This document shows, piece by piece, positions 1 through 61,158 of a stretch of 61,158 bases of DNA (positions within the stretch are counted from its first letter, which is position 1; every line of letters begins with the position of its first letter). The notes under the pieces are model-generated. The model had not been told where the DNA came from, did no database searches, and worked only from the letters and a program-made list of their open reading frames with translations. Both the position numbers and the translations under genes were made by a program. The stretch comes from Opitutaceae bacterium (GTDB lineage Bacteria > Verrucomicrobiota > Verrucomicrobiia > Opitutales > Opitutaceae), in NCBI GenBank assembly GCA_035569995.1, contig DATMLS010000045.1, positions 1 through 61,158 of the forward strand, read 5' to 3'.

Positions 1-487
1 GGTCAAGGACAAGGTTGAGGCGCACAGCCAGGGCGACCTGCGCGAAAACTTCGGTTTCAAGGCGGCCAAGGATGCCATCCGCGCCGTCGACCGCAAGATG
101 ACCGCGCTCGATCGCTTTGTCGCCCGCAACACCTTCATCGAGGTCGATCCCGCCACCTGGCTTACCAAACCGACGGACACGCTGCTCCTCGGGCACGTGG
201 CCACGATCGCAAAACAGGACGTGGCGACGCAACGAAGCCACCGTTTCACGTTTTTCGTGACTACGCATGGCGAGACGGCGAGCGACCCCGAGTCGGGGAT
301 TGAATGCCTGCCGCACAATTCCCCCCTTGCCGCAGCGGTGCTGGGCCTGGCGGTCAATGCTCAGACCAAGGTCGCGCTCCCTGCGGGCGAGGCGATCCTG
401 ACCGTCTGTTCCATCCGCAATCCGACCCAAGCCGAACTCGATCGCCTGCTTACCGCCATTAAGCCACCCGAAATCGAAGACGATTAG
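1..487 (+). CDS. hypothetical protein, 5'-truncated by the window edge. Reading frame 2 is open from position 2 and runs into the listed ORF 98..487.
   Basis: The reading frame is continuous from the window start (VKDKVEAHSQGDLRENF...), so the true start lies upstream of the window. No recognisable family motif. Confidence 0.5.
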   Translation, partial: VKDKVEAHSQGDLRENFGFKAAKDAIRAVDRKMTALDRFVARNTFIEVDPATWLTKPTDTLLLGHVATIAKQDVATQRSHRFTFFVTTHGETASDPESGIECLPHNSPLAAAVLGLAVNAQTKVALPAGEAILTVCSIRNPTQAELDRLLTAIKPPEIEDD

Positions 488-675
488 CAGATGTCAGAAT
501 AGGTTTTTGGGGACAGGTCAAAAACAGATTTCGAAGTTAATCACCTGCGGTTTTTAACCACGGATGCACATTGAACCGAACCATTTTTGCTTGCCCGCGA
601 TTGTGCCCCGCCCGTAGTAATGACCGTTCTGACGGTCGCGAAGCAGACCTTACGCGCCCGGATCGTGGACTAGAT

Positions 676-753
<78 letters not shown>

Positions 754-795
754 AGTGAATGACTTAGGCTGTTTCTGCCTTTTCGGATAGAATCT

Positions 796-819
796 ACATT
801 CCGGTTACATTCCGGTTTT
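796..819 (+). promoter_or_regulatory. tandem ACATTCCGGTT x2 motif just inside the attL end of the island. Candidate arm-type recombinase or RDF binding site.
   Basis: ACATTCCGGTTACATTCCGGTTTT is repeated identically at 21589..21612, next to the integrase start. Confidence 0.45.
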
Positions 820-1021
820 TCGAGTCCTGTCCTGCCCCGCATTTTTCGCACCTTTTGCTGAATTTCGTGCGCAACATTTGGCCAATATTCTGGCTTTCCG
901 CTCTGAAAATCAGGCGTAATGTCGCTGAAAATGCGACAGATAGCATCGGCCAGACGAGCCTTAGTTAACTAAAAGCAACGTTGCATTCATGGACGGGCAA
1001 AAATAAAAATGCCCTTCCAGC

Positions 1022-3817
1022 ATGACGCCCGAAGCCCAGGCCAGGGAGAAGATCGACGCACAGCTCGTTGCGTGCGGCTGGGTCGTCCAGGATTACAAGG
1101 CCGTGGATTTCACCGCTGGCCATGGCATCGCCCTCCGTGAAGTCCCGCTTAAGACAGGGCCCTGCGATTACTTGCTCCTCTTGAACCGTCAGGCCGTCGG
1201 TGTGATTGAGGCCAAGAAAGAAGGCACCACGCTCTCTGTTGTTGCGGATCAGTCTGCCCGCTACGCCACCAGCGTGCCCGATTTTCTCGCTGCCGAACTC
1301 ACTGGTAAACTCCCGTTTCTCTACGAATCCACCGGCGTCGAAACCTATTTCCGCGACGAGCGCGACCCTGACCCGCGTTCACGGCTCGTGTTCAGCTTTC
1401 ACCGCCCTGAAACGCTCGCCGAATGGGTTACCGAGCCCGACACCCTCCGTCGTCGTCTCGCCGCACTCCCCACCGCGCATCCTCTTACCACCGCCGGTAT
1501 GCGCGACTGTCAGATCGAAGCCATTGGCGGCTTGGAAAAGTCCTTCGCTGAAAACCGCCCCCGAGCACTCATCCACATGGCCACAGGTGCTGGCAAGACC
1601 TACACCGCTTGTGCCTTCACGTACCGACTCATCAAATATGCCGGTGCGCGGCGCGTCCTTTTCCTCGTGGATCGGGCCAATCTTGGTGAACAGGCCCGCG
1701 ATGAGTTTGCCCGTTTTCGCACGCCAGACACCGGCCGGCTCTTCACCGAGCTCTACAACGTCCAACATCTGACCTCGTCGCACATCGACGATGTCTGCCG
1801 CGTCACCATCTGCACCATCCAGCGTCTTTACTCCATTCTGCGCGGAGAAGACCTGGCGGAAGGCGCGGACGATCTCTCCGGCGCGGAACTATCGGCGGCC
1901 CTAGGCATCACGCGCACGCGCGAGGTCGCTTACAACCCCGTCGTGCCCATCGAGAAGTTCGATTTCATCGTCACCGATGAGTGTCACCGCTCCATTTACA
2001 ATCTGTGGCGTCAGGTGCTCGAATATTTCGACGGATTCCTCATCGGCCTCACTGCTACGCCCGCGCCACAGACCATCGCCTACTTCCACCAAAACCGCGT
2101 CGCTGAATACAACCACGAGCGCGCCGTCGCCGATGGCGTCAACGTCGGCTATGATGTCTATCGCATAAAGACCCGCGTCACTGAGCAGGGTGGGAAGGTG
2201 GAAAAAGGCTTTCTCATCGACCACCGCAGTAAGGCTTCCCGTGCCCAGCGCTCGGCCGTGCTTGCTGATGACCTCGACTACACACCCGTTGATCTCGATC
2301 GCTCCGTTGTCGTGCCCGATCAGATTCGCACGCTTTTGCGCACCTACCGCGACGCCGTCTTCACCGAACTTTTTCCCGGCCGCACGCTCGTGCCAAAAAC
2401 CCTTATCTTCGCCAAGGACGACTCCCACGCTGAGGACATCGTCCACCTTTGCCGCGAAGTCTTTGGCCGGGGCAACGATTTTTGCAAAAAGATCACCTAC
2501 CAGGCCAAACACCCTGTCACTGGCAAGCCCGCCAAGTCGAAGGAGCTCATCAAGGAGTTTTGCCTTTCCCCTACGCTCCGCATTGCGGTGACCGTGGACA
2601 TGATTGCCACCGGCACAGATATCAAGCCGCTTGAAGTCCTCATCTTCCTGCGCGACGTCCGCAGCCGCGTCTATTTTGAGCAGATGAAAGGCCGCGGCAC
2701 CCGCGTCCTCACGCCTACCGATCTGCAATCCGTCTCCGGTGCCGATGCCCGGGCCAAGACCCACTTCGTCATCGTCGATGCGGTTGGCGTCTGCGAGAGC
2801 GACAAGACCGAGTCCCGCCCGCTTGACCGCCAGCCCACCGTCCCGCTCAAAACCCTCCTCCAGCGTGTCCTGTTTCCCGGCGGCCGCGACGAAGACACCC
2901 TCACCACGTTGGCGGCGCGCCTCGCCAGGCTCGACCGCGAACTCGACCAAACTCAACGCCAACTGGTCGCCGCCGCTTCCGGTGGGCATACGCCCGCCAC
3001 GCTGGCCGGAGCGCTTCTACGCGCCTGCGATCCTGACGCCATTGCTGAAAAGGCCGCCGGCAAAATCGGCGCCGAACCGCAGGAAATCGCATCGGAGAAA
3101 TTAGAAGCCGCTCACCAGCAACTCATCACTGATGCCTGTGCGCCCTTCGACAAAGTCGCGCTGCGCAACACGCTCGACAGCCTCAAACAGGAAACCGAAC
3201 AAACCCTCGACATTTACACCCCCGACGAAGTCCTCTCAGCCGGCTTCGATGCCGCTGCAAAAGCGAAAGCGGCTGGCCTCGTCCAAGCTTTCCGCGACTA
3301 CATCGCCAACAAGCGCGCCGAGATTGCCGCGCTCCAGATTTTGTACAGCCGCCCCTATCGCCAACGCCTCACCGAGCCGATGCTGAAGGAGCTGGAGAAG
3401 AAATTGCGCGACAACCATGCGGCCTGGACTGAAGACCGTCTCTGGGACGCCTTCGCTGTTACTTCGCCTGTGAAGGTGAAAGGCCGCTCGCAACTCGGCC
3501 GCTTTGCCGATCTTGTCTCTCTTGTGCGTTTTGCCCTCGAACAACAACCCATTCTCGAACCGTTCGCCGATTCCGTCCAGGGTCGCTTCGATTCATGGCT
3601 TGCGCAAAAAACAAAAAACGGCACGGCCTTCACAGCCGATCAACACGCATGGCTTGAGCTTATCCGCGATCACATCGCCACGAGTCTCAGTATCGAACCC
3701 GATGATTTCGACTTCGCGCCGTTCAGCCAGCGCGGTGGCCTGGGCAAAGCTCACCAACTTTTTGGCGAGCAGCTACCCAAACTTCTCGATGAACTCAACG
3801 AGGTGCTCGCAGCTTAA
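1022..3817 (+). CDS. hsdR: type I restriction enzyme R subunit (HsdR)
   Basis: N-terminal HsdR_N-type PD-(D/E)xK motif (GPCDYLLL...GVIEAKKEG). SF2 helicase Walker A HMATGAGKTYT and DEAH box VTDECHRS. Sits co-directionally upstream of hsdS and hsdM. Confidence 0.85.
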   Translation: MTPEAQAREKIDAQLVACGWVVQDYKAVDFTAGHGIALREVPLKTGPCDYLLLLNRQAVGVIEAKKEGTTLSVVADQSARYATSVPDFLAAELTGKLPFLYESTGVETYFRDERDPDPRSRLVFSFHRPETLAEWVTEPDTLRRRLAALPTAHPLTTAGMRDCQIEAIGGLEKSFAENRPRALIHMATGAGKTYTACAFTYRLIKYAGARRVLFLVDRANLGEQARDEFARFRTPDTGRLFTELYNVQHLTSSHIDDVCRVTICTIQRLYSILRGEDLAEGADDLSGAELSAALGITRTREVAYNPVVPIEKFDFIVTDECHRSIYNLWRQVLEYFDGFLIGLTATPAPQTIAYFHQNRVAEYNHERAVADGVNVGYDVYRIKTRVTEQGGKVEKGFLIDHRSKASRAQRSAVLADDLDYTPVDLDRSVVVPDQIRTLLRTYRDAVFTELFPGRTLVPKTLIFAKDDSHAEDIVHLCREVFGRGNDFCKKITYQAKHPVTGKPAKSKELIKEFCLSPTLRIAVTVDMIATGTDIKPLEVLIFLRDVRSRVYFEQMKGRGTRVLTPTDLQSVSGADARAKTHFVIVDAVGVCESDKTESRPLDRQPTVPLKTLLQRVLFPGGRDEDTLTTLAARLARLDRELDQTQRQLVAAASGGHTPATLAGALLRACDPDAIAEKAAGKIGAEPQEIASEKLEAAHQQLITDACAPFDKVALRNTLDSLKQETEQTLDIYTPDEVLSAGFDAAAKAKAAGLVQAFRDYIANKRAEIAALQILYSRPYRQRLTEPMLKELEKKLRDNHAAWTEDRLWDAFAVTSPVKVKGRSQLGRFADLVSLVRFALEQQPILEPFADSVQGRFDSWLAQKTKNGTAFTADQHAWLELIRDHIATSLSIEPDDFDFAPFSQRGGLGKAHQLFGEQLPKLLDELNEVLAA

Positions 3818-3852
3818 ACATCAAAATCCAAAATCAAGAAAAGGAGATAAAC

Positions 3853-4437
3853 ATGTCAGACCTAAATTCAGATCCTGAATTGAAAGCAATTGACCAGGTG
3901 ATCCAAGCCCTCGGCTCGCTCCAGCAAGACGCTCGTGAGCGAGTCGTCAGTTACGTGTTTCAACGGCTTGGCCTTTCAACACTAAATACATTTGCCCAAC
4001 CAACCCTTGAACAGCCGCCCCCACCGTCGTCGGTGACAGCGCTGCCAAGTTCGCCTCAACCTGCCGGGGGCGTGCATGATATTCGTAGCTTTAGAACCGC
4101 AAAGAGTCCAAAAACTGATAATGAAATGTCAGCTCTGGTGGCATACTACCTCAAACACCTAGCACCACCCGAAGAACGCAAGGATTCGATCGCGACTGCC
4201 GACATCGAAAAATACTTCGTTCAAGCAAATTACCCGCTTCCAAAACGACCGCGATTGACTCTGGGTAACGCGAAAAACGCGGGATACTTCGACCCGGCTG
4301 AACGTGGGTTCTTTAAATTGAATCCTGTTGGCCATAACCTAGTGGCGCACGGTCTTGGGAAAGATGGAGGCGATAGCGTGTCGAGCCGGATCAAGAAAAC
4401 GAGAAAGAGTGGGTCAAAGTCAAAGAAACGGAGTTAG
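3853..4437 (+). CDS. hypothetical protein with a basic C-terminal tail, between hsdR and hsdS
   Basis: ORF with a plausible RBS (aaggagataaacATG). Lower GC than hsdR. Its stop (TAG) abuts the ATG of the next ORF. No recognisable motif. Confidence 0.5.
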   Translation: MSDLNSDPELKAIDQVIQALGSLQQDARERVVSYVFQRLGLSTLNTFAQPTLEQPPPPSSVTALPSSPQPAGGVHDIRSFRTAKSPKTDNEMSALVAYYLKHLAPPEERKDSIATADIEKYFVQANYPLPKRPRLTLGNAKNAGYFDPAERGFFKLNPVGHNLVAHGLGKDGGDSVSSRIKKTRKSGSKSKKRS

Positions 4438-5274
4438 ATGAATTTGACTCAAGACAGTTGGAGCGATCTGAACTTCAAGCTTGCAGCGCTGAAGTCCGGC
4501 TTAGCGAAATGCAGGGCCGTAAACGTGAACACGCTTCGATTAAAGGACGCTGCACAAGCGGCGATCCAACAATATTTCCGCCAATGTCGCCCGGAGGCGC
4601 AGCAGTCAGGTATCGCCGAGGCCGCGCTCGAATCTTTGGATCAAGGGTTTCAAAATTTACTGAAGTTCACCAACGGCAACAATCCTGTACGTCGCTATAA
4701 AGGTGAGTTGTCTGCGATTTTATCAGCAAAAACTTTGATTGATGCTGAGCGAGAGAAGCGGATTGGCGAATCTCAGGTGCGCAAAAACGCAACCAGCGTT
4801 TTTCTTAGCGCGCAAGAGGGGACGATTCTGAAAACGCTGGAGCAGATTGTCCCATTGGCCGCGTTATCATACCGCCAAGCCTGCATAGATCTAGCAACTC
4901 GTGACCGTATCTCGTATCGTGGTACGGCTAACGAATTGCGCGAGGCTCTCCGCGAACTGCTTGACCATTTAGCACCCGATGCAGACGTAGAAAACCAACA
5001 GGGATTCAAGTTTGAAGATGGTCAAAAGAAGCCGACTATGAAGCAGAAGGTTCGATTCATACTTCGGGCACGTGGGCTTCCGGCCACGGCTGGTGAAGCG
5101 CCCGAGAATGCGGTGTTACTGGCTGACGAAATGGTCGGCAAGTTGACCAGGTCGACTTACAACCGGTCCTCCATTTCTGCGCATGTATCGACTGCTCGCA
5201 GCGAAGTGTGCCAAATGAAAATGTATATCGACAGCGTGCTTGCCGAACTTCTTGAAATTCATCGTGAACACTGA
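4438..5274 (+). CDS. putative HEPN / Abi_C-like protein (candidate abortive-infection RNase)
   Basis: C-terminal R-x5-H motif (TYNRSSISAHVS) typical of HEPN/Abi_C. Start codon abuts the stop of the upstream ORF (TAGATG). 3' end overlaps hsdS. Confidence 0.45.
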   Translation: MNLTQDSWSDLNFKLAALKSGLAKCRAVNVNTLRLKDAAQAAIQQYFRQCRPEAQQSGIAEAALESLDQGFQNLLKFTNGNNPVRRYKGELSAILSAKTLIDAEREKRIGESQVRKNATSVFLSAQEGTILKTLEQIVPLAALSYRQACIDLATRDRISYRGTANELREALRELLDHLAPDADVENQQGFKFEDGQKKPTMKQKVRFILRARGLPATAGEAPENAVLLADEMVGKLTRSTYNRSSISAHVSTARSEVCQMKMYIDSVLAELLEIHREH

Positions 5275-6514
5275 AAGCCCCAAGATTAGCATTTGCCAAC
5301 TCCCGAACGGTTGGCGTCGCGTCGCAGTGAGAGACATGGCCGACTCCATTCAATACGGCCTCACCGCGAGCGCAATCAACCGGAAGTATGGCCCACGATT
5401 TCTCCGCATCACCGATATTCAGGACGGTCGTGTTAATTGGAGCGAGGTTCCATCTTGCGACATTCCGAAAGCGGACATTCCGAAGTACCGACTGTCATCC
5501 GGCGACTTGGTGTTTGCGCGTACCGGAGCGACCACCGGAAAGAGTTTTCTCATTGGCGATTGCCCTGAAGCGGTGTTCGCGTCTTACTTGATCCGTGTTC
5601 GCGTTTCGGCAGACGTTGACTCGCGCTATCTCTCGGCATTTTTCCAAAGCCCGGATTATTGGCGGCAAATTGAGGATGGCAAACGTGGCATTGGGCAGCC
5701 AAACGTTAACGGGACGGTGCTCGGCGAAGTTCAGTTTCCCGTCGCGCCTCTCCACGAACAACGCAGGATCGTGGCGGAGATCGAAAAGCAATTCACGCGC
5801 TTGGACGCTGGAGTCGCCGCGTTGCGACGAGTGCAAGCCAATCTCAAACGCTACCGCGCCGCCGTCCTCAAAGCCGCCTGCGAAGGCCGCCTCGTTTCAT
5901 CGAGCGTAAAATGGCCACGTCGGAAACTTGGCGAACTGACTTCTAAGATTGGCAGTGGCTCGACACCGCGAGGTGGCGCTGATGTCTATCGTGATGCTGG
6001 TATCCCGCTAATTCGTTCGATGAACGTTCATTCCACTGGCTTTCGCTTCGACGGACTCGCGCATATCGACGAAACTGAAGCCGAAAAACTGGATCATGTA
6101 ACCGTTGAGGCAGGTGACGTATTGTTGAACATCACTGGAGCATCGATTGGACGAGTAACGACTGCTCCTGCCTCGCTTGATGGCGCCCGTGTTAATCAAC
6201 ACGTCTGCATAATTCGTCCAAACCAAGGACTAGTTTCTGCGTTTCTTGCGATATTCCTCGCGTCGCCAATCGAGCAAGCGCGTGTCTTGAATGTCCAAGT
6301 TGGTGCAACGCGTCAGGCGCTCACCAAATCGATGATCGTAAACTGGGAAGTTCCAGTCCCGCCCCTCGCCGAGCAAACGCGAATCGTAGCGGAAGTGGAG
6401 CGGCGCTTGAGTGTAGTGGAGGAGTTAGAAACAGTCGTGACCGCCAACCTCCAGCGCACCATTCGCCTCCGCCAGTCCATCCTTCAAGAAGCATTTACGG
6501 GAAATTTTACTTAA
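5240..6514 (+). CDS. hsdS: type I R-M specificity subunit (HsdS), two target recognition domains
   Basis: LPNGW N-terminus. Conserved central helix (AEIEKQFTRLDAGVAALRRV...) and a C-terminal repeat (AEQTRIVAEVERRLSVVEELE). The true start may be the in-frame GTG at 5264 or the ATG at 5336. Confidence 0.8.
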   Translation: MPNFLKFIVNTESPKISICQLPNGWRRVAVRDMADSIQYGLTASAINRKYGPRFLRITDIQDGRVNWSEVPSCDIPKADIPKYRLSSGDLVFARTGATTGKSFLIGDCPEAVFASYLIRVRVSADVDSRYLSAFFQSPDYWRQIEDGKRGIGQPNVNGTVLGEVQFPVAPLHEQRRIVAEIEKQFTRLDAGVAALRRVQANLKRYRAAVLKAACEGRLVSSSVKWPRRKLGELTSKIGSGSTPRGGADVYRDAGIPLIRSMNVHSTGFRFDGLAHIDETEAEKLDHVTVEAGDVLLNITGASIGRVTTAPASLDGARVNQHVCIIRPNQGLVSAFLAIFLASPIEQARVLNVQVGATRQALTKSMIVNWEVPVPPLAEQTRIVAEVERRLSVVEELETVVTANLQRTIRLRQSILQEAFTGNFT

Positions 6515-6520
6515 CTTAAT

Positions 6521-7837
6521 ATGCCAATTATTCCACCAGCGATCACTATCGACAAAGGACCGTCAAGAGACGCAGAGGTCGCCGCGAGATGCCACGAGAT
6601 TCAAACCGGGTTGGGCTTAGCGGAAGTCCCGGAGTTTGAACAATTGCAACGTGTAGGAATGGCGGTTCGCCTTGCTCTCCATATACGCGGACTCGCGTCA
6701 GTAAATTATGAAACGTTGAAATTGGTCGCGAACCATTATCTCAGCATTCCAGTTGGCGGCATTAAGAGCATACTCGAAGTATTGGCCGAGGTTGAATTTG
6801 TTAAGCTCCAAACAGAGGGGAAAACGATCAAAGCAGTTATTCCCAATGTCCCATACTACGAGACGCTCTATGAGACGCTCGGAACGTATGCAGCTGGAGC
6901 GAAATTCAATGAAGCAGAGCAGTTGAGCGTCGAACTCCTCAGCAGGCTCTCCAAAGCACCCGAGAAAGTTGACACTCTAATTACGCACTTTGGAGTCGAG
7001 ACGAAGTTATTCAATCGCGCATTTGATCTCGGTAAACAAGGTGCTTACTTGCGGGTCCACCGAAGCCGAGGGCGCGACGTTGCGCTCAGCCCGACATACT
7101 TCTCGGAGAACTCCGAAATCTACGCCGACATGGTTTCCGGAGTTGGCTCGAAGCAGGTCAAGAAACTGATGGACGCGCTTCACAGCATGCAGGGTGTTCC
7201 GTTGTCGATAATCCAAAAGCAAAAGGAAATTGCTGGTGTGAAATTCACTGACGAAGAATTAAACCTGTTGCTTCGCCTCGCTCAAGACGGTGCGGTCAAA
7301 CCGCCGAGCATCACCACGGCCCACTCCGGCGAGCAGTTCTTTTTATTCACCCCGACCCCTTCGGGGGCCGCGCTTGCTGTAACGAAGAGGGACATTTATG
7401 AAAAGGCGATGGCGATCGTGGCGGCGGTGCGCCAAGGCCAGTTCCTTGCAAGTCGCTTCGCAATTCGTTCTCCCGGAGCAGTGCTGTATAAGCTCAAAGA
7501 GAACATGAAACTCGCGAAGGCTACGACCGAAGCCTCGCAACAATATCGGAAACTCGTGGTTCATCGTGTCGCACGCTTGGTCGACCTCGGCGGCGGCTTC
7601 AGTCAGCTCCAGATAATCGACACTCTAGAGAATCGAGAGGCCCTTTCGATTGCCTACAAACTGGTTGATGCCGGAGTTGCAGTCGGCACTGAGGTCGACG
7701 AATCAGCGAGGCAAGCACTTCAGCAAGAGCACTCATTTGTGGAATCCCTCGTCGCATCTGGTGCCCTGCAACGGCGGGGCAAGGTGACGCTCACGCACGA
7801 CCAACAACTTGAGATGGAAACCCTCTTCCTAAAATAA
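6521..7837 (+). CDS. hypothetical protein (438 aa), between hsdS and hsdM
   Basis: Tight spacing to hsdS (6 nt) and to the next ORF (4 nt). Protein-like composition. No recognisable motif. Confidence 0.55.
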   Translation: MPIIPPAITIDKGPSRDAEVAARCHEIQTGLGLAEVPEFEQLQRVGMAVRLALHIRGLASVNYETLKLVANHYLSIPVGGIKSILEVLAEVEFVKLQTEGKTIKAVIPNVPYYETLYETLGTYAAGAKFNEAEQLSVELLSRLSKAPEKVDTLITHFGVETKLFNRAFDLGKQGAYLRVHRSRGRDVALSPTYFSENSEIYADMVSGVGSKQVKKLMDALHSMQGVPLSIIQKQKEIAGVKFTDEELNLLLRLAQDGAVKPPSITTAHSGEQFFLFTPTPSGAALAVTKRDIYEKAMAIVAAVRQGQFLASRFAIRSPGAVLYKLKENMKLAKATTEASQQYRKLVVHRVARLVDLGGGFSQLQIIDTLENREALSIAYKLVDAGVAVGTEVDESARQALQQEHSFVESLVASGALQRRGKVTLTHDQQLEMETLFLK

Positions 7838-7841
7838 GCTT

Positions 7842-8936
7842 ATGATGAAAGACCGTGACCAAAAGCAAAAGGCGCTGAAACTCTCAGTCGCGAACCGGTG
7901 GTTCCCTCAACTTGAGGTGGATGTCCAGCCTGGCCGAGCATTGAAGGAGCGGGCCCCGCTCGTTACTGATCTCGACGTTTTCTCTTCCATTCCCGATCAG
8001 TTTAAGGGCTTCCGCTCGGTCGTGTTCGATTGCAAAACGAAGGCAAAGGAATCACCAGTCAATCGTGCGTTGTGGTTGGCCGGTGTTCTCGAAAGGCTAC
8101 AAGCAGACCAAGGTTTCTGCATCCTGAAGAAGGACCAGATTCAACTTGACCACTGTTTGATGGCGACACGCCTCAACGTTGTTCTACTGACTGAAGACGA
8201 GTTCGACCTCTACGCGAAAGTGACGTGCCCTCGCTACGGCGGTCCTCTCGGCAATGTCAGTGAGATGGATGCTTGGGAACAGCTCTTCTCAATCCCGTCC
8301 CGGTTCCCGAAACTGGATTCAGGCATCCAGTTCATTCGGTCGACATTTTGGATGGTAGATGACTCCGCTGAAGCGTGTCGAAGATGCCTCGCGTGCTTAA
8401 AAGGACTCCACCCCGAGATGGACCCGTCAAAGCCGGAACACATTGCTGTTTTTCTCGAGTTCTGCGCGGTGTTCGCGCGTTCGCTGGCGGTTGTAGTGTG
8501 CCAGATTTTCAAATCCTACATGCTTCCCGCGAAACAAACAGACCTCGCGGACGCATTACTAGTCATGCTTTACGGTGGACGCGAAGCTTACGAGCACCGG
8601 AATGAGCTTTTCAAACTAGTGAAGGGGAAAGGCACTGACCAAGTGCCGCCGGATTTGTCGCTTCCCGAGTGGGACCGCTTTCTCCAACTGGTAAGGCAAT
8701 GCTTGGATGCCCCGTTCGAAATACAACATGCGCCGTTGATACTTCGGGAAGCGGCATTCTCCGCGCTACGGGGAGACACAGCGAGGGCCTTTGCGAAGAC
8801 CTTGTGTGCGGAGTCACCTCAGGGTGCGCGATTTGCGCTGTTGATTCCAACATATTTGGGAAGAGCGGCAAAACTCCCGCCGGAATTCGAAAAGGCGGCA
8901 GACGAGATTCTTATACCTTTGATTCCCGTGAAATGA
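7842..8936 (+). CDS. hypothetical protein with a possible N-terminal PD-(D/E)xK nuclease-like motif
   Basis: LVTDLDVF...VVFDCKTK resembles a D...(D/E)xK motif. Co-oriented and tightly packed with 6521..7837. Located between hsdS and hsdM. Confidence 0.5.
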   Translation: MMKDRDQKQKALKLSVANRWFPQLEVDVQPGRALKERAPLVTDLDVFSSIPDQFKGFRSVVFDCKTKAKESPVNRALWLAGVLERLQADQGFCILKKDQIQLDHCLMATRLNVVLLTEDEFDLYAKVTCPRYGGPLGNVSEMDAWEQLFSIPSRFPKLDSGIQFIRSTFWMVDDSAEACRRCLACLKGLHPEMDPSKPEHIAVFLEFCAVFARSLAVVVCQIFKSYMLPAKQTDLADALLVMLYGGREAYEHRNELFKLVKGKGTDQVPPDLSLPEWDRFLQLVRQCLDAPFEIQHAPLILREAAFSALRGDTARAFAKTLCAESPQGARFALLIPTYLGRAAKLPPEFEKAADEILIPLIPVK

Positions 8937-9018
8937 GCAATCCCGCCGCCCTTGTCCAGAAACCCTGGCCCCCCCCATCTTTGCCTGACGGCTACGCAGG
9001 TCACGCTGCAACCCAATC

Positions 9019-10488
9019 ATGACCGCCCCCGCGCTAGTTCAGAAGCTATGGAATTACTGCAACATCCTGCGGGATGACGGGCTGTCTTATGGCGATTACG
9101 TCGAGCAACTTACGTTTCTGCTCTTCCTCAAGATGGCCGATGAGCAGAGCCGCGCGCCGTTCAATAAGCCGTCGCCCATCCCGAAGGGCTTCGGCTGGGA
9201 TGTGCTGGTGAAGATCGATGGCGATGATCTCGAAACACACTACCGTCACACGTTGGAGGAGCTCGGCAAGCGAGCCGGGATGCTCGGAATCATTTTCCGC
9301 AAGGCGCAGAACAAAATCCAAGACCCCGCCAAACTTCGCCGCCTCATCGCCGACCTGATCGACAAGGAAGAATGGTCCTCGCTCGAAGTCGATGTGAAGG
9401 GCGACGCCTATGAGGGCTTGCTCGAAAAGAACGCTGCCGACGTTAAGGGCGGTGCTGGCCAATACTTCACGCCTCGCGCACTCATCGCAGCAATGGTGGA
9501 CGTAATCGCCCCCCAGCCCGGCCAAACGATTTGCGATCCTGCCTGCGGCACTGGTGGCTTTCTCCTCGCCGCATACACGTATCTTTCCGATCCGAAAAAC
9601 AACCAACTCGACCGCGCACAAAAGAAAAAGCTCAAGACCGGCACGCTTTTCGGAATCGAGCTTGTGGACAGCGTCACGCGCCTCTGCGCGATGAACATGA
9701 TGCTGCACGGCATAGGCGGTGAGTCCGACACCATCGATCTGCCTGTCGTCACCAAGGACGCGCTTGCCGGCAAGCACGGCGAATATGATCTCGTCCTCGC
9801 CAATCCGCCCTTCGGAAAAAAGAGCAGCGTTACCATCACAAACGAAGAGGGCGAGGTCTCCAAGGAGTCGCTCGTCATCAACCGCGACGATTTCTGGGCG
9901 ACCACGAGCAACAAGCAGCTCAATTTCCTCCAGCACATCTTTACCATCCTCAAGCAGCACGGCCGAGCGGCCGTGGTATTGCCCGATAATGTTCTCTTCG
10001 AAGGTGGTGCTGGCGAGACCATCCGACGCCAGCTTCTCCAGCAAGCCGACGTCCACACGCTCCTTCGCCTGCCCACGGGAATTTTCTACGCGCAAGGCGT
10101 GAAAGCCAATGTGCTCTTCTTCGACCGTAAGCCCGCCGCCGACAAAAAGGCGTGGACGGAAAAACTTTGGATTTACGATCTCCGCACGAACAAACACTTC
10201 ACGCTCAAAGAAAATACGCTGAAGCGCACCGACCTCGACGACTTCGTGAAGTGCTTCAACGTCAAGGATCGCACGAAACGGAAGGAGTCCGAACGATTCA
10301 AAGCCTTCGCTTACGAAGAGCTCCTTAAGCGCGACAAAGTGAACCTGGACATCTTCTGGCTCAAGGATGACGCCCTTGAAGACAGTGCCAATCTACCCGC
10401 GCCTGGCATCATCGCCACCGACATCATCGCCGACCTCGAAGCCGCTCTGGAACAGTTTAGTGAAATAGAATCAGACCTGAAGGAGTAA
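9019..10488 (+). CDS. hsdM: type I R-M N6-adenine DNA methyltransferase subunit (HsdM)
   Basis: HsdM N-terminal helix domain. SAM-binding motif DPACGTGGFL. Catalytic motif LANPPFG. Confidence 0.9.
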   Translation: MTAPALVQKLWNYCNILRDDGLSYGDYVEQLTFLLFLKMADEQSRAPFNKPSPIPKGFGWDVLVKIDGDDLETHYRHTLEELGKRAGMLGIIFRKAQNKIQDPAKLRRLIADLIDKEEWSSLEVDVKGDAYEGLLEKNAADVKGGAGQYFTPRALIAAMVDVIAPQPGQTICDPACGTGGFLLAAYTYLSDPKNNQLDRAQKKKLKTGTLFGIELVDSVTRLCAMNMMLHGIGGESDTIDLPVVTKDALAGKHGEYDLVLANPPFGKKSSVTITNEEGEVSKESLVINRDDFWATTSNKQLNFLQHIFTILKQHGRAAVVLPDNVLFEGGAGETIRRQLLQQADVHTLLRLPTGIFYAQGVKANVLFFDRKPAADKKAWTEKLWIYDLRTNKHFTLKENTLKRTDLDDFVKCFNVKDRTKRKESERFKAFAYEELLKRDKVNLDIFWLKDDALEDSANLPAPGIIATDIIADLEAALEQFSEIESDLKE

Positions 10489-10494
10489 GCTAAC

Positions 10495-11109
10495 ATGTCC
10501 GACTTCTCCAATCTACCAGTCGATGAGCGCATCTTCTTAGACATTTGGGAGATTCCGGGCAACAGTGAGAAAATAATTCCAATCGACTTTTCTGACCCAA
10601 AAGAGGCAGCAATTTTTCAATCAATCACGTCGATAGCTAATCTTGCGATTGCATGTGACATGTTGTTCACGACGCTTGATCGGTCAGTGGCTACTGAGTT
10701 GGCAAAAGCGGTGGAGAGACGCATTTTGTCAGCTGTAGCGTTGTTTCCGTTCCGTTTTCCAGTGAACACGATTTTGAAACTGCCGTCAGAGCTAGATGCA
10801 TGGAAGGCTTGGAGTGGAAAACCAGCAGATGGAGTTCACTCCAATCTCGAAACGATACTAAATATTGTCTGGGCTCAGCGACTCGGCGATTATCAGACGG
10901 ACCTGATAACCAGCATGAAACTCTCGTTGGACAGTCGATTCAATGCATACGGCCCAGTCGTGTTTCTTACGAAACGTTATCTCTCTCATAAGACCGGAAT
11001 CCCAATTGATCCACAATCATGTTTTCCAGAAGTAGGATTGGAGCATTTCGCGCAGTACAACTATTATCTTATGGGTATTTTTCAGAGCGTGATGGCGTAT
11101 GCGAAATAG
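10495..11109 (+). CDS. hypothetical protein (204 aa), AT-rich
   Basis: ORF begins 6 nt after hsdM. Markedly lower GC than its neighbours. Confidence 0.5.
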   Translation: MSDFSNLPVDERIFLDIWEIPGNSEKIIPIDFSDPKEAAIFQSITSIANLAIACDMLFTTLDRSVATELAKAVERRILSAVALFPFRFPVNTILKLPSELDAWKAWSGKPADGVHSNLETILNIVWAQRLGDYQTDLITSMKLSLDSRFNAYGPVVFLTKRYLSHKTGIPIDPQSCFPEVGLEHFAQYNYYLMGIFQSVMAYAK

Positions 11110-11149
11110 GAACTGATTCCTCTCCGATAAGCCGAATCTAGAAACCCGG

Positions 11150-12058
11150 ATGAAAGCTCTCTCACCATCCTTCGTTGAACTAACTCAGGACGCCCTGTTG
11201 AAAGCCTTTTGGTTCAAGCCCAGCCTCCGTCTGTTTCTCCTACAGCATAACATCAGCGAGTCGGCGCTTGCCCAGTGGCATTCAGAGCAATCGAAACGGG
11301 AATACATCGGCTGGCTTTGGCCGCGGCTGGTGAAAAACGAGAAGGGGCAAAATGCGATTTTGTCGATGGCCCGATCCCTGGCAGAAATGAAGGACTTTCC
11401 AGATCTCGAACGGAAAGAGGATACGAAGCAACAAATCCAGGAGGCGAAACGAGCTGTCGCCCGACTGCGCGAAGCAGTCCTCGCAATCAATGAGACAATT
11501 TACGAGGGGAAGGAAGCGGAAAAGCGCCGGCGAATAGCGCAGGAAGCCACTGCCGCCCGACTCGCTTCACAGCAATCGCTTGAAAGACTTCAGGCCCGGC
11601 TTGCTGAACTCACGTCGCAATTGGGCACTACCGCGGGCGGCTACGCTTTCGAGGAGTGGTTCTACGATCTTGCGATTTATTTCGAACTGGATGCTCGACA
11701 GAGTTATAAGGCTGGCGGCCGGCAGATCGATGGAGCCCTTACAATTGAAGGAACGACGTTCCTTCTGGAGACAAAATTTACGAAAGAGATGATTAGCCCC
11801 GAGGCGATCGACTCGTTCATGGCCAAAATCCACGCAAAGGCTGACAACACGATGGGCTTCCTTGTGTCGATCGCGGGCTTCAACGAGGGAGCTATCCGAG
11901 CTGCATCGAAGGAGCGGACGCCAATGCTGCTTCTCGACCAAGGACATATTTTCAACTTGATCCTCCGTGGCATCATGACGCTTCCGCAGGTTGTGGCCCG
12001 AATCAAGCGGCACGCTTCTCAGACCGGTTCGGCGTATTTGGCCGCAACCGATTTTTAA
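11150..12058 (+). CDS. coiled-coil protein with a C-terminal Mrr-like restriction-endonuclease (PD-(D/E)xK) domain
   Basis: C-terminus YAFEEWFYDL...QIDGALTIEGTTFLLETKF matches the Mrr_cat pattern (D...ExK). Central region is a heptad-rich coiled coil. Confidence 0.6.
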   Translation: MKALSPSFVELTQDALLKAFWFKPSLRLFLLQHNISESALAQWHSEQSKREYIGWLWPRLVKNEKGQNAILSMARSLAEMKDFPDLERKEDTKQQIQEAKRAVARLREAVLAINETIYEGKEAEKRRRIAQEATAARLASQQSLERLQARLAELTSQLGTTAGGYAFEEWFYDLAIYFELDARQSYKAGGRQIDGALTIEGTTFLLETKFTKEMISPEAIDSFMAKIHAKADNTMGFLVSIAGFNEGAIRAASKERTPMLLLDQGHIFNLILRGIMTLPQVVARIKRHASQTGSAYLAATDF

Positions 12059-12455
12059 ACTCACAAAATTTGCTCCAAAACCTTACCTTCAATATTTTAC
12101 GAAATTGACGCTAAAAGAGGTTTGAAGGCGCTAGCCGACCGCCGCTCGTCTGACAGTGGGAGGCATGGAATTTGGATGTTATTGAAAATTCGAAGCTCGC
12201 TCCGCTCGTAATTGTTATAGCTCTGCCCCGTCCGTAGTCGCCCCATTGTATGGGCGGTCAAGGTAGTGCCTGCGGCCTCCACCACGCGCAAACATTCCAC
12301 TTCCCCCTCGTTGGTCCCGCAGCGGGACGCTGCCTCGGCGCTCCATCCAGCGCTTTGACTTTCGCCCATTCCGAGCGGGCGCTCAATCGGGCAGCACCCG
12401 CAATCACTCAACACGACGTTGAGAAAGGGTAACGCAGCTCGCGCGAGCGCTCACA

Positions 12456-12908
12456 ATGCGCGTTTATGAAGCTTCAATCAGCTACAACCTCGTCAAACTC
12501 GGCGAAAACCTGACAGTCAACACGCCGGCAAAGACCGTCGAATATCTTGAATCTGCATTCGCGGTCCACCCAATGCAGGAAGCTTTCTGGGTGATCCTGC
12601 TTGATCGGAAAAATCGCGCTTTAGGCCGCGTGATGATCTCTCTCGGAACACTGTCGAACACACTTGTGCATCCGCGCGAGGTCTTCAAACCAGCGTTTCT
12701 GGCCTCGGCTTCCGCGGTTATCGTTGCCCATAATCACCCGAGTGGTGATCCCGCGCCGAGCGCGGCGGACATCCAGGTCACGCGTCAACTGCGTGAGGCT
12801 GCAAAGATTCTCGACATAATCCTCATCGATCATGTCATCGTTGGGCATGCCGAGAGCGATCCCCTGGGCGTGGGTTATTACTCCTTTAGGGCGACGGGGC
12901 TCTTGTGA
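12456..12908 (+). CDS. radC: RadC-like JAB/MPN domain protein
   Basis: JAMM motif HNHPSGDPAPSAADIQVT and overall RadC architecture. RadC genes are common cargo of integrative elements. Confidence 0.85.
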   Translation: MRVYEASISYNLVKLGENLTVNTPAKTVEYLESAFAVHPMQEAFWVILLDRKNRALGRVMISLGTLSNTLVHPREVFKPAFLASASAVIVAHNHPSGDPAPSAADIQVTRQLREAAKILDIILIDHVIVGHAESDPLGVGYYSFRATGLL

Positions 12909-13149
12909 AGCCATTCTTTGCCGATTCGCGAAAACGCCTCGACTTTCCTATGCCAAGGCCAGACTAAAACCCATCGATGTCAGGTGTGGCGTCTGGTGCC
13001 GGTTCGCTTGGCCTTCTAAGTCAATGGCAGAACTATCTGTTTTGCACTTGCTTGGCTTTAATTCAACATCCAAGCATATCGGCTGTTTTGATAGTGCTTA
13101 CCAGCCCAGCTAGTCTTTCTCTAGGACAAAACCAGTCCGCCGCCAGCTA

Positions 13150-15114
13150 ATGGTCCTCCATCCATTTGCCGTTATTCGGCTACACCTCAGCCTCGCCGCG
13201 GTCGGCATTGGCCTAGCATTGACTAGTTGCCAACACGCCGTTCCTAAGCACGCGATGTTGCATCCACTTCCCATCACCGGCACTGGTCAGAATGATCAAC
13301 CGTCGTCACCTGCCGCTGGCAGCGGTGCCGACGAATCCGATCCGCACATATATTATATCGGATCTCAAAGCATCCTGACTTTTGATAAGCAGGGAACGCC
13401 AGGGGCTGGAACTCTTAATATTCCGGTTTATGGAAGTCATTTGTTCTCCACAATCCATAACAAAAATAATACCGATCAACCGCAAATAACCCTACAGATT
13501 ACAGGAACGGTGCCAATTTCCGAGGACGACTATGATTGGGACCGGTCTACGGATCTCACTGCACAGACTGAGGACGAGCAGTTAATCAAGATCCTGCCGT
13601 CCTATGTGAGTCGCCTCCACACCGGAGATCGGCTTGAAGTCGAAGTGGGCATTGGCAGGAGCTCGCAGGCGTACTATATGAGACGAACTTTCACGATGTA
13701 TGCTGTCGATGATTATCGCAAATTGTTGGCTGGGCGAGTGCCCATTGGCGACATAAATGCATTTCCCTTGCCTGATGAAGAGACGCGCTACCTTTTTGGC
13801 CCTACGATCACCAGTGAATACTACGTGGTGGAGCTAACTCTGAGGAATTCCGGTTCGCAAGACGAGCTGGTGAACATAGGGATGATTAGCGCCGATGGGA
13901 GCGCGATTGTTCAGCCGGATGGCACAGACAAGACACTCAAGCAGACCTATACGGTTCCAATTGAAATCCCGCCCCAGAGCCCCTTACAAGTATATGCAGT
14001 GCTTGACGGGCAGGGAGACAAACAATCACGTTCTTGGATTTTTCGAAGCCTTGAGTTCGTTGGGGCACTTGGCACTGCTGTGGTGACAAGCTACACTCAT
14101 ACGCCGGCAGATGTGGTCAAGGGTTTTACCCTTTTCACTGGAGTTGGCATTCCTGCCGGCGATAAGCTGTGGCCTGATCAATGGCCAAGATATAAGAGCA
14201 ATTTGGTCAACTTTAGCATGCCCGAATTGGTTAAAGTGCCCAAGCAATCAACGACCACCCCAAAATTCATATTCTTTTCCAAGAAGAATCTTGGGCTGTT
14301 AATATCTGATCCAACTTTGTTCAGAAATGGCTCCTGGTTTGGTCACCAATCGCTGGGTCCAATCAACGAAGCAACCTCCCCATCGGTACGTGTAGTCACC
14401 CTGGCCTTCGACAACCTCGACATTCCTTTTGAAATAATTACAAGCCCGGCGGTGGTCGATCTGCACGAAACCTTGAATCTCCTCCAGAGTGATTTGGCCT
14501 CTCATCTCGCACGCCTCCAAACAACGCAAAAACTGTGGAGCGCTGGCGCTCAATTCGCCGATGGCGTGGATTTCGCCACGCTCAAGGCGATCTCTCAAAA
14601 GCTTTCCGCTCTCCCCGGCAGAGATCCCTTGAAAGCCGTGCCCGAAACTGATGATCTGAAGCAGTCTGTTACCCAACTCAGCGTTCTAGCCGCTTACCTG
14701 GCGCAGGCCGGCAATCCCAAGAGCCCTTTGTTCACAAGCCTGCTCACGGACAAAAACCAACCCGTGGCAAGCTTGTCCGATTTGCTACCGCTACTCTCCG
14801 AAGTGAGTCTGCTTCAATTTCGCCTGTCTGCCGGCGCTGACGTCGGTCCCCTGCAGGAACGCGCGACGGCTATACAGAAGCAGGTGGACGCAAGTCGTGC
14901 TCTTTTTGAATTCCTAATGCAAGCGGCGACGATATTTGCGAGTCCAGATTTTACCAAAACGTTGGATAATTGGCCGACGAAAGCGGCGGATCTCAATAGC
15001 TCGTCCGCACATGATATGATGGTCACCGACTTTACCATCTTGCGCCGCGAGCGAACTTTCCAGGCATTACAAAATTTTGCGCCTGACGATTACAAGAAGA
15101 TAGTCGCTCCCTAG
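13150..15114 (+). CDS. large predicted lipoprotein of unknown function (654 aa)
   Basis: Signal peptide with a lipobox-like LALTSC. AT-rich relative to the rest of the window. Confidence 0.55.
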   Translation: MVLHPFAVIRLHLSLAAVGIGLALTSCQHAVPKHAMLHPLPITGTGQNDQPSSPAAGSGADESDPHIYYIGSQSILTFDKQGTPGAGTLNIPVYGSHLFSTIHNKNNTDQPQITLQITGTVPISEDDYDWDRSTDLTAQTEDEQLIKILPSYVSRLHTGDRLEVEVGIGRSSQAYYMRRTFTMYAVDDYRKLLAGRVPIGDINAFPLPDEETRYLFGPTITSEYYVVELTLRNSGSQDELVNIGMISADGSAIVQPDGTDKTLKQTYTVPIEIPPQSPLQVYAVLDGQGDKQSRSWIFRSLEFVGALGTAVVTSYTHTPADVVKGFTLFTGVGIPAGDKLWPDQWPRYKSNLVNFSMPELVKVPKQSTTTPKFIFFSKKNLGLLISDPTLFRNGSWFGHQSLGPINEATSPSVRVVTLAFDNLDIPFEIITSPAVVDLHETLNLLQSDLASHLARLQTTQKLWSAGAQFADGVDFATLKAISQKLSALPGRDPLKAVPETDDLKQSVTQLSVLAAYLAQAGNPKSPLFTSLLTDKNQPVASLSDLLPLLSEVSLLQFRLSAGADVGPLQERATAIQKQVDASRALFEFLMQAATIFASPDFTKTLDNWPTKAADLNSSSAHDMMVTDFTILRRERTFQALQNFAPDDYKKIVAP

Positions 15115-15237
15115 CTTCGCTAGCACACAGTTCAAGGTTTACGATATCAGCAATTCAGATAGGTAGAGCGCGTTGGCAGCCTGGCGGTTCCTTGCTGGGT
15201 GATAAATGAAGCTCGCATAAAATTAGGAACGCCCCGT

Positions 15238-15504
15238 TCAGGTCACGCGGGCCGATTCGATGAACGCGGCCACTTCGCTTTCATCGAAAAGCACAACGCG
15301 GCCGTTGATTTTATGACGATGAATGAATCCGGCATCGGCCCAACGGAAGATCGTTTTCGCGTGAACGCCGAGGCGGGCGGCAAGAGGCCGCGCTTTGCTG
15401 AATTTGCGTACGCTCGCTCCATCATGGACTCCAGTCGGTGCAGATGAGAAAGTTTGCTTGTTCATTGGTGTTTCCCGATTGGAACGTCGATAGGTAGAGT
15501 GCAT
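15238..15504 (-). CDS. AlpA/excisionase-family HTH DNA-binding protein (putative Xis/RDF)
   Basis: Small (88 aa) basic protein with an HTH (ARLGVHAKTIFRWADAGFIHRHKINGRVVLFDESEV), typical of AlpA/Xis. Lies within the integrated element. Confidence 0.7.
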   Translation of the reverse strand: MHSTYRRSNRETPMNKQTFSSAPTGVHDGASVRKFSKARPLAARLGVHAKTIFRWADAGFIHRHKINGRVVLFDESEVAAFIESARVT

Positions 15505-15615
15505 GACTACATTTTAGCAGGAATCCGATGCTTCCCTCGTCCTGTCGCGCCACTTTTTTATGAAGGGAGAAATGCAGTAGGGGAGCAGGGATGGACCAAT
15601 GGCGGGCGGCGCAGC

Positions 15616-15894
15616 CTAGGCCCGCGCGTTTTGGGCGAACCGGGCGACGACATCCTGGACAAGAGCCTGGTCCTTAGATGGCAGCTCGGTGCAGAACTGT
15701 TTCAAAACGGCATTGTCGTGGAGGGCGCGTTTGAGGACAACTGCCCCCAGCAGGAACTTGGCCCTAGCCTCAGCTTTGCGGCGGGCGGCGTTTTGCTGTG
15801 CGGCCATTGCCTTCAGCCGCCGTTCAATTAGTTCCCGTTTGGCCAGCAGCGATTCCAGGCGGGACGATTTTTCAGTGTCAGTTGTTTCGTTCAT
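15616..15894 (-). CDS. mobC: MobC-like mobilization accessory protein (internal Met start used)
   Basis: About 93 aa, basic and helical (RLESLLAKRELIERRLKAMAAQQNAARRKAEARAKFL). Divergent from mobA across the oriT-like region, as in RSF1010-type modules. The longer 145-aa ORF extension is probably non-coding. Confidence 0.5.
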   Translation of the reverse strand: MNETTDTEKSSRLESLLAKRELIERRLKAMAAQQNAARRKAEARAKFLLGAVVLKRALHDNAVLKQFCTELPSKDQALVQDVVARFAQNARA

Positions 15895-16057
15895 GGCCCC
15901 TATTATAGCAGCATTTTCCCCGCAAGCGGTGGAAAGGGCGTATGGGCGATTTGATTTTTTTTGTGGGCCGAGTCGCTCGGGTTTGACGCTGGCAGCATCG
16001 CCTTGCGATGCCTGTCGGCCTGACGGCCTCCCCGCGCCAAACCAAGAGCGCACTTAT

Positions 16058-16104
16058 GCAAACTCCGTCCGCTGCGCTCCCGGAGTTTGCACAAGTGCGG
16101 CCCT
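16058..16104 (+). promoter_or_regulatory. candidate oriT: 10-bp inverted repeat followed by a MOBQ-like nic-site sequence
   Basis: GCAAACTCCG-(13 nt)-CGGAGTTTGC is immediately followed by ACAAGTGCGGCCCT, which resembles the RSF1010 nick region GTAAGTGCG|CCCT. It lies between the divergent mobC and mobA genes. Confidence 0.5.
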
Positions 16105-16227
16105 GCGGGCGGCGCGTGCGCTGCGGCGCACGTCTGCCATTGGCGCAAGCGCCTTGCGTTGCGCAAAAAAGTTTCTCACCCGCGCACCCGCGGGAAGTCT
16201 CGGAAAGCTGCTAGACTATGGTCTAGC

Positions 16228-17280
16228 ATGAGAAACTCTTTTCATTTGAACATGGCCGCGCACTCGCGTTCGCACGGCCACAGCGCAGCGGCCAAAGTGG
16301 CCTACGTCACTGCAAGTCGCGGACGCGACGTGTGGGTTGGCAAGACCCACGATTATTCGCGGAAGAAGGGCGTCACGCGCTCGGCATGCGTAAATTACGA
16401 AGGCACGCCAAAAGAGTTGGCGCGCTTGATGGATACAACCGAAACGCGCCGAAACTCGACTGTTTGCCGGGAATTGATTTTTGCTCTTCCGCACGGATTG
16501 CCGGAGGAACAGCGCTGGGAACTTGCTTTCCGTCTCGGCGAGACAGTCGCCACGCGTTACGGCGTAGCCGGCGTTGTTGCATTGCACGAACCATCCGCCA
16601 AGGGCGACCGGAGAAATGACCACGCGCACATCGTCTTCTCTACGCGAAAAATAGAGGACGGCGAGCTCACTACGAAGACACGTGTGCTCGACGACCGAAA
16701 GACCGGCGCGGGTGAAGTGAAATGGCTGCGCGCTGAAAGCGCGCGACTGATAGGGGAAGCGCTCGCTGAGGTTGGACGCACCTTAGAGATCCCCGCGTGG
16801 GATCACCGCAGCTATGCCGACCGCGGAATTGATCAGCCAACAACGCGGCATGAAGGCGTGCGCGGTCGAGCACTCGCGCGCAAAGGCCGCGCCACAGTTT
16901 TTTCCCGAGACAACCAAGTAATACGCTCGGCCCTTGAGGAAACGAGAAAGTTAGAAAGCGAAATCGCAAATGAATACGTTAACAACATCATCGCAGCTCG
17001 CCGACCTACAAAAGGAAAACCACGAGCTGAAAGACACATTGAAGAACTTGCGCGAGAACCTAGCAAAGCTCGCGGGGGACAGCCCGTTCGTGAAAGTGGG
17101 ACCATGGCTCTTCCTCTTCACGGACATTCGGAGGATCAAAGCAAACGAGCAGGGCCGCCTGGACATACTCAACGAAACCGAGGCCTTCGGCGAGGTCTTG
17201 GTGCAAGACTTGGAAAACTTGGTCTCAGCGCACTATCGAAAGGCGCGAGAGAACTCGGACTAACACCTGACACGTTCTAA
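16228..17280 (+). CDS. mobA: MobA/MobL-family relaxase (MOBQ)
   Basis: N-terminus FHLNMAAHSRSHGHSAAAKVAYVTASRG matches the relaxase motif I region. Histidine triad motif NDHAHIVFSTR. The start is taken at the internal ATG at 16228; the upstream extension of ORF 16087 is improbable. Confidence 0.8.
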   Translation: MRNSFHLNMAAHSRSHGHSAAAKVAYVTASRGRDVWVGKTHDYSRKKGVTRSACVNYEGTPKELARLMDTTETRRNSTVCRELIFALPHGLPEEQRWELAFRLGETVATRYGVAGVVALHEPSAKGDRRNDHAHIVFSTRKIEDGELTTKTRVLDDRKTGAGEVKWLRAESARLIGEALAEVGRTLEIPAWDHRSYADRGIDQPTTRHEGVRGRALARKGRATVFSRDNQVIRSALEETRKLESEIANEYVNNIIAARRPTKGKPRAERHIEELAREPSKARGGQPVRESGTMALPLHGHSEDQSKRAGPPGHTQRNRGLRRGLGARLGKLGLSALSKGARELGLTPDTF

Positions 17281-17305
17281 GGGGCGGCGAGAATCCGCCC
17301 CTTAT

Positions 17306-20149
17306 CTATTTGGAAGAATCTTCAACCGAGCTCTTTTGCCGCTGTGATTGAATCTGTTTTGCCACATTACGAACAGACTTATCGAAGTCCCTACAAAAAT
17401 TACGAGCTTTAGATTCGGTAATCATAGGATATGAAACAATACTCACCAACTCCTTCCAATGCTCATCAACAAAAGCAGAATGATTTGCGCGAGCTTCGTA
17501 ACGCTCAAGGAAACCATCCGCTGTATCGGGTGTGAGTCGCGACATCTTGTCATAATGGATAGAAATGCGATTCAATACAACGTTGCCGTTTTCTATGAGA
17601 CGTCGAAACGTCTCATCTGCAGAATTGGTTTTTTCAACAACCTGTGCAACAGGCCAATGTTCGGTGATTAACCTTAAAGCTGAAATACGAATATAGCACT
17701 TCAACAGACGATCAATTTCCGTTTCTCTCGAAAAGGCTGGTACTAACGTCGCTTGCAGTTGTTCCTCGGATAGCAATACACATGCGAGAGTATAAAGATA
17801 AAAATGCAGCCCATTCACCAAGTACAATTTTCTCTGATAAGCGTATGTGAACGCTTCTTCGTCGTGCTCCACCTGCAGTTTAGGAACTTTTTGAAACCGC
17901 TCCCAGACTTCGGGCGTCACGCACCGGGCGACCGCGTTGCCATAAGTTTCTGAGTGAACATAGATTGACATCTCGCCTTCGGCGGTCGCATCGACTCGAG
18001 GTATAAAACCAGAGCAAATGCAATCCGCACATACGGGAATGATGTCCAAATTTAAACCAGCTTGATCACATTGATTGGCAAAACAAGCTACAGCCACGGA
18101 ATCATTTTCGAATGCGAGCAGAGGTCGTTGCGGAGAACCGTGGGGGAAAAGACTTGCGTAGTCCGCAACGAACGACTTGTCGGGCTTGCCTAAAGATGTC
18201 GAAAAACTGCCCGCTGCGTTGAAGAATTGAGCCAAGAGTTTCGTGTCCCGTGACAACACTAAAACTGAACTGCCCTTTTTCCATGCACTAACCACTTTTT
18301 GGATAGTTTTCTTGGGAGCTCTTCCGTCGAGCAGGTACAACGGAATCGTTTCATCAAACCCGACATGCAATATCACGCGTTCGCCAACACGCCCAAGATT
18401 AAGTAATGGCTGAAAACGTGAATTTGGCCGTTGTATCATGCATACGCCAAAACTCTTATGCAGCGTAGGTAGACAAAATCCTAAACCGAGACGGCCGGCA
18501 CCAACATGAACGTGTAATTTGGCGCGCCCAGGTCTTGGTCTGGTCGAATGCGTTGGAGCAGGTGTAAACGGCCGCCCGTCACCGATAATGTTAAGTCTGT
18601 CCAATCTGAAATTTACATCTCGCGTCAGCAATTGACTCCCAACAGCAGGGTGAAAGATAAAGTAACGTGACTGCGGAAATTGAAATTCTTCGTTGAAAGC
18701 ATGTTCCCCAGGGATCTCGAATCGCTGAACCAAGCCTCGCGCTCCATGATCTTCCTTCATAGTGTAACCAATAAGCCCGCGGCTTATTAAATAGCAAAAT
18801 GGGTGCTTGTGACCGGTGGTAGCTGTTACGCTCCGTGCGATGCGGCGAACCTCAGCCAAAGTCAGTACATTTGCGTGAGCGTGGAGAAATAATTCACGCG
18901 CGACTTTGTAATTCCAAAATGGAATAATTTCTTTTTGGAAATAGTTAAATCCCTTTGAGGCAACCGTATGAATAAGTTGGCGAATTCGTTCTGGCGTGCG
19001 CTGAACGGCTTCTTCGTGATAAATTATCTGTCCAAAAGTAACGACCTCTCTCGGGCGGCCAAATGTGTGTCGGAGAATAAAATCAAAGATATCCTCGGAT
19101 ACGGGATCGCCGTTTGGCGACCGAACAAATGCGTGTTCCAAGGTGGGGTAGCCAAAGAATTGCGTGATGGGGTCTGCAGCGTCCGGTTTCGCTAAACGCG
19201 TTCGATCTGTTCGCGTGATATTGTGGACGAATATCTGACGGAGCTTCGCAGGAGTATATTCAATTTCGCATACATAGTCGCTGTCTTGGTGCGACGCAGT
19301 GCGGCGTGCGGCGTAGGCTTCATGACGTATGGCCGCGAAAATCCTGATGTGGTGATTTACATGGTGAATTTGTTTTATAGCTTCGAAAAGACCCACTTGG
19401 GCATTCATCCAGATCGCTGGATCGAGGTTGCCTTGAGTCATATCACGAGCTTGGGAAAATTCGTAAAAAGTATAGCCAACATGCGGGGACAAAGCCTCGT
19501 CGACGCTATCAATGAACATTGCGACGGGACGATCCAGGTTCTCAATGCGCGCCGTTAACTCCTGATTTTTTAGGCGTAAGAGACGGTTAAGGGCACCTCG
19601 ATTGCGGAGAATCTCAGGCAGAACACTTGCGACACGGTTCGCTTCACCAAAGAATTCCGTAAGGGCGCTCGGTAAATCCGTGCCGAGAGATCGCAGAATC
19701 ACATATTCGAGACAAATTCGCCAAACGGATACCCAAATATTCGGTTGAGTAAATCCTGAGAGGTCTTCGTCCGAGAATGAAACATTTGCGGCGTCGAGAC
19801 GTTCGACGAGTTCTGTGTTTGGTATAAAATGCGTTCCCGTTTTTTTTTCGCGATACATTGCGCTTTTGAGCCGAATCAAGAGCGTTTTTCCAGTGCCACG
19901 AGCGCCAGAAACCAAAAATTTTGGGTTGTGCCAGTCGTTATCAAGGAACGCTTCAATAGGCCCAGTCGTAATTACGTCATCGAGCGAAATCTCCCCGGTT
20001 TCCTTTATCTCATCAGCTTGGGAGACCCAAGGTTGACCCCTTAAAGGTTTTGAGTCTGAAACGGCACGCGCATTCATTGGCAATTGCAGTGTGGGGCTGG
20101 ATCGTAAACCTTTGATAGACCGCATGACCCGCAGTTGTTGTTTAGTCAA
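17306..20149 (-). CDS. 947-aa fusion protein: N-terminal P-loop NTPase plus C-terminal mannitol-dehydrogenase-family (MtlD-like) Rossmann domain
   Basis: Walker A LVSGARGTGKTLL and Walker B-like AMFIDSVDE in the N-terminal half. The C-terminal half has HVHVGAGRLGLGF (compare MtlD HFGAGNIGRGF) and QRKLYLVNGLHFY (compare MtlD ERKLFTLNTGHA). The gene is AT-rich. Confidence 0.7.
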   Translation of the reverse strand: MTKQQLRVMRSIKGLRSSPTLQLPMNARAVSDSKPLRGQPWVSQADEIKETGEISLDDVITTGPIEAFLDNDWHNPKFLVSGARGTGKTLLIRLKSAMYREKKTGTHFIPNTELVERLDAANVSFSDEDLSGFTQPNIWVSVWRICLEYVILRSLGTDLPSALTEFFGEANRVASVLPEILRNRGALNRLLRLKNQELTARIENLDRPVAMFIDSVDEALSPHVGYTFYEFSQARDMTQGNLDPAIWMNAQVGLFEAIKQIHHVNHHIRIFAAIRHEAYAARRTASHQDSDYVCEIEYTPAKLRQIFVHNITRTDRTRLAKPDAADPITQFFGYPTLEHAFVRSPNGDPVSEDIFDFILRHTFGRPREVVTFGQIIYHEEAVQRTPERIRQLIHTVASKGFNYFQKEIIPFWNYKVARELFLHAHANVLTLAEVRRIARSVTATTGHKHPFCYLISRGLIGYTMKEDHGARGLVQRFEIPGEHAFNEEFQFPQSRYFIFHPAVGSQLLTRDVNFRLDRLNIIGDGRPFTPAPTHSTRPRPGRAKLHVHVGAGRLGLGFCLPTLHKSFGVCMIQRPNSRFQPLLNLGRVGERVILHVGFDETIPLYLLDGRAPKKTIQKVVSAWKKGSSVLVLSRDTKLLAQFFNAAGSFSTSLGKPDKSFVADYASLFPHGSPQRPLLAFENDSVAVACFANQCDQAGLNLDIIPVCADCICSGFIPRVDATAEGEMSIYVHSETYGNAVARCVTPEVWERFQKVPKLQVEHDEEAFTYAYQRKLYLVNGLHFYLYTLACVLLSEEQLQATLVPAFSRETEIDRLLKCYIRISALRLITEHWPVAQVVEKTNSADETFRRLIENGNVVLNRISIHYDKMSRLTPDTADGFLERYEARANHSAFVDEHWKELVSIVSYPMITESKARNFCRDFDKSVRNVAKQIQSQRQKSSVEDSSK

Positions 20150-20284
20150 TCTGCTTTATCCCCAGTAACCAGAGCCTTGAGCTTTGCTACTTCAATTCTT
20201 TCGCCAAGGCACGACAATCGTTACTCGCTACCAAGCTGATGTATCTCTTGGCGTGATGCAGTGGCGACCGCAGGCTTTGGGCAA

Positions 20285-21643
20285 TCAGCCCTCGATAGCC
20301 CGCAACTCCGTCCCCAAGGGCAATTGCACTTCGATGCGTTTTTTCTTGTCCACATAGTGCGCCGACGTGGTCCGAATATCCCTGTGCCCGAGGTGTTGGC
20401 GCGCGGCCTCAATCCCAAACGTCGAGGCGATGAGTGAGCCGCTTTCCTTACGCAGCGCGTGGATTGCCTTCACCTGGTGCACGCCTTTCTTTCGCAGCCA
20501 TGCATTAAGATCACGCCACGTGCAATCGCAGCGGTAGTAATCGTAAGTTGCGAACAGGTTGGGTTCCGCGCCGTCCAACACAAATTCCGACGTGCTGCCT
20601 TTTTTGAACGAGCCGAGAACGTTGAGGGCTTCCGGGGCTAGGTCGATATTGCGCTGACTCTCTTCTGTCTTTGGCTCAAAGTAGGGAGTGCGGCGGACGT
20701 GAATCTCTCCCTTTTTGAAGTCGATTTGTTCCCACGTCAGCAAGTCCGCCTCTTTGCGCCGCAATCCTGCCCACAGGCACAGAAAGAGCGCGAGGTATTG
20801 CTGGGGATGCGTCTGCCTCAATTCGAGCGCTGCGCAGGCCAGCAACCATTCAGGGTTGACCTCGGAATGGTAACGCTGCGGGCCGGGGTCTTTTAGCTTC
20901 ACGCCGTCAAACGGATTGGACGGCAGCTTCACCTTGAGCACGCTCACCACGTCCGTCGTAAAGAGGGCACGTGAGCAGCGCAGGTAGGAGGCCGCTGACC
21001 GTTCCGCCGACTTGCGTTTAATTGGGTCGATCCCCGCCTTAGCAACGTAATGGTTGCGCCATGCGTTGACGGTGTCCGGTGTGAGCACGTCCAGCGGCTG
21101 CTTGTCCACCTTGGCAAGCCATGCCTTTCGGCCACCGTTCATGTAATCGTATTTTGCTCGCTTGGCCCGGCCTCTCACCCCGGCTTCCAGCTTGGCCACG
21201 TCAGAGACCATTTTACGCAGCTTTACGGCATACCTGCGCACCGTCATCGGCTTTAGATGGCTGCGGGCCTGCACATCGGCCAGAAATTCGCCCACGGTGC
21301 AAACGTCGGCCTTGTCGGTTGAGCTGGGCTTAAACTTGGCTAGCGTCGCGGCCCAGCCCGCCGAGATGAGTGAAAGGTAAATGTCGCGGGCTTTGATGAT
21401 CGCGATGGACTGGTTGGCCGTGTCGAGACAGAACCACGCTTCGCGGCCCTCGTGAAACATCCTGACGTAATACTCCGGTGGGGTGTATTTCTCCCCGTCC
21501 CGACCTCTGAACGTGCAGCGTTTGATGCGTGCTTTCCAGTAATCCTGATGCGTCTTGGCGGCGCGTGAGACCGGAATGTAGGCATTTGACATTCCGGTTA
21601 CATTCCGGTTTTGGCTGTCCTCAAAAGTTTTCATTTGTCTCAA
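20285..21643 (-). CDS. int: tyrosine-type site-specific recombinase / integrase
   Basis: C-terminal catalytic motif HALRKESGS...LGHRDIRTTSAHYVD (R-H-R-Y family). Adjacent to attR. The start may be the internal Met at ~21592, which would place the ACATTCCGG repeats in its 5' leader. Confidence 0.9.
   Translation of the reverse strand: MRQMKTFEDSQNRNVTGMSNAYIPVSRAAKTHQDYWKARIKRCTFRGRDGEKYTPPEYYVRMFHEGREAWFCLDTANQSIAIIKARDIYLSLISAGWAATLAKFKPSSTDKADVCTVGEFLADVQARSHLKPMTVRRYAVKLRKMVSDVAKLEAGVRGRAKRAKYDYMNGGRKAWLAKVDKQPLDVLTPDTVNAWRNHYVAKAGIDPIKRKSAERSAASYLRCSRALFTTDVVSVLKVKLPSNPFDGVKLKDPGPQRYHSEVNPEWLLACAALELRQTHPQQYLALFLCLWAGLRRKEADLLTWEQIDFKKGEIHVRRTPYFEPKTEESQRNIDLAPEALNVLGSFKKGSTSEFVLDGAEPNLFATYDYYRCDCTWRDLNAWLRKKGVHQVKAIHALRKESGSLIASTFGIEAARQHLGHRDIRTTSAHYVDKKKRIEVQLPLGTELRAIEG
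21571..21612 (+). promoter_or_regulatory. ACATTCCGG repeat cluster at the integrase 5' end: one inverted copy plus two direct copies
   Basis: CCGGAATGTAGG (inverted) is followed by ACATTCCGGTTACATTCCGGTTTT, identical to 796..819 at the other end of the island. Confidence 0.45.
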
Positions 21644-21733
21644 TATTGGGTCAATTTATTCCACTATTTACCTATGAAATCAATCCCATAAGTAGAGGCA
21701 GAAGCAGACACTTGAGGACATGAAAGAACAGGG

Positions 21734-21782
21734 ATACAAAATAACTGTTAATCACTTGGTCACTGGTTCGATCCCAGCCCGG
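21734..21782 (+). repeat. attR: truncated tRNA-Asn 3' half (right copy of the direct repeat)
   Basis: A 49-bp copy of 705..753 with 1 mismatch. It lacks the 5' half of the tRNA, so it is not a functional tRNA gene. Confidence 0.8.
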
Positions 21783-21953
21783 GCAGCCAGTCCAGCCAAT
21801 TATCCAGGCTGTTCTGGCCGTATTTTTCTAACCAATCTGCACGGTTGGAAAAAGCCTTTGATATTGTAAGTGATTTCCAAAGGGAATTTTGCTTAAATCA
21901 CTCACGTTATTTATCCGAAGCGCAGAGGCCAGTAAATCGAAGTTAATCCCCCC

Positions 21954-22517
21954 ATGAACCTCCTTAGCACGTTGTCCACTGACTGGGCAGGATTCTTGCC
22001 CGGCCAAAAGGTATTCTACGGAATCGGCTGCCTTGCCGCATTCCTGATCGTGATCCTGGGATTTTTCCAGCTCGTGGGAATGGAAATTCATACGGATATC
22101 GACCACCCCGACCACAACGGCGCCAGCCTGTTCTCCGTCAAACCGATCACGGGCTTCTTCTTTGGTTTTGGCTGGGCCGGTGGCTACTGCACGGGCCAGA
22201 TGTCCTTCTTCCCGGCGTTCGGCCTGGCCCTGCTCGCTGGCCTGTGCGCCATGTTTATTATCTGGGGAATCGTGCGCACGTTTGTGCACTTCCAGAATGA
22301 CGGCAGCATGAAAATGGAAAGCGCCGTCGGCAAAGAGGGCATCGTCTACACGACGATCGACCCTGCAGTTGGAGGACAAATCCAAATTACCCTCAACACC
22401 GGCCTGGAAACACTCCCGGCCGTCACCAGGGAAACAGAACCCATTTCTACAGGGAAAACGGTAACCGTCATCCGGCTTGATGGACCGAACCTTCTCGTCG
22501 AAACCAAGAAAACATGA
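21954..22517 (+). CDS. NfeD/YqiJ-like membrane protein
   Basis: N-terminal transmembrane segments plus a C-terminal beta-rich soluble domain. Its stop overlaps the start of the downstream SPFH/flotillin gene, the typical NfeD-flotillin pairing. Confidence 0.6.
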   Translation: MNLLSTLSTDWAGFLPGQKVFYGIGCLAAFLIVILGFFQLVGMEIHTDIDHPDHNGASLFSVKPITGFFFGFGWAGGYCTGQMSFFPAFGLALLAGLCAMFIIWGIVRTFVHFQNDGSMKMESAVGKEGIVYTTIDPAVGGQIQITLNTGLETLPAVTRETEPISTGKTVTVIRLDGPNLLVETKKT

Positions 22518-23953
22518 ACCTCCTCGATATCGTCTTTGCTGGCGTGGGAATTTTATTCCTCGTCATCGTCATCGCGACCTGCCTCGGCCGCTTCAAAATG
22601 TGCCCGCCCGACAAGGTTCTGGTCGTGTTCGGCAAAACAGGGTCGGGGCAAAGCTCCCAGTGTATCAACGGTGGCGCGAAATTCATTGTCCCCATCTTCC
22701 AAAGCTACGGCTTCATGTCCCTGCGGCCGCTCAATATCAAGATCGAGCTGGAAGACGCCCTCTCATCGCAGAAAATTCGCGTGAGCGTCCCATCGAACTT
22801 CACCATCGCCATCTCGAAAAAACCCGAGCTGATGATGGCCGCAGCCAACCGGCTGCTGGGCAAATCGGATGAGGATATCAGCCAGCTCGCCCAGGAAATC
22901 ATTACCGGCCAGATGCGCATCGTCATCGCCACGATGACGATTGAGGAGATCAACTCCGACCGCGAGAAACTCATCGGCGGAATTTCGACCGGTGTTGAAC
23001 GGGAGCTCGAAAAACTGGGTCTCGAACTCATCAACTGCAATATCACGGACATCCAGGACAAGTCCGGTTACATTGATGCGCTGGGCAAGGAAGCCGCCGC
23101 CAAGGCCATCAATGACGCCCAGATCCGCGTCGCCCAGGAAAACCAGCGCGGAACGATCGGCCAGGCTGAAGCGGTTCGGGATCAAAAGATCAAAGTCGCC
23201 GAAGCCGAAGCCCTCCAGACCGTCGGCCAAAACAAAGCGCAAATGGACATCGCGGACTCCAACGCCGCGCTGGCCAAACGCCAGGCCGAAGCGTCGAAAG
23301 TTGCCCAATCGGCCAAACTCGTCGCCGACGCCGAGGCTGTCGCCGCCGGTTACGCCGCCCAAAAGACGGCCGAAGACGTGCGCGCCACCAGGGAACAAGC
23401 CTCGCTTAGCGCAACCGAAGTTTCCCGCGCCAACGTCGACAAACAAAAGGCCATCGTCAACGCCGAGGCCGTCGCGGCCGTTGCCAGGACGGAAGCCGAG
23501 GGTAGGGCTGCCGCCACTCTCACCACCGCCACCGCCGAAGGCAAAGCCACCCAGGCCCGCCTCGAGGGTGAAGCCGCCGGCCAAAAGGCATTGCTCCTGG
23601 GCAAAGCCGAAGGCTTCAAGGAACTGGTTGCCGCCTCAACCGGCCCCGAGGCCATCAGCCTCATTGTGGCGCAACAGCTCACCGACATCGTCCGCCTGAC
23701 CAGTGACTCGGTTTCAAAACTAAGGATCGACAAGATCGTCGTCATGGATGGCGGCTCTGGCTCCGGCCCGGCCGGCGTCGAGAAATTGGTGGAGAATCTC
23801 TTCAAAGGCACCATCCCGATCCGCGAAATCATGAACAGCCTGGGAGTGAAACTTCCCGGTCTCCTCGGAACTGAAGTAGCCACAACAACCGCAACGGCAA
23901 CTCCTCCTCCGGCCAAGCCCTCGGGCGGTCCGGGTGCTCCAAAGACGAGCTAA
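22514..23953 (+). CDS. flotillin-like SPFH (band 7) domain protein (YqiK-like)
   Basis: N-terminal TM helix and SPFH domain, followed by a long Ala/Glu-rich coiled-coil (AEAEA...) region. Confidence 0.8.
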   Translation: MNLLDIVFAGVGILFLVIVIATCLGRFKMCPPDKVLVVFGKTGSGQSSQCINGGAKFIVPIFQSYGFMSLRPLNIKIELEDALSSQKIRVSVPSNFTIAISKKPELMMAAANRLLGKSDEDISQLAQEIITGQMRIVIATMTIEEINSDREKLIGGISTGVERELEKLGLELINCNITDIQDKSGYIDALGKEAAAKAINDAQIRVAQENQRGTIGQAEAVRDQKIKVAEAEALQTVGQNKAQMDIADSNAALAKRQAEASKVAQSAKLVADAEAVAAGYAAQKTAEDVRATREQASLSATEVSRANVDKQKAIVNAEAVAAVARTEAEGRAAATLTTATAEGKATQARLEGEAAGQKALLLGKAEGFKELVAASTGPEAISLIVAQQLTDIVRLTSDSVSKLRIDKIVVMDGGSGSGPAGVEKLVENLFKGTIPIREIMNSLGVKLPGLLGTEVATTTATATPPPAKPSGGPGAPKTS

Positions 23954-24076
23954 CCCGCAAAAACAGAATCACCACAGGCCTTCCTTGGAAACAGGGAAGG
24001 CCTTTTTTGTTGGCCTCGCCGTTTTATGAATGTGGGCACCCCGCCCACAGCGAACCCAAGCGCGACTGATCTTCCT

Positions 24077-24340
24077 TCACCGCACTCTTTTATCGGCCAA
24101 TGCATCGAGCACGTCCGCCGCATCGTTCAGATTTTTAACACGCAACGTGTTGGTCGATTTCTCAACGGGAAAATAAAGGCCGGTCTCGTGCTCCAAATGC
24201 TTCAAGCCGCGGTTATGGCGCTCGATCACCTGGGCCTCGCTGCGAAGGGCGGCGGCGAGGTGTCTCAAATGCCCGGGTTCGTAGGGGGGACGACTCATCG
24301 GACTAAACCTTTCAGCGGAAATCGTGGACGTTCCTGACAA
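24077..24340 (-). CDS. small hypothetical protein
   Basis: The minus-strand ORF is more protein-like than the overlapping plus-strand ORF. Flanked on both sides by REP-like palindromes. No family assignment. Confidence 0.35.
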   Translation of the reverse strand: MSGTSTISAERFSPMSRPPYEPGHLRHLAAALRSEAQVIERHNRGLKHLEHETGLYFPVEKSTNTLRVKNLNDAADVLDALADKRVR

Positions 24341-24664
24341 ATTCAGAGTATATTAATGGCTTCTCATCAGTCACGCAAATTCAAGCAGGATAATCATTTG
24401 CTTTGCATCAGAGAGCTTATGATTGCTGCAAATGCCGGGCAAAAAATAGGACGTTTTAGGGACAGGCCAAATTGAGTTTAAAATGTGGGTGGGGTGAGGG
24501 CAGCCCACCCACAGCGAGCCGCGGCTCGGCAGGGATGCCTCGCCCTACCTGTCGATCTTCACCCTCAAAGTTTTTGTTGCCTTCCACTGGGGCGGGCCTA
24601 TGCAATTGACCTCTTTTCCACTACGCCTGCCTCCAATTCCGGAGCGACAGGTGGAACGAAACCC

Positions 24665-25477
24665 ATGAAAACTCAACATACGCTTAACATTACCCTGCGT
24701 GCCCAGACTGGCCGCAGCGCCTCGCGCCGTCTCCGCAAGGTCAACCGCATTCCCGCCATCCTTTACGGGAAGCACACCAGCCCCGAGAAATTCTCGATCG
24801 AAGTGCCGGAGTTCGTCCGCCTCATCAAATCCGTCGCCGGCCGCGCCGTCCTCATCGAGCTCAATCGCGACGACAAGCCCGAGAAGGCGCTGACCTTCTT
24901 GCAGGAAGTCCAACGCGACCCGATCACCGACCGCTACCTGCATGTCGATCTCCACGAGGTGAAGCCCGACGAGAAATTTGAAATCCGCGTGCAACTGAGC
25001 ATCGTCGGTGAATCCTTCGGCGTGAAAAACCAGAACGGCGTGCTCGAGACGCCCACGCAACAAGTGCGCGTCCGCTGCCTGCCGAAAGATCTTCCGCCCC
25101 GGATCGAAATCGATGTCACCGAGTTGAAAGTCGGCGACACTCTCCACATCGGTGACCTCAAGGCCATCGCGGGCGTCGAATTTTTGGACAACAAAGGCCA
25201 GCCCGTGGTCTCGTGCGTCGAGCCCGTCGAGGAAGAGGTCGCCGCGGTCGTCGCTGCGCCCACCGATGGCACCGCCGCGGCTCCCGCCGCCGGCGCCACG
25301 CCCGAAGGTGGCACACCCGCGGCCGGCGAGGCCAAGCCCGGCGATGCCAAAGCCGGTGCAGCCGCCAAGCCTGGCGACGCCAAAGCTGGCGCCGCGCCTG
25401 CCAAGGGCGATGCGAAGGGCATGGCTTCCGCGAAAGGCGCCGCTCCGGCGAAGCCCGCCGCGCCCGCCAAGAAATAA
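24665..25477 (+). CDS. rplY: 50S ribosomal protein L25 / general stress protein Ctc with an Ala/Pro/Lys-rich C-terminal tail
   Basis: MKTQHTLNITLRAQTGRSASRRLRKVNRIPAILYG is a canonical L25 N-terminus. Start taken at the internal ATG at 24665. The tail consists of AKPGDAKAGAA repeats. Confidence 0.85.
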   Translation: MKTQHTLNITLRAQTGRSASRRLRKVNRIPAILYGKHTSPEKFSIEVPEFVRLIKSVAGRAVLIELNRDDKPEKALTFLQEVQRDPITDRYLHVDLHEVKPDEKFEIRVQLSIVGESFGVKNQNGVLETPTQQVRVRCLPKDLPPRIEIDVTELKVGDTLHIGDLKAIAGVEFLDNKGQPVVSCVEPVEEEVAAVVAAPTDGTAAAPAAGATPEGGTPAAGEAKPGDAKAGAAAKPGDAKAGAAPAKGDAKGMASAKGAAPAKPAAPAKK

Positions 25478-25542
25478 TCTCCGCTGCACGCGCCGGCGGC
25501 TTGACCGCCGCCGGCCGCGCAACCGTTCCTGTTCTTTGAGTC

Positions 25543-26142
25543 ATGTCTATTGCTCTGGTAGCCGGCCTCGGCAATCCGGGCCGCGAGTACGAAAAAACCC
25601 GGCACAACCTCGGGTTTATCGTCATCGATGCGTTGGCGCAGAAGCTCGGCCTCGCCTGGCAGCTGCACCCGCAGTTCGAGGCCCAGGTCGCCCGTTGGGA
25701 AAAATCCCGCGGCGTCACCTGGCTCCTCGTCAAGCCGCAGACGTTCATGAACGAAAGCGGTTCCGCCGTCGCCTCGCTGGCGCGCTTCTACAAGCTCGCG
25801 CCGGCCAACGTCATCGCCGTTTACGACGACCTCAACATTGAGCTCGGCCGCGTGAAGGTGACGACCACCGGCAGCGACGGCGGCCACAACGGCGTGGCCA
25901 GCCTGCTCTCGCACCTCGGCGACGGCTTCACCCGCTACCGCATCGGTATCGGCCCGAAATCGCCCCCGCAGATAGACCTCAAGGACTTCGTCCTCGGAAA
26001 ACTTTCTCCTCCTGAACTCTCCCTCATCGAAAAAACACTGTTATACTACACCGATGGCCTCGGCCTGCTGATTGACAGCGGCGCCGCCCAGGCCATGAAT
26101 CAACTCAACCGCAGAGACAAAAATGATCCCGACCAAACGTAA
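25543..26142 (+). CDS. pth: peptidyl-tRNA hydrolase
   Basis: LVAGLGNPGREYEKTRHNLGF N-terminal signature. Lies downstream of rplY, the conserved rplY-pth synteny. Confidence 0.9.
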   Translation: MSIALVAGLGNPGREYEKTRHNLGFIVIDALAQKLGLAWQLHPQFEAQVARWEKSRGVTWLLVKPQTFMNESGSAVASLARFYKLAPANVIAVYDDLNIELGRVKVTTTGSDGGHNGVASLLSHLGDGFTRYRIGIGPKSPPQIDLKDFVLGKLSPPELSLIEKTLLYYTDGLGLLIDSGAAQAMNQLNRRDKNDPDQT

Positions 26143-26419
26143 TTATCGCGCCACCTTCATCCTCGACAACCGTGGCAAGGACGACTCCATCGAGCAAATC
26201 ATCGACGGCGTAAAACAAGAAATCGCCGCCATCCAAGGTGAAGTCTCCGCCGTCGAGAACCTCGGCAAAAAGGACTTCGTGCGCGTCACCGATCGCAAGC
26301 TCACCGGCGCGACCTACGTGCAGATGAACTTCGCCGCTCCCGCCGAAGGCCCCGCGCAACTGCGCGAACGCCTCCGTCTCAACCAAAGCGTCTACCGCAC
26401 CTTCGTCGAATCAGTCTGA
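26123..26419 (+). CDS. rpsF: 30S ribosomal protein S6
   Basis: RNYRATFILDNRGKDD...IENLGKKDFV pattern typical of S6. Confidence 0.85.
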   Translation: MIPTKRNYRATFILDNRGKDDSIEQIIDGVKQEIAAIQGEVSAVENLGKKDFVRVTDRKLTGATYVQMNFAAPAEGPAQLRERLRLNQSVYRTFVESV

Positions 26420-26586
26420 GTCGAACCACGGATGGAGTTTTTAACCGCGGATGAACGCGGATCGACCCTACCAATCCTTCACCACAAAGGCACAAAGGTC
26501 GCGAAGCCAAAACCCTTTGAGTTCTTTGTGTCTTAGTGGTAAATCATTGTTCGCGGTTTTAAAAAGATCGGTTACACCACTTCTCC

Positions 26587-27063
26587 ATGGCATATTTAAA
26601 TAAAGTTTTTCTGATCGGAAATCTCACGCGCGATCCGGAATTGCGTGTCACTCCCAAGGGCACGGCCATTTGCCAGTTCGGTCTCGCGGTCAACCGCCAG
26701 TTCAAGGACGAGTCCGGCCAGATGCGCGACGAAACCACGTTTGTGGACATCGAAGCCTGGGGCAAGCAAGGCGAACTCGTTTCCAAGTATCTTACCAAGG
26801 GCAGCCCGGCGATGGTGGAAGGCCGCCTCAAGCTCGACCAGTGGGAAGACAAAACGTCGGGCCAGAAGCGCAGCAAGCTCAAGATCGTGCTCGATAACGT
26901 ACAATTTCTCGGCCGTCCCGGCGGCGCCGGTGGCGGCGCTCCGGCCGCAGGTGCTGAAGAAGGTGGCCAGCCCGCCTCGCCCGACCGCCACGCGCCCCCG
27001 GCCCGCGGTGAAAAACCCGCGGCTCCTGCCGGCGGCACCGTCGACGAAGACGTTCCGTTCTGA
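26587..27063 (+). CDS. ssb: single-stranded DNA-binding protein
   Basis: OB-fold N-terminus LNKVFLIGNLTRDPELR. Gly/Pro/Ala-rich linker. Acidic C-terminal tip DEDVPF. Confidence 0.9.
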   Translation: MAYLNKVFLIGNLTRDPELRVTPKGTAICQFGLAVNRQFKDESGQMRDETTFVDIEAWGKQGELVSKYLTKGSPAMVEGRLKLDQWEDKTSGQKRSKLKIVLDNVQFLGRPGGAGGGAPAAGAEEGGQPASPDRHAPPARGEKPAAPAGGTVDEDVPF

Positions 27064-27156
27064 AAATAGGTTCAAGGTTCAAAGTTCCCGGTTCAGGGTT
27101 TGTCATTCTGAGCCGTGCGCAAGTAACCCGATTCGTCTTTCAGCGCGTGTAATTCT

Positions 27157-27417
27157 ATGAGCGGCTTCTTCGATAGAGTACACGTCCCGAAATGGCGCAT
27201 TGTATCCTATGCTATCGTGGCGGCCATCGGAGTCGCAACCCTTGGCTATTTATTGCACGATCATTCCTATTATTTTGCCGCCGTACCATGCGGACTGTTC
27301 GTTGGAATTTGGGGATTTTTCGCCGATAAAATCCGCACGAACCCAAAACTTGCTGAAGCAGTCGCCGAGCTTAGGAAGCAAAACGATAGAAAAAAGGCAG
27401 AAAAGAAAGACCCTTAG
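27157..27417 (+). CDS. small membrane protein, hypothetical
   Basis: Two predicted TM helices and a basic C-terminus. No family assignment. Confidence 0.45.
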   Translation: MSGFFDRVHVPKWRIVSYAIVAAIGVATLGYLLHDHSYYFAAVPCGLFVGIWGFFADKIRTNPKLAEAVAELRKQNDRKKAEKKDP

Positions 27418-27483
27418 CAGGTTCAAAGACCTTCTGCTTCATTCGCGTTTATTCGCGTCCATTCGCGGTTAAAAATAATCCGG

Positions 27484-27807
27484 CTAAACCCTCTGCAGGC
27501 GCCGGTTTTTCGGCACGAAGCGGATTTCCACGCGTTTTTCCACTGCGGCGGCGATGCGAGTGAGCATCGCGAGGGAATGGCCTTCATAATCGGCATCTTC
27601 CAGCCGCGAGATCACGGATTGGGTGGTGCCGACACGCTTGGCGAGTTGGGCCTGGGAAAGACCGGCCTTCTCGCGCAGTTGGTAGATCTGGGTGCCGATT
27701 TCGCGCTTGGCGACTTCTTCCTCAAACATGCGCTGCATCTCGGGGTCCTTACCCGCGATGTGAGCCAGGATTTTCAGGCCGTCAGTGGTCATGATTTTCT
27801 TAGACAT
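27484..27807 (-). CDS. XRE-family HTH regulator (HigA/antitoxin-like), apparently orphan
   Basis: HTH QLREKAGLSQAQLAKRVGTTQSVISRLE. No partner toxin ORF >=60 aa is upstream (27840..28440). Confidence 0.65.
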   Translation of the reverse strand: MSKKIMTTDGLKILAHIAGKDPEMQRMFEEEVAKREIGTQIYQLREKAGLSQAQLAKRVGTTQSVISRLEDADYEGHSLAMLTRIAAAVEKRVEIRFVPKNRRLQRV

Positions 27808-27945
27808 CGTCGATTTCTCCTTCGAAAGAGTGAACAAGGGGATTGGCGGTAAAAGCGGCTTTGCGGGCGATGGAAGTCGAAAGGATTAATCGCATTTTTG
27901 CGATAATTATTAACAAGCCGTCGGCATCGATTTGAAACCTTGTGG

Positions 27946-28330
27946 GCGGGGTGCCCTCACCCCGCACCTAGGTCTATAGCAGTTTCTGTTTTAATAGACC
28001 CATACGGGTGAAGTTGTCATTCCGAGCCGTGCGAGGAATCTCCGATTTCTGTTTGCAACGTAGAGCCCATCGATCCCGATATATTTTGAACAGAAGATAA
28101 CGAAGAGCTCCTGGTACTTCTGTCATCAAAGGCAAAAGCAGAGCCGGCTTGGAAATTTGGCGTAAGCTGACACCAGGCGCTTCGTTTCCTTGGTTACCTT
28201 CTGTGAAAATATCATATTACAAATGAGATTCCTCGCACGGCTCGGAATGACAAAATAAAGATGGGTCGCAAAGGCATGCGATGTAACCAACTAAGTTGAA
28301 AATGCTCTAATGCGGGGTGAGGGCACCCCG
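27946..28330. repeat. nested inverted-repeat (MITE-like) element: outer ~22-bp hairpin-type inverted repeats enclosing inner 29-bp perfect inverted repeats around an AT-rich ~185-bp core
   Basis: Outer pair: GGCGGGGTGCCCTCACCCCGCA at 27946..27968 and its reverse complement at 28308..28330. Inner pair: TTGTCATTCCGAGCCGTGCGAGGAATCTC at 28014..28042 and its reverse complement at 28227..28255. Confidence 0.6.
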
Positions 28331-28444
28331 CCTACATCTTTGCGTCCCTTGGCCTGCCCTCCGACTTGTCCGCCATAGCTTTAGCGAAGGCGGAAGCCTT
28401 GGCGAAGGAGGGCGACCTTCTGTGGAAATTACCTCGCGCCTTAC

Positions 28445-31400
28445 CTACAACGGCTGGACGCCGAGGGTGCCGGTGAGGTAGGTGAGGTAGTCTTTTTTGC
28501 CGACGCGCGTGGCTTCGGCTTGGGCCGCGGCCAGCCGTTCCGTCAAGCCGAGTCGTTTGACCACCTCTGCATTCGCCGAATTGGCGCAGAATTCCTCCAG
28601 CGTCCGCACGTGCCGTTGCCAGAGCGCGATATCGCCGGCCTGCTTGGCCGCCAGCCGCGCGGCATACCAATCGCTGGCCAGCAAATATTCCCGCGTGAAG
28701 AGCGCGCGGAATTCGGGCGCGTCGAATCCATGGCCGTCGGAAGTTTGGCCGTTCGCCATGATTTCGAGCAACGCCTTAAGCGGAGGGCAGGCGAGCGAGA
28801 CGGTGCCGTCATCAAAATAGCTTTGCGCCACCCGTTGGTGAGTGGAGCAGATGTTGTCCATGCCATCGGCAAAGATGGCGAGATCCTGATTTTCCGGCTG
28901 CAAAATCTCGTTGGTGAAGATCGAGTGCGGGTGGGTAAACACCCGGCCGAGGAAGACCCGGCCGAATTTGGCGGTGATCCGCCAACCCAGCCGGCTGGCG
29001 AGCACTTTGCGTCCTTCGTAGATGAAGTCCTCGCATTTTTCGATGTAGCCGTGCTTGCGGAGAAATTCCGGCGTGCGCTCCTCGGCCGACATCCGGCACC
29101 ACAGTTCAGGCACCAGCAGGCTGACGTCATGGTTCACCTGGAACTTCGGCCCGACGTAGCCCGCGGCGGAAAGAAATGCCGGCAGCCCGATGAGAATCTG
29201 CGAGACCAGCGCGGCGTTGAGGTCGATGATGGTGGGCAGGGCGTTGAACGGGCCTTTCGTCAGCGCGCCCTCCGAGCCGGCGCCGGTGGTCGAGGGCGAT
29301 TTGCCGGTCATCGAGCTGATGAATTCGGCAAAAAGCTCCGGCAACTCCAGGTAATGGATGGGATTGAAGACGGCCAGCGAGCGGATGCGGGCCTGCGGAT
29401 CGGGCGGGTTGTTACGGCGGCCGGGCACCAAGGCATCGACCGGAGTGTACACCGGGGCGTCGGCCGGCAGCCGTCGGAAAAGGCGCGTCGCCATCCGGGC
29501 GAGGTGCACCCCGCGCGCATCGACCAGGTCGGGTCGTTGCTGCAGGTAACGGGGGTTCTTCGAGGGCTTGCCCTCGACGATCCGCGGATGGGCCGACGAC
29601 ACAAAATAGGCCGGCCCGGCGGCGCCGTTCGCGGCCACGCGCACGAGCGCCTGCATCGGCCCAGTGAACTTGGAGAACCCGATCGCTTCGTCCACCAGCG
29701 CGCGCGCATCCGTCCGCATCAATGGCTCGAAGTTCGAGATAAAGTTCCCGGGCTGGGAGAGTTCCTTCTCGGTCTGCTTGTCGTAACCGCGGTGGATGGC
29801 GTCGTCCGGCCGCTGGAAAAGCCGTTGTTCGCAGTTCTCGACAAATTTAAACGAGGCGGCGGCCGCGCCGTTTTCGTCTGGAAACACGACCCTGGCCGGC
29901 ACGACGACCGAGGCGGTGATGTCATCCTCCATCTGGACCTTGGCTGCCGGATGAAAATCCTCGCGCAGCCCGAACACGCGCCACGCCCCTTCGGCATCGA
30001 AGCCCACGCGCAGGTAGCTGGCCGTGAGCTTGCGGTTGTCGCATTTCAACTCGTTGCCGGGATTCCCGTTGATGATGTCGACTGAGAAGTGGTCTCGCCA
30101 CTTGTCGCCCCATGTCGAGCGGAAGTGCCGCTTCACGACGAAAACAATCTCTTTCACATACTGCGGGATCGAGCGCAGCCAGGCGTTGTATTCCTTGGAA
30201 TATTCCTTGTCGTCCGGCGTCAGCAGCTTGATGACCGAGCCGAGCGAACGCTCCGGGCTGAGGATGGGCCGCAGGTCGGTGCCGCACCGTTCGGGGGTGC
30301 AAAACCGATTCGAGCAATCGTGGTTGACCAGTTCCTCCACGCGATCCATGTCGCGATCGAAATCCGCCACAAAAATCGGGCCGGGCAGGATGGCGTCGGA
30401 GATCGCCTTCGAGATTTCGGATTTGCCGCCGCCGGACACGGTGCAGGGTTTGTGGCAGAGTGTGCCCTCGGCGACCGTTCCCACGATATGCCACGCCGTG
30501 TGGGCGGGAGGTTGCTCGAGGTGCACTTTGTATCCGGAGGGGCGGACGTAGGTGTGACCGAAGCGGAACGGCAAACTTTGGACTTTGTCCGCCTGCGTCC
30601 AGCTCACTTGCTGTTTGTTCAAGTCGAACGCGACATCTTCCGGCACGTAGATGATGTCGGGATATTCGCGGTCCACGGCGTAGCCCTCGGGTTTTACGTC
30701 CATCAATGTTTGATAGCGTTCTGCGACCTCGGTGAAGCAATGGCCGCGCTGCTGCACATGGAGATTCCCCGAAAATTCCTCGCCGAGATCGTACGCCGGA
30801 TAAACCAGGGCGCCGCCGGCGTGCTCCTCCTCGGCCAGGCCGAAAAGATTGGCCGAGTAGCTGATCTGGGTCTTCACCTCCTTCTTGCAGTAACCGTAAT
30901 AATTGTCGGCGATGATCGTCACGATCACCCCGCTGGCATCGCGGGAACAAATCTTGAACGCGGAGCCTCCGTTGTAGGGTTCGTCCGGCTTTCGCCAGCA
31001 CATGCCGTCGCGCCGCTGCCTCTCCGTGGCGTGGTCATGGTCCGGCAGGCCGAGTTCGCGCTTGGTCACCGCGGTCAGGTGCGGGGCGAGGATGACGCAG
31101 CCGGTGTGCCCGGTCCAGCTGGCCGGGTTGAGGGCGGCATCGTTTTCGGGCAGATGTGGGTCGCCCGCATTGCCAAAGATGCTTTCCACAAAATCGAGAT
31201 TGGAAACCAGCGAGCCGGGGGCAAAGAAGCGGATTTCCATGCGTTTCTCGCCGGTGAAGCCCGGTACCGCCGGGACGACCAGCGGACGCAGCAGGAGCGA
31301 AACGAAACAGGCAGCCTCGTCGGTGCTTCCTGCCATGATGGGCAGCTTCAGCAGTTCGGGCGGCGGCTGGAACGCCCGCTCCAGCAGGCGGGCATACACG

Positions 31401-31864
31401 GTCGCTGGCACTGCCAGCTTGTCATCGGGAATGGGCAGGCCGCCCTCGGCGATGTGAAACACACCCTGGGTCGTGCGCCGGTCATTGGCCGGATTGTGCA
31501 GCACGCCGTTGCGCAAACGGTAGCTCTTGAGCAACGGCGAATCAAAGTAGTCACCGGCGAGCGGGAGTGAAAGCTCGCGGGCCAGGGCAGGTTTATCGAG
31601 CACGAACGTCTGTGCGGGCAGCCGGGGCACCGGGACGGCGCTGGCCAGCGCCCGGTCCAAATACGCCTGGATCCGGGCATCGACCGGACACAACTGCACC
31701 GACTGCCGCTGGATTTCTTCCCGCGGCACGGCTGACAGAGGCGCGGCAAGTTTGGCCCGGGCCCTGCTCGGGTTGTTCAAGGGCGCAAACCCCAGCGCGG
31801 TCAGGCGCAGGTTGATGGCTTGCTGCAGCCTCGCACGTCCGGGAGAGGGCGGTAAATCGATCAT
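28445..31864 (-). CDS. large conserved hypothetical protein (1139 aa), family not recognised
   Basis: Long uninterrupted ORF with protein-like composition. Contains a P-loop-like CTVSGGGKSE segment. I could not assign a family from sequence. Confidence 0.6.
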   Translation of the reverse strand: MIDLPPSPGRARLQQAINLRLTALGFAPLNNPSRARAKLAAPLSAVPREEIQRQSVQLCPVDARIQAYLDRALASAVPVPRLPAQTFVLDKPALARELSLPLAGDYFDSPLLKSYRLRNGVLHNPANDRRTTQGVFHIAEGGLPIPDDKLAVPATVYARLLERAFQPPPELLKLPIMAGSTDEAACFVSLLLRPLVVPAVPGFTGEKRMEIRFFAPGSLVSNLDFVESIFGNAGDPHLPENDAALNPASWTGHTGCVILAPHLTAVTKRELGLPDHDHATERQRRDGMCWRKPDEPYNGGSAFKICSRDASGVIVTIIADNYYGYCKKEVKTQISYSANLFGLAEEEHAGGALVYPAYDLGEEFSGNLHVQQRGHCFTEVAERYQTLMDVKPEGYAVDREYPDIIYVPEDVAFDLNKQQVSWTQADKVQSLPFRFGHTYVRPSGYKVHLEQPPAHTAWHIVGTVAEGTLCHKPCTVSGGGKSEISKAISDAILPGPIFVADFDRDMDRVEELVNHDCSNRFCTPERCGTDLRPILSPERSLGSVIKLLTPDDKEYSKEYNAWLRSIPQYVKEIVFVVKRHFRSTWGDKWRDHFSVDIINGNPGNELKCDNRKLTASYLRVGFDAEGAWRVFGLREDFHPAAKVQMEDDITASVVVPARVVFPDENGAAAASFKFVENCEQRLFQRPDDAIHRGYDKQTEKELSQPGNFISNFEPLMRTDARALVDEAIGFSKFTGPMQALVRVAANGAAGPAYFVSSAHPRIVEGKPSKNPRYLQQRPDLVDARGVHLARMATRLFRRLPADAPVYTPVDALVPGRRNNPPDPQARIRSLAVFNPIHYLELPELFAEFISSMTGKSPSTTGAGSEGALTKGPFNALPTIIDLNAALVSQILIGLPAFLSAAGYVGPKFQVNHDVSLLVPELWCRMSAEERTPEFLRKHGYIEKCEDFIYEGRKVLASRLGWRITAKFGRVFLGRVFTHPHSIFTNEILQPENQDLAIFADGMDNICSTHQRVAQSYFDDGTVSLACPPLKALLEIMANGQTSDGHGFDAPEFRALFTREYLLASDWYAARLAAKQAGDIALWQRHVRTLEEFCANSANAEVVKRLGLTERLAAAQAEATRVGKKDYLTYLTGTLGVQPL

Positions 31865-32020
31865 GGGCTTGAGCAGCTTTCAGTGGGAGCCGCCGGCTGT
31901 CACTTTTTTTCTAGCCCATTTTGTGCCAGCTTATGCCGGTTGTCGGTGAATGCGGCGCGCCCATCGTGATTTTTTAACCGCGCTTGTCCTCGCACGGGTC
32001 AGTGTTAACGTTGGCAAAAA

Positions 32021-32443
32021 ATGAATACCGTTCTTAACGACGACATTTCTGCTATCGATTGGGATCAGCTCGCTTTCATTTTCAAGATGGCGCCATTGGG
32101 CGAGCGTGTCCCCGCGAAATTGAAAGAGACATTCATAAATAGCGGTGTCAGGTGTTTTGCATGGCACGGGGAAGATCTCATCGGGGCGGGCCGTGCGATT
32201 ACCGACAGTATCGCTTACGCGGTGATATTTGATGTGGTTTTGCTGCCTGCCTATCAAGGGAGAGGAATCGGAAAGCAGATCATGATGTTCCTGGCTGAAA
32301 GATCGAAGGCCGCGAACGTCCTGCTTCATTCGGTTCCCGGAAAAGAAGAGTTCTATCGAAAGCTTGGCTACCGCAGGATGAAAACTTCGATGGGACGCTT
32401 TGCGAATCCAGAGAAGCAATGCCAGCTTGGTTACATCGAGTGA
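32021..32443 (+). CDS. GNAT family N-acetyltransferase
   Basis: Acetyl-CoA binding motif LPAYQGRGIGKQIM. Confidence 0.8.
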   Translation: MNTVLNDDISAIDWDQLAFIFKMAPLGERVPAKLKETFINSGVRCFAWHGEDLIGAGRAITDSIAYAVIFDVVLLPAYQGRGIGKQIMMFLAERSKAANVLLHSVPGKEEFYRKLGYRRMKTSMGRFANPEKQCQLGYIE

Positions 32444-32456
32444 AAAACAGGTAACT

Positions 32457-33011
32457 ATGACCACCATCATCGGACTTTCAGGCAGCTTGCGCAAAAATTC
32501 TTACAACACGGCGTTGCTGCACGCTGCTGCGGGCCTCATGCCCGAGGGCGCAACTTTAGTGGTCAAAACCGTCCACGGCATCCCGCTCTACAATGGAGAC
32601 GACGAAGCCGCCCACGGCATTCCGCCCGTGGTGCAGGAACTGAAGGCGGCCATCGCGGCGGCCGACGGCCTGCTGCTTTCGACGCCCGAATACAACAACT
32701 CCATTCCCGGTGTCTTCAAGAACGCCATCGACTGGCTGTCGCGCCCGAATGCGGACATCCCAAAAGTTTTTGGAGGAAAACCAGTGGCCTTGATTGGTGC
32801 TTCGCCCGGCCCTTATGGAACGGTCATGAGTCAAAGCGCGTGGCTGCCGACCTTGCGCACGCTTGGGACCAAGCCCTGGTTTGGCGGACGACTCCTGGTT
32901 TCAAATGCGGACGAGATGTTCGATGCCGCCGGCCAGCTCACGGACGCGGCGCTGAAAGAACGCCTGCAAAAATTCCTGGCCGGGTTTGTCCGCTTCGCGG
33001 CGGAGGAGTGA
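32457..33011 (+). CDS. NAD(P)H-dependent FMN reductase (SsuE/ArsH-like flavodoxin fold)
   Basis: IIGLSGSLRKNSYNTALL...LLSTPEYNNSIPGVFKNAIDWLSRP signature. Start taken at the ATG at 32457. Confidence 0.85.
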   Translation: MTTIIGLSGSLRKNSYNTALLHAAAGLMPEGATLVVKTVHGIPLYNGDDEAAHGIPPVVQELKAAIAAADGLLLSTPEYNNSIPGVFKNAIDWLSRPNADIPKVFGGKPVALIGASPGPYGTVMSQSAWLPTLRTLGTKPWFGGRLLVSNADEMFDAAGQLTDAALKERLQKFLAGFVRFAAEE

Positions 33012-33092
33012 GGATAGCTCGAACGGCTCGTCGGGACGCCTCGCCCTACCTAAAATGCGTCTAGCTTAAACGGAAAAATTCCAGTCGCAGCC

Positions 33093-35042
33093 TCACTTCT
33101 TGGCTTTGCCCGGCTGGTTGAGCAGGGAGTGAACGGCCCGGAGGAGTTGTTCGCTGCTCATGGGTTTTTGCAGGATCTGCAAACGGCCGGGTTCAACGGT
33201 GAAGGTGAGTTTCTTGGCGTCGAGCAGGCCGCTCATGGCCATGATGGGCAGATCCGGCTTGATCGCATGCAAGGTGGCAATGACCTGGGTGCCTTGCATG
33301 GTGGGCATCATCATGTCGGTGAGCACGGCCTTGATTTCGTTGGCGTGCTGGCGGTAAAGATCGATGCCGAGGTGACCGTCGGCGGCAAGAATGACCTGGT
33401 AGCCGTAAGCCTCGAGGGTGACGCCGACAATTTCACGCACACTGGCTTCGTCGTCGATCACCAGCACGGTTTCGCCCTGGCCGTGCATCGCTGCCGTCTC
33501 GTCCGAGGGTGGTTGAACGGCCTCGGTGCTCTCCAGGATTGCCGGCAGGTAGATCCGGAATTCGGTGCCTTGGCCGACGGTGCTTTTAACTTGGAGAAAG
33601 CCGTCATGGGATTTGACGATGCCGAGCGTGGTCGCGAGGCCGAGGCCGGTGCCTTCGCCGTGGTTCTTGGTGGTAAAAAAAGGGTCGAAAATGCGATCGA
33701 TGATGTCTGGCGGAATGCCGCAACCGGTATCGGCAATCGCGATCAACACATGCCGACCGGGTTGGGCCCCGGGATTGGCGCTGGCGGTTATTTCATCGAT
33801 GACGACATTTTGCGCCTTGATGGTGAGCTGGCCGCCTTCGGGCATGGCATCGCGCGCGTTGACGCAGAGATTCATGAGCACCTGTCCAAGCTGGGTGTGG
33901 TTGCCTTTGACGAAATGAAGGACGTCGCCGGTATCCGAGCTGACTTTAATGGAGCGAGGAAAAGTTTCACTGATCAGCTCAACGACGTCACGGATGATCA
34001 GGGAGGGTTGCACCGGCATGCGTTCATCGTCGGTCTCGGTTCCCCGGGCAAACGTGAGCACTTGGCGGATCAAGTTCGCGCCATGCTGGGCGCTGGTGTT
34101 CATGACGTTGAGCAGGCGGACCAAACGCTCGTCGGTGATTTCCTGGCGGAGCATGTCCACGGCGATGAGAATCGGCGTGAGGGTGTTGTTGAGGTCATGC
34201 GCGATGCCGCCGGCGAGGGTGCCGATGCTTTCAAGGCGCTGGGCCCGCAGAAATTGTTTTTCAAGTTTATCCTGCTCGGTGATGTCGGTGTTGATGATCA
34301 GGATCGACTGATCCTGGCCCTCGGCATCGCGCACCAGTGTCCAGCGGCTTTCGACCACGAGCGGGTTGCTGTCCTGGCTCTTGATCTGCAACTGCCCCGT
34401 CCAGGAGTCCGCTGATTTAAGGGCCAGATGCGCCGCTTTTATCTGCGGGGTGCAGCCGAGTTTGGCCAAAAGTTCCGAGAGCAGCTCGCCTTGTGCCTTG
34501 GCTCCGACCCAGCCGAACAGGCGCTCGGCGCTTTGGTTTGAATAGGTGATGCGGCCCTCGATGTCGGTGACGCAAATCGCGTCGCGGGCCTTGTCGAGCA
34601 GTTCGGCCTGCTCGCGCAACTTGCGCGCGGTCTCCTTGCGAACCCTGAACTCGTGCACCGATTGCAGGGCGCGGCGGATCACGGGCACGAGTCGGCTCAT
34701 GCGGTCCTTGATCACATAATCAGTGGCGCCGTTTTTGAGCGCTTCCACGGCGGCGTCCTCGCCGATCGTGCCGGAAAGGAAGATAAACGGCGTGTCCGGA
34801 CAATGCCGGCCGGCGATGGCCAGGGCCGAAAGCCCGTTAAAGCCGGGCATGGTGAAATCGGACAGGATCAGGTCGGGGCTGCGGCCGCTGATGGCGGAAA
34901 CAAACTCGGTGCGGGTTTGCACCCGGTCGATGCGACAATGCGGCCATTCCTGCAGGATAACCTCGCTGATCAACTCAGCGTCAGGAAGGTTGTCCTCGAG
35001 ATGGAGAAAGTGCAGCGGAGAAACAGAAGTGCGTGCGGCCAT
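33093..35042 (-). CDS. hybrid sensor histidine kinase / response regulator (REC-PAS-HisKA-HATPase-REC)
   Basis: N-terminal REC (DLILSDFTMPGFNG). H-box IAHDLNNTLTPI. ATPase G-boxes. C-terminal REC (VLVIDDE...DMMMPTMQG). Confidence 0.85.
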   Translation of the reverse strand: MAARTSVSPLHFLHLEDNLPDAELISEVILQEWPHCRIDRVQTRTEFVSAISGRSPDLILSDFTMPGFNGLSALAIAGRHCPDTPFIFLSGTIGEDAAVEALKNGATDYVIKDRMSRLVPVIRRALQSVHEFRVRKETARKLREQAELLDKARDAICVTDIEGRITYSNQSAERLFGWVGAKAQGELLSELLAKLGCTPQIKAAHLALKSADSWTGQLQIKSQDSNPLVVESRWTLVRDAEGQDQSILIINTDITEQDKLEKQFLRAQRLESIGTLAGGIAHDLNNTLTPILIAVDMLRQEITDERLVRLLNVMNTSAQHGANLIRQVLTFARGTETDDERMPVQPSLIIRDVVELISETFPRSIKVSSDTGDVLHFVKGNHTQLGQVLMNLCVNARDAMPEGGQLTIKAQNVVIDEITASANPGAQPGRHVLIAIADTGCGIPPDIIDRIFDPFFTTKNHGEGTGLGLATTLGIVKSHDGFLQVKSTVGQGTEFRIYLPAILESTEAVQPPSDETAAMHGQGETVLVIDDEASVREIVGVTLEAYGYQVILAADGHLGIDLYRQHANEIKAVLTDMMMPTMQGTQVIATLHAIKPDLPIMAMSGLLDAKKLTFTVEPGRLQILQKPMSSEQLLRAVHSLLNQPGKAKK

Positions 35043-35425
35043 GATGGGAGGAATGGTTTTTGGTGAAGCGCACAGTGGGAAGGCAGCCTTGATAAATTTC
35101 GAAATTATCTTCCCAGGTTCACCGCGGGGGCCGGGAAAAAATGAGCTTATATATAATGGTTATTATAGTTCTTTATTCCATTAGGGATAAAGAATATGAA
35201 GCAATGCCGCAAGCGGTTTGGCCTGAGGACTATTACTCATACATATTTCTTTGCTATTTAGTTGAACGCTTTAAATCCTTTGAAGATAAGGTGGTTAAAT
35301 TGTTTTAAAGTGATACACCCCATGCAGCCATTGTTTTGCAAAACCTGCCGAATGCGTCTGGATTTTTTCCCGGCAAGATATGTAGACTACAAGTGACCTC
35401 GAAAGTTTTTATCCTGTAGTAAACG

Positions 35426-37468
35426 ATGAAGACCCCCTCTTCGCAGAAATTCCCGGCCCGAGGCAACGGCATTGATCGCCATCGGCCGCCGCTTTTAGCG
35501 GGCGTGGTTTTGGGACTGGTGATTTTTTCGCGCGGCGTTTTTGCGCAGCTATCGCCGGATCTTTCGGCCCCGGGCGATTTGAAGAAACTGAGCGTGGAAG
35601 AGCTCATGGACATCGATGTGACCTCGGTTTCGCGTGAGCCGGAGAAGTTGCTCGATGCAGCGTCGGCCATCCAGGTTGTCACCCAGGACGACATTCACCG
35701 TTCCGGTGCCTCGAGCATCCCGGAGGCCTTGCGTCTGGCCGATAATTTGGAGGTGGCGCAGCAAAATTCGCATACCTGGAACATCAGTGCGCGTGGGTTC
35801 AACACCGACCTGGCCAACAAGCTGCTGGTCATGATTGATGGCCGGACCGTATATACGCCGCTTTTTTCAGGCGTATTTTGGGATCTACAGGATTATTTAC
35901 TCGAAGACATTGATCGGATCGAAGTCATCAGTGGCCCCGGTGGCACGCTTTGGGGAGCCAATGCGGTTAATGGCGTGATAAACGTCACTACCAAGAGCGC
36001 CAAGGATACCCAGGGATCCTATCTGGAGGCGGGCGGTGGGACGGAGCTGCGGGATTTCGCCAGCGCGCGTTACGGTGGCACGCTGGCACCCGATGTTTAC
36101 TTTCGAGTCTATGCAAAATATACCGACCGCGGCAGTGAAGTCCTGGCCAACGGCAATGATGCCTCGGATTCCTGGAACATGACCCAAGGCGGGTTTCGCA
36201 TCGATGACGAAGCCTTCGCGCAAAATAACCTGACCCTGCAGGGCGACATTTACAGCGGTAACGAAAACGTCCCCACGGGTGGGGGAGAAAAGGTGGGCGG
36301 AGACAACCTCCTGGGACGCTGGTCGCATTCCTTCTCCGACGACTCCAATGCGAGCCTGCAAGTGTATTACGATAAAACGCACCTGGCGGCCCCCGAGCCC
36401 AAAAGCACTTTTCTCCCGGCCGGGATCCTGACGGACGACCTCGATACCTACGACGTGGATTTCCAACATCACTTCGGCTGGGGCGACTACAACAAAATCG
36501 TCTGGGGCCTTGGTTATCGCTACACCGGCGACGTGGTTGGACCTTCGCCGACCATCGCTTTTTTGCCGGCACACCTCGACCACGATTTGTACAGCGGTTT
36601 TTTCCAGGACGAGATCAAACTGCGGGAAAATTTGTTTTTCACCCTGGGCTCGAAGCTCGAACACAACGCCTATACCGGATTGGAAAAGGAGCCCAGTGGC
36701 CGCTTGCAGTTCAATCTAACCCCGAAGCAAATGCTGTGGACCGCGGTTTCGCGGGCGGTCCGGACGCCATCCCGCATTGACCGTGACTTGGTCGAACCCA
36801 CCGGCCTGCCCAAGCCATTTCCGCAAAGCATCCTGGATGGCGGGGCGAACTACGCTTCCGAAACCGTGATTGCCTACGAAGCGGGTTATCGCGCCCAACT
36901 CGGCTCCAAAGTCACCACGTCCCTTTCGCTTTTTTATAACTCCTACGATCATGTGCGGAGCACGACGCCGGGCCCCCCGGGTTTCCCCACCTTGGGCTTC
37001 CCCCTTGTTTTTCAAAACAACCTTGAAGGCCACACTTACGGAGCCGAGTTCAGCACCAGTTACCAGGTGCTCGATGGGTGGCGGCTGCACGGCGGCTACG
37101 ATCTGCTCGAAGAGCATATCCGCGTAAAACCGGGCCAGGTGGATTTCAGTCATGGACTCAACGAAACCGCCGATCCGCGAAATCAATTTTTCCTGCGCTC
37201 ATCCGTGGATTTGCCGCAGAACGTGGATTTGGATACCGACCTGCGCTGGGTGGACAGGCTGCATAACAATAACGGGCCAACCGCCGGGAGCGTGCCGAGT
37301 TATTTTGAATTGGATGCCCGCCTGGGTTGGAATCCGACCAAGAGACTTGAAATTTCCATTGTCGGGCAGAACCTTTTGCACAATCACCATCCGGAATATG
37401 GATTTCCCGGCCCGACGCGGGAAGAAATTGAACGCAGCGTGTATGGAAAGGTCGCATGGCGGTATTGA
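35426..37468 (+). CDS. TonB-dependent outer-membrane receptor
   Basis: Signal peptide, then a plug domain (VTQDDIHRSGASSIPEALRLADNLEV), then a long beta-barrel with an aromatic C-terminus. Confidence 0.8.
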   Translation: MKTPSSQKFPARGNGIDRHRPPLLAGVVLGLVIFSRGVFAQLSPDLSAPGDLKKLSVEELMDIDVTSVSREPEKLLDAASAIQVVTQDDIHRSGASSIPEALRLADNLEVAQQNSHTWNISARGFNTDLANKLLVMIDGRTVYTPLFSGVFWDLQDYLLEDIDRIEVISGPGGTLWGANAVNGVINVTTKSAKDTQGSYLEAGGGTELRDFASARYGGTLAPDVYFRVYAKYTDRGSEVLANGNDASDSWNMTQGGFRIDDEAFAQNNLTLQGDIYSGNENVPTGGGEKVGGDNLLGRWSHSFSDDSNASLQVYYDKTHLAAPEPKSTFLPAGILTDDLDTYDVDFQHHFGWGDYNKIVWGLGYRYTGDVVGPSPTIAFLPAHLDHDLYSGFFQDEIKLRENLFFTLGSKLEHNAYTGLEKEPSGRLQFNLTPKQMLWTAVSRAVRTPSRIDRDLVEPTGLPKPFPQSILDGGANYASETVIAYEAGYRAQLGSKVTTSLSLFYNSYDHVRSTTPGPPGFPTLGFPLVFQNNLEGHTYGAEFSTSYQVLDGWRLHGGYDLLEEHIRVKPGQVDFSHGLNETADPRNQFFLRSSVDLPQNVDLDTDLRWVDRLHNNNGPTAGSVPSYFELDARLGWNPTKRLEISIVGQNLLHNHHPEYGFPGPTREEIERSVYGKVAWRY

Positions 37469-38040
37469 GCAAATGGGCGCATTTTAACTTAAAGGGCCGC
37501 GCAGGGATCTGGTTGGTATCCATTATACTGTTCTCGGCCGGGCCGGAGGCATCGGCGCAAACCGCGATCTCCCGCGAGTATGAGATCAAGGCGGTCTTCC
37601 TTTTCAATTTTGCGCAGTTCGTGAACTGGCCGCCGGAAGCGGCGGCCAGTCCGCAAGCTCCGCTGATTATCGGCGTGCTGGGCGATGATCCGTTCGACGG
37701 CTTTCTGGACGACACGGTGCGCGGCGAAAAACTGAAAAACCGGCCCTTCGTGGTGCAACGTTATCGCCGGGTGGAGGACATCGACGGTTGCCAGGTGTTA
37801 TTCATCGGCCACACCGACCCCCGAGAATTGGAGCACATCCTGGCGGCCTTGAAAGGGCGCAGCATCCTGACCGTCGGCGACACGGAGGGTTTTGCCGAAG
37901 GCGGAGGCATCATCCGGTTCGTCACGGAGAACAACCGAATCCGGTTTCGAATCAACGTCGATGCGGCGCAAGCGGCGCACCTCGTCATCAGCTCCAAGCT
38001 GCTGAGGCTGGCTGAGGCTTCCCCGCCGGGAACGGAGTAA
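37456..38040 (+). CDS. DUF4154 / YfiR-like periplasmic protein
   Basis: [19 protein letters not shown] signature of the YfiR/DUF4154 family. Overlaps the TonB-dependent receptor stop. Confidence 0.75.
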
Positions 38041-38045
38041 TCGCC

Positions 38046-40745
38046 ATGTTCAAGGACACACCGATCCGGCAGAAACTGGTAGTGATCATCCTGCTGACCT
38101 GCGGGGCGGTGTTGCTGCTGACGTGCGCATCTTTTTTCAGCTACGAGCTCCTGACTTTTCGACAGAGCATGGTCCGGCAGGTCTCGACCATCGGGAAGAT
38201 CGTCGCCGACAACAGCACGGCCGCGCTGGCCTTCCAAAATGCGGATGATGCGAAGGAAATCCTGAATGCGCTCAAGGCGGAACCGCATGTCGTGGCCGCC
38301 AGCCTTTATACCGCAGACGGAAAGTTATTCTCGAAATATCCCGCGAACCTGCCTGACGCCGCATTTCCCGACGCGCCGGCGGAAGATGGCTATCGTTTCG
38401 AGCGTTCGCATCTGGACGGCTTTCAGCCGGTCGTGCAGGGCGACAAACGCATTGGCACGCTTTATCTCGAAAACGATTTGGGCGCCGTGTATGAACGATT
38501 CCGGCTTTACGGCTTGATGATTGTCCTCGTGGTCGCCGTATCCTTCCTGCTGGCCTACACGCTTTCCACGGCCCTGCAAAAACAGATTTCACGGCCCATC
38601 CTGGCGCTGGCGGAGACGGCCAAGGCCATTTCCGAGCGCCGGGATTATTCGGTCCGGGCCGCGAAATTGGGCCGCGATGAACTGGGCCTGCTGACCGATG
38701 CGTTCAACCAGATGCTCGAGCAAATTCACGAGCAAAACCAGACTCTGCAGCGGAACGAAGTTCAGCTCCAAACGATCATTGAGAACCTGGGCGAGGGTTT
38801 GGTGGTGTCCAACCTCGACGGCCAAATGCTGAGTTTCAACCGGGCGGCATTGGAGTTGCATGGATTTTCTACCATGGAAGAATCGCGCCGGCATCTGGCA
38901 GACTTTGCCGCGATATTTGAGTTATCGACGATTGACGGCTTGATCCTTCCCCTGGACCAGTGGCCGCTGTCCCGCATCCTGCGGGGCGAGCAATTGAGGG
39001 ACTGGGAGGTGCGCATCCGGCGGATCAAATCCGACTGGCAGCGGATTTTTAATTATGGGGGCGTGCTCGTTCGCGATGCGGCTGGCCGGCCGATGATGGC
39101 GGTGGTGACCATCAGCGATATTACCGAACGCAAGCGGCTGGAAGAGACGCGCGTGCGCCTGGCGGCCATCGTCGAATCGACCGACGATGCGATCGTCAGC
39201 AAAACCCCGGAGGGAATCATTACCAGTTGGAATCGCGGGGCCGCGAAAGTTTTTGGCTATACCGCCCAGGAAGCCATCGGCCAGCCGATGCTGATGCTCT
39301 TCCCCCGTGACCGCACCGGCGAAGAGGCGGGAATCTTGGCGCGGCTTAGAAACGGGGAAAGCATCGATCATTTCGAAACCATCCGGGTCAAGAAGGATGG
39401 AAAGCAGATTGATGTTGCGGTGACTATTTCGCCGATCACGGACAGCCAGGGGCGGGTGGTCGGGGTCTCGCAAATCGCGCGCGATATCACGGAGCGCAAG
39501 CTCGAGCAAGTGAGGCTGCAGTTTCGCGCTCTCTTCGAAGCGCTGCCCGGACTTTTTCTCGTGCTCACACCCGACCTCAAAATCACGGCCGTGAGCGATG
39601 CCTACCTGAAAGCCACCCTGACCAAGCGCGAAGAGATCCTCGGCCGCGGCCTGTTTGAGATCTTTCCGGACAATCCCAATGATCCCGCCGCCAGCGGTGC
39701 CTCGAACCTGCGCGCGTCCCTCGACCGCGTGCAGAAGGACGCCGTGTCCGACACGATGGCCATCCAGAAATACGACGTGCGCCGGCCGGATGGGGTGTTC
39801 GAGGAACGCTATTGGAGTCCGGTCAACTCGCCCGTCTTGAACGTAAACCGCCAGGTCGAGTACATCATTCATCGGGTGGAAGATGTGACCGAGTTTGTCC
39901 GGAAGAAGCCGCAATCCCCCGCGGGCGAAAGCGGCCTGCGCGCAAAACTGGAACAAATGGAGGCGGAGATTTTCCGCAGTTCGCAAGCGGTGCAAACGGC
40001 CAACCAGCAGCTTCAAGCCACCAATGCCGAACTTGAATCATTCTCTTACTCGGTGTCGCATGATTTGCGCGCGCCGCTGCGCCACATCGACGGGTTTGCC
40101 GAACTGCTGCGCAAACATGCGGAATCCGCCCTGGACGAAAAGGGCCGGCGCTACATGAAAACGATCAGCGATTCCGCCAAGCGCATGGGCCAGCTCATCG
40201 ACGAACTGCTGGTCTTCTCGCGGATGGGCCGGACCGAACTGCAGGTGGTCGAGCTCGACCAGGACGCGCTCGTGGCCGAAATCATCCGGGAGAACGGGTT
40301 CAAAAAAAATACCGCCCTCGATTGGAGTATTGCCCCGCTGCCGCGCGTCCATGCCGACCCTGTCCTGCTGCGCCAGGTGTGGTTCAACCTCATCGACAAT
40401 GCGGTCAAATATTCCGGCAAATCCCCGTCGCCGCGCATTGAGATCGGCTACCGGCTCGATCCGGCAACCGGCGAGCAGGAATTCTTCGTGCGCGACAATG
40501 GCGCCGGTTTCGACATGCAATATGCCAGCAAGCTCTTCGGTGTCTTTCAGCGGCTGCACAGCATGGCTGAGTTTGAAGGCACCGGCATCGGCCTCGCCAA
40601 TGTGCGGCGCATCGTGCAGCGCCATGGCGGCCGCACCTGGGCCGAGGGCCAGGTGGGCGAAGGCGCCGTGTTTTATTTCAGCCTGCCGGTCATCAAGTCG
40701 GCCTCACCGTCTGCCTCATCCACCCTCAATCCCGTACCATCATGA
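38046..40745 (+). CDS. membrane sensor histidine kinase (HAMP, multiple PAS, HisKA, HATPase)
   Basis: H-box [14 protein letters not shown]. ATPase motifs DNGAGFD...GTGIGL. Transmembrane N-terminus. Confidence 0.85.
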
Positions 40746-41197
40746 ATGAACTCCACAGCATCCTCCTCGCCGAGGACAATCCCAACGACGTCGAGCTGGC
40801 TCTCGCCGCGTTCACTGAACACAACCTGGCCAACGAAGTCTTCGTTGTTTCCGACGGGCAAGAGGCGCTCGATTATCTCTATCAACGCGGAAGCTTCAAG
40901 CAGCGGGCCAATGGCACTCCTGCCGTCATTCTTCTCGACCTTAAAATGCCGAAGGTCGATGGCCTCGAAGTCCTGCGCATCATCAAGCAGGATGAAAAAA
41001 TGAAGAAAATTCCTGTCGTGATGCTCACCTCTTCGCGCGAAGAACAGGACCTGGTGCGGAGCTATCAACTCGGCGTGAACGCCTATGTGGTAAAGCCCGT
41101 CGGTTTCCAAGCCTTCATGGATGCGGTCAAGCAGATCGGCGTATTTTGGGCCCTGTTCAACGAACCGCCGCCCGGCAGCCAGCACGTCAAGCATTGA
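40742..41197 (+). CDS. single-domain response regulator (CheY-like REC)
   Basis: [13 protein letters not shown]...[16 protein letters not shown]. Start overlaps the histidine kinase stop. Confidence 0.85.
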
Positions 41198-41216
41198 GGA
41201 CTCATTTCAAAGCGGT

Positions 41217-41300
41217 TTGTCATTCTGAGCGCAGCGAAGAATCCAGTGAAGCGTTGTTGGCGAAATCAAAATGGATGATTCTTCGCCGCACTCAGGATGA
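41217..41300. repeat. imperfect ~25-bp inverted repeat (GTCATTCTGAGC family) forming a long hairpin between convergent genes
   Basis: GTCATTCTGAGCGCAGCGAAGAATCC ... GGATTCTTCGCCGCACTCAGGATGAC. Same repeat family as 27099 and 28016/28255. Confidence 0.55.
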
Positions 41301-41329
41301 CAGGGGAAGGCGCAGCTTGAAGATATTCC

Positions 41330-43297
41330 CTACGCCGGCGGATGAAACTGATAAGCGTCGATGGAATGCGGATTGAGCGGGAAAATCGGCCGGCCGAGGC
41401 GTTTCGAGCTGATGCGTTCCAACGTCAGGGCCACATAATAATTATGGCGCACAAAGCGCAGGAAATCGGCCTTGCTGAGGGCCAGGCAGATCGTTTCCTC
41501 CTGGGCGACGAGGGAGGCGGTGGCCGTTCCGTTTTGCAGGAGGCTGATTTCGCCAAAGAATCCCCCCCGGCGAATTTTGCCGGCCCGCCTGGCGCCCTGC
41601 ATGGTCCGCACGCTGCCTTCGTAGATGATGTAGAAAGCCTGGACGTCATCATTCTCCTGGAGGATCACGTCGCCTTGCTGGTACTTGAGGATCTGCGAAA
41701 GCTGCGCAAAGCGGGCGATGGCTTGGGGCCCCCAGTGGGCGCAGAGCGGCAGGCGCCCAAGAAAAGGCAGTTTGTGCGTGAGATTATAAACCATCTCGGC
41801 GCCGAGTTTGCTCACGACCAGCCGTTCGAAGTCGGCCGCGGAAAGGACGAAGGCGAAAAGAGGGGTTTTGCTCCGGACTTCCAGTTGCTGGCTCTGGCCG
41901 TCCACGACGTTGTTGACCCCAAAAATATCGCCTTCCGAGAGATGAAACGCGAAAGCTTTCCGGCCTGATCTGAGGCGACGGTAGGCGGAGGCCAGGCCGG
42001 ACGCGATCAGGCCGACTTGGTCGAAGGGTTCATCAAGCGTGACAATCGGCCGCATGGCCTTGGCTGTGAAGGGACGGAGCAAACCGGCCAGTTCGGCCTG
42101 GGTTTCTGTATCCAGGCGACGGAGCAGCGGATTTTTGGCGATCAACTGCCTGATGGAGGCTTCGGTGAAAGCTGGCTCGACGCTCGATTTCCAGCGCTGC
42201 CAGCGTTGGCGCGAGCGGCTGACAAAAGTGCGCGCGGCCGTGCGCGCGGTAGGCCAGAACTCATTGGTGCACCAGCCCAATCCGACCACCCCCACGGCTC
42301 CCAGCAAGAAGGGGAGAATCTCACGCCAATAGGTGATGTCGGTTAGCGTCGCCCGGAAGGAAAGGTGAAAAAGATTGAAAACGACGTTGGCCGTCAGCAG
42401 CACCCAGCCGAGGCCAAACAACAGTTCGAATCCCGTCGCGCGCCAGTCGAACTGCCGCCAGGCGATCCGCAGCCGCCGGCCGGGTTCATGGTTGAGCGTG
42501 AACAGCAAGTGATGATCGACATCGAGGCGCGGGCGTTGCCGCAACAGGGTCGCCGTCTGGCCGAACAACCCATCCACCGGGCGCAAGCCGATCAAAAGGG
42601 CCGCCACCGGGATCAAGCTCCAGCTTGATTCCATGAAGAGCGCGGCTGCCGCCATGATCGCGAGCGGCGCCAGACGCCCATATCCTGTCGCCAGCTGGCT
42701 GATCGAGTCGGCCATGCGAATGTCGCGCATATCGAGGGCAAAGTGAGGAAAGCCTGTTTGCCAATGAAGATGGGGCCGATAGACTTCATTGTCCCCGGCA
42801 CACAGGACGGAAGCCGCCACCGCGTAGCCGGCACTCAACCCGACACTCACCGCCAGCCATCCGACCGCGCAATCCTGAAATCCAAGCGGCCTCGGTATCT
42901 GGTGCAGGATCATGGCGACAATGGCGGTGAGGATTGCGGCGATGGAAACCGTGAGGGTGAGATGAGCGGGCAGCGATACGAGCCAGCGCACGGCGTGACG
43001 GCGAAAAGGCACGCTTTTGCCCTCGTACAGGATGCCGGCGCGATAGGCCTTGAGGATGACCTCATAAAATTCATTGAGGGCGGGGCAGGTGCGTTGCGCG
43101 ATCATCCGACCCAGCACATCGGGCACGGTGGATGGCTCCATGAATTCCTGCACGACCAACCATTGCTGCGGCGTGACCGTCAAATAGGTTTGGGCCGGCA
43201 CATTCTTGACGACGAAAGCTCCCTTGTAACTGCGTCCGAAACGCAAATCCCGGTTCAACGTTAGCTTCTCAGCTGTGAGTAGCAGGGTTTCATTCAT
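41330..43297 (-). CDS. polytopic membrane protein with two C-terminal cyclic-nucleotide-binding (CAP-like) domains
   Basis: Two cNMP-binding signatures (GDIFGV...; FFGEISLLQNGTATASLVA). Multiple hydrophobic helices in the N-terminal half. Confidence 0.7.
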   Translation of the reverse strand: MNETLLLTAEKLTLNRDLRFGRSYKGAFVVKNVPAQTYLTVTPQQWLVVQEFMEPSTVPDVLGRMIAQRTCPALNEFYEVILKAYRAGILYEGKSVPFRRHAVRWLVSLPAHLTLTVSIAAILTAIVAMILHQIPRPLGFQDCAVGWLAVSVGLSAGYAVAASVLCAGDNEVYRPHLHWQTGFPHFALDMRDIRMADSISQLATGYGRLAPLAIMAAAALFMESSWSLIPVAALLIGLRPVDGLFGQTATLLRQRPRLDVDHHLLFTLNHEPGRRLRIAWRQFDWRATGFELLFGLGWVLLTANVVFNLFHLSFRATLTDITYWREILPFLLGAVGVVGLGWCTNEFWPTARTAARTFVSRSRQRWQRWKSSVEPAFTEASIRQLIAKNPLLRRLDTETQAELAGLLRPFTAKAMRPIVTLDEPFDQVGLIASGLASAYRRLRSGRKAFAFHLSEGDIFGVNNVVDGQSQQLEVRSKTPLFAFVLSAADFERLVVSKLGAEMVYNLTHKLPFLGRLPLCAHWGPQAIARFAQLSQILKYQQGDVILQENDDVQAFYIIYEGSVRTMQGARRAGKIRRGGFFGEISLLQNGTATASLVAQEETICLALSKADFLRFVRHNYYVALTLERISSKRLGRPIFPLNPHSIDAYQFHPPA

Positions 43298-43333
43298 CGG
43301 GGAAACGAAGACGGATGAGCTGGCCGCTCGGGT

Positions 43334-43816
43334 TCATCCTAAGAACGAGCGCACGGCTTCAAGCAGCTGCCTCGTCTCAAATGGCTTGGGCAGAAAGGAA
43401 AAATTCGATTCCTCGGTTACCCAATGGGTGTCTTCGTTGATATGCATGCTGAGCAAAATAATGGGAAGCTTCGGCATCTGTTTCCGCAGTTGCTGGGCCA
43501 AGGTCAGGCCATCCATGTCTGGCATGACGACATCGGACAAAACCAGGCCAATTTCAGCCTTGCGGAGCTGCATCTCAGCCAACGCAGCCTTGCCCGACTC
43601 AGCTTCGTAGGCCGTATAGCCGTTTTGGCGCAGGACGCCGACGACCACGCTCCGAATGGCTGGAGAGTCATCGACGATAAGGACGGAGCGGGGGGTGTTC
43701 AATGAAGGTAGGTGGGAATATGGTGGAAGATGCAGAGTACAAATGCACTCCAAAAACATATGCCTTGATGGTGCCGTGGAAAAAAGCAGCAACGTATCTT
43801 TTTGCGGTTCGCACAA
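43334..43816 (-). CDS. response regulator receiver protein (start codon uncertain)
   Basis: VLIVDDSPAIR...LSDVVMPDMDGLTL REC motifs. Confidence 0.75.
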   Translation of the reverse strand: MCEPQKDTLLLFSTAPSRHMFLECICTLHLPPYSHLPSLNTPRSVLIVDDSPAIRSVVVGVLRQNGYTAYEAESGKAALAEMQLRKAEIGLVLSDVVMPDMDGLTLAQQLRKQMPKLPIILLSMHINEDTHWVTEESNFSFLPKPFETRQLLEAVRSFLG

Positions 43817-44056
43817 GAAGGCATCCTTTTAACTTTTCCAGCTAACGCCACTTCCTTGCTTTTCTAGGAAATTAACGCCTGGGAGCATCCACGCCCCACT
43901 GAATTCAAAGCAGATTGATCGGGCGGGACGCCACGAGCGGAAATACGGCATTGACAGCCCTCGTGGCGTATGGGAATTGGTCAGGCTCCTTACAAATTTC
44001 TGAGCCGCCCAAAACACGGTTCATGTCCCACTAAAACCCGATAACGCCCAATTCCC

Positions 44057-44569
44057 ATGGCCAACAGTGAAATTCTCCTCCTCAAACCCGTCGATGGCCT
44101 CGGTGGCGAAGGCGACCAAGTCAAGGTCCGTGCCGGCTATGCCCGCAACTACCTGCTTCCCCACAAATTTGCCGTGCCCGTCACGCAGGCCAACCGCAAG
44201 CACGTCGATGCGCTCAAGAAACGCCGCGCCGAACGCGAAACCCACGAGCTCACCGGCGCGCAGGAACTCGCCAAGAAGCTGGAGAAAGTCTCCCTCGCGT
44301 TCGCGGTGAAGACCGGCGAGGGCGGCAAGATGTTTGGCGCCATCACCGCCATCGATCTCCACGACAAGCTCGTCGCGGCCGGTTTTACCCTCGATAAAAA
44401 GCGCGTCCACTTGCACACGCCGGTGAAAACCCTCGGCCAGCACACCGTCAAAATCAAGCTGCACACCGATGTCACCGTCGAACTCACCTTTGACGTGGTC
44501 TCGGAAAACCCGATCGAGCCCGTTGCGGCCGCCGTCCCCGCCAAGCCGGCCAAGTCTGCCCGCTATTGA
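44057..44569 (+). CDS. rplI: 50S ribosomal protein L9
   Basis: ILLLKPVDGLGGEGDQVKVRAGYARNYLLP is a canonical L9 N-terminus. Confidence 0.9.
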   Translation: MANSEILLLKPVDGLGGEGDQVKVRAGYARNYLLPHKFAVPVTQANRKHVDALKKRRAERETHELTGAQELAKKLEKVSLAFAVKTGEGGKMFGAITAIDLHDKLVAAGFTLDKKRVHLHTPVKTLGQHTVKIKLHTDVTVELTFDVVSENPIEPVAAAVPAKPAKSARY

Positions 44570-44699
44570 GCGAACGGCACCGTTTCCGTCCTCGCGAAAA
44601 CTTTCGGCCGCGCGCCAGTCGCGCGGCTTTTTTTTGGCCAAATTTCCCTTCTGCCTTTCGGTGAATAAGAATTGAAGAACTCTTTGTTGCATCTGGCCC

Positions 44700-46130
44700 G
44701 TGAGTGCCATGGTCTCATCACTTCCGATGGTTGAAGACGTCACCCAAAAAATCCGCCGCCCGCATGCCAATGGCGGCGCCGAGGCCGCCCCGGTGGCCGG
44801 CCGCGCGATGCCGCACAGCCTCGAAGCCGAGGAGTACCTGCTCTCGTGCTGCCTGCTCGACGGCTCCGACACCATCGCGCGCTGCCTCGAGGCCCGGCTT
44901 CCGCCGGCCGCGTTTTATTCACCGGCGAACTCCCTGATCTACGAAAAGCTCTGCGCCCTTTACCAGGCGCACCCGCCGGTCGAGCTGGCCGTGCTCGCCG
45001 AGGAGCTGAAGACCGCGCAGCAGCTCGAGGCCGTGGGCGGCTACGCCTACCTCACGCAAATCAGCGCCCGCATCCCGACGACGGCCCAAGCCGTCTATTT
45101 CCTGGAGAAGGTCCGCGAACTTTATTTGTTGCGCGAACTGATCAAGGCCGCCACCGGCGCGGTGGAGCGGGCCTTCAATTACCAGGGCGGGCTCGAGGAA
45201 TTCGTGGACAAAGTCGAGCAGGACATCTTCCGCGTCACGCAGGCCCGCGTCGGCGATGCGGTGAAGTCGATGAAGGAGCCCACGCGCGAGGCCATGAACG
45301 TCATCAACAAGATGATGATGAAAAAAGGCGAACTCACCGGCGTGTCCTCCGGCTTCAAGGACCTCGATGCGCTCACCTTTGGCTTCCAGCGGCAGGAAAT
45401 GATCGTGCTCGCCGCGCGCCCGTCGATGGGCAAGACGAGCCTGGCGCTCAACACCGCCGATGCCGCCGCGTTGCCGAAGCGCGGCGAACCGGTCACCACG
45501 CTGGTTTTTTCGCTCGAGATGAGCGCCTCGCAGCTTGCGTTGCGCATGCTTTGCGCCCGCGCCCGGGTGAACATGAAGCTGTTGCGCGACGGCCTGCTGC
45601 CAAAAAATGGCGAGGAAATGCAGCGGCTGGTCGCCACGGCGGACGAGTTCTCCAAGGCCCCGCTCTTTATCGACGACTCCAGCCACCTTTCGATCATGGA
45701 ACTGCGGGCCAAGGCCCGCCGTGTGCATGCCCGCCACAAACTCGGCTTCATCATTGTCGATTATTTGCAGTTGATCAGCCCGACCGACTCCAAAGTCCCG
45801 CGTGAACAGCAGGTGGCCGAGGCTTCGCGCGGATTAAAAGCGCTGGCGAAGGAACTCGACGTGCCCGTGCTTGTATTAAGTCAGTTGAACCGCTCGTCCG
45901 AAAAGGAAAACCGCGTGCCGAGACTTTCGGATTTGCGCGAATCCGGCTCGATTGAGCAGGACGCCGACGTTGTGCTCATGCTCGCCCGCCCCAAAGATTC
46001 CGAAGAAAATTACCAGGTCGCCAGCGACTCGGCTGACTTAATCGTTGCCAAGCAGCGCAATGGCCCGGTAGGAGAACTGAAGCTTACTTTCCTTAGGGAC
46101 ATCACACGCTTTGAAAACCATACTCCGTAA
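44700..46130 (+). CDS. dnaB: replicative DNA helicase DnaB
   Basis: N-terminal LEAEEYLLSCCLL. Walker A ARPSMGKTSLALN. IIVDYLQLI motif. In rplI-dnaB synteny. Confidence 0.9.
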   Translation: MSAMVSSLPMVEDVTQKIRRPHANGGAEAAPVAGRAMPHSLEAEEYLLSCCLLDGSDTIARCLEARLPPAAFYSPANSLIYEKLCALYQAHPPVELAVLAEELKTAQQLEAVGGYAYLTQISARIPTTAQAVYFLEKVRELYLLRELIKAATGAVERAFNYQGGLEEFVDKVEQDIFRVTQARVGDAVKSMKEPTREAMNVINKMMMKKGELTGVSSGFKDLDALTFGFQRQEMIVLAARPSMGKTSLALNTADAAALPKRGEPVTTLVFSLEMSASQLALRMLCARARVNMKLLRDGLLPKNGEEMQRLVATADEFSKAPLFIDDSSHLSIMELRAKARRVHARHKLGFIIVDYLQLISPTDSKVPREQQVAEASRGLKALAKELDVPVLVLSQLNRSSEKENRVPRLSDLRESGSIEQDADVVLMLARPKDSEENYQVASDSADLIVAKQRNGPVGELKLTFLRDITRFENHTP

Positions 46131-48474
46131 CCCAGCGCGCGGGGTCGCGCAATTTCTATTCCTGTTTTGGCTGCTGGCTGCGGGGGCATTCCGGGGTGCG
46201 GCGCAGGCCCCGGACGCAACGGTGCCGCCTCCTTCCTCCACCGTGGGCGTCATCACCGTCAGGTTTGTCGGCGCCGCCAACGTCGACGAGCAGGTCATCC
46301 GGGCCAACATGCAGGTGCATGAAGGCAGCACCTTCGATGAGACGCTGGTCGATCGCGACATCCGCTCGCTCTACAAGACGGGCCTCTTCGAATACATCGA
46401 GGTGAAGCGCGACGTGCAGCCCGACGGCACGATCAATCTCGTGGTCGAGGTCACGCCCAAGTATCGCGTGCAGGAGGTGCAGTTTGAAGGCAACAAAATG
46501 GTCAAATCCTCCCGCCTGCTCAAGGAGACCAAGACGCGGGCCGGTGCCACGCTTGACGAACGCCAGGTCAAGGAAGACTCCGAGAAAGTCCACGATTACT
46601 ACGAGAAAAAGGGCTACAATCAAATCTCTGTCACCTATGACATCCAACGCGACCGCAGCACCGGCCAGGGCACGGTCATCTTCCGGATCCATGAGGGCAA
46701 CAAGGTCCACCTCTCGGACATACGCTTTATCGGCAACGCCCACATCACCGCCCGCAAACTCCGTCATCAGATGGAAACCAGCCGCTATCATTGGCTCTGG
46801 TCCTGGATAACGGACGGCGGCCGCTACAAAGCCGACCAATTCCAGGATGACCTCGACAAGCTGCGCGACTACTACCGCGACCAAGGCTACCTCGATATCG
46901 ATATCCCGCAGGAAAAAGTCATCCTTGATTATCCCGGGCCCTCGCAACTGGTCGTCACCATTCAAATCACCGAAGGCCGCCAGTACCACATCGGGGCGAT
47001 TTCTTTTTCGGGCAACAAGATCTATTCCGCCCGCCTGCTCCGCCTGGCGCTCCGGCAAAAGCCCGGCATGGTTTTCTCGCCCTCCAAGCTCGACAAGGAT
47101 GTCACGACCCTGGAGGACTTTTACGGGCGGGACGGCTACCTCGAGACGGAGATCCATCTCGTGCGCAAGCCGAACCTCGCCACCGGCAACATCGACATCG
47201 AGTACCAAGTCGAGGAAAGCAAAATTTTTTACGTCGAATCGATCAAGGTCGAGGGCAACACCAAGACCAAGAGCAATGTCATCCTCCGCGAACTCATCCT
47301 CGGGCCTGGCGAGGTGTTTGACACGGTGCGCATGAAAATCAGCAAACAGCGCCTCCAGAACACGGGCTTTTTTGACGACGTCGAGGCCACGCCTGAAACC
47401 ACCAATATTCCCCAGCGCCGCGACCTTAAGATCGCGGTCAAGGAAGCCCGCACCGGCAATCTCACTTTCGGCGCCGGCTATAGCTCGCTCGAAAAAGCCA
47501 CGTTTTTTACCGAGCTCTCCCAGTCCAACTTCGATATCAACAATTCCCACTCTTTCTTCCAGGGCGCCGGACAAAAGTTTCGCATCCGGCTCGAAATCGG
47601 CACGCTTTCCAACGAGGCCGTCATCTCTTTCGAGGAACCGTGGCTTTTCCAGCAAGCGCTTGCGCTTGGCTTCGAGATTTATCGCACCAGTTCCGATTAC
47701 AACAGCGCTTTCTATACGGAAGTTCACACCGGCGGCGAAGTTTATCTCCGTAAACGGCTCTTCGAATTCATCGATGCCGAACTCTCGTACACCTACGACG
47801 TCACGGATATCACGAACGTCACCCCGGATGCCTCTCCCATCATTCAGGAGACCGCCGGCATAACCAAGGAGTCCAAGGTTGGACTCGAGATTGTCCACAG
47901 CTCACTCAACAAATTGATCAACACCACCTCGGGCAACCGCGAACAAATTGACACGACTTTTGTGGGCGGTCCGTTTGGCGGAAACGTGGATTATTACAGC
48001 GTTGAATTCAAAGGCTCCCAGTTCTATCCCCTTTTTGAAGCTCAGAACCAGGTGCTCAGCATCATCGGCCGGGCCGGCGTCAAACAACCCTATGGGCGTA
48101 GCGCCACCGTGCCTTATTTTGACCGTTACTTCCTGGGTGGACCCTACGATCTGCGCGGCTTCGAGTATCGGGGGGTTGGGCCAAAAGACTCCAACCTCGA
48201 GCCCATCGGCGGCAATTCCTACGGCATGTTCAGCCTCGAATACAGCCTCGATGTCGTGAGCCCGGTTCGGTTTGCGTTTTTCTATGACAACGGATTTGTC
48301 AACAATGGTTCCTTCGACCTCAACCCCGGCAACTACAATGACGACTTTGGCTTTGGCGTTCGCCTGTTTATCCTCGGGGCGCCCCTCAGCCTCGACTACG
48401 GCATCCCGATCACGGGCGATGCCTCCAACAAAAAGGGCGGACAATTTAATTTTACCTTTGGCACCCGGTTTTGA
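46111..48474 (+). CDS. bamA: outer membrane protein assembly factor BamA
   Basis: Signal peptide, POTRA repeats, C-terminal bacterial surface antigen barrel ending ...FNFTFGTRF. Confidence 0.85.
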   Translation: MKTILRNPARGVAQFLFLFWLLAAGAFRGAAQAPDATVPPPSSTVGVITVRFVGAANVDEQVIRANMQVHEGSTFDETLVDRDIRSLYKTGLFEYIEVKRDVQPDGTINLVVEVTPKYRVQEVQFEGNKMVKSSRLLKETKTRAGATLDERQVKEDSEKVHDYYEKKGYNQISVTYDIQRDRSTGQGTVIFRIHEGNKVHLSDIRFIGNAHITARKLRHQMETSRYHWLWSWITDGGRYKADQFQDDLDKLRDYYRDQGYLDIDIPQEKVILDYPGPSQLVVTIQITEGRQYHIGAISFSGNKIYSARLLRLALRQKPGMVFSPSKLDKDVTTLEDFYGRDGYLETEIHLVRKPNLATGNIDIEYQVEESKIFYVESIKVEGNTKTKSNVILRELILGPGEVFDTVRMKISKQRLQNTGFFDDVEATPETTNIPQRRDLKIAVKEARTGNLTFGAGYSSLEKATFFTELSQSNFDINNSHSFFQGAGQKFRIRLEIGTLSNEAVISFEEPWLFQQALALGFEIYRTSSDYNSAFYTEVHTGGEVYLRKRLFEFIDAELSYTYDVTDITNVTPDASPIIQETAGITKESKVGLEIVHSSLNKLINTTSGNREQIDTTFVGGPFGGNVDYYSVEFKGSQFYPLFEAQNQVLSIIGRAGVKQPYGRSATVPYFDRYFLGGPYDLRGFEYRGVGPKDSNLEPIGGNSYGMFSLEYSLDVVSPVRFAFFYDNGFVNNGSFDLNPGNYNDDFGFGVRLFILGAPLSLDYGIPITGDASNKKGGQFNFTFGTRF

Positions 48475-48516
48475 TTTTGTTTAGCTCAATCCCATCTGAT
48501 CCAATTTAATCACCTC

Positions 48517-49185
48517 ATGAAGAAATCACTCATCCCATTGTTCGCGCTGGCGGCTTCCCTGGTCTTGGCGCTCACCGTTCGCGCCCAGTCCGAACCCAAA
48601 ATCGTTGTCGTGGATATCGCCAAGGTTTTCGACAACCACTACGCCAAGCAAAGCGAGGAGGCAAAACTCCGCGCCGACGCCCAAAAGGCCCAGGAGGACA
48701 TGCAGCATCTGGTCAAGGATGGGAATGATCTGGTGGACCAATACAAGGAGCTGGTCGACCAATCCAAGAATCCCGCGCTGACCAAGGAGGCCCAGGCCAA
48801 GGCGGACGACGATGCCAAGAAGAAAATGGATGAAATCACCAGCAAGCAAAATGAGCTGGCCTCATTCAAGGAAACCGTCCAGCGCCAGTTTCAAGAGCGC
48901 ATCCAGACCATCCACAACGGCATCGTCAGTAGCATCGGCGTTGCCGCCACGAATGTCGCCAAACGCCATGGGGCCACGCTGGTGCTCGACAAATCCGGCG
49001 TCTCTGCCTTTGGCGCACCCTTTATGATCTACTCCGATCCGGCTTATGATATCACGGATGAAGTGATCATCGAGGTGAACAAGGATCGTCCGGCAGCGCC
49101 GCCGGCCGGCTCCAGCGCCGCGCCAGCGGCTCCGGGCGATGCGCCCAAGCTGACGCTTCCTGCCCTTACGCCCACGAACCCATAA
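48517..49185 (+). CDS. skp: periplasmic chaperone Skp/OmpH
   Basis: Signal peptide plus a coiled-coil OmpH-like domain. Sits between bamA and lpxD as in the conserved cluster. Confidence 0.75.
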   Translation: MKKSLIPLFALAASLVLALTVRAQSEPKIVVVDIAKVFDNHYAKQSEEAKLRADAQKAQEDMQHLVKDGNDLVDQYKELVDQSKNPALTKEAQAKADDDAKKKMDEITSKQNELASFKETVQRQFQERIQTIHNGIVSSIGVAATNVAKRHGATLVLDKSGVSAFGAPFMIYSDPAYDITDEVIIEVNKDRPAAPPAGSSAAPAAPGDAPKLTLPALTPTNP

Positions 49186-49284
49186 GGTCGCAGTCAATTT
49201 CCCCGGCCCCGCTCCCACGAGCGGGGCTTTTTGTTGTGTCGCTCGCGCGTTGCACCGCGCCAAAAAATCGCTCACGTTTTTCGC

Positions 49285-50334
49285 ATGCAGCTTGTCTTCA
49301 CGGCCGCCGAACTTGCGGCCTTGCTTCAACCCCGCGCCAAACGCGGTGCCACGACCGAGACCATCCGGGGCATTGCCGCGCTGGCCGGCGCGCAGGCCGG
49401 TGACCTGTCCTTTCTCGGCAACGCCAAATACAAGAACGAAGTCAAGGCCACCGCCGCTTCGGTCATCCTGCTGCCGGCCGACTACGCCGGTGAGCCGAAG
49501 CCCAACCAGCTTTTTTTCCTCGTGGACAATCCTTCCGTGGCGCTGGCGCGGTTTTGTTCGCACCTCGAGCAGCAACTTTGGCCGCGCCCTGCGCCCGGAG
49601 TGCACGCCACGGCCCATGTCGCGCCTGGTGCGAGCGTCGCCGCCACGGCCACTATCGGCCCGCTTTGCATCGTCGAGGAGGGCGCGGTCGTGGGCGAGCG
49701 CACCCATCTGCAAGCCCAGGTCTTTGTCGGCCGGGGGGCGCGGATTGGCGATGATGGCTGGCTCATGCCTGGCACGATGGTGGCCGCCGAGTGCGTGCTG
49801 GGCCACCGCGTGCGTTTGCAACCCGGGGTCATCATCGGGGGGGACGGCTTTGGCTACGAATTAGTTGCCGGACGCCACGAAAGACTCCCGCAAGTCGGCA
49901 CGGCCGTGGTCGAAAACGATGTTGAGATCGGCGCCAACAGCACGATCGACCGCGCGCGCTTTGGCCGCACGGTGATCGGGGAGGGCACCAAAATCGACAA
50001 CCTGGTCCAGATCGGCCACAATGTCGTCATCGGCAAACACTGCATCATTTGCGGGCAGGCTGGCGTCGCGGGCAGCACCATCCTTGAGGATTATGTGGTG
50101 CTGGGCGGCCAGGTTGGCCTCGCCGGCCACCTGACCGTGGGCCGCGGCGCGCAGGTCGGCGCGCAGGCCGGCGTGCCTTCCGACCTCGCCCCCGGCGTCA
50201 TCGTGCGCGGCACGCCCAGCCTGCCTTTGGTGCTCGAACAGCGCCTCACCATTCTGCGTAACCGTCTCCCCGATCTTTTCCGCCGCGTCGATGCAATCGA
50301 GGAACAGTTAAAAAAACCTTCCGCTGCGCCCTGA
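49285..50334 (+). CDS. lpxD: UDP-3-O-acylglucosamine N-acyltransferase LpxD
   Basis: Left-handed beta-helix hexapeptide repeats and a C-terminal helical extension. Position after skp. Confidence 0.85.
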   Translation: MQLVFTAAELAALLQPRAKRGATTETIRGIAALAGAQAGDLSFLGNAKYKNEVKATAASVILLPADYAGEPKPNQLFFLVDNPSVALARFCSHLEQQLWPRPAPGVHATAHVAPGASVAATATIGPLCIVEEGAVVGERTHLQAQVFVGRGARIGDDGWLMPGTMVAAECVLGHRVRLQPGVIIGGDGFGYELVAGRHERLPQVGTAVVENDVEIGANSTIDRARFGRTVIGEGTKIDNLVQIGHNVVIGKHCIICGQAGVAGSTILEDYVVLGGQVGLAGHLTVGRGAQVGAQAGVPSDLAPGVIVRGTPSLPLVLEQRLTILRNRLPDLFRRVDAIEEQLKKPSAAP

Positions 50335-50356
50335 ACTCGATAACCATGACGGCTAC

Positions 50357-51307
50357 ATGAGCAGCAAATCAGGCCTGAAAATCTTTTCCGGGAATTCAAA
50401 CCGTCCACTGGCAGAGGAAATCTGCAAGTCCATCGGCGTCCCTCTGGGCTCGGCCACAGTCACCTGTTTTCCCGATGGCGAATCATTCGTGAAGATCGAT
50501 GAAAACATCCGCGGCCAGGATGTCTACATCGTCCAATCCACGTGCACGCCGACGAACCATCACCTGATGGAGCTGCTCATTATGATCGACGCCGCGCGGC
50601 GCGCCTCGGCCCTGCGCATCACCGCCGTCATGCCGTTTTACGGCTACGCGCGCCAGGATCGCAAGGACCAGCCGAGGGTGCCCATCACGGCCAAGCTCGT
50701 CGCCAACCTGCTCGTGGCCGCTGGCGCCACCCGCGTGCTCACGATGGATCTGCACAGCCAGCAAATCCAGGGCTTCTTCGATATCCCGGTTGATCACCTC
50801 TTCGCCTCGCCGGTGTTTTTCAAGTATCTCGAAAAACTGAAAGGCAAAAAAATGGTCGTCATCTCGCCTGACATTGGCGGCATGAAGATGGCCGCCGCCT
50901 ATGCGAACATCCTCGGCGCGAGCCTTGGCATGGTCTGGAAAAAGCGCACCAGCGCCACCACCGTCGAGTCCATCACCATCGTCGGCGACGTCGCCGGCAA
51001 GGACGTGCTTATCGTGGACGACATCACCGAGACCGCCGGCACCCTGACCAACGCCGCCAAGCTCATGCGCGAGGCTGGCGCCTCCAGCGTGCGCGCCGCC
51101 GTCAGCCACAGCCTGCTCAGCCCGGTGGCCTACGAACGCCTCGCCAAGGGCTATATCGACGAGCTGATCACGACCAATACGATTCCCATCGATCCGCGCG
51201 GCCTGCCCATCCGGGTGCTCAGCGTCGCCGGCTTGCTTGGCGAAGCCATTGGGCGTATCCACAGCAACGAGAGCGTCACCAGCCTGTTTCGCATCAAGGG
51301 ATTTTAG
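50357..51307 (+). CDS. prs: ribose-phosphate pyrophosphokinase
   Basis: KIFSGNSNRPLAEEI N-terminus. PRPP-binding loop VDDITETAGTL. Confidence 0.9.
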   Translation: MSSKSGLKIFSGNSNRPLAEEICKSIGVPLGSATVTCFPDGESFVKIDENIRGQDVYIVQSTCTPTNHHLMELLIMIDAARRASALRITAVMPFYGYARQDRKDQPRVPITAKLVANLLVAAGATRVLTMDLHSQQIQGFFDIPVDHLFASPVFFKYLEKLKGKKMVVISPDIGGMKMAAAYANILGASLGMVWKKRTSATTVESITIVGDVAGKDVLIVDDITETAGTLTNAAKLMREAGASSVRAAVSHSLLSPVAYERLAKGYIDELITTNTIPIDPRGLPIRVLSVAGLLGEAIGRIHSNESVTSLFRIKGF

Positions 51308-51387
51308 GAAGTAAAAACCCTCCTGCGACGGCGGGCGGAAACTCGGCACGGAACCTTTTGGTGCGTGGTTTTGTCATCTTCTGTTCC

Positions 51388-52797
<1,410 letters not shown>

Positions 52798-52895
52798 GGC
52801 GTGCGCCAAGTATCAAGTAACAGGTAACAAGTATCAGGAGTATGTAGGTAGCGAGCTCTTGTTACTTGATACCTGGCACTTGTTACCTCTCCGAA

Positions 52896-53465
52896 TTAGC
52901 TTCCCGGCTTTTCCACCGGGATTTTGGCCAGCCAGTCGGGGACCTGGTCGGCCGGGTAGGTGGGAAAACTCAATTCCATCAGGGAAATCGACGGCACGTC
53001 GAACTTCGCCACCCCGGCGCTTCGATCCACGAGCATGGCGATGCCCACTGGAACCGCGCCTCCGCGTCGTACGATCTCGAGGGCTTCCAGCACGCGCCCG
53101 CCGCGCGTCACCACGTCCTCGACGACGAGCACGCGCTCGCCCGGGGTGAACGCAAAGCCGCGCCGCAGCACCAGCACATTGTTTTCCTTTTCCACAAAAA
53201 GGTAGCGGGCCCTGGCCTGCCGGGCCATTTCCTGCCCGATGACGAGCCCGCCCATGGCCGGCGCCAGCACGGTCGAGAAGCCCAGGCCGGCCAGCTTGGC
53301 CCGCAGCAGCTCCGCCAGCCGCTCCACCGCATCCATGTGCTGGCAGACCTGCGCACACTGGAAGTAATGCGCGCTGTGCAGCCCCGAGCGGAGGATAAAA
53401 TGGCCCTGTAAGAGCGCCTTTGTGCGGGTGAAAATTTCGAGGGCTTCGGTTTGGGTCGCATCCAT
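52896..53465 (-). CDS. pyrE: orotate phosphoribosyltransferase-like type I PRTase
   Basis: PRPP-binding motif VLVVEDVVTRGG and OPRT-like N-terminus. Confidence 0.75.
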   Translation of the reverse strand: MDATQTEALEIFTRTKALLQGHFILRSGLHSAHYFQCAQVCQHMDAVERLAELLRAKLAGLGFSTVLAPAMGGLVIGQEMARQARARYLFVEKENNVLVLRRGFAFTPGERVLVVEDVVTRGGRVLEALEIVRRGGAVPVGIAMLVDRSAGVAKFDVPSISLMELSFPTYPADQVPDWLAKIPVEKPGS

Positions 53466-53541
53466 GCGCCCACCCTGTGACTTCGCCGTAAAAAAACAAA
53501 AACATTTTTGCAGTGCACGGGATTTAGCCTAGGGTGGCACC

Positions 53542-54387
53542 ATGGTCACCGCCGTGCCTCCCCTCGAAGACGAACTCGGCGACGTGCTGGAGAAGGCGCT
53601 GCGCCAGGCCGGGCTGGCCCTGCCCCTGCTGGCCGAACGCGCGCAGGTGGACGCGGCGCGCTTGGGTGATGCCATCGATTACCGCTCCGATCTGGCGTGT
53701 GACGAGCTGCGCCGGATCGCCGCCGTGCTCGGCCTCAACGAAGTCGGTCTCTGTGCGCTCGGCGTCGGTCGCTATCCGCTGCCGGAGATCGGGAACCTGC
53801 CGTTTTGCGTGTATCCGTTGCACATGGCGCACGGCATCGGGGTCGCCAATGCCTACCTGGTGGCCGAACCCGGGGCCGACCACGGCTTGTTGTTTGACGC
53901 CGGCGCGGCTTTTTCCTCCTTGCAGCGGGTCTGGCCGGCCGTCGTGAAAAAGATCGACGCAGTTTTCCTCACGCATGTCGAAGCCGAGCATGCCGGTGGA
54001 TTGTGCGAAGCGCTCAAGGCCTTCGGGACGCCCCGGGCGTTTGTGCCCGACGGGGCGAGTGCACCGTGCGCCGAACCGCTGGGCGAGGGAGCCGTGCGTG
54101 TCTTCGGCCAGCTTGAGGTGACGGCTTTCAGCACGCCCGGCCATTGTGCGGCGCACAACTGCTATCTCGTGCGCACCCCTGGCCCGAGGGCGGACGGGGC
54201 CCTGCTGGTGTCGGGCGACCTGTTATTTGCCGGCTCGGTGGGCGGTGGCTACTTTTGCCAGCAGCGGCTGGCCGAGCAACTGCATCGCATCCTCGCGGCT
54301 GTGCCGGAAAACACCGTGGTCGCCCCGGGCCATGGGCCGATGACGACGATGAAAAATGAACGGCAATTCAATCCGTTCCTGGCCTGA
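53542..54387 (+). CDS. MBL-fold metallo-hydrolase with N-terminal HTH-like domain
   Basis: Metal-binding segment FLTHVEAEHAGG and later conserved His/Asp residues. Family assignment is tentative. Confidence 0.55.
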   Translation: MVTAVPPLEDELGDVLEKALRQAGLALPLLAERAQVDAARLGDAIDYRSDLACDELRRIAAVLGLNEVGLCALGVGRYPLPEIGNLPFCVYPLHMAHGIGVANAYLVAEPGADHGLLFDAGAAFSSLQRVWPAVVKKIDAVFLTHVEAEHAGGLCEALKAFGTPRAFVPDGASAPCAEPLGEGAVRVFGQLEVTAFSTPGHCAAHNCYLVRTPGPRADGALLVSGDLLFAGSVGGGYFCQQRLAEQLHRILAAVPENTVVAPGHGPMTTMKNERQFNPFLA

Positions 54388-54761
54388 AAGACAGTGGATG
54401 GGTAGGGTGCGTTATCCTTGAGCGGATTAAAAACCCGTGTAGCCACGAAGGATCACAAAGAACACAGAGAACAACCTTTCTTTGAGATCTATGTGATCTT
54501 TCGTGGCAAAAAATTCGGCTGACCGCTTACCAAGCGGAGGGAACGACATCCTCGTCGTGATCCAGGCGATACGGTTACAGAGCTAGCGATACAGTGCAGT
54601 GCCCTCCTTCGTTTCGATAAGTCCGGTTCGGCAAGCCCATCGACTAGCTCAGGGCCTTGAGCTTGTCGAAACTGCCTCAAGGTCCCGAGCATTGTCGAGG
54701 GACTCAAGGCCCTGATCCAGTCGAATGGGCTACGGCGTGGCATTCATCGCAATGCGATGAA

Positions 54762-54838
<77 letters not shown>

Positions 54839-54987
54839 ACAAAAACCGCAGTTCCTTGCAGAACGGTGGATCGAAGAAACTTCGTCCTGCTTGGAACAGA
54901 AAAGAAATGCAGGCAGGCCTTGGGTTCACCAGCAAGGAGAAAACCAAACTTTCACCGCAAACTCCCGCCATCAAATGCGCGCCGGGA

Positions 54988-55521
54988 TTAGTGCACTACG
55001 GCCGCGGGCACGGGAGGAACGTAAGTCAGCGAGCTGGCGGCAACCTTCTGCGTCACCATGTCGTAGGTGCGCTGAATCTCAAGGTCAGCGTTGCGCCGGT
55101 CGATTTTTGCCAGTTCGAGCTGTTTCTTCAGGTCGAAGACTTCGCGCGAGAGCTTATCCTGGTCGGATTGGAGGGAAGCAAGTTGGGCCTGGAGATCGGC
55201 GGCCTGCTTGGCATAACTGTCGGCTTCCTGCTGAAAATTTGCGGTTTCGTCGGCCAATTTCTGCTTGCTGGCTTCAAATTTGGCCAGGTGATCGGCCTCC
55301 TGGCGGGCTTCCTCGGCCCGCTGCTCGTCTTCGCGGGCCTGGGCATCGGCCTGGGCCTTTTTCATGGCTTCTTGCTTGTTTTGCTCAACTTGGGCGGCGG
55401 CGACGGCGGCGACTCGGGCTTTTTCCGCATCAGCCACGGCGAGCTGCGCACTGAATTGCTGGTAGTAGACGCAGAAGGCCGCGAGCAAAACAATCGGGAC
55501 GATAAGATAGAATTTATTCAT
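54988..55521 (-). CDS. membrane-anchored coiled-coil protein (paralog A)
   Basis: N-terminal TM helix followed by an Ala/Gln/Glu-rich heptad coiled coil. Paralogous to 55533..56081. Confidence 0.55.
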   Translation of the reverse strand: MNKFYLIVPIVLLAAFCVYYQQFSAQLAVADAEKARVAAVAAAQVEQNKQEAMKKAQADAQAREDEQRAEEARQEADHLAKFEASKQKLADETANFQQEADSYAKQAADLQAQLASLQSDQDKLSREVFDLKKQLELAKIDRRNADLEIQRTYDMVTQKVAASSLTYVPPVPAAVVH

Positions 55522-55532
55522 GGGAGGCGGGC

Positions 55533-56081
55533 TTAGGAATTGGTGGTGGCGGCGGCCTTTTTGGCGGCATCGGCGTCGGCGCGGGCTTTTTCCGCGGCGG
55601 CCAGCTTATCAAGCAGGCTGATGATGTCTTGGCGGTTGGCTTCGGCTTGCTGGACGTAAGACTTGAGAAAATCCTGTTCTTTCAAGGCTTCTTCCTTGCT
55701 GCTCTGGAGTTCGGCGAGGGCGGCTTGCGCACCCTTGATTTCCTTCGTCAACCCGGTGACTTCCTGCTCAAATTTTTGCTTGTCGTTGTGGGCTTTCACT
55801 CGTGCAGCATCGGCCGCAGAGAGGGCATCCTCCTCGGCTTTATCGCGCGCGAGCTTGGCGTCGCGCTCGGCTTTGCGTTTTTCCGCGTTCAAGTTCGCCT
55901 CAATGCTGGCCTGGCGCCGGGCTTCAGCCTCTTGCTGCAGCTTGGCATTGCGGTCGGCAACCTCCTTCGTGTGTTCCTGTACCTGTAGCTCCGCGTAGTG
56001 ATTCGCGAAGGGAATATAAAACAGGCAAAACACGATTACGCCGCAGAGCGGCACGAGCATATAAATGTATTTTTTCTTCAT
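55533..56081 (-). CDS. membrane-anchored coiled-coil protein (paralog B)
   Basis: Same architecture as 54988..55521. Tandem with 12-nt spacing. Confidence 0.55.
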   Translation of the reverse strand: MKKKYIYMLVPLCGVIVFCLFYIPFANHYAELQVQEHTKEVADRNAKLQQEAEARRQASIEANLNAEKRKAERDAKLARDKAEEDALSAADAARVKAHNDKQKFEQEVTGLTKEIKGAQAALAELQSSKEEALKEQDFLKSYVQQAEANRQDIISLLDKLAAAEKARADADAAKKAAATTNS

Positions 56082-56099
56082 GGCAAAATGAGGTGAAAG

Positions 56100-57539
56100 T
56101 TACTCGGTTTTTCGGAAAGCGGCGTCGCGTTGCTCAATGGCGGATTTCACCGCTTCGCGGAGGCTGGCAATGGTTTTGTCATCGGCGGGAGAATGGGGAT
56201 ATTTGGCGGCGCTTTCCACGGCTTGTCCAGCCAGCTCGAACTTCTGCAATTCAATGGCCAGGTAGGCGTAGAACAGCCACGATTGTGCGGGTTTTTCACC
56301 GCCATCCCTCGCCACGCAGGCTTGAATATCAGCCAGCGCCTCGGCCGTTTTGTCCATGCCATAGAGAATTTGCGCGGCGACAAAATTGAACTGGCCTTTT
56401 TCGGGGAAGAGACTGGCGGTTTCGTGCAGGACATCCACGGCTTTCAAGTCCTTGTGCAGTTGCTGGTAGGCGTCGGCCAGTAGCACCCAGTTTCCCGGGC
56501 TGGATTTGATGCTTCCATCGTGCAGGCCGCTCTCGAGCAGCTCGGCGCCCTGCTGGTATTGGCCAATATTGAAATAAAGGCTGAACAGCTCGAAATTATC
56601 CTCCGGCCTGTTCAACGCCCCATACTTATGGGCACGCTCAATGGTGACGATGGCGCGTAAATTGTATTCAAAAGCCTTCTTTTCGTCCTTATCCTTGATC
56701 GCCTCATTGGCCAGGGCGGCATAGAAAGCCGTGAGTTGCTGCCAGTAGGATTTATTGTCCGGCTTGGTTTTTAGGATAAACTCGAGAACATCAGCTGCGT
56801 CGGCGTAATGACCGAGTTGCTGCAGGGTGGCCAATTGCAGGACGTACAAATTATCATTGGGAGCCACCGCCGAGCGCAGGCCTTTTTCAGTTTCGACCAG
56901 GGCCTTTTTGATGAGATCCAGGTCGACGTGTTTCGGATCAAGGTTGGCCTCGGTGTAAAGGAGCTGGGCGTAGAACATTTCGGCGTTCTCCATGCTGTTC
57001 GCGGCAGGCGACGGCGGCGGCAGGGCCGAGGGATCAGTTTGGGCGACTTCAATCCAGCGCTCGATGACGGTCCGGGCCGTGTCATAGTCGCCGCGTTGGG
57101 CCGTGGGGTCTTTGTTGATGGCGCCCCGTTCAAAGCAGAGATTGGCAATGTAGAAGCGCAATTGCTGGTTGGCTTTGGCCTCGAAGAAGCCGTAAGTATC
57201 GGAGAGATTGAGCGCGGTCTGCAGCGGCTCGATCGCGGCGAAGCGGGAAGTGGTGTCGTTCTTTCGGAAAAGATAAGTGGCCTTGCTTTGTGAAAGTACG
57301 GCCCGGTCAAAGCTGTTGGCGGGAACCGTTGCCAAAAGGGAGTCCACCAAGGCGATGGCCTCATCCAATTTGCCCGCATCTTCGAGGGGCTTCAAGTCCT
57401 GCAGCTTTTCGGAGGTGGCATCGCTGAGCTCGGCGGCTGGTTTATCATCAGCCCGAACCGGGGCCAAGGCTGCGCAGAAAAACACCGCCAGCAGCAGGAC
57501 GCGGAAGAAAGACGAAAAGGGTGAAGCAGTCGTAGACAT
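56100..57539 (-). CDS. tetratricopeptide repeat (TPR) protein with signal peptide
   Basis: Multiple TPR-like helical repeats. Last gene after tonB in the exb/tonB operon. Confidence 0.75.
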   Translation of the reverse strand: MSTTASPFSSFFRVLLLAVFFCAALAPVRADDKPAAELSDATSEKLQDLKPLEDAGKLDEAIALVDSLLATVPANSFDRAVLSQSKATYLFRKNDTTSRFAAIEPLQTALNLSDTYGFFEAKANQQLRFYIANLCFERGAINKDPTAQRGDYDTARTVIERWIEVAQTDPSALPPPSPAANSMENAEMFYAQLLYTEANLDPKHVDLDLIKKALVETEKGLRSAVAPNDNLYVLQLATLQQLGHYADAADVLEFILKTKPDNKSYWQQLTAFYAALANEAIKDKDEKKAFEYNLRAIVTIERAHKYGALNRPEDNFELFSLYFNIGQYQQGAELLESGLHDGSIKSSPGNWVLLADAYQQLHKDLKAVDVLHETASLFPEKGQFNFVAAQILYGMDKTAEALADIQACVARDGGEKPAQSWLFYAYLAIELQKFELAGQAVESAAKYPHSPADDKTIASLREAVKSAIEQRDAAFRKTE

Positions 57540-57545
57540 GGTGGA

Positions 57546-58178
57546 TCAGGAATCGCCGTTGAGATCGAAGGCAATGGGAACTTCCATGCGGGTATTGACG
57601 GCATGGCCGCCTTTCCTGCCAGGTTTGAAGATCCATTTTGAGACGGCGGTGATGGCGGCTTGGTCTAATTCGTTGGAACCGGAGCTGCTGACGACATGCG
57701 CCTCCTGCACATGGCCTTCCGCGTCGCAAATGAAGCCGACGTGAACCGTGCCGGTGGTGCCGTTGATCCTCATTTCTGGGGGATACTGGGGTTGCGCTTG
57801 AAAGCGTGCCGCGGGTACTTGGTCGAGGTCGGCCAGGTCGAAAATCTTTACATTCTTGAGATTGGCGCGCTGAACGTTAATATTAACGTTACCGAGATTT
57901 AGGCTCGAAGGTGGGGGCGGCTCGACGGGCGTGACAAAGGCATCGACCGGCACGGTGGTGGGTATGTCGGCCAAGGCGGGCGGGGCGACAATCGGCGTAT
58001 CGGTTTGCTCCTGCTCTTTTTCCGGCTCGTCCGGTGGCGGCAGGGGGGGGATGACGATTTTAATCAGGGGTCCATCGTCTTCCACGACTGCGCGTTTGGC
58101 GGTCGTCTTGGGCACCATCGCCACGCCGACATGGATGCCGAGGACCAGGAGAAAAGCAATGAGGGTGTCGCGACGCAT
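57546..58178 (-). CDS. tonB: energy transducer TonB (TM anchor, Pro-rich spacer, C-terminal TonB domain)
   Basis: Pro-rich segment PPLPPPDEPE..., then the C-terminal domain GTVHVGFICDAEGHVQEAHVVSSSG. Confidence 0.75.
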   Translation of the reverse strand: MRRDTLIAFLLVLGIHVGVAMVPKTTAKRAVVEDDGPLIKIVIPPLPPPDEPEKEQEQTDTPIVAPPALADIPTTVPVDAFVTPVEPPPPSSLNLGNVNINVQRANLKNVKIFDLADLDQVPAARFQAQPQYPPEMRINGTTGTVHVGFICDAEGHVQEAHVVSSSGSNELDQAAITAVSKWIFKPGRKGGHAVNTRMEVPIAFDLNGDS

Positions 58179-58179
58179 T

Positions 58180-58629
58180 TTAATGGCCGGTCTGATAAGT
58201 TTTCGAGGTATCGATGGATACCTGATCTATATTAAGGAGGCGGACTTGATCGAGTACGGCGACGGCCTGGCCGAAGAGGGCTTTGTCGTCGGTGGTGATG
58301 AGGACGCGCACATCCTTGGGATGCGCCTGCTGGTAGCTGGTGAGCCGGTAGCGAAGTTCTTTTATCGAGATGGGCTCCAAGTTAGTCCCTACTTCGCCAA
58401 AGAAGACTGTGTCACCGTCGGAAATTTGCAGCTTGAGAATTTTGGGAGGAATCGCCCCAGGAATGGGAGGCTGTGAAAAAGGCAGTGTGACAGGCACGGA
58501 CGAGAGCCGGTTCAGCGAGAGCGTAAACAGGACGAAGGTGGCGAGCAGGAAGAAGATAACGTCAATGAGAGGGATGATCTCAATGCGCGCTTTTTTCTTG
58601 CTGATGGTTTTAAAGACTGCGCCTTCCAT
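58180..58629 (-). CDS. exbD: biopolymer transporter ExbD/TolR
   Basis: ARIEIIPLIDVIFFLLATFVLFT signature TM segment. Confidence 0.8.
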   Translation of the reverse strand: MEGAVFKTISKKKARIEIIPLIDVIFFLLATFVLFTLSLNRLSSVPVTLPFSQPPIPGAIPPKILKLQISDGDTVFFGEVGTNLEPISIKELRYRLTSYQQAHPKDVRVLITTDDKALFGQAVAVLDQVRLLNIDQVSIDTSKTYQTGH

Positions 58630-58698
58630 GATTTTTGAAAAAGATTGGTCGTTAACTTAAACGTGGAGAACCGGGAAAACTTAGGGGAAAACGTCTGC

Positions 58699-59133
58699 TT
58701 ATTCTTCTACGCGGGCCTTTTCCTTGGTCCGGGTCTCGATGAAAACTTTCCTGAAGCCGGCCTTGCGCGCCTCGTCCATCACGTAGATGACCCCGGCAAA
58801 ATGGGCCGACTCGTCACCATTGATCAGGATGCGACCATCGGGCTCCTGCAGGTGGTAGTCCTGGATTCGCTGCAGGAACTCGGCCGCGCTGACCGGATCC
58901 TTGTCCCACGCGAGATCGCCCGCCGGCAGGATCGTGACGGTGTGTGAACCGCTGGGATCGCGGGCTTCACCGGTCTCACTGTCAGGTTGGCGCACCGGCT
59001 GGCCGTTGGACTTGGTCAGCGAGAGCGTGAACAGGACGAAGGTGGCGAGCAGGAAGAAGATGACGTCGATCAGCGGGATGATCTCAATGCGGGCCCGCTT
59101 GCGTTTGCCGCCGGATGTAGCGCCTTCACTCAT
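58699..59133 (-). CDS. exbD: biopolymer transporter ExbD/TolR (second copy)
   Basis: Same signature as above (ARIEIIPLIDVIFFLLATFVLFT). Confidence 0.8.
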   Translation of the reverse strand: MSEGATSGGKRKRARIEIIPLIDVIFFLLATFVLFTLSLTKSNGQPVRQPDSETGEARDPSGSHTVTILPAGDLAWDKDPVSAAEFLQRIQDYHLQEPDGRILINGDESAHFAGVIYVMDEARKAGFRKVFIETRTKEKARVEE

Positions 59134-59188
59134 GGGTGATTATAATACTGACGAGAAAGGGAGAAATTTGCCGAACGCAGCCGGGACC

Positions 59189-59812
59189 TTATTGCGGGAA
59201 GGGCGGGGCGGTTTCGGATTTCTTGATGATCAGCTCAAGCGCATTGAAAGCGTCATCGACCTCGTGCCGTGCTTCCTCGACGCGGGCGTTCAGGTAATTG
59301 TAAGGGAAAAGGCAGGTGACGGCAATGAAGAGACCGCAGCAGGTCGCGATGAGCGCCTCGGCCACACCGCCGGTGATCTGGCCGGCCGCGGCACCGATGT
59401 CGCCTCCGCCCAATGCGCCGAAGGTGCGCATCATGCCCGTGACCGTGCCGAGCAAGCCGAGCAGCGGGGCGGCGGTGATGACGGTGTCGAGCGTGGCGAG
59501 GCCCTGGTTGAAGCGCGTCATTTCCTGGTTGGCCGCGCGAATGAAGGCGTTGGAGAGCGAGAGATCCTTGTTGGACAGGGCGTAGGTCAGAATGCGGGCC
59601 ACGAAGTCCCGGCTTTGACGGCCGATCTCGACGCCGCCGTCGATGTCGCGGGCCTCGACCTTTTCGAGGATTTTTTCCACGACTTCGTGTTCGCGCGCGC
59701 TGTTCTCGCGGAAGATGAAGATCAGGCGCTCGATCACAACGGTGAAGCCGACGAGCGAGATGACAAGGATGGGCCACATAACGGGGCCGCCCTTTTTAAA
59801 CAATTCCATCGG
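59189..59812 (-). CDS. exbB: MotA/TolQ/ExbB proton-channel protein
   Basis: Three TM helices and the conserved ExbB C-terminal region. Start taken at the internal Met (MELFKKGG...). Confidence 0.85.
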   Translation of the reverse strand, partial: PMELFKKGGPVMWPILVISLVGFTVVIERLIFIFRENSAREHEVVEKILEKVEARDIDGGVEIGRQSRDFVARILTYALSNKDLSLSNAFIRAANQEMTRFNQGLATLDTVITAAPLLGLLGTVTGMMRTFGALGGGDIGAAAGQITGGVAEALIATCCGLFIAVTCLFPYNYLNARVEEARHEVDDAFNALELIIKKSETAPPFPQ

Positions 59813-60315
59813 CGTATCGTCGCCGAGCAGGAAGGCTAGATTGAGGCAGTGGGTGATCATATGCGTGGAGGAGTTGATTTAGAGGTTAAGTTTCGAAAAG
59901 CGGGGAAAGCGAAGGGGGAGATACTGCGGGGAACAGGGATTGAAGGGAAAGCTTACAATACCTTAAGGGTTTTTGGCGAGCTTGTTATAAGCAGCAAATG
60001 TTTTTGAAAAAGGAAGCTGATAATTATAATTTGGCTCAAGGTATTAGCCAAATTATGTTCAGCTATTCGTTGGGCGCAAGTTGCGGACACGCACCACAAC
60101 GGCCGCGACGCGAGGCTTTGAAGCAAGGGGTTGAAAGGTAAGGGGAGGACAAGCGAAGTAGAAAGGTAACCTTGGAAAATTTGCGCGAGCACTGTCAAAC
60201 ATCTTTGTCATATACTACAAAGTTTTTGTTCCAGCCAGCCTGATCAGAGGAGAATTTCCGCAAATGAAGTGCGACGTTCGAAGAGCGAAGGATGGCCATC
60301 CTTGCCTCACAGCGG

Positions 60316-60618
60316 TCAGCGTGGCTGGTTTTCGCGGGACTTACTCAGGCGATGGAGACGCACAAGGTTGCCAGCGACCAGCGCCTCCTTTTTTGCGCGG
60401 GACCAGCGTTTGAGCTGGGCTTCGCGTGCTATCCCTTCGTTAAGACTGAGCGGACCTTCTTTATGAGCAAGGTGCGCGGGTCGATGAAGGGCAGTATGGC
60501 GTGCGCCTCGGCCCTGATTATGAAGCTCAAGACGTGTCGAAATGTCATCAGTAACGCCGACATATAACGAGTTGTTCGCACAACGCAGGATATAAACGTA
60601 GATAGGGCCGGAATTCAT
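60316..60618 (-). CDS. GIY-YIG domain nuclease (small, UPF0213/YhbQ-like)
   Basis: IYVYILRCANNSLYVGVT GIY-YIG motif, with Arg and Glu downstream. Confidence 0.8.
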   Translation of the reverse strand: MNSGPIYVYILRCANNSLYVGVTDDISTRLELHNQGRGARHTALHRPAHLAHKEGPLSLNEGIAREAQLKRWSRAKKEALVAGNLVRLHRLSKSRENQPR

Positions 60619-60773
60619 GGTGCATGCACAAATCTAGAATAGCACCATTTATGGCGGTTAGACCGCCCGGCCTCATGAACGACTGCGTGCGTCGAAAGCC
60701 CCTCGACTTCGCTCAGGGCATTCGCCGCGCTAAATATCTGATGGCCTGCCATGAGCAAGCGAAGCGCGTCGAA

Positions 60774-60847
60774 TGGCTGCCCGACTAGGACTCGAACCTA
60801 GACAGAACGAGTCAGAGTCGTTCGTGCTACCATTACACCATCGGGCA
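60774..60847 (-). tRNA. tRNA-Gln (anticodon CTG)
   Basis: Reverse complement folds with acceptor TGCCCGA/TCGGGCA, anticodon loop CTCTGAC, T-arm CTAGG-TTCGAGT-CCTAG, then G-CCA. Confidence 0.8.
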
Positions 60848-60878
60848 GTGTGCAAAAAATTTTGCCAGCGTCGCAGAA

Positions 60879-60953
60879 TGGAGCCGGCGATGGGATTCGA
60901 ACCCGCAACCGCCTGTTTACAAAACAGGTGCTCTACCATTGAGCTACACCGGC
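60879..60953 (-). tRNA. tRNA-Thr (anticodon TGT)
   Basis: Reverse complement folds with acceptor GCCGGTG/CGCCGGC, D-arm GCTC/GAGC, anticodon loop TTTGTAA, T-loop TTCGAAT, then T-CCA. One mismatch in the T-stem. Confidence 0.75.
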
Positions 60954-61050
60954 GAAACTCGCTGAGCTTTTTTATCAGTCAGCATTTCAACTGATAAAAG
61001 AGTTTGGAAAAAATGAAAAGGGCTTTCAACCAGGCCCGCGCGGTGCGAGC

Positions 61051-61125
61051 TGGTGGCTCCCCGGGGACTCGAACCCCGAACCTACTGATTAAGAGTCAGC
61101 TGCTCTACCATTGAGCTAGGAAGCC
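61051..61125 (-). tRNA. tRNA-Lys (anticodon CTT)
   Basis: Reverse complement folds with acceptor GGCTTCC/GGGAGCC, anticodon loop CTCTTAA, T-arm CGGGG-TTCGAGT-CCCCG, then A-CCA. Confidence 0.8.
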
Positions 61126-61158
61126 AGAACAGAACTGTAAGGGACAAAAAGCTCAACA

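What the first reader, a model, noticed from the sequence alone, without database searches (positions are those of the whole stretch)
3853..5274. Two-gene cassette wedged between hsdR and hsdS, including a HEPN/Abi_C-like protein
A type I R-M operon is normally hsdR-hsdM-hsdS or similar, with nothing between the structural genes. Here hsdR is followed, at 35 nt, by a 194-aa basic protein. Its TAG stop directly abuts the ATG of a 278-aa protein carrying a C-terminal R-x5-H motif (YNRSSISAH), the hallmark of HEPN/Abi_C RNase domains. That second gene overlaps hsdS. The two inserted genes are lower in GC than hsdR. Embedding of an RNase-type abortive-infection module inside an R-M operon is reminiscent of PrrC/RloC-type anticodon nucleases, but the sequence is not recognisably PrrC-like. 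This is a candidate uncharacterised R-M-linked defense module.
Basis: partly seen in the sequence, partly recalled or inferred. Interest (0 to 1): 0.75.

Follow-up and report, generated by a model that had tools for sequence, protein, structure and literature searches.

The report
Mobile two-gene cassette inside restriction operon
Two small genes between the subunits of a restriction enzyme operon form a self-contained, widely travelling pair (a DNA-binding protein plus a predicted nuclease) that has landed inside such operons several separate times, so it is a reasonable but untested phage-defence or toxin-antitoxin candidate of a kind already known.

Summary
Genes A (3853-4437, 194 aa, pI 9.75) and B (4438-5274, 278 aa) lie between hsdR and hsdS. 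A's stop abuts B's start, and both are lower in GC than hsdR.

B belongs to Pfam PF18165 (pP_pnuc_1, a predicted nuclease). Its R243-x5-H249 motif is kept in 175 and 179 of 180 relatives. No profile or fold search ties B specifically to HEPN or Abi_C, and it has no ATPase domain, so it is not PrrC-like. A is a winged-helix DNA-binding protein with a basic tail.

A-B is an autonomous cassette. A sits directly upstream of B in about 120 of 126 informative loci from more than 12 phyla, and no third gene recurs. About 5% of loci lie in or next to type I R-M genes, at four different positions, which implies at least two independent insertions.

The same operon holds a second independent cassette, C-D, between hsdS and hsdM. 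The whole region lies on a ~21 kb integrative mobilizable element at tRNA-Asn.

Best reading: a TA/Abi-type module riding as embedded cargo. Embedded cargo in R-M operons is a known phenomenon (PrrC, DarTG2, "guilt-by-embedding"). It is a new member of a known kind, of moderate interest.

The parts
3853..4437 (+). Gene A, 194 aa. It has an N-terminal helical hairpin (residues 8-38), a disordered P/S-rich linker (44-72), a winged-helix domain (77-167) and a K/R-rich tail (168-194). It is the conserved partner of B.
4438..5274 (+). Gene B, 278 aa. It is all-alpha, with an N-terminal helical bundle (about residues 1-120) and a C-terminal pP_pnuc_1 domain (about 136-278). It is the predicted nuclease effector.
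   Evidence: PF18165 at 44.9 bits (cutoff 26.3) and PADLOC Aga_Nuclease at 3.4e-8. All 31 relatives hit PF18165. AF2 pLDDT 85. The C-domain alone recurs behind other N-domains, including AbiTii.
5164..5184 (+). Codons for R243-S-S-I-S-A-H249, the conserved R-x5-H motif. It lies in the loop and first turn before the last helix of B.
   Evidence: Sequence. Invariant in 31/31 relatives. R243 in 175/180 and H249 in 179/180. Helix boundaries 216-239 and 246-271.
4906..4980 (+). Codons for the most conserved block of B, R157-x-S-x-R-G-x-A-x-E-x-R-E-x-x-R-E-x-x-D-H...D181 (start of helix 161-178).
   Evidence: R157, R161, G162 and R168 are 180/180. E169, R172, E173 and D176 are 179/180.
1022..3817 (+). 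hsdR, the type I restriction subunit (EcoEI/EcoAI-like). It is the upstream host gene of the operon.
   Evidence: Pfam ResIII, SWI2_SNF2 and EcoEI_R_C; PADLOC REase_I; NCBIfam PRK11448 and restrict_EcoAI, both below cutoff.
5240..6514 (+). hsdS, the specificity subunit. The start is uncertain: TTG 5240, TTG 5252, GTG 5264 or ATG 5336.
   Evidence: Methylase_S and PADLOC Specificity_I (6.9e-77, aligned from residue 19). Public calls use the 392-aa form.
6521..8936 (+). Genes C (6521-7837, 438 aa) and D (7842-8936, 364 aa). They form a second, unrelated autonomous two-gene cassette in the hsdS|hsdM junction.
   Evidence: No family hits. D has 205 homologues. The C-D pair recurs without intact hsd genes in L080-L082.
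9019..10488 (+). hsdM, the methyltransferase subunit.
   Evidence: N6_Mtase 1.6e-68, HsdM_N, PADLOC MTase_I 5.6e-192.
10495..12058 (+). Genes E (10495-11109, 204 aa, no hits) and F (11150-12058, 302 aa, C-terminal Mrr_cat nuclease domain). They follow hsdM on the same strand.
676..750 (+). tRNA-Asn. Its last 26 nt (725-750) form the left attachment repeat of the island that carries the operon.
21764..21789 (+). Exact 26-nt direct repeat of the tRNA-Asn 3' end. It marks the right end of a ~21 kb integrative mobilizable element.
   Evidence: Two exact matches against 0 expected. Integrase at 20285-21643 (-), MobA/MobL at 16087-17280, RadC at 12456-12908. Island GC is 0.537 against 0.585 for the rest of the window.

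Best explanation
A-B is a self-contained two-gene conflict module of the toxin-antitoxin / abortive-infection type. It does not depend on the restriction enzyme. It sits in the hsdR|hsdS junction as embedded cargo and is probably transcribed with the operon.

Proposed mechanism:
- B is the effector. Its C-terminal pP_pnuc_1 domain is an all-alpha, HEPN-like nuclease, most likely an RNase. R243 and H249, together with the invariant R157/R161/R168/E169/R172/E173 helix, would form the active site.
- B's N-terminal helical bundle is the regulatory part.
- A is its dedicated partner. It binds DNA through a winged helix and a basic tail, and it engages B's N-terminal bundle. A either holds B inactive and represses the cassette (antitoxin-like), or couples B's activation to a DNA or phage cue.
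- On infection or loss of A, B would cleave RNA and stop growth. This would give a second defence layer beside the R-M system and would also stabilise the mobile island.

Shown here: gene structure, family membership, residue conservation, winged-helix fold of A, autonomy and mobility of the pair, repeated embedding in R-M operons.
Inferred: nuclease activity, RNA as the substrate, A-B contact, toxicity, anti-phage effect.
For: 1. Tight, conserved pairing.
   - A lies directly upstream of B in about 60 of 64 non-truncated genome loci and in 61 of 62 metagenome loci with room upstream. Typical gaps are -4 to +26 nt.
   - No other gene recurs nearby.
2. Autonomy and mobility.
   - Stand-alone copies sit next to ParE/Phd, next to Fic, MNT, integrase and excisionase, next to an AAA_15/21 ATPase pair plus integrase, or among housekeeping genes.
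   - The hosts span more than 12 phyla.
3. B is in a curated predicted-nuclease family and has a nearly invariant set of charged residues, including R-x5-H.
4. The C-domain behaves as a swappable effector.
   - It follows an AbiTii domain in P0478 (1.1e-34) and other N-domains in P0479, P0505, L068 and L069.
   - AbiTii is also fused to a HEPN family (PMC3710099).
5. A is absent exactly where B's N-terminal bundle is replaced (L068, L069). This ties A to that bundle.
6. A has a winged-helix fold.
7. Embedding happened independently.
   - Window and L084: hsdR|A-B|hsdS. L055 and L064: hsdS|A-B|hsdM. L088: hsdM|A-B. L092/L093: A-B followed about 560 nt downstream by an hsdM-like methyltransferase (26% identity).
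   - Window B is only 33-39% identical to the L055/L064 copies.
8. A and B have a foreign composition relative to hsdR and hsdM.
9. All nine genes are on one strand with gaps of 82 nt or less. No plus-strand promoter-like site was found, and terminator-like sites are no more frequent than in shuffled sequence.
10. Precedents exist: a TA system embedded in a type I R-M and experimentally validated embedded defence genes.
Against: - No experiment exists for any member, and no solved relative was found by sequence.
- The HEPN fold is not specifically supported.
  - There are no HEPN-family profile hits.
  - The residue after R243 is S, G or A rather than the usual N, D or H.
  - The Ex3[KR] motif is not exactly present.
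- B occurs without a detectable A in L083 (intact B, 65% identical) and in L017. This is awkward for a strict antitoxin role.
- No conserved operator was seen by eye upstream of A.
- Immediate neighbours are mostly ordinary genes, so enrichment in defence islands is modest.
- The pair is absent from the plasmid and phage collections.
Confidence: 0.5

Rival explanations
1. PrrC/RloC-like guarded nuclease. B would be held latent by binding the Hsd complex and released when a phage anti-restriction protein disables the R-M enzyme. A would be an accessory factor.
For: B lies between hsdR and hsdS on the same strand and probably overlaps hsdS. R-M-embedded HEPN nucleases working this way are described (PMC3710099). 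A-B has been captured by the same R-M family at least twice.
Against: About 95% of A-B loci have no hsd genes within up to 10 kb (less on short contigs), so B's control cannot rest on Hsd proteins (15, 16, 52-55). B has no ABC-ATPase domain. A-B survives intact next to decayed hsd genes in L055, L064 and L083. Payne et al. note that PrrC is almost exclusively embedded, unlike this pair.
Confidence: 0.07
2. Pure addiction module. A-B is a toxin-antitoxin pair that only stabilises itself and the mobile DNA it sits in (the R-M operon and the island), with no role against phages.
For: The layout is TA-like and neighbours include other TA genes (ParE/Phd, HicAB, Fic, MazE) and integrative elements. 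Many copies sit among housekeeping genes rather than defence genes. The window copy lies on a tRNA-integrated mobilizable element.
Against: It is not found on any of 72,556 plasmids, where addiction modules are usually common. B is large (278 aa, two domains) for a classical type II toxin. The effector domain is shared with AbiTii- and Argonaute-associated proteins. Embedded genes have often proved to be defence genes. Addiction and defence are also not mutually exclusive.
Confidence: 0.2
3. DNA-directed nuclease pair. A's winged helix and basic tail would bring B to DNA, and B would cut DNA rather than RNA through a non-HEPN all-alpha active site, as a small restriction-like system without modification.
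For: Pfam and PADLOC call the domain only a predicted, Argonaute-associated nuclease, with no stated substrate. A is a DNA binder with weak Mrr_N similarity. HEPN membership is unconfirmed.
Against: No metal-binding acidic cluster typical of DNases stands out. The conserved residues are mainly R, E, H and Q on helices, and the R-x5-H sits at the start of the last helix as in HEPN RNases. An unregulated DNase with no methylase would be self-toxic.
Confidence: 0.13
4. Non-toxic regulatory or structural pair. A would be a transcription factor or nucleoid-associated protein and B a helical cofactor, with no nuclease activity and no role in conflict.
For: No catalytic function is demonstrated. B is made of helical bundles that resemble many non-enzymes. 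A resembles MarR/PadR-type regulators and histone H1.
Against: The patchy, horizontally spread distribution, the variable flanks and the location on integrative elements and in R-M operons do not fit a housekeeping regulator. The near-invariant charged residues, and reuse of the C-domain behind AbiTii, point to an effector.
Confidence: 0.1

Closest known systems
PrrC / RloC anticodon nucleases in type I R-M operons (EcoprrI)
   Same: A nuclease gene with an R-x-H type motif lies between hsd genes on the same strand and is thought to act as a back-up when restriction fails (PMC3710099; Payne et al.).
   Different: PrrC and RloC carry an N-terminal ABC-ATPase and are almost only found embedded. 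B has no ATPase, has its own partner A, and is R-M-associated in only about 5% of loci.
DarTG2 toxin-antitoxin embedded in the EPEC type I R-M island (RptR-regulated)
   Same: An autonomous two-gene TA/defence module is nested inside a type I R-M operon and expressed with it (PMC12255303).
   Different: The proteins are unrelated: DarT is an ADP-ribosyltransferase and DarG a macrodomain. A shows no sequence match to any PDB entry, which includes the solved RptR structure.
Embedded defence candidates of Payne et al. 2024 (HEC/PDC), e.g. HEC-08 (DUF3644 HEPN)
   Same: Genes nested in multi-gene defence systems in the same orientation, also found non-embedded. HEC-08 depends on its Rx4-6H histidine.
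   Different: A and B hit no HEC or PDC model in PADLOC-DB 2.0.0. B matches only Aga_Nuclease, over about 60 residues. Activity is untested.
AbiTii-fused effectors (AbiTii + HEPN c2405 family; AbiTii + pP_pnuc_1)
   Same: The same C-terminal domain as in B follows an AbiTii domain in P0478. AbiTii is also fused to a HEPN family. This suggests an equivalent effector role.
   Different: B carries its own helical N-domain instead of AbiTii and works with a separate partner protein, A.
Argonaute-associated predicted nucleases (Pfam pP_pnuc_1 / PADLOC Aga_Nuclease)
   Same: They share the conserved core domain.
   Different: No PIWI/Argonaute gene appears in any annotated neighbourhood, and no third gene recurs.
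HEPN-MNT and AbiE-type two-gene TA/Abi modules (AbiE from my own knowledge; HEPN-MNT from PMC3710099)
   Same: A small operon with translationally coupled genes. One partner has a winged-helix DNA-binding domain (AbiEi) or the effector is a HEPN RNase (HEPN-MNT).
   Different: There is no nucleotidyltransferase partner here. A has no detectable relation to AbiEi or MNT.

Membership tests
Pfam PF18165 (pP_pnuc_1, predicted pPIWI-associating nuclease) | Profile score above the curated gathering threshold | tested here: met
   B scores 44.9 bits against 26.3. All 31 aligned relatives match, best 6.8e-15. In P0440 the match spans profile positions 27-130 and so includes the R-x5-H region.
Pfam PF18165 (pP_pnuc_1, predicted pPIWI-associating nuclease) | Genomic association with a prokaryotic PIWI/Argonaute gene | tested here: not met
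   No Piwi family appears in any Pfam-annotated neighbourhood. No recurrent neighbour exists in 68 loci. No Piwi family is listed among nearest neighbours (which shows only the top 25 families).
HEPN superfamily | Conserved Rx4-6H motif | tested here: met
   R243-x5-H249 has R in 175/180 and H in 179/180 sequences. The motif alone would occur by chance in 63% of shuffles.
HEPN superfamily | All-alpha helical-bundle domain with the motif at the start of the last core helix | tested here: met
   The AF2 model (pLDDT 85) has helices 216-239 and 246-271. R243 is in the connecting loop and H249 in the first turn. Local pLDDT is low there (51 for residues 241-250).
HEPN superfamily | Polar N/D/H immediately after the motif arginine, and a second Ex3[KR] motif (PMC3710099) | tested here: not met
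   Position 244 is S (114), G (42) or A (18) of 180. The conserved helix reads E166-x-R168-E169-x-x-R172-E173, which is not Ex3[KR]. The criteria are quoted.
HEPN superfamily | Significant profile or fold match to an established HEPN family | tested here: inconclusive
Abi_C (PF14355) | Profile match to the Abi_C model | tested here: not met
   No hit at E<=1 for B or for 31 relatives.
PrrC / RloC anticodon nucleases | N-terminal ABC-ATPase domain fused to the nuclease domain | tested here: not met
   B has no ATPase family hit. It is 278 aa and all-alpha.
PrrC / RloC anticodon nucleases | Near-obligate location inside type I R-M operons | tested here: not met
   hsd homologues flank A-B in only 2 of 68 genome loci and 3 of 80 metagenome loci, plus the window clade.
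Type II toxin-antitoxin module | Two adjacent co-oriented small genes with overlapping or abutting stop and start, the upstream one DNA-binding | tested here: met
   The gap is 0 nt in the window and typically -4 to +26 nt elsewhere. A has a winged-helix fold.
Type II toxin-antitoxin module | Toxin gene not maintained without its antitoxin | tested here: inconclusive
   A is present in about 96% of informative loci. An intact B lacks A in L083 and L017. L068 and L069, which share only B's C-terminal domain behind a different N-terminal region, also lack A. These are single contigs of unknown viability.
Type II toxin-antitoxin module | B is toxic and A neutralises it | not testable with these tools
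   This needs expression experiments.
Embedded defence cassette ('guilt-by-embedding', Payne et al. 2024) | Nested between genes of a complete multi-gene defence system, same orientation, not a mobility or housekeeping gene | tested here: met
   Intact hsdR, hsdS and hsdM flank A-B on the + strand. A and B have no mobilome or housekeeping annotation.
Embedded defence cassette ('guilt-by-embedding', Payne et al. 2024) | Confers phage resistance | not testable with these tools
   This needs phage challenge of cloned A-B.

The most novel reading that the evidence does not exclude
A-B is a previously unrecognised, widespread anti-phage system with about 700 clusters at 50% identity across more than 12 phyla. 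A histone-H1-like winged-helix protein would sense foreign DNA or failure of restriction. It would then license a new, divergent HEPN-like RNase clade (pP_pnuc_1). That same effector domain is reused by Argonaute-linked and AbiTii-linked systems.
Probability: 0.3. Interest if true: 0.6.

Novelty: new member of a known kind. Interest (0 to 1): 0.4.

Why it matters
If A-B is active, it would add an uncharacterised two-gene module to the list of defence or toxin-antitoxin systems. It would also give a first function to Pfam PF18165, a domain that Argonaute- and AbiTii-associated proteins also carry.

The window is a clear example of one type I R-M operon acting as a docking site. It holds two unrelated autonomous cassettes (A-B and C-D), and such cassettes can outlive their decayed R-M hosts in other genomes.

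The idea itself, defence cargo embedded in R-M operons, is already established. The value here is a concrete, testable candidate, not a new principle. Cultured carriers exist: Bradyrhizobium sp. CSA207 (L043) and Arenimonas sp. MALMAid1274 (L059).

Tried and rejected
- **Abi_C or any Pfam HEPN family for B:** no hit at E<=1.
- **PrrC/RloC:** rejected. B has no ATPase and is mostly not R-M-linked.
- **Solved-structure relatives by sequence:** none for A or B.
- **Literature search for the family name:** PF18165, pP_pnuc_1 and 'pPIWI-associating' gave zero papers. The pPIWI-RE paper does not describe this domain.
- **A conserved third gene:** none.
- **Defence enrichment of nearest neighbours:** Pfam and PADLOC show mostly unrelated genes and a few methyltransferase or S-subunit genes. 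The tool lists only 25 families, so per-locus annotation was not possible.
- **Plasmid or phage carriage:** none.
- **PHROGs:** nothing.
- **Shared operator upstream of A in stand-alone loci:** none obvious by eye. No formal motif search was done.
- **Repeats flanking the cassette in the window:** only short matches of chance quality.
- **A-B fusions among the long relatives:** P0440, P0479 and P0505 carry other N-domains, not A. Only L058 reads through in frame, and that could be an assembly error.
- **A as an RptR-like R-M regulator:** no sequence similarity to any PDB entry, and A pairs with B rather than with R-M genes.
Full report
**1. The observation**

The window carries nine co-oriented genes on the + strand:
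- hsdR 1022-3817
- A 3853-4437
- B 4438-5274
- hsdS ending at 6514
- C 6521-7837
- D 7842-8936
- hsdM 9019-10488
- E 10495-11109
- F 11150-12058

The hsd genes are clear and full-length.
- hsdR has ResIII, SWI2_SNF2 and EcoEI_R_C domains and matches PADLOC REase_I.
- hsdS has Methylase_S and matches Specificity_I at 6.9e-77.
- hsdM has N6_Mtase and matches MTase_I at 5.6e-192.

- The gap after hsdR is 35 nt and contains a Shine-Dalgarno sequence.
- A's TAG abuts B's ATG.
- A is basic (pI 9.75) with a K/R-rich tail.
- YNRSSISAH covers residues 241-249 of B.
- A and B both have GC 0.509 against 0.601 for hsdR.

GC3 makes the compositional contrast clearer. hsdR (0.70) and hsdM (0.73) match each other. 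A (0.49), B (0.53), hsdS (0.56), C (0.58), D (0.60), E (0.48) and F (0.61) are all lower.

The overlap of B with hsdS depends on which start codon is used.
- Public gene calls start hsdS at ATG 5336.
- S-subunit profiles align from residue 19 of the longer ORF.
- The only in-frame start codons before that point (TTG 5240, TTG 5252, GTG 5264) all overlap B.

An R-x4-6-H string alone is not meaningful, because 63% of shuffles of B contain one.

**2. What the two proteins are**

*Protein B.*
- It matches Pfam PF18165 (pP_pnuc_1, "predicted pPIWI-associating nuclease") above the curated cutoff.
- It also matches PADLOC Aga_Nuclease over about 60 residues. Nothing else matches in Pfam, NCBIfam, PADLOC or PHROGs.
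- It has 1227 homologues.
- Across 180 aligned sequences, R157, R161, G162, R168 and Q203 are invariant.
- E169, R172, E173, D176 and H249 are kept in 179/180, and R243 in 175/180. So the flagged motif is a real family feature.
- The AF2 model (pLDDT 85) is all-alpha. It has an N-terminal bundle (to about residue 120) and a C-terminal domain in which R243 and H249 sit at the start of the last helix.
- That position is where HEPN domains carry Rx4-6H.

Several points count against a confident HEPN assignment.
- The residue after R243 is S, G or A rather than N, D or H.
- The Ex3[KR] motif is absent.
- No HEPN or Abi_C profile matches.
- No solved structure matches by sequence.

I therefore call B "HEPN-like, unconfirmed".

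*Protein A.*
- It matches no family in any library.
- Its model has a helical hairpin (residues 8-38), a disordered linker, and a helix-helix-helix-wing domain.
- Eight of 35 relatives hit Mrr_N weakly.

**3. A-B is an autonomous cassette and not an R-M accessory**

Pairing:
- A scan of one genome per species found 68 loci in more than 12 phyla.
- A is directly upstream of B in nearly all loci that are not cut by a contig end. Typical gaps are -4 to +26 nt.
- A metagenome scan gave 61 of 62 loci with A present.
- All-against-all comparison of 664 flanking ORFs found no recurrent third gene.

Stand-alone contexts:
- Pfam-annotated neighbourhoods show copies beside ParE/Phd.
- Other copies sit beside Fic, MNT and an integrase/excisionase pair.
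- Another sits beside an AAA_15/21 ATPase pair and an integrase.
- The rest lie among ordinary genes.

Domain behaviour:
- The C-terminal domain of B is a module in its own right. A profile of it finds 716 clusters at 50% identity with E<=1e-3.
- Some of these proteins have different N-terminal domains. One carries a clear AbiTii domain (P0478, 1.1e-34).
- AbiTii is a domain that Anantharaman et al. also found fused to a HEPN family.
- In L068 and L069 only the C-domain is shared, and no A gene is present. This links A to B's N-terminal bundle.

**4. Relation to R-M systems**

Only a minority of loci touch hsd genes, but they do so in several different ways.
- The window and L084 (B 74% identical) have hsdR|A-B|hsdS. 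In L084 a 789-aa gene replaces C-D.
- L083 (B 65% identical) has B fused to the rear part of a truncated hsdM, with no A.
- L055 and L064 have hsdS|A-B|hsdM with decayed hsd genes.
- L088 has hsdM|A-B.
- L092 and L093 have A-B followed about 560 nt downstream by an hsdM-like methyltransferase gene (26% identity).

The L055 and L064 copies of B are each other's best match (57%). They are only 33-39% identical to the window's B. At least two independent captures therefore occurred.

C-D behaves the same way.
- D has 205 homologues.
- The C-D pair recurs without intact hsd genes in L080-L082.
- In L080 it is still followed by a remnant of the hsdM N-terminus.

The whole operon lies on a ~21 kb element.
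- It is bounded by tRNA-Asn and an exact 26-nt repeat of the tRNA's 3' end.
- It carries a tyrosine integrase, a MobA/MobL relaxase and RadC.
- No plus-strand promoter-like site was found in the operon. Terminator-like sites are no more frequent than in shuffled sequence, which fits co-transcription.

**5. Mechanism**

The best-supported reading is a TA/Abi-type module.
- B's C-domain is the nuclease effector, most likely an RNase if it is HEPN-like.
- B's N-domain and protein A provide the control.
- The R-M operon only hosts and co-expresses the cassette.

The PrrC-like model, in which Hsd proteins hold the nuclease in check, is unlikely. The pair normally lives without hsd genes, and B has no ATPase.

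Whether the biological role is phage defence, addiction, or both cannot be decided here. Copies of B without A (L083, L017) are a caveat for a strict antitoxin role.

**6. Comparison and novelty**

Embedded genes in type I R-M operons are well known.
- PrrC/RloC and several HEPN families are described in Anantharaman et al. 2013.
- DarTG2 sits inside an EPEC type I system.
- Payne et al. 2024 carried out a systematic "guilt-by-embedding" survey. They note that a single embedded instance justifies follow-up and that 96.7% of embedded genes share the host's orientation.

A-B fits that pattern but matches none of their models. No paper in the library names its family.

It is a new, untested member of a known kind. 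I score interest as moderate (0.4).

Noticed in passing
window 6521-8936: Genes C (438 aa) and D (364 aa), between hsdS and hsdM, form a second autonomous two-gene cassette with no family hits. The pair recurs with a 3-4 nt gap and no intact hsd genes in L080-L082, beside a Cap4-nuclease locus with IS66, a TIR-STAND NTPase, or housekeeping genes.
   Followed up: partly
window 676-21789: The R-M operon lies on a ~21 kb integrative mobilizable element at tRNA-Asn. Exact 26-nt repeats lie at 725-750 and 21764-21789. It carries an integrase (20285-21643, -), MobA/MobL (16087-17280), RadC (12456-12908) and an HTH_17 gene. Island GC is 0.537 against 0.585 outside.
   Followed up: partly
window 10495-12058: Two more genes follow hsdM on the same strand. 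E (204 aa, GC3 0.48) has no hits. F (302 aa) has a coiled-coil-like N-terminal half and a C-terminal Mrr_cat restriction-nuclease domain (1.9e-5; weak PADLOC PDC-S02 hit).
   Followed up: no
window 13150-15114 and 17306-20149 (-): The island also carries a 654-aa protein with no family hit and a 947-aa protein with a weak AAA_16 (STAND-like) ATPase match. Both could be further defence cargo.
   Followed up: no
L055 3597-6705; L064 4930-10872; L083 8001-9859; L080 10092-10484: In other genomes the embedded cassettes are intact while the surrounding hsd genes are truncated or frameshifted. In L080 only an hsdM N-terminal remnant follows C-D. The cargo appears to outlive its R-M host.
   Followed up: partly
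L058 9122-10792: In one Acidobacteriota MAG, A and B read through as a single in-frame 556-aa ORF. This is either a natural fusion or a long-read assembly indel.
   Followed up: partly
P0478 (338 aa); P0479, P0505 (about 400 aa): The C-terminal pP_pnuc_1 domain of B is also found behind an AbiTii domain (P0478) and behind other unannotated N-terminal domains, like a swappable effector.
   Followed up: partly
L084 3267-5636: In the closest R-M-embedded relative (B 74% identical), the hsdS|hsdM junction holds a single 789-aa gene of unknown function instead of C-D. Cargo in that junction is therefore exchanged between close relatives.
   Followed up: no
window 1022-3817, 5336-6514, 9019-10488: hsdR and hsdM share a high GC3 (0.70 and 0.73), but hsdS is much lower (0.56). 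This suggests the specificity gene was also replaced or recombined.
   Followed up: no

Follow-up and report, generated by a model that had tools for sequence, protein, structure and literature searches.

A two-gene cassette between hsdS and hsdM of an Opitutaceae type I restriction–modification operon encodes a putative self-contained nuclease module

The hsdS and hsdM genes of a type I restriction–modification (R-M) operon from an Opitutaceae bacterium are separated by two genes, ORF-A and ORF-B (hereafter A and B). With moderate confidence, we regard their products as a self-contained two-protein nuclease module, most likely acting in anti-phage or anti-plasmid defence and carried as cargo in the hsdS–hsdM slot, rather than as a subunit or dependent of the R-M enzyme. 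A defence role is suggested by the genomic contexts of the pair and by precedent. The DNA analysed (the window) is the whole stretch of 61,158 nucleotides of contig DATMLS010000045.1, assembly GCA_035569995.1.

The operon lies on the forward strand. It includes hsdR (1022–3817; domains ResIII, SWI2_SNF2, EcoEI_R_C and HSDR_N), with an EcoEI-type C-terminus, and the two genes that flank the slot: upstream the specificity subunit gene hsdS (5336–6514; Methylase_S, E 5.4e-20) and downstream the methyltransferase gene hsdM (9019–10488; N6_Mtase, E 1.6e-68, plus HsdM_N). For hsdS, the start at 5336, giving 392 aa and called so on public contigs, is likelier than the longest-ORF start at 5240. A (6521–7837, 438 aa) and B (7842–8936, 364 aa) are on the same strand and both start with ATG. 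Six nucleotides separate the hsdS stop codon (TAA, 6512–6514) from the ATG of A at 6521, and four separate the stop codon of A (7835–7837) from the ATG of B at 7842. The gap between B and the hsdM ATG at 9019 is 82 nt; in relatives, this junction is a 4-nt overlap or a 4-nt spacing. The first-pass annotation had described two tightly packed co-directional ORFs here, with exactly these coordinates, sizes and gaps of 6 and 4 nt. It had also called the splitting of the methylase from its specificity subunit unusual; the arrangement is indeed uncommon, but the word is too strong, since embedding in R-M operons has precedents in TgvAB and PrrC. Consensus scans for a promoter or terminator that would separate the cassette from the hsd genes inside the operon did no better than on shuffled sequence. 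An Rfam scan of positions 1–22000 found no family except tRNA.

The GC content (GC3 in brackets) is 0.527 (0.583) for A and 0.536 (0.600) for B, against 0.563 (0.727) for hsdM and 0.601 (0.704) for hsdR; both genes are thus lower in GC than hsdM and hsdR, as had been noted from the letters, though modestly. The value for hsdS is also low, 0.548 (0.557). The dN/dS of B is 0.03–0.06 in comparison with relatives at 90–94% identity, and for A pN is ~0.13–0.15 versus a pS of ~0.83. Both A and B are therefore under purifying selection, which indicates that they are real genes, and identical A and B proteins are found on eight contigs from different samples. The possibility that the ORFs are a single disrupted hsd-related pseudogene, raised in the first-pass annotation as a danger to its own reading, is ruled out: the ORFs are intact, their length is kept in hundreds of homologues and they evolve under purifying selection.

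By its predicted core fold and intact motif, B belongs to the PD-(D/E)xK nuclease superfamily. The AF2 model (pLDDT 92.1, pTM 0.91) consists of an N-terminal nuclease domain (residues 1–117, 7842–8192) with an alpha-beta-beta-beta-alpha-beta core, followed by an all-helical C-terminal domain (residues 118–364, 8193–8933) with conserved YGG and LPEW motifs. The first acidic catalytic residue falls in the motif T42-D43-L-D45-V (7965–7979) at the start of beta-2 (strand E42–52). The (D/E)xK part is D63-C64-K65 (8028–8036), at the end of beta-3 (strand E56–63), within the stretch F-D63-C64-K65-T-K. Across 104 members, down to ~25–35% identity, D43, D45, D63 and C64 are present in all and K65 in 98. 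The pattern DLDVF...VVFDCKTK had earlier been read as compatible with a restriction-endonuclease-like fold, with structure prediction proposed as a check; AF2 does give B a nuclease fold, and the motif stands far above chance. The structural matches of B include FokI, the BspD6I small subunit, N.BspD6I, AspBHI, MspJI and NucS, and B is predicted to have nuclease activity. An interpretation of the C-terminal domain in terms of END nucleases or HEPN was rejected: the HEPN-like R247-x4-H252 is not conserved (H252 in 31/104, R247 in 61/104). A search of 1.84 billion proteins gave 370 clusters of this family at 50% identity; its members are all ~360–430 aa long, with zero fusions.

A is predicted to be four winged-helix domains in tandem, three helices followed by a beta-hairpin wing being repeated four times. 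In the AF2 model, unit 1 (residues 40–108, 6638–6844) has the order helix-helix-helix-strand-strand at a pLDDT of 83–94. Unit 2 (residues 131–189, 6911–7087) has helices 131–143, 150–157 and 161–174 and strands 178–182 and 185–189, at a pLDDT of ~88–93. Unit 3 (residues 210–275, 7148–7345) includes a C-terminal stretch, VKPPSI...FFLFTPTPSGAA, that is strongly conserved yet modelled by AF2 with low confidence; the conserved low-confidence region covers residues 259–287. Invariant here are P261, P262, T266, G270, F274, F276, P278 and P280. Unit 4 (residues 289–365, 7385–7615) has helices 289–308, 318–328 and 338–347 and strands 351–357 and 360–365, with invariant R290, E294, R304-Q305-G306, T335 and E337. 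The structural matches of A include RPC62, SelB-C and Cdt1, FokI appearing weakly. Fold and synteny suggest that A may bind DNA and that A and B may interact physically; many winged-helix domains serve protein contacts, not nucleic-acid binding. At distant loci, A is more conserved than B (42–48% versus 33–38% identity), which is not the usual expectation for a fast-evolving sensor.

As the first-pass annotation had stated, neither ORF has a recognizable family: A and B have no matches in Pfam (E<=0.01), NCBIfam (E<=1), PADLOC-DB v2.0.0 (E<=1), a release that also contains PDC candidate models such as PDC-S02, or PHROGs. Five distant members of the B family likewise match nothing in Pfam, NCBIfam or PADLOC. 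There is no sequence-profile match between B and the described clan families Mrr_cat, NERD, NucS and DUF4263. Family profiles found nothing meaningful among PDB sequences; the profile of B gave one chance-level match, a transporter ATPase with no relation to it (E 0.0075). Hsd-related Pfam domains are absent from A and B; Pfam and PADLOC detect neither DUF262 nor DUF1524 (HNH-type) domains in them, and the pair has no ATPase domain and no PADLOC match to PrrC. The absence of sequence matches to validated or candidate defence families (PADLOC v2, Pfam, NCBIfam) speaks against the main reading. RefSeq names members of both families 'hypothetical protein'. The RefSeq accessions of the homologues are not mentioned in the searchable literature, nor do they occur in the portions of the supplementary tables of 10.1101/2024.01.29.577857 that were searched.

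A lies directly upstream of B at all 23 genome loci. Of the non-redundant groups, 62 extend far enough upstream to be judged, and 58 of these show the same order; in three of the other four, B has decayed. A and B are the only families common to more than three of the 23 neighbourhoods. The presence of a diverged A beside B at loci L053, L085 and L086 was ruled out, the adjacent ORFs giving hhalign probabilities below 1%; L085/L088 carry a frameshifted B and L086 a partial one. The pair occurs in Proteobacteria, Verrucomicrobiota, Acidobacteriota, Armatimonadota, Gemmatimonadota and Bacillota, and also on plasmids, with a patchy distribution that is sporadic across phyla. Cultured carriers include Luteibacter anthropi CCUG 25036, Pseudomonas grimontii DSM 17515, Castellaniella caeni NBRC 101664 and strains with the Burkholderia glumae plasmid. 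In these sequences, the pairing is obligate, and the pair moves as one unit across many bacterial phyla. No B homologue was found in 50,697 GenBank phage records. IMG/VR contains a single phage contig with the pair, inserted there between portal and MuF-like genes.

Repair and replication, too, employ PD-(D/E)xK nucleases and proteins with several winged-helix domains. A–B might accordingly be engaged in DNA metabolism outside defence, that is, in repair, recombination or a mobile-element function such as cassette movement. NucS and Cdt1 among the structural matches of B and A would fit such a role, as would locus L101, where the pair (with a shortened B) stands among housekeeping genes, and the 5' fragments of hsdM that abut B at several loci and hint at recombination there. 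We think this unlikely in view of the patchy presence across phyla (1.84 billion proteins yielded 370 clusters), the variable contexts with no conserved neighbours, and the lack of both flanking repeats and a recombinase associated with the pair. In the window, a mobile cassette with ends of its own was rejected: there are no significant direct or inverted repeats around 6521–8936.

The hsdS–hsdM junction of one type I lineage behaves as a cargo slot. Among comparison operons sharing the gene order hsdR-hsdS-hsdM, the slot is empty in a related operon on a Vibrio parahaemolyticus plasmid and holds a DUF262 GmrSD-like gene in a related operon of Gemmobacter. Besides A–B, it contains an HTH_3/M78 + DUF4411 pair in L102 and a DUF6602 gene in L063; at both loci, the added unrelated cargo can stand between B and hsdM. 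The earlier proposal that the pair exploits the operon, as R-M-embedded defence genes do, agrees well with a slot that is empty or differently filled in relatives.

The hsd operon with A–B is carried by an integrative island of ~21 kb at a tRNA-Asn gene (676–750). The left end, attL (705–753, forward strand), is a 49-nt direct repeat comprising the 3' half of the tRNA-Asn gene, and its copy at the right end, attR (21744–21792, forward strand), is 98% identical. The integrase gene (20285–21643, reverse strand; Phage_integrase, E 4.6e-11) lies just inside attR, and MobA_MobL and HTH_17 genes are found within the island. Elsewhere, a relaxase and integrases lie near some A–B loci, and on a Burkholderia glumae plasmid the pair is accompanied by DUF262 + DUF3696 and IS elements. 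Location on plasmids, IS-flanked segments and integrative islands is what could be expected of a toxin–antitoxin-like addiction pair, with B as toxin nuclease and A as neutralizer or repressor, whose main effect would be to stabilize the island, plasmid or operon. The tight coupling of the genes, the nuclease being preceded by a winged-helix protein, would suit such a pair, and toxin–antitoxin modules do share operons with A–B at some loci. The components of type II toxin–antitoxin systems are, however, small (about 70–150 aa) and of known families. At 438 and 364 aa, A and B are far above typical components, neither matches any toxin–antitoxin family in PADLOC or Pfam, and their gene order and sizes fit none of these families; A, a highly conserved four-domain protein, is no simple repressor. 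An addiction pair is therefore a doubtful explanation.

The R-M context was scored at the 53 non-redundant loci whose flanks were long enough: type I R-M systems contain 11 of them, and 35 have no R-M nearby, the annotation of neighbours at the latter being coarse. About one-third of informative loci are within or next to R-M, which is either type I or type IIG. The order hsdS-A-B-hsdM is found in at least 10 non-redundant loci of Proteobacteria and Armatimonadota; loci with this order (the window, L001/L035, L027, L033, L034, L007/L098 and L102) have hsdR identities of only 52–75%. Type IIG enzymes adjoin A–B at L052 and L013; at L053 and L085, their neighbour is B without A. The neighbours of A–B also include nSTAND NTPases. 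Homologues had been expected to associate with R-M or defence genes, and this co-occurrence is found, with type I, type IIG and nSTAND neighbours. For Payne et al. (2024; 10.1101/2024.01.29.577857), an embedded gene stands between components of a known defence system, does so in several independent cases, and is neither a mobilome nor a housekeeping gene; the pair is embedded in this sense. In that 'guilt-by-embedding' study, embedded genes were enriched for defence. About two-thirds of informative loci are without adjacent R-M, and L101 is set among housekeeping genes; both observations speak against the main reading.

The retention of the order hsdS-A-B-hsdM in these loci of Proteobacteria and Armatimonadota, the tight junction of B with hsdM (4-nt overlap or 4-nt gap) and the proximity of another clade to a second kind of N6-adenine R-M, type IIG, could mean that A and B are accessory subunits of the type I enzyme, acting with HsdM2S as a second cleavage arm or as a regulator of restriction and methylation. 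This is very improbable. At 35 of the 53 loci there is no hsd gene at all, and A–B is intact where hsdM has decayed: in at least three further groups it stands beside hsdM fragments (L030/31, L006 and L038), and a degenerate hsdM alone remains of the hsd genes in L002. Near relatives of the operon function without A–B, the slot being empty or otherwise occupied, and unrelated cargo may separate B from hsdM. The groupings of A/B and of hsdM/hsdR disagree, suggesting that the histories of the cassette and of the hsd backbone are partly different. Taken together, the hsd-free loci, the loci with decayed hsdM and the discordant groupings argue that A–B is autonomous of Hsd, and against the first-pass suggestion that the pair works with the HsdMS complex. 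Judged by its Pfam domains, A–B is not homologous to an Hsd subunit, nor does it co-occur obligately with hsd genes.

At most loci, the module comes without a methylase of its own. This feature, the one-third of informative loci in or beside two R-M types, the known embedding of PrrC in type I R-M and the four DNA-binding-type domains of A are all compatible with a guard or abortive-infection module of PrrC/PARIS-like logic. Such a module would be silent until a phage disables R-M, whereupon B would degrade nucleic acid and abort the infection; the trigger could be, for example, anti-restriction proteins that mimic DNA and could be bound by the winged-helix array. Most loci of the pair lie away from R-M, in contrast to PrrC, and the pair has no ATPase or other known sensor domain, so that we give this possibility little credence. 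We give still less to a more specific version, in which the array of A would be a decoy or sensor for Ocr/ArdA-like DNA mimics or for R-M loss, would then free B, and would guard both type I and type IIG R-M. A guard would explain why A–B has repeatedly come to lie within or next to N6-adenine R-M enzymes of two different classes.

The favoured explanation, an autonomous defence module, could operate as follows. Through its four winged-helix domains, A would attach to DNA or to some feature that invading DNA displays, and would then recruit or license B. The N-terminal PD-(D/E)xK domain of B (D43, D63-C-K65) would cut DNA in a metal-dependent manner, and its helical C-terminal domain would serve for assembly with A, for regulation, or for both. 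The module is almost never accompanied by its own methyltransferase, so the choice between self and non-self would have to come from the recognition properties of A or from activation on infection. Embedding would provide co-transcription and co-transfer with the R-M genes, and would also have a stabilizing effect, because hsdM expression must read through the cassette. Within this explanation, the version that we prefer, a tentative guess, has reader and cutter split between the two proteins of a type IV-like enzyme, with an architecture like that of a split Mrr or FokI/BspD6I.

Mrr-type type IV and FokI/BspD6I-type IIS enzymes combine winged-helix-type recognition domains with a PD-(D/E)xK cleavage domain, and BspD6I is an example with reader and cutter on different polypeptide chains. 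A–B shares both building blocks, a winged-helix or CAP-like reader and a PD-(D/E)xK cutter. It differs in that the two are always separate genes, in the large extra helical domain of B and in the absence of a match to Mrr_cat or any other Pfam family. TgvAB, from VPI-2 of Vibrio cholerae, is a two-gene GmrSD-like type IV system that lies within a type I R-M operon. It needs both proteins, is active without the Hsd genes and has been proposed to complement R-M (PMC11411939). Like A–B, it consists of two co-directional genes nested in a type I R-M operon, and a DUF262 gene fills the exact A–B slot in the related Gemmobacter operon. In contrast to TgvAB, A–B lacks DUF262 and DUF1524/HNH domains; by prediction, it consists of a winged-helix array (A) and a PD-(D/E)xK nuclease (B). 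PrrC unites an ABC-ATPase and an anticodon nuclease in one protein and is almost exclusively embedded in type I R-M (10.1101/2024.01.29.577857). A–B resembles PrrC/EcoprrI, where the anticodon nuclease is kept latent within the type I R-M locus, as a nuclease gene inside a type I R-M operon and, as proposed here, as a second line of defence; it differs in being two proteins, without an ATPase, mostly outside R-M and with no PADLOC match. The HEC/PDC candidates of Payne et al. are, like A and B, unknown genes nested in a multi-gene defence system, with homologues that are mostly non-embedded elsewhere, but A and B match no PADLOC-DB v2 model (E<=1), PDC models included. Shedu (SduA) and END nucleases, PD-(D/E)xK defence nucleases with accessory sensing domains (PMC12191111), are also among the closest systems. 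By analogy, A–B may join the known class of R-M-embedded defence candidates such as TgvAB.

If A–B protects against phages or plasmids, the defence repertoire would gain a new nuclease system of two proteins and of wide phylogenetic spread, one that Pfam, NCBIfam, PADLOC and PHROGs all miss entirely. A separate four-winged-helix 'reader' with a PD-(D/E)xK 'cutter' would give a simple model of split recognition and cleavage. The hsdS–hsdM slot, which may be empty or hold DUF262, A–B, or A–B with extra cargo, could be mined for further systems.

The type I restriction–modification (R–M) operon belongs to a co-directional array on the + strand, in the order hsdR, two small ORFs, hsdS, ORF-A, ORF-B, hsdM and two further ORFs. 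The gene hsdR (1022–3817; ResIII, SWI2_SNF2 and EcoEI_R_C domains) is followed by the small ORFs at 3853–4437 and 4438–5274, and hsdS (Methylase_S) ends at 6514. ORF-A (6521–7837, 438 aa, a winged-helix protein; hereafter A) and ORF-B (7842–8936, 364 aa, a protein of predicted PD-(D/E)xK nuclease fold; hereafter B) lie between hsdS and hsdM (9019–10488; N6_Mtase and HsdM_N). The junctions, measured on the sequence, are 6 nt from hsdS to A, 4 nt from A to B and 82 nt from B to hsdM, so that the tight co-directional pair is located as the first-pass annotation had described it. In the gene calls of public contigs encoding identical proteins, hsdS starts at 5336 (392 aa); its longest ORF begins 96 nt upstream, at 5240, with TTG as start codon, and shares 35 nt with the 278-aa ORF before it. 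The lower GC content attributed to A and B relative to hsdM and hsdR holds somewhat for overall GC and clearly for GC3 (0.58 and 0.60 versus 0.73 and 0.70); hsdS is likewise low. No promoter, terminator or RNA signal separating the cassette from the hsd genes was detected; co-transcription with them would be the simplest reading. No repeats were found around the cassette.

Neither protein matches a family in Pfam, NCBIfam, PADLOC-DB v2 or PHROGs, which bears out the initial view that their families were unrecognizable. Both are nevertheless widely conserved: a word-indexed protein search retrieved 205 relatives of B and 406 of A, of conserved length (about 364 and 435 aa), all unnamed or 'hypothetical'. 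An exhaustive profile search with the B alignment against 1.84 billion representatives gave 370 clusters (50% identity) at E ≤ 1e-3, all of about 360–430 aa and none fused to another domain. For B, dN/dS is 0.03–0.06 against relatives of 90–94% identity, and for A, pN is about 0.13–0.15 versus a saturated pS of about 0.83. These rates are those of conserved genes and exclude the disrupted pseudogene that had been named as the scenario fatal to the first interpretation. Mean column identity in A is 69%. At the most distant loci (alignments A1 and A2; L011–L023), A is consistently more conserved than B (42–48% versus 33–38% identity); sensor/effector pairs often show the opposite.

The structural model of B, built from a 55-sequence alignment, is of high confidence (mean pLDDT 92.1, pTM 0.91). 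Residues 5–117 are predicted to form an alpha-beta-beta-beta-alpha-beta-alpha-beta domain and residues 118–360 an all-helical one. In the model, beta-2 begins with D43 and its paired strand, beta-3, ends with D63-C64-K65, the layout expected of a PD-(D/E)xK site. Across 104 sequences, some only 25–35% identical, five residues never vary (D43, D45, D63, C64 and H104), and 98 of the sequences have K65. The restriction-endonuclease fold, at first guessed from a motif, is thus confirmed at the level of modelled fold and conservation; catalysis by B is predicted. Structure searches with the helical C-terminal domain returned weak and non-specific matches only; neither these searches nor conservation supported an EndoIII-like or HEPN-like domain there.

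Protein A is modelled less confidently (pLDDT 75, pTM 0.65), as four consecutive units of three helices and a hairpin (residues 40–108, 131–189, 210–275 and 289–365). Its Foldseek matches include proteins that are winged-helix strings: RPC62 (E 1.8e-5), TFIIIC tauB, the SelB C-terminus and ESCRT-II. The TM-scores are low, about 0.15, so what A has in common with these proteins is domain composition and not arrangement. The conserved stretch VKPPSI...FFLFTPTPSGAA (residues ~259–287) is predicted with low confidence and may be a segment that becomes ordered only on binding a partner.

A and B behave as a unit. When one genome was scanned for each species, A lay immediately upstream of B at all 23 loci, which come from Beta- and Gammaproteobacteria, Verrucomicrobiota, Acidobacteriota, Armatimonadota, Gemmatimonadota and Syntrophorhabdus, and include Pseudomonas grimontii, Luteibacter anthropi and Castellaniella caeni. 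When neighbouring ORFs of these loci were clustered, only the A and B families were common to more than three. Further loci from a metagenome scan (69 loci), exact-protein look-ups, plasmid matches and one viral contig brought the total to 76 non-redundant B groups; A was found in 58 of the 62 having at least 1.4 kb upstream. The A-less exceptions are L053, where a type IIG enzyme precedes B, L085/L088 (frameshifted B), L086 and a Bacillus cereus plasmid (both with partial B). On its 7.5-kb contig, L053 has the IIG gene next to a B that is intact, and A is missing. A diverged A was sought beside B in L053, L085 and L086 and rejected: the adjoining ORFs are not diverged forms of it. That A–B is an addiction module appears unlikely.

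Genomic context was compared in the 53 non-redundant groups whose downstream sequence was long enough, using crude ORF calling with Pfam and PADLOC annotation of a subset; metagenome contigs are short. In 11 groups the pair lies within type I R–M genes or is joined to them (including L002, with a degenerate hsdM). Three more have only hsdM fragments left, directly after an intact B (L030/31, L006, L038), and in four (L052, L013, L053, L085) the neighbour is a type IIG enzyme of some 1000 aa with HSDR_N, Eco57I/MmeI methylase and TaqI_C domains. The IIG-adjoining clade, at about 47–48% identity, has the pair in L052 (6670–12241) and L013, and B alone in L053 (610–4940) and L085/L088. The embedded cases all fall within the clade of B at least 50% identical to that of the window, always in the order hsdR-hsdS-A-B-hsdM, with a 4-nt overlap or gap between B and hsdM in the relatives.

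The annotation had likened the pair to defence genes embedded in R–M operons and allowed that it might work with HsdMS. The embedding stands; dependence on Hsd is not supported, as no R–M genes were detected near 35 of the 53 groups, a class that may hide other defence genes. Three further observations argue that A–B is cargo independent of Hsd. It remains intact where the R–M system has decayed. The same hsd lineage has the slot empty or otherwise filled: on a Vibrio parahaemolyticus plasmid (L107, 404–3364) a related hsdR-hsdS-hsdM operon has hsdS and hsdM about 50 nt apart, and on the Gemmobacter aquarius plasmid NZ_CP028920 (L106, 3503–8467) a single DUF262 (GmrSD-type) gene occupies the slot. 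Finally, the pairwise identities of cassette and backbone are incongruent. By hsdM and hsdR, the window pairs with L027, and L001/L033 with L007/L098 (79–80% and 75%); by A and B, the window forms one group with L001, L033 and L027 (73–82% and 76–79%), apart from L007/L098. Cassette and backbone have thus recombined and changed partners, yet the gene order has stayed constant. Despite that constant order, an accessory subunit of Hsd is a very improbable role for A–B.

The hsdS-hsdM junction of related operons is a recurrent cargo site. In L102 (6972–13984), an HTH_3/Peptidase_M78 and DUF4411 pair lies between B and hsdM. Where R–M has been lost, short hsdM fragments, mostly the first 40–110 codons, abut the intact B stop (L002 11092–11484; L030 2746–2913; L031; L032/L063 490–606; L006 11924–12387; L038 1414–1548), and L063 has, in order, an hsdM 5' fragment, a DUF6602 gene between B and hsdM, and a full hsdM. 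Such remnants suggest that recombination duplicating the hsdM 5' end brings new cargo into the B-hsdM junction.

The operon itself is part of a roughly 21-kb island flanked by a 49-nt direct repeat (705–753 and 21744–21792; 98% identical), the left copy being the 3' half of tRNA-Asn (region from 676). The island encodes a tyrosine integrase (20285–21643, - strand), a MobA/MobL relaxase (16087–17280), RadC (12456–12908) and an HTH_17 excisionase-like protein; housekeeping genes (L25, Pth, SPFH/NfeD) follow its right end. It looks like an integrative mobilizable element inserted in tRNA-Asn; the R–M operon, with the three gene pairs inserted in it or attached to it, is therefore cargo of that element. 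Just inside each end, a second repeat (796–828 and 21589–21621; 33 nt, 88% identical) contains ACATTCCGGTT twice in tandem and may represent arm-type binding sites of the integrase.

Besides A–B, a two-gene cassette fills the hsdR-hsdS gap (3853–5274) and is missing from the otherwise similar L027 operon; its 194-aa ORF has no family, and the matches of its 278-aa ORF are to pP_pnuc_1 (E 1.1e-11), a family of predicted pPIWI-associated nucleases, and to PADLOC Aga_Nuclease (3.4e-8). A third pair directly follows hsdM (10495–12058): a 204-aa ORF of GC 0.454 that has no family, and a 302-aa ORF that ends in an Mrr_cat restriction-endonuclease domain (E 1.9e-5) and weakly matches PADLOC PDC-S02. 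The pair is kept on identical public contigs and is not conserved at other A–B loci. The island has two further large genes: a 654-aa ORF (13150–15114) has no family match in any library searched, and a 947-aa ORF (17306–20149, - strand), with a weak AAA_16 match only, is a possible STAND-like NTPase.

Elsewhere, the neighbours of A–B include nSTAND NTPases, relaxases, integrases, toxin–antitoxin pairs and Fic, and, on a Burkholderia glumae plasmid, DUF262, DUF3696 and IS elements. In L028 (IMG/VR UViG_3300018005_000105, 662–6636; A 54% and B 44% identical to the window), the pair has a portal gene (DUF4055) on one side and MuF-like head-morphogenesis and scaffold genes on the other, and is an accessory module of a phage or prophage at a 'moron' position. 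No homologue was found in 50 697 GenBank phage genomes. Against a defence function stand the many contexts without recognizable defence genes, the housekeeping context of L101 and the stronger conservation of A. A non-defence role in DNA metabolism seems improbable.

A–B is best read as an autonomous nuclease module made of two proteins, somewhat more probably than otherwise engaged in defence, in which A would be the subunit binding nucleic acid or the target and B would be a metal-dependent cutter. The pair rides in a slot also used by other defence genes. As the module has no methylase of its own, discrimination would lie in what A recognizes or in activation upon infection. Mrr, FokI and BspD6I combine winged-helix readers with a PD-(D/E)xK cutter, the same building blocks as A–B. 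These, the GmrSD-type gene in the same slot of G. aquarius and the precedent of TgvAB tentatively point to a split design of 'reader plus cutter' that is type IV-like. A guard of the PrrC/PARIS type is rather unlikely.

Independent defence genes inside type I R–M operons are established (PrrC, the Rlo genes, and TgvAB [PMC11411939]), and a systematic 'guilt-by-embedding' survey lists 145 candidates (bioRxiv 10.1101/2024.01.29.577857). A–B is embedded in the same manner, and no existing model matches it; its homologues in RefSeq bear the label 'hypothetical protein' and were not found in the searchable literature or in the part of that survey's supplementary tables covered here. A and B thus represent two new families of proteins whose genomic role is a familiar one. 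The hsdS-hsdM junction could be mined for other systems, and the pair, though no great surprise to the specialist, is a clean and well-supported candidate for experimental testing.

What the first reader, a model, noticed from the sequence alone, without database searches (positions are those of the whole stretch)
17306..20149. 947-aa fusion of a P-loop NTPase with a mannitol-dehydrogenase-family Rossmann domain, AT-rich, next to the integrase
The N-terminal half has a clear Walker A (GARGTGKT) and a Walker B-like AMFIDSVDE. The C-terminal half matches the two most diagnostic MtlD-family motifs: the dinucleotide-binding HVHVGAGRLGLGF (compare HFGAGNIGRGF) and the catalytic-loop QRKLYLVNGLHFY (compare ERKLFTLNTGHA). 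I do not recognise an ATPase fused to a polyol-dehydrogenase-like NAD(H)-binding domain as a described architecture. It sits in the most AT-rich patch of the island, a classic defense-gene location. An NAD-binding effector coupled to an NTPase sensor is a plausible but unproven anti-phage design.
Basis: partly seen in the sequence, partly recalled or inferred. Interest (0 to 1): 0.75.

Follow-up and report, generated by a model that had tools for sequence, protein, structure and literature searches.

The report
ATPase switch fused to mannitol-phosphate dehydrogenase
A gene on a mobile defence island fuses an ATP-driven switch of the kind used in bacterial immune proteins to an apparently intact sugar-phosphate dehydrogenase; this looks like an undescribed anti-phage design that would act on central sugar metabolism, but it is untested.

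Summary
One 923-aa protein (most likely ATG at 20077; the 947-aa TTG start is unlikely) has an N-terminal P-loop ATPase and a C-terminal mannitol-1-phosphate-dehydrogenase (M1PDH)-family domain.

- **N-terminal half:** an ORC/Cdc6-type AAA+ module related to, but below the cut-off of, the NCBIfam Sll1717 family.
- **Location:** the gene is the most AT-rich stretch of the window. It is the first cargo gene beside the integrase of a 21-kb tRNA-Asn-integrated mobilizable island that also carries a type I R-M system.

About 45 distant homologues share the architecture. The same ATPase module elsewhere carries a class III cyclase (next to a Pycsar PycTM effector in one locus) or a bSEFIR domain in the same C-terminal slot. 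The M1PDH-like domain is also fused to the adaptor EAD11. Relatives sit beside CBASS-like, ABC-3C/Lamassu-like and PD-T7-4 genes and inside a Mu-like prophage.

No PADLOC model or searched paper covers it. The best reading is a single-gene conflict system with a new metabolic effector. The chemistry (fructose-6-P to toxic mannitol-1-P, or a metabolite drain) is inferred only.

The parts
17306..20077 (-). Coding sequence of the 923-aa ATPase-M1PDH-like fusion protein (stop codon 17306-17308; preferred start ATG at 20077; alternative upstream starts ATG 20125 and TTG 20149)
   Evidence: ORF list and translation. Identical to public protein HXB02035.1, 'ATP-binding protein [Opitutaceae bacterium]'. 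Homologues align from about residue 15.
18563..19972 (-). N-terminal AAA+ (ORC/Cdc6/'Arch_ATPase'-like, STAND-like) ATPase module, residues ~36-505
19880..19909 (-). Walker A / P-loop, SGARGTGKTL (residues 57-66)
   Evidence: K present in 35/36 and T in 36/36 same-architecture homologues.
19496..19525 (-). Walker B, VAMFIDSVDE (residues 185-194)
   Evidence: D190 and D193 each conserved in 34/36.
19046..19072 (-). Near-invariant RHTFGRPRE motif (residues 336-344), resembling the GxP motif of STAND/ORC-type ATPases
   Evidence: R336 35/36, H337 34/36, R341 33/36, P342 35/36, R343 34/36. The reading as a GxP motif is inference.
17309..18523 (-). C-terminal M1PDH-family (polyol-specific long-chain dehydrogenase/reductase) domain, residues 519-923: Rossmann half plus helical half
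18476..18514 (-). Dinucleotide-binding loop HVHVGAGRLGLGF (residues 522-534)
   Evidence: G526 and G528 in 92/92; G531 and G533 in 87/92.
18104..18112 (-). F-E-N motif (residues 656-658). The Asn corresponds to the oxyanion-hole Asn119 of SaM1PDH.
   Evidence: E657 91/92, N658 92/92. Residue roles from PMC6623548.
18011..18025 (-). D-C-I-C-S (residues 685-689), the family's 'D-R-I-C' motif (canonical MtlD: V-D-R-I-V). This protein has an unusual Cys in place of Arg.
   Evidence: D685 92/92; position 686 is R in 80, K in 9 and C in 2 of 92; C688 88/92.
17795..17833 (-). Catalytic loop RKLYLVNGLHFYL (residues 749-761): K750-x4-N755-x2-H758
   Evidence: K 92/92, N 91/92, H 90/92. These correspond to K200, N205 and H208 of SaM1PDH.
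17489..17569 (-). R837...D843-x3-R847 followed by R859-Y-x-x-R863: the cofactor/phosphate-binding region of the helical domain
   Evidence: R837 92/92, D843 91/92, R847 91/92. The canonical Arg-rich motif is only partly kept (motif defined in PMC9168451).
17278..17304 (.). Perfect 10-bp GC-rich hairpin in the 25-bp gap between the convergent relaxase and target genes; probable bidirectional terminator
20285..21643 (-). Tyrosine integrase of the island, directly upstream on the same strand
   Evidence: Pfam Phage_integrase E=4.6e-11.
16087..17280 (+). MobA/MobL (MobQ-type) relaxase, convergent with the target gene
   Evidence: Pfam MobA_MobL 1.6e-26; NCBIfam MobQ 3.1e-35.
705..753 (+). attL: 3' half of tRNA-Asn (676-750) plus 3 nt; left copy of the 49-bp direct repeat
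21744..21792 (+). attR: right copy of the 49-bp direct repeat (1 mismatch); it bounds the ~21-kb element

Best explanation
**What it is.** The gene encodes a stand-alone, single-gene conflict (most likely anti-phage) protein. It is carried as compositionally foreign cargo on a tRNA-Asn integrative mobilizable island.

**Proposed mechanism.**
- An N-terminal ORC/Cdc6-type AAA+ (STAND-like) ATPase module acts as the nucleotide-dependent switch or sensor.
- This module controls a C-terminal, catalytically intact enzyme of the mannitol-1-phosphate dehydrogenase family, which is the output.
- On activation, presumably by ATP-dependent conformational change or oligomerisation after an invader cue, the enzyme would reduce an abundant ketose phosphate with NAD(P)H. 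The archetypal reaction is fructose-6-phosphate to mannitol-1-phosphate.
- That would drain central carbon and reducing equivalents and build up a toxic sugar-alcohol phosphate, so the infected cell stops growing.

**Shown here:** domain identities, fold, conservation of catalytic residues, island boundaries, the modular partners of both domains, and the contexts of homologues.

**Inferred:** the defence role (my estimate ~0.6), that the enzyme is the effector rather than a sensor (~0.5), and the specific F6P-to-M1P toxicity chemistry (~0.25).
For: **Domain identity and integrity**
- Family profile against PDB: E=3.6e-14 (5jnm) and 1.7e-8 (3h2z).
- G-loop, EN, D685, K750, N755, H758, R837, D843 and R847 are conserved in 90-92 of 92 relatives.
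- The ATPase Walker A/B, R251 and RHTxGRPRE motifs are conserved in 33-36 of 36.

**Both halves are modular in conflict-type ways**
- The same ~500-aa ATPase module, ending in the same junction motif N-[IV]-[IV]-G-x-x-R-x-[WF], is followed elsewhere by a class III cyclase.
- In one such locus (L006) a PycTM Pycsar effector gene starts 19 bp downstream.
- In a Butyrivibrio plasmid protein the module is followed by a bSEFIR domain.
- In P0004-6 it is preceded by kinase and TIR domains.
- The M1PDH-like domain is fused to EAD11 in P0009 and P0011. EADs are adaptors that couple enzymatic effector or signalling domains to core NTPase systems (PMC7159879).

**Context**
- In this window it is cargo of an island with a type I R-M system, an Mrr-like nuclease and an Argonaute-associated-nuclease-like gene, bounded by a 49-bp att repeat.
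- The gene's GC3 is 0.446 against 0.55-0.80 for neighbouring genes.
- Homologues lie next to SLATT_4 + SMODS, CTD7 + MC3 + LmuB_C + CoiA, a PD-T7-4 homologue plus a ParE toxin, a DDE transposase, and inside a Mu-like prophage as an opposite-strand insert.
- No partner gene recurs, and a hairpin terminator closes the gene. Both fit a single-gene system.

**Plausibility of the toxic chemistry**
- The closest annotated sequence relatives are eukaryotic M1PDHs (Eimeria tenella, BLASTP E=1e-7).
- Phosphatase-dead AbMtlD variants accumulate M1P and abolish growth of A. baumannii (PMC9168451).
- One bacterial homologue has ATPase + M1PDH-like + HAD phosphatase (P0051), i.e. a complete F6P-to-mannitol module under the same switch.
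Against: - There is no experimental evidence for defence, for enzyme activity or for any trigger.
- All homologues are rare metagenomic singletons. Only about seven contexts were informative, and several others showed nothing telling.
- No sensor domain is evident beyond the ATPase module.
- The canonical Arg-rich phosphate-binding motif of M1PDHs is only partly kept, so the substrate may not be F6P/M1P.
- This protein has Cys686 where 89 of 92 relatives have Arg or Lys, which might alter or weaken activity.
- The P0051 variant carries the phosphatase that would detoxify M1P. This argues against M1P toxicity as the universal killing principle.
- Half of the wider domain family consists of ordinary eukaryotic metabolic M1PDHs.
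Confidence: 0.5

Rival explanations
1. Regulated metabolic enzyme. The protein is an ATP-gated mannitol-1-phosphate dehydrogenase that supplies mannitol or M1P for osmoprotection, redox balance or carbon storage. Mobile elements would carry it as an accessory 'fitness' gene, not as an immune gene.
For: - The C-terminal domain is a catalytically intact M1PDH-family enzyme.
- Its nearest annotated relatives are metabolic M1PDHs of algae and apicomplexans, several with HAD M1Pase fusions.
- Acinetobacter uses an M1PDH/phosphatase fusion for osmoadaptation (PMC9168451).
- P0051 has ATPase + M1PDH-like + HAD.
Against: - The ATPase module's other partners are immune-type: cyclase + PycTM, bSEFIR, kinase-TIR.
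- The EAD11 fusions of the dehydrogenase domain point the same way.
- No sugar transport or catabolic genes lie next to any homologue examined. Contexts are defence or mobile-element genes.
- The family is extremely rare, patchy and fast-diverging, unlike housekeeping osmolyte pathways.
Confidence: 0.15
2. Signal generator or modifier. The dehydrogenase domain does not kill by itself. It makes or destroys a small-molecule signal (a polyol phosphate, or an oxidised or reduced nucleotide-sugar or ADP-ribose-like compound) that is read by a separate effector. This would parallel the cyclase that occupies the same slot in Pycsar-like relatives.
For: - The equivalent C-terminal slot holds a signalling cyclase, with a separate PycTM effector gene in L006.
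- EADs recruit signalling as well as effector enzymes.
- P0002 is followed, 30 bp downstream on the same strand, by SLATT_4 and SMODS genes.
- The phosphate-binding motif is remodelled relative to canonical M1PDH, which leaves room for a different substrate.
Against: - In this window no candidate effector gene is co-oriented with the target. A terminator hairpin and a convergent relaxase follow it.
- No partner gene recurs across contexts.
- SLATT + SMODS already form a complete minimal CBASS-type pair on their own.
Confidence: 0.12
3. Sensor, not effector. The M1PDH-like domain acts as a ligand-binding sensor for NAD(H) or a sugar phosphate whose level changes on infection. The ATPase would be the output, for example through ATP hydrolysis or depletion, or by remodelling a target.
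For: - In classical STAND proteins the C-terminal region is the sensor.
- The protein has no other obvious sensor domain.
- Dinucleotide-binding domains can serve as metabolic sensors (general knowledge).
Against: - The same slot is occupied by output enzymes (cyclase, bSEFIR) in relatives.
- The catalytic Lys, Asn and His and the oxyanion-hole Asn are conserved in 90-92 of 92. That is expected for an enzyme and not required of a mere binder.
- EAD11-dehydrogenase fusions lack any ATPase.
- HAD phosphatase fusions imply turnover of a phosphorylated product.
Confidence: 0.08
4. Decaying or neutral cargo. The fusion in this genome is an inactive relic (note the R686C substitution) hitch-hiking on the island without present function.
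For: - Cys686 replaces the Arg or Lys found in 89 of 92 relatives.
- The gene has strongly foreign composition.
- The protein cluster has only 2 members.
Against: - The 2.8-kb ORF is intact, and every other catalytic and nucleotide-binding residue is preserved.
- The AlphaFold model is confident and well packed (pLDDT 91, pTM 0.78).
- One other family member also has Cys at this position.
Confidence: 0.07

Closest known systems
Mannitol-1-phosphate 5-dehydrogenase (MtlD/M1PDH; polyol-specific long-chain dehydrogenase/reductase family; PDB 5jnm, 3h2z, 7ocn)
   Same: - Shared motifs: GxGxxGxG loop, EN, D-[RC]-I, K-x4-N-x2-H, R-F...D-x3-R.
- Direct BLASTP similarity to the protein annotated as Eimeria tenella M1PDH.
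   Different: - Only 13-16% identity to the solved bacterial enzymes.
- Below Pfam's threshold.
- Extra family-specific His522 and Cys688.
- The Arg-rich phosphate motif is remodelled.
- It is fused behind a 500-aa AAA+ ATPase and lies in a defence island rather than an mtl operon.
Algal/apicomplexan M1PDH and M1PDH-M1Pase (HAD) fusion proteins (Ectocarpus, Micromonas, Eimeria)
   Same: - Same sub-family of the dehydrogenase domain. It scores far better than canonical MtlD against our profile: 90-125 bits against ~21 bits.
- Shared Q-R...W/F beta2 motif.
- A HAD phosphatase is fused C-terminally in some bacterial ATPase versions too (P0051).
   Different: - Those are eukaryotic metabolic enzymes with transit peptides or algal N-terminal extensions.
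- They form the other half of the NJ tree.
- They have no ATPase, no EAD domain and no mobile-element context.
Single-protein NTPase-effector defence proteins (Avs/bNACHT-type STANDs; bSEFIR proteins)
   Same: - Logic: a P-loop NTPase switch covalently joined to an enzymatic output, encoded as one gene in defence islands.
- The ATPase module of this protein is homologous to one that carries a bSEFIR domain.
   Different: - No NACHT or NB-ARC Pfam signature.
- The output is C-terminal rather than N-terminal, and there is no repeat-type sensor.
- No PADLOC model matches.
- The effector chemistry (sugar-phosphate oxidoreductase) has no precedent among the catalogued effectors I could search.
Pycsar (cyclase + PycTM/TIR effector)
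   Same: Close homologues of the ATPase module (27-31% identity over ~490 residues) are fused to a class III cyclase. In one locus a PycTM gene follows.
   Different: The window protein has no cyclase and no adjacent effector gene. A dehydrogenase occupies the cyclase's position.
NCBIfam NF047389 'P-loop ATPase, Sll1717 family'
   Same: Best named match of the N-terminal half: E=1.1e-17, residues 69-394 against profile positions 27-347 of 454.
   Different: - The score of 64.4 is below the curated cut-off of 75.
- The family name carries no known function, and no paper in the library mentions it.

Membership tests
Polyol-specific long-chain dehydrogenase/reductase (MtlD / mannitol dehydrogenase) superfamily | N-terminal Rossmann domain with a GxGxxGxG dinucleotide-binding loop | tested here: met
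   HVHVGAGRLGLGF at residues 522-534. G526 and G528 conserved in 92/92 relatives.
Polyol-specific long-chain dehydrogenase/reductase (MtlD / mannitol dehydrogenase) superfamily | Catalytic Lys plus two oxyanion-hole Asn, and His (EN motif and K-x4-N-x2-H) | tested here: met
   N658, K750, N755 and H758 are present and 90-92/92 conserved. Roles as defined for SaM1PDH and PfM2DH in PMC6623548.
Polyol-specific long-chain dehydrogenase/reductase (MtlD / mannitol dehydrogenase) superfamily | Two-domain fold (Rossmann + helical) superimposable on solved members | tested here: met
   [not shown]
Polyol-specific long-chain dehydrogenase/reductase (MtlD / mannitol dehydrogenase) superfamily | Passes the Pfam PF01232/PF08125 gathering thresholds | tested here: not met
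   No hit for this protein. Only 7 of 35 stand-alone relatives give sub-threshold PF01232 hits. A family profile nevertheless reaches E=3.6e-14 against solved M1PDH. It is therefore a divergent sub-family outside Pfam's model.
Mannitol-1-phosphate 5-dehydrogenase (EC 1.1.1.17) specifically | D-x3-R and R-V-x-R plus the Arg-rich motif R-x3-R-K-x4-[E/D]-R that binds the phosphate of F6P/M1P (PMC9168451) | tested here: inconclusive
   D843-x3-R847 is invariant. The second Arg of R-V-x-R is absent. The Arg-rich stretch is replaced by a 6-10-aa loop followed by (K/R)859-[YF]-x-x-R863.
Mannitol-1-phosphate 5-dehydrogenase (EC 1.1.1.17) specifically | NAD(P)H-dependent interconversion of fructose-6-phosphate and mannitol-1-phosphate | not testable with these tools
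   Needs an enzyme assay. The nearest annotated relative is the Eimeria tenella M1PDH (27% identity, E=1e-7).
NCBIfam NF047389, P-loop ATPase Sll1717 family | Whole-protein score at or above the curated cut-off (75 bits) | tested here: not met
   64.4 bits, E=1.1e-17. Related to the family, but not a member by NCBI's criterion.
STAND NTPases (NACHT / NB-ARC / AP-ATPase type) | P-loop NTPase core followed by helical and winged-helix domains, with intact Walker A/B and a GxP-type motif | tested here: inconclusive
   [not shown]
STAND NTPases (NACHT / NB-ARC / AP-ATPase type) | C-terminal superstructure-forming repeat sensor (TPR/WD40/LRR) | tested here: not met
   The whole C-terminal half is the dehydrogenase domain. 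No repeats appear in the Pfam results or in the model.
Catalogued anti-phage defence systems (PADLOC-DB v2.0.0) | Significant match to any system model | tested here: not met
   The best hit is RdrA, E=0.0089 over 44 residues around the P-loop. Five relatives give no hits.
EAD-coupled effectors of NTP-dependent conflict systems (Kaur et al. 2020) | Effector or signalling enzyme fused to an effector-associated adaptor domain | tested here: not met
   The window protein has no EAD. Homologues of its dehydrogenase domain, P0009 and P0011, carry EAD11 (E=9e-10 and 4e-14). This speaks to the role of the domain, not to membership of this protein.
Pycsar | Class III nucleotidyl cyclase plus a cyclic-nucleotide-activated effector | tested here: not met
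   The window protein has no cyclase domain and no adjacent effector. Only paralogous ATPase-cyclase proteins have them; L006 has the PycTM gene and L023 is a cyclase fusion.

The most novel reading that the evidence does not exclude
M1PDH-family oxidoreductases would be a previously unrecognised class of prokaryotic immune effector. An AAA+/STAND-like switch (or an EAD11 adaptor) would unleash a sugar-phosphate dehydrogenase that aborts infection by rerouting central carbon. The routes would be fructose-6-phosphate to toxic mannitol-1-phosphate or, with the HAD partner, an irreversible drain to mannitol. That would be immunity by sugar-phosphate stress rather than by NAD+, ATP or nucleotide depletion, or by nucleic-acid or membrane attack.
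Probability: 0.3. Interest if true: 0.85.

Novelty: new variant of a known kind. Interest (0 to 1): 0.72.

Why it matters
Known bacterial immune effectors degrade nucleic acids, punch membranes, or deplete NAD+, ATP or dNTPs. I could find none reported to act through a glycolytic sugar phosphate.

If this fusion is a defence protein, it adds a new effector chemistry. It would link sugar-phosphate toxicity, a long-known physiological phenomenon, to abortive infection.

It also defines an uncharacterised ATPase module (Sll1717-like) as a general switch that can drive a cyclase, a SEFIR domain, a TIR-kinase or a dehydrogenase. That module is a handle for finding further outputs.

The hypothesis is directly testable with one gene, two point mutants and a metabolite measurement. 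If it is instead a regulated metabolic enzyme, it would still be an unusual ATP-gated M1PDH spread by mobile elements.

Tried and rejected
1. **First AlphaFold run.** A 3-sequence alignment gave pLDDT 39 and was unusable. It was replaced by a 96-sequence alignment.
2. **NADP(H) idea.** The conserved Q549-R550 at the end of beta2 replaces the acidic residue of canonical MtlD, so I considered NADP(H) specificity. I dropped the idea because the eukaryotic M1PDH clade (Eimeria) has the same motif, so it does not separate the fused proteins from ordinary M1PDHs. The cofactor is left as NAD(P)H.
3. **HAD-fused and "cluster A" relatives.** I first took them for further conflict-type fusions. They turned out to be algal and apicomplexan metabolic M1PDHs and are not counted as defence evidence, except the bacterial P0051.
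4. **Database limits.**
   - The search for related loci with the divergent alignment A4 failed because no conserved stretch was found.
   - The indexed search with profile A6 found only 2 proteins.
   - The afdb50 fold library was unavailable.
5. **Literature.** Searches for Sll1717, for mannitol dehydrogenase with phage defence, anti-phage or STAND, and for mannitol-1-phosphate dehydrogenase with defence island returned nothing. The Kaur 2020 text and held supplement, the 2021 follow-up and the 2026 STAND preprint do not mention such an effector.
6. **DUF4145 near P0010.** It is not detectably similar to the PD-T7-4-like gene near P0019, so the DUF4145 recurrence is weak.
7. **PADLOC RdrA hit.** The E=0.009 match covers only the P-loop and was dismissed.
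8. **Viral contigs.** They hold the ATPase-cyclase paralogue, not the dehydrogenase version.

Full report
**1. The observation**

The window contains an uninterrupted minus-strand ORF at 17306..20149.
- The TTG at 20149 is probably not the start. The public record for the identical protein (HXB02035.1, 'ATP-binding protein [Opitutaceae bacterium]') begins at the ATG at 20077 and has 923 aa. Distant homologues only begin to align at about residue 15 of that product. All residue numbers below use this 923-aa numbering.
- The gene is the most AT-rich stretch of the window. Its GC is 0.472 and GC3 is 0.446. The rest of the island is at 0.547, the chromosome outside at 0.585, and neighbouring genes have GC3 of 0.55-0.80.

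**2. The C-terminal half is a genuine M1PDH-family enzyme domain**

- *Single-sequence searches are blind to it.* Pfam finds nothing there. phmmer against PDB finds nothing relevant.
- *Profiles find it.* One of the two full-length homologues from the indexed search gives a sub-threshold PF01232 hit. A three-sequence profile already aligns colinearly with S. aureus M1PDH.
- *The family is sizeable.* The exhaustive search of 1.84 billion cluster representatives with that profile found 532 proteins at E≤1e-3, 245 at E≤1e-10 and 63 at E≤1e-30.
- *Sequence significance.* A 35-sequence profile hits 5jnm at E=3.6e-14, 3h2z at 1.7e-8 and a mannitol 2-dehydrogenase at 5e-4. The alignment runs from the glycine loop through EN, D-R-I and K-x4-N-x2-H into the R-F...D...R-V motif of the helical domain.
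- *Fold.* With a 96-sequence alignment AlphaFold gives a full-length model of mean pLDDT 91 and pTM 0.78.
  - Foldseek ranks the two solved M1PDHs first (E=2.7e-9 and 4.2e-9), followed by fructuronate reductase and mannitol 2-dehydrogenase.
- *Catalytic residues.* Residues equivalent to the catalytic triad and substrate-binding residues defined for SaM1PDH and PfM2DH (PMC6623548) are kept in 90-92 of 92 aligned relatives. These are N658, K750, N755, H758, R837, D843 and R847, together with G526, G528 and D685.
[quoted passage not shown] It belongs to a divergent branch that Pfam does not capture: only 7 of 35 stand-alone relatives give even sub-threshold hits.

**3. Which branch**

- Part of the family found consists of proteins with a C-terminal HAD phosphatase. 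Another part has an N-terminal extension bearing a repeated YRxxYRxFRxGxxxGAxGE motif or a transit-peptide-like start.
- These are eukaryotic. P0082 is from the red alga Rhodella. Its relatives come from Vitrella, Bigelowiella, Amorphochlora, Cyclospora and Eimeria, and include the proteins annotated as M1PDH of Eimeria tenella and Cyclospora.
- The literature describes algal M1PDHs with N-terminal extensions, and a Micromonas M1PDH with a C-terminal HAD M1Pase that makes mannitol in E. coli.
- Our domain aligns directly with the Eimeria protein: 27% identity over 239 residues, E=1e-7.
- An NJ ordering of 156 domains places the ATPase-fused, EAD11-fused and some stand-alone proteins in one half and the eukaryotic enzymes in the other.
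- The nearest annotated relatives are therefore F6P/M1P oxidoreductases.
- The phosphate-binding signature defined for AbMtlD is D-x3-R, R-V-x-R and R-x3-R-K-x4-[E/D]-R (PMC9168451). It is only partly retained. D843-x3-R847 is invariant. The following stretch is a longer loop that ends in (K/R)-[YF]-x-x-R.
- Substrate identity is therefore plausible but not established.
- This particular protein has Cys686 where 89 of 92 relatives have Arg or Lys.

**4. The N-terminal half**

- NCBIfam gives 'P-loop ATPase, Sll1717 family' at E=1.1e-17, below its cut-off (64.4 against 75 bits). Pfam gives only sub-threshold AAA_16.
- Across 36 same-architecture homologues the following are nearly invariant: Walker A (GK-T), Walker B (D-x-x-D-E), R251 and the motif R-H-T-x-G-R-P-R-E.
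- The ATPase is therefore expected to be active.

**5. Both halves are modular, and in a telling way**

- *Same architecture.* About 45 of the best 150 hits have the same ~900-aa architecture.
- *Cyclase in the same slot.* A scan of species-representative genomes with the full-length alignment found six proteins with the same ATPase module (residues 15-504) but a ~200-aa different C-terminus. That C-terminus is a class III nucleotidyl cyclase (profile against PDB: Ma1120 5e-6, Rv1900c 9e-5).
- *Pycsar link.* In one of these loci a PycTM Pycsar effector gene follows 19 bp downstream (Pfam 7.8e-11, PADLOC 1.6e-16). An IMG/VR viral contig carries another ATPase-cyclase fusion.
- *bSEFIR in the same slot.* On a Butyrivibrio plasmid the module is followed by a domain matching PADLOC bSEFIR at 2e-27.
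- *N-terminal partners.* In P0004-6 the module is preceded by a protein kinase and a TIR domain.
- *Fixed junction.* The junction motif N-[IV]-[IV]-G-x-x-R-x-[WF] immediately precedes the variable domain in both the dehydrogenase and the cyclase versions. A fixed switch module therefore exchanges output domains.
- *EAD11 fusions.* The M1PDH-like domain is fused to EAD11 in two proteins (E=9e-10 and 4e-14). [quoted passage not shown]
- *Complete pathway under the switch.* One bacterial protein, P0051, has ATPase + M1PDH-like + HAD phosphatase.

**6. Genomic setting**

- *The island.* tRNA-Asn lies at 676-750. Its 3' 46 nt plus 3 nt are repeated at 21744-21792 (49 bp, one mismatch). This delimits a ~21-kb integrated element.
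- *Its cargo.*
  - hsdR, hsdS and hsdM, interrupted by a pPIWI/Argonaute-associated-nuclease-like gene and unknown ORFs.
  - An Mrr-like nuclease.
  - RadC.
  - An unknown 654-aa ORF.
  - A MobQ-type relaxase.
  - The target gene.
  - The tyrosine integrase.
- *Transcript end.* The target is convergent with the relaxase. A perfect 10-bp hairpin fills the 25-bp gap between them.
- *Contexts of homologues.*

| Homologue | Neighbours |
|---|---|
| P0002 | SLATT_4 + SMODS directly downstream |
| P0016 | CoiA, CTD7, MC3 and LmuB_C (ABC-3C/Lamassu-type) |
| P0010 | Inside a Mu-like prophage (transposase, GemA, Gam, M15 peptidase) as an opposite-strand insert, with a DUF4145 gene nearby |
| P0019 (stand-alone domain) | PD-T7-4 homologue (E=1.7e-83) 12 bp downstream, plus a ParE/YoeB toxin |
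| P0015 | DDE transposase |
| Others | Uninformative or too short |

- No partner gene recurs.

**7. How it most likely works**

*Shown.* The protein is a covalent pair of an apparently active AAA+ ATPase and an apparently active M1PDH-family oxidoreductase. It is carried by mobile elements among defence genes, and each half has immune-type alternative partners.

*Inferred.*
- The ATPase is the invader-responsive switch.
- The dehydrogenase is the output.
- The output is metabolic: reduction of F6P (or a related ketose phosphate) to a polyol phosphate at the expense of NAD(P)H.

*Precedent for toxicity.* Phosphatase-dead AbMtlD variants accumulate M1P and abolish growth of A. baumannii. Loss of M1PDH in S. 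aureus causes mannitol-dependent swelling and cytolysis.

*Weak points.*
- The trigger and the sensor surface are unknown.
- The Arg-rich phosphate motif is remodelled.
- P0051 carries the detoxifying phosphatase. In that variant the harm would have to come from draining F6P and NAD(P)H, or from mannitol itself.

*My estimates.*

| Claim | Probability |
|---|---|
| Conflict or defence role | ~0.6 |
| The dehydrogenase is the effector | ~0.5 |
| F6P-to-M1P chemistry | ~0.25 |

**8. Rivals**

- An ATP-gated metabolic or osmoprotective M1PDH.
- A signal-making enzyme that needs a separate effector.
- A ligand-sensing pseudo-enzyme.
- Decaying cargo.

Each is set out with its evidence in the rivals section. 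None fits the partner-domain pattern as well, and none is excluded.

**9. Comparison and novelty**

- *What it works like.* It works like single-gene NTPase-effector immune proteins.
- *Membership by domain.* It is a divergent PSLDR/M1PDH-family member fused to an Sll1717-like AAA+ module.
- *Families it does not belong to.* It is not a member of any PADLOC-catalogued system. It is not a member of Pycsar. It does not meet the criteria for NACHT or NB-ARC STANDs.
- *Prior description.* I found none. The library does not cover all journals, and newer defence catalogues could not be searched.
- *Rating.* I rate it a new variant of a known kind: a known logic with a new effector chemistry.

Noticed in passing
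window 796-819 and 21589-21612 (with an inverted partial copy near 21570-21581): A 24-bp sequence, ACATTCCGGTTACATTCCGGTTTT (itself a tandem of ACATTCCGGTT), occurs just inside both ends of the island: next to attL, and within or upstream of the 5' end of the integrase gene. These may be arm-type integrase binding sites.
   Followed up: partly
L006 9998-12103 and 12122-12721; also L004, L005, L007-L009 and the IMG/VR contig L023 9944-12028: A Pycsar-like variant. A class III cyclase is fused behind the same ~500-aa Sll1717-like AAA+ ATPase. In L006 a PycTM effector gene follows 19 bp downstream. PADLOC has no model for the ATPase-cyclase protein.
   Followed up: partly
L002 3743-4612 (-) and L005 5481-6239 (+): A protein-L-isoaspartate O-methyltransferase (PCMT) gene lies next to two different members of the ATPase family (one dehydrogenase version, one cyclase version). 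This could be chance or an accessory gene.
   Followed up: no
window 1022-10488: The type I R-M operon (hsdR 1022-3817, hsdS 5240-6514, hsdM 9019-10488) is interrupted by extra genes. These are a 194-aa ORF, a pPIWI/Argonaute-associated-nuclease-like gene (4438-5274; Pfam pP_pnuc_1, PADLOC Aga_Nuclease) and two ORFs with no hits (6521-7837, 7842-8936).
   Followed up: partly
window 13150-15114 (+): A 654-aa ORF upstream of the relaxase has no significant match in Pfam, NCBIfam or PADLOC. It is unknown island cargo.
   Followed up: partly
L003 1521-2144; L017 5277-6059; L018 6035-6748: DUF4145-domain genes sit near M1PDH-like family genes in two independent contexts. The one next to stand-alone P0019 is a near-full-length PD-T7-4 homologue (E=1.7e-83). 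The one near P0010 in the Mu-like prophage is not detectably similar to it.
   Followed up: partly
proteins P0060, P0071, P0076, P0079, P0085, P0097, P0125, P0136, P0039: A cluster of proteins has an uncharacterised ~310-390-aa, mostly K/N-rich N-terminal domain (no Pfam hit in the members scanned) in front of the M1PDH-like domain. Some also have a C-terminal HAD phosphatase. Organism and role are unknown. They group with the prokaryote-like half of the tree.
   Followed up: no
window 18020-18022 (codon of Cys686): This protein has Cys at the position where 80 of 92 relatives have Arg and 9 have Lys (D-R-I-C motif). Only one other relative shares the Cys. The consequence for activity is unknown. 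The family-specific His522 and Cys688, which canonical MtlD lacks, are also unexplained.
   Followed up: no
window 22514-23953 (+): Immediately outside attR the chromosome encodes a flotillin/SPFH (Band_7) protein. It is preceded by an overlapping ORF (21954-22517) that looks like a membrane protein from its hydrophobic sequence. This is ordinary host context that marks the island's outer boundary.
   Followed up: no
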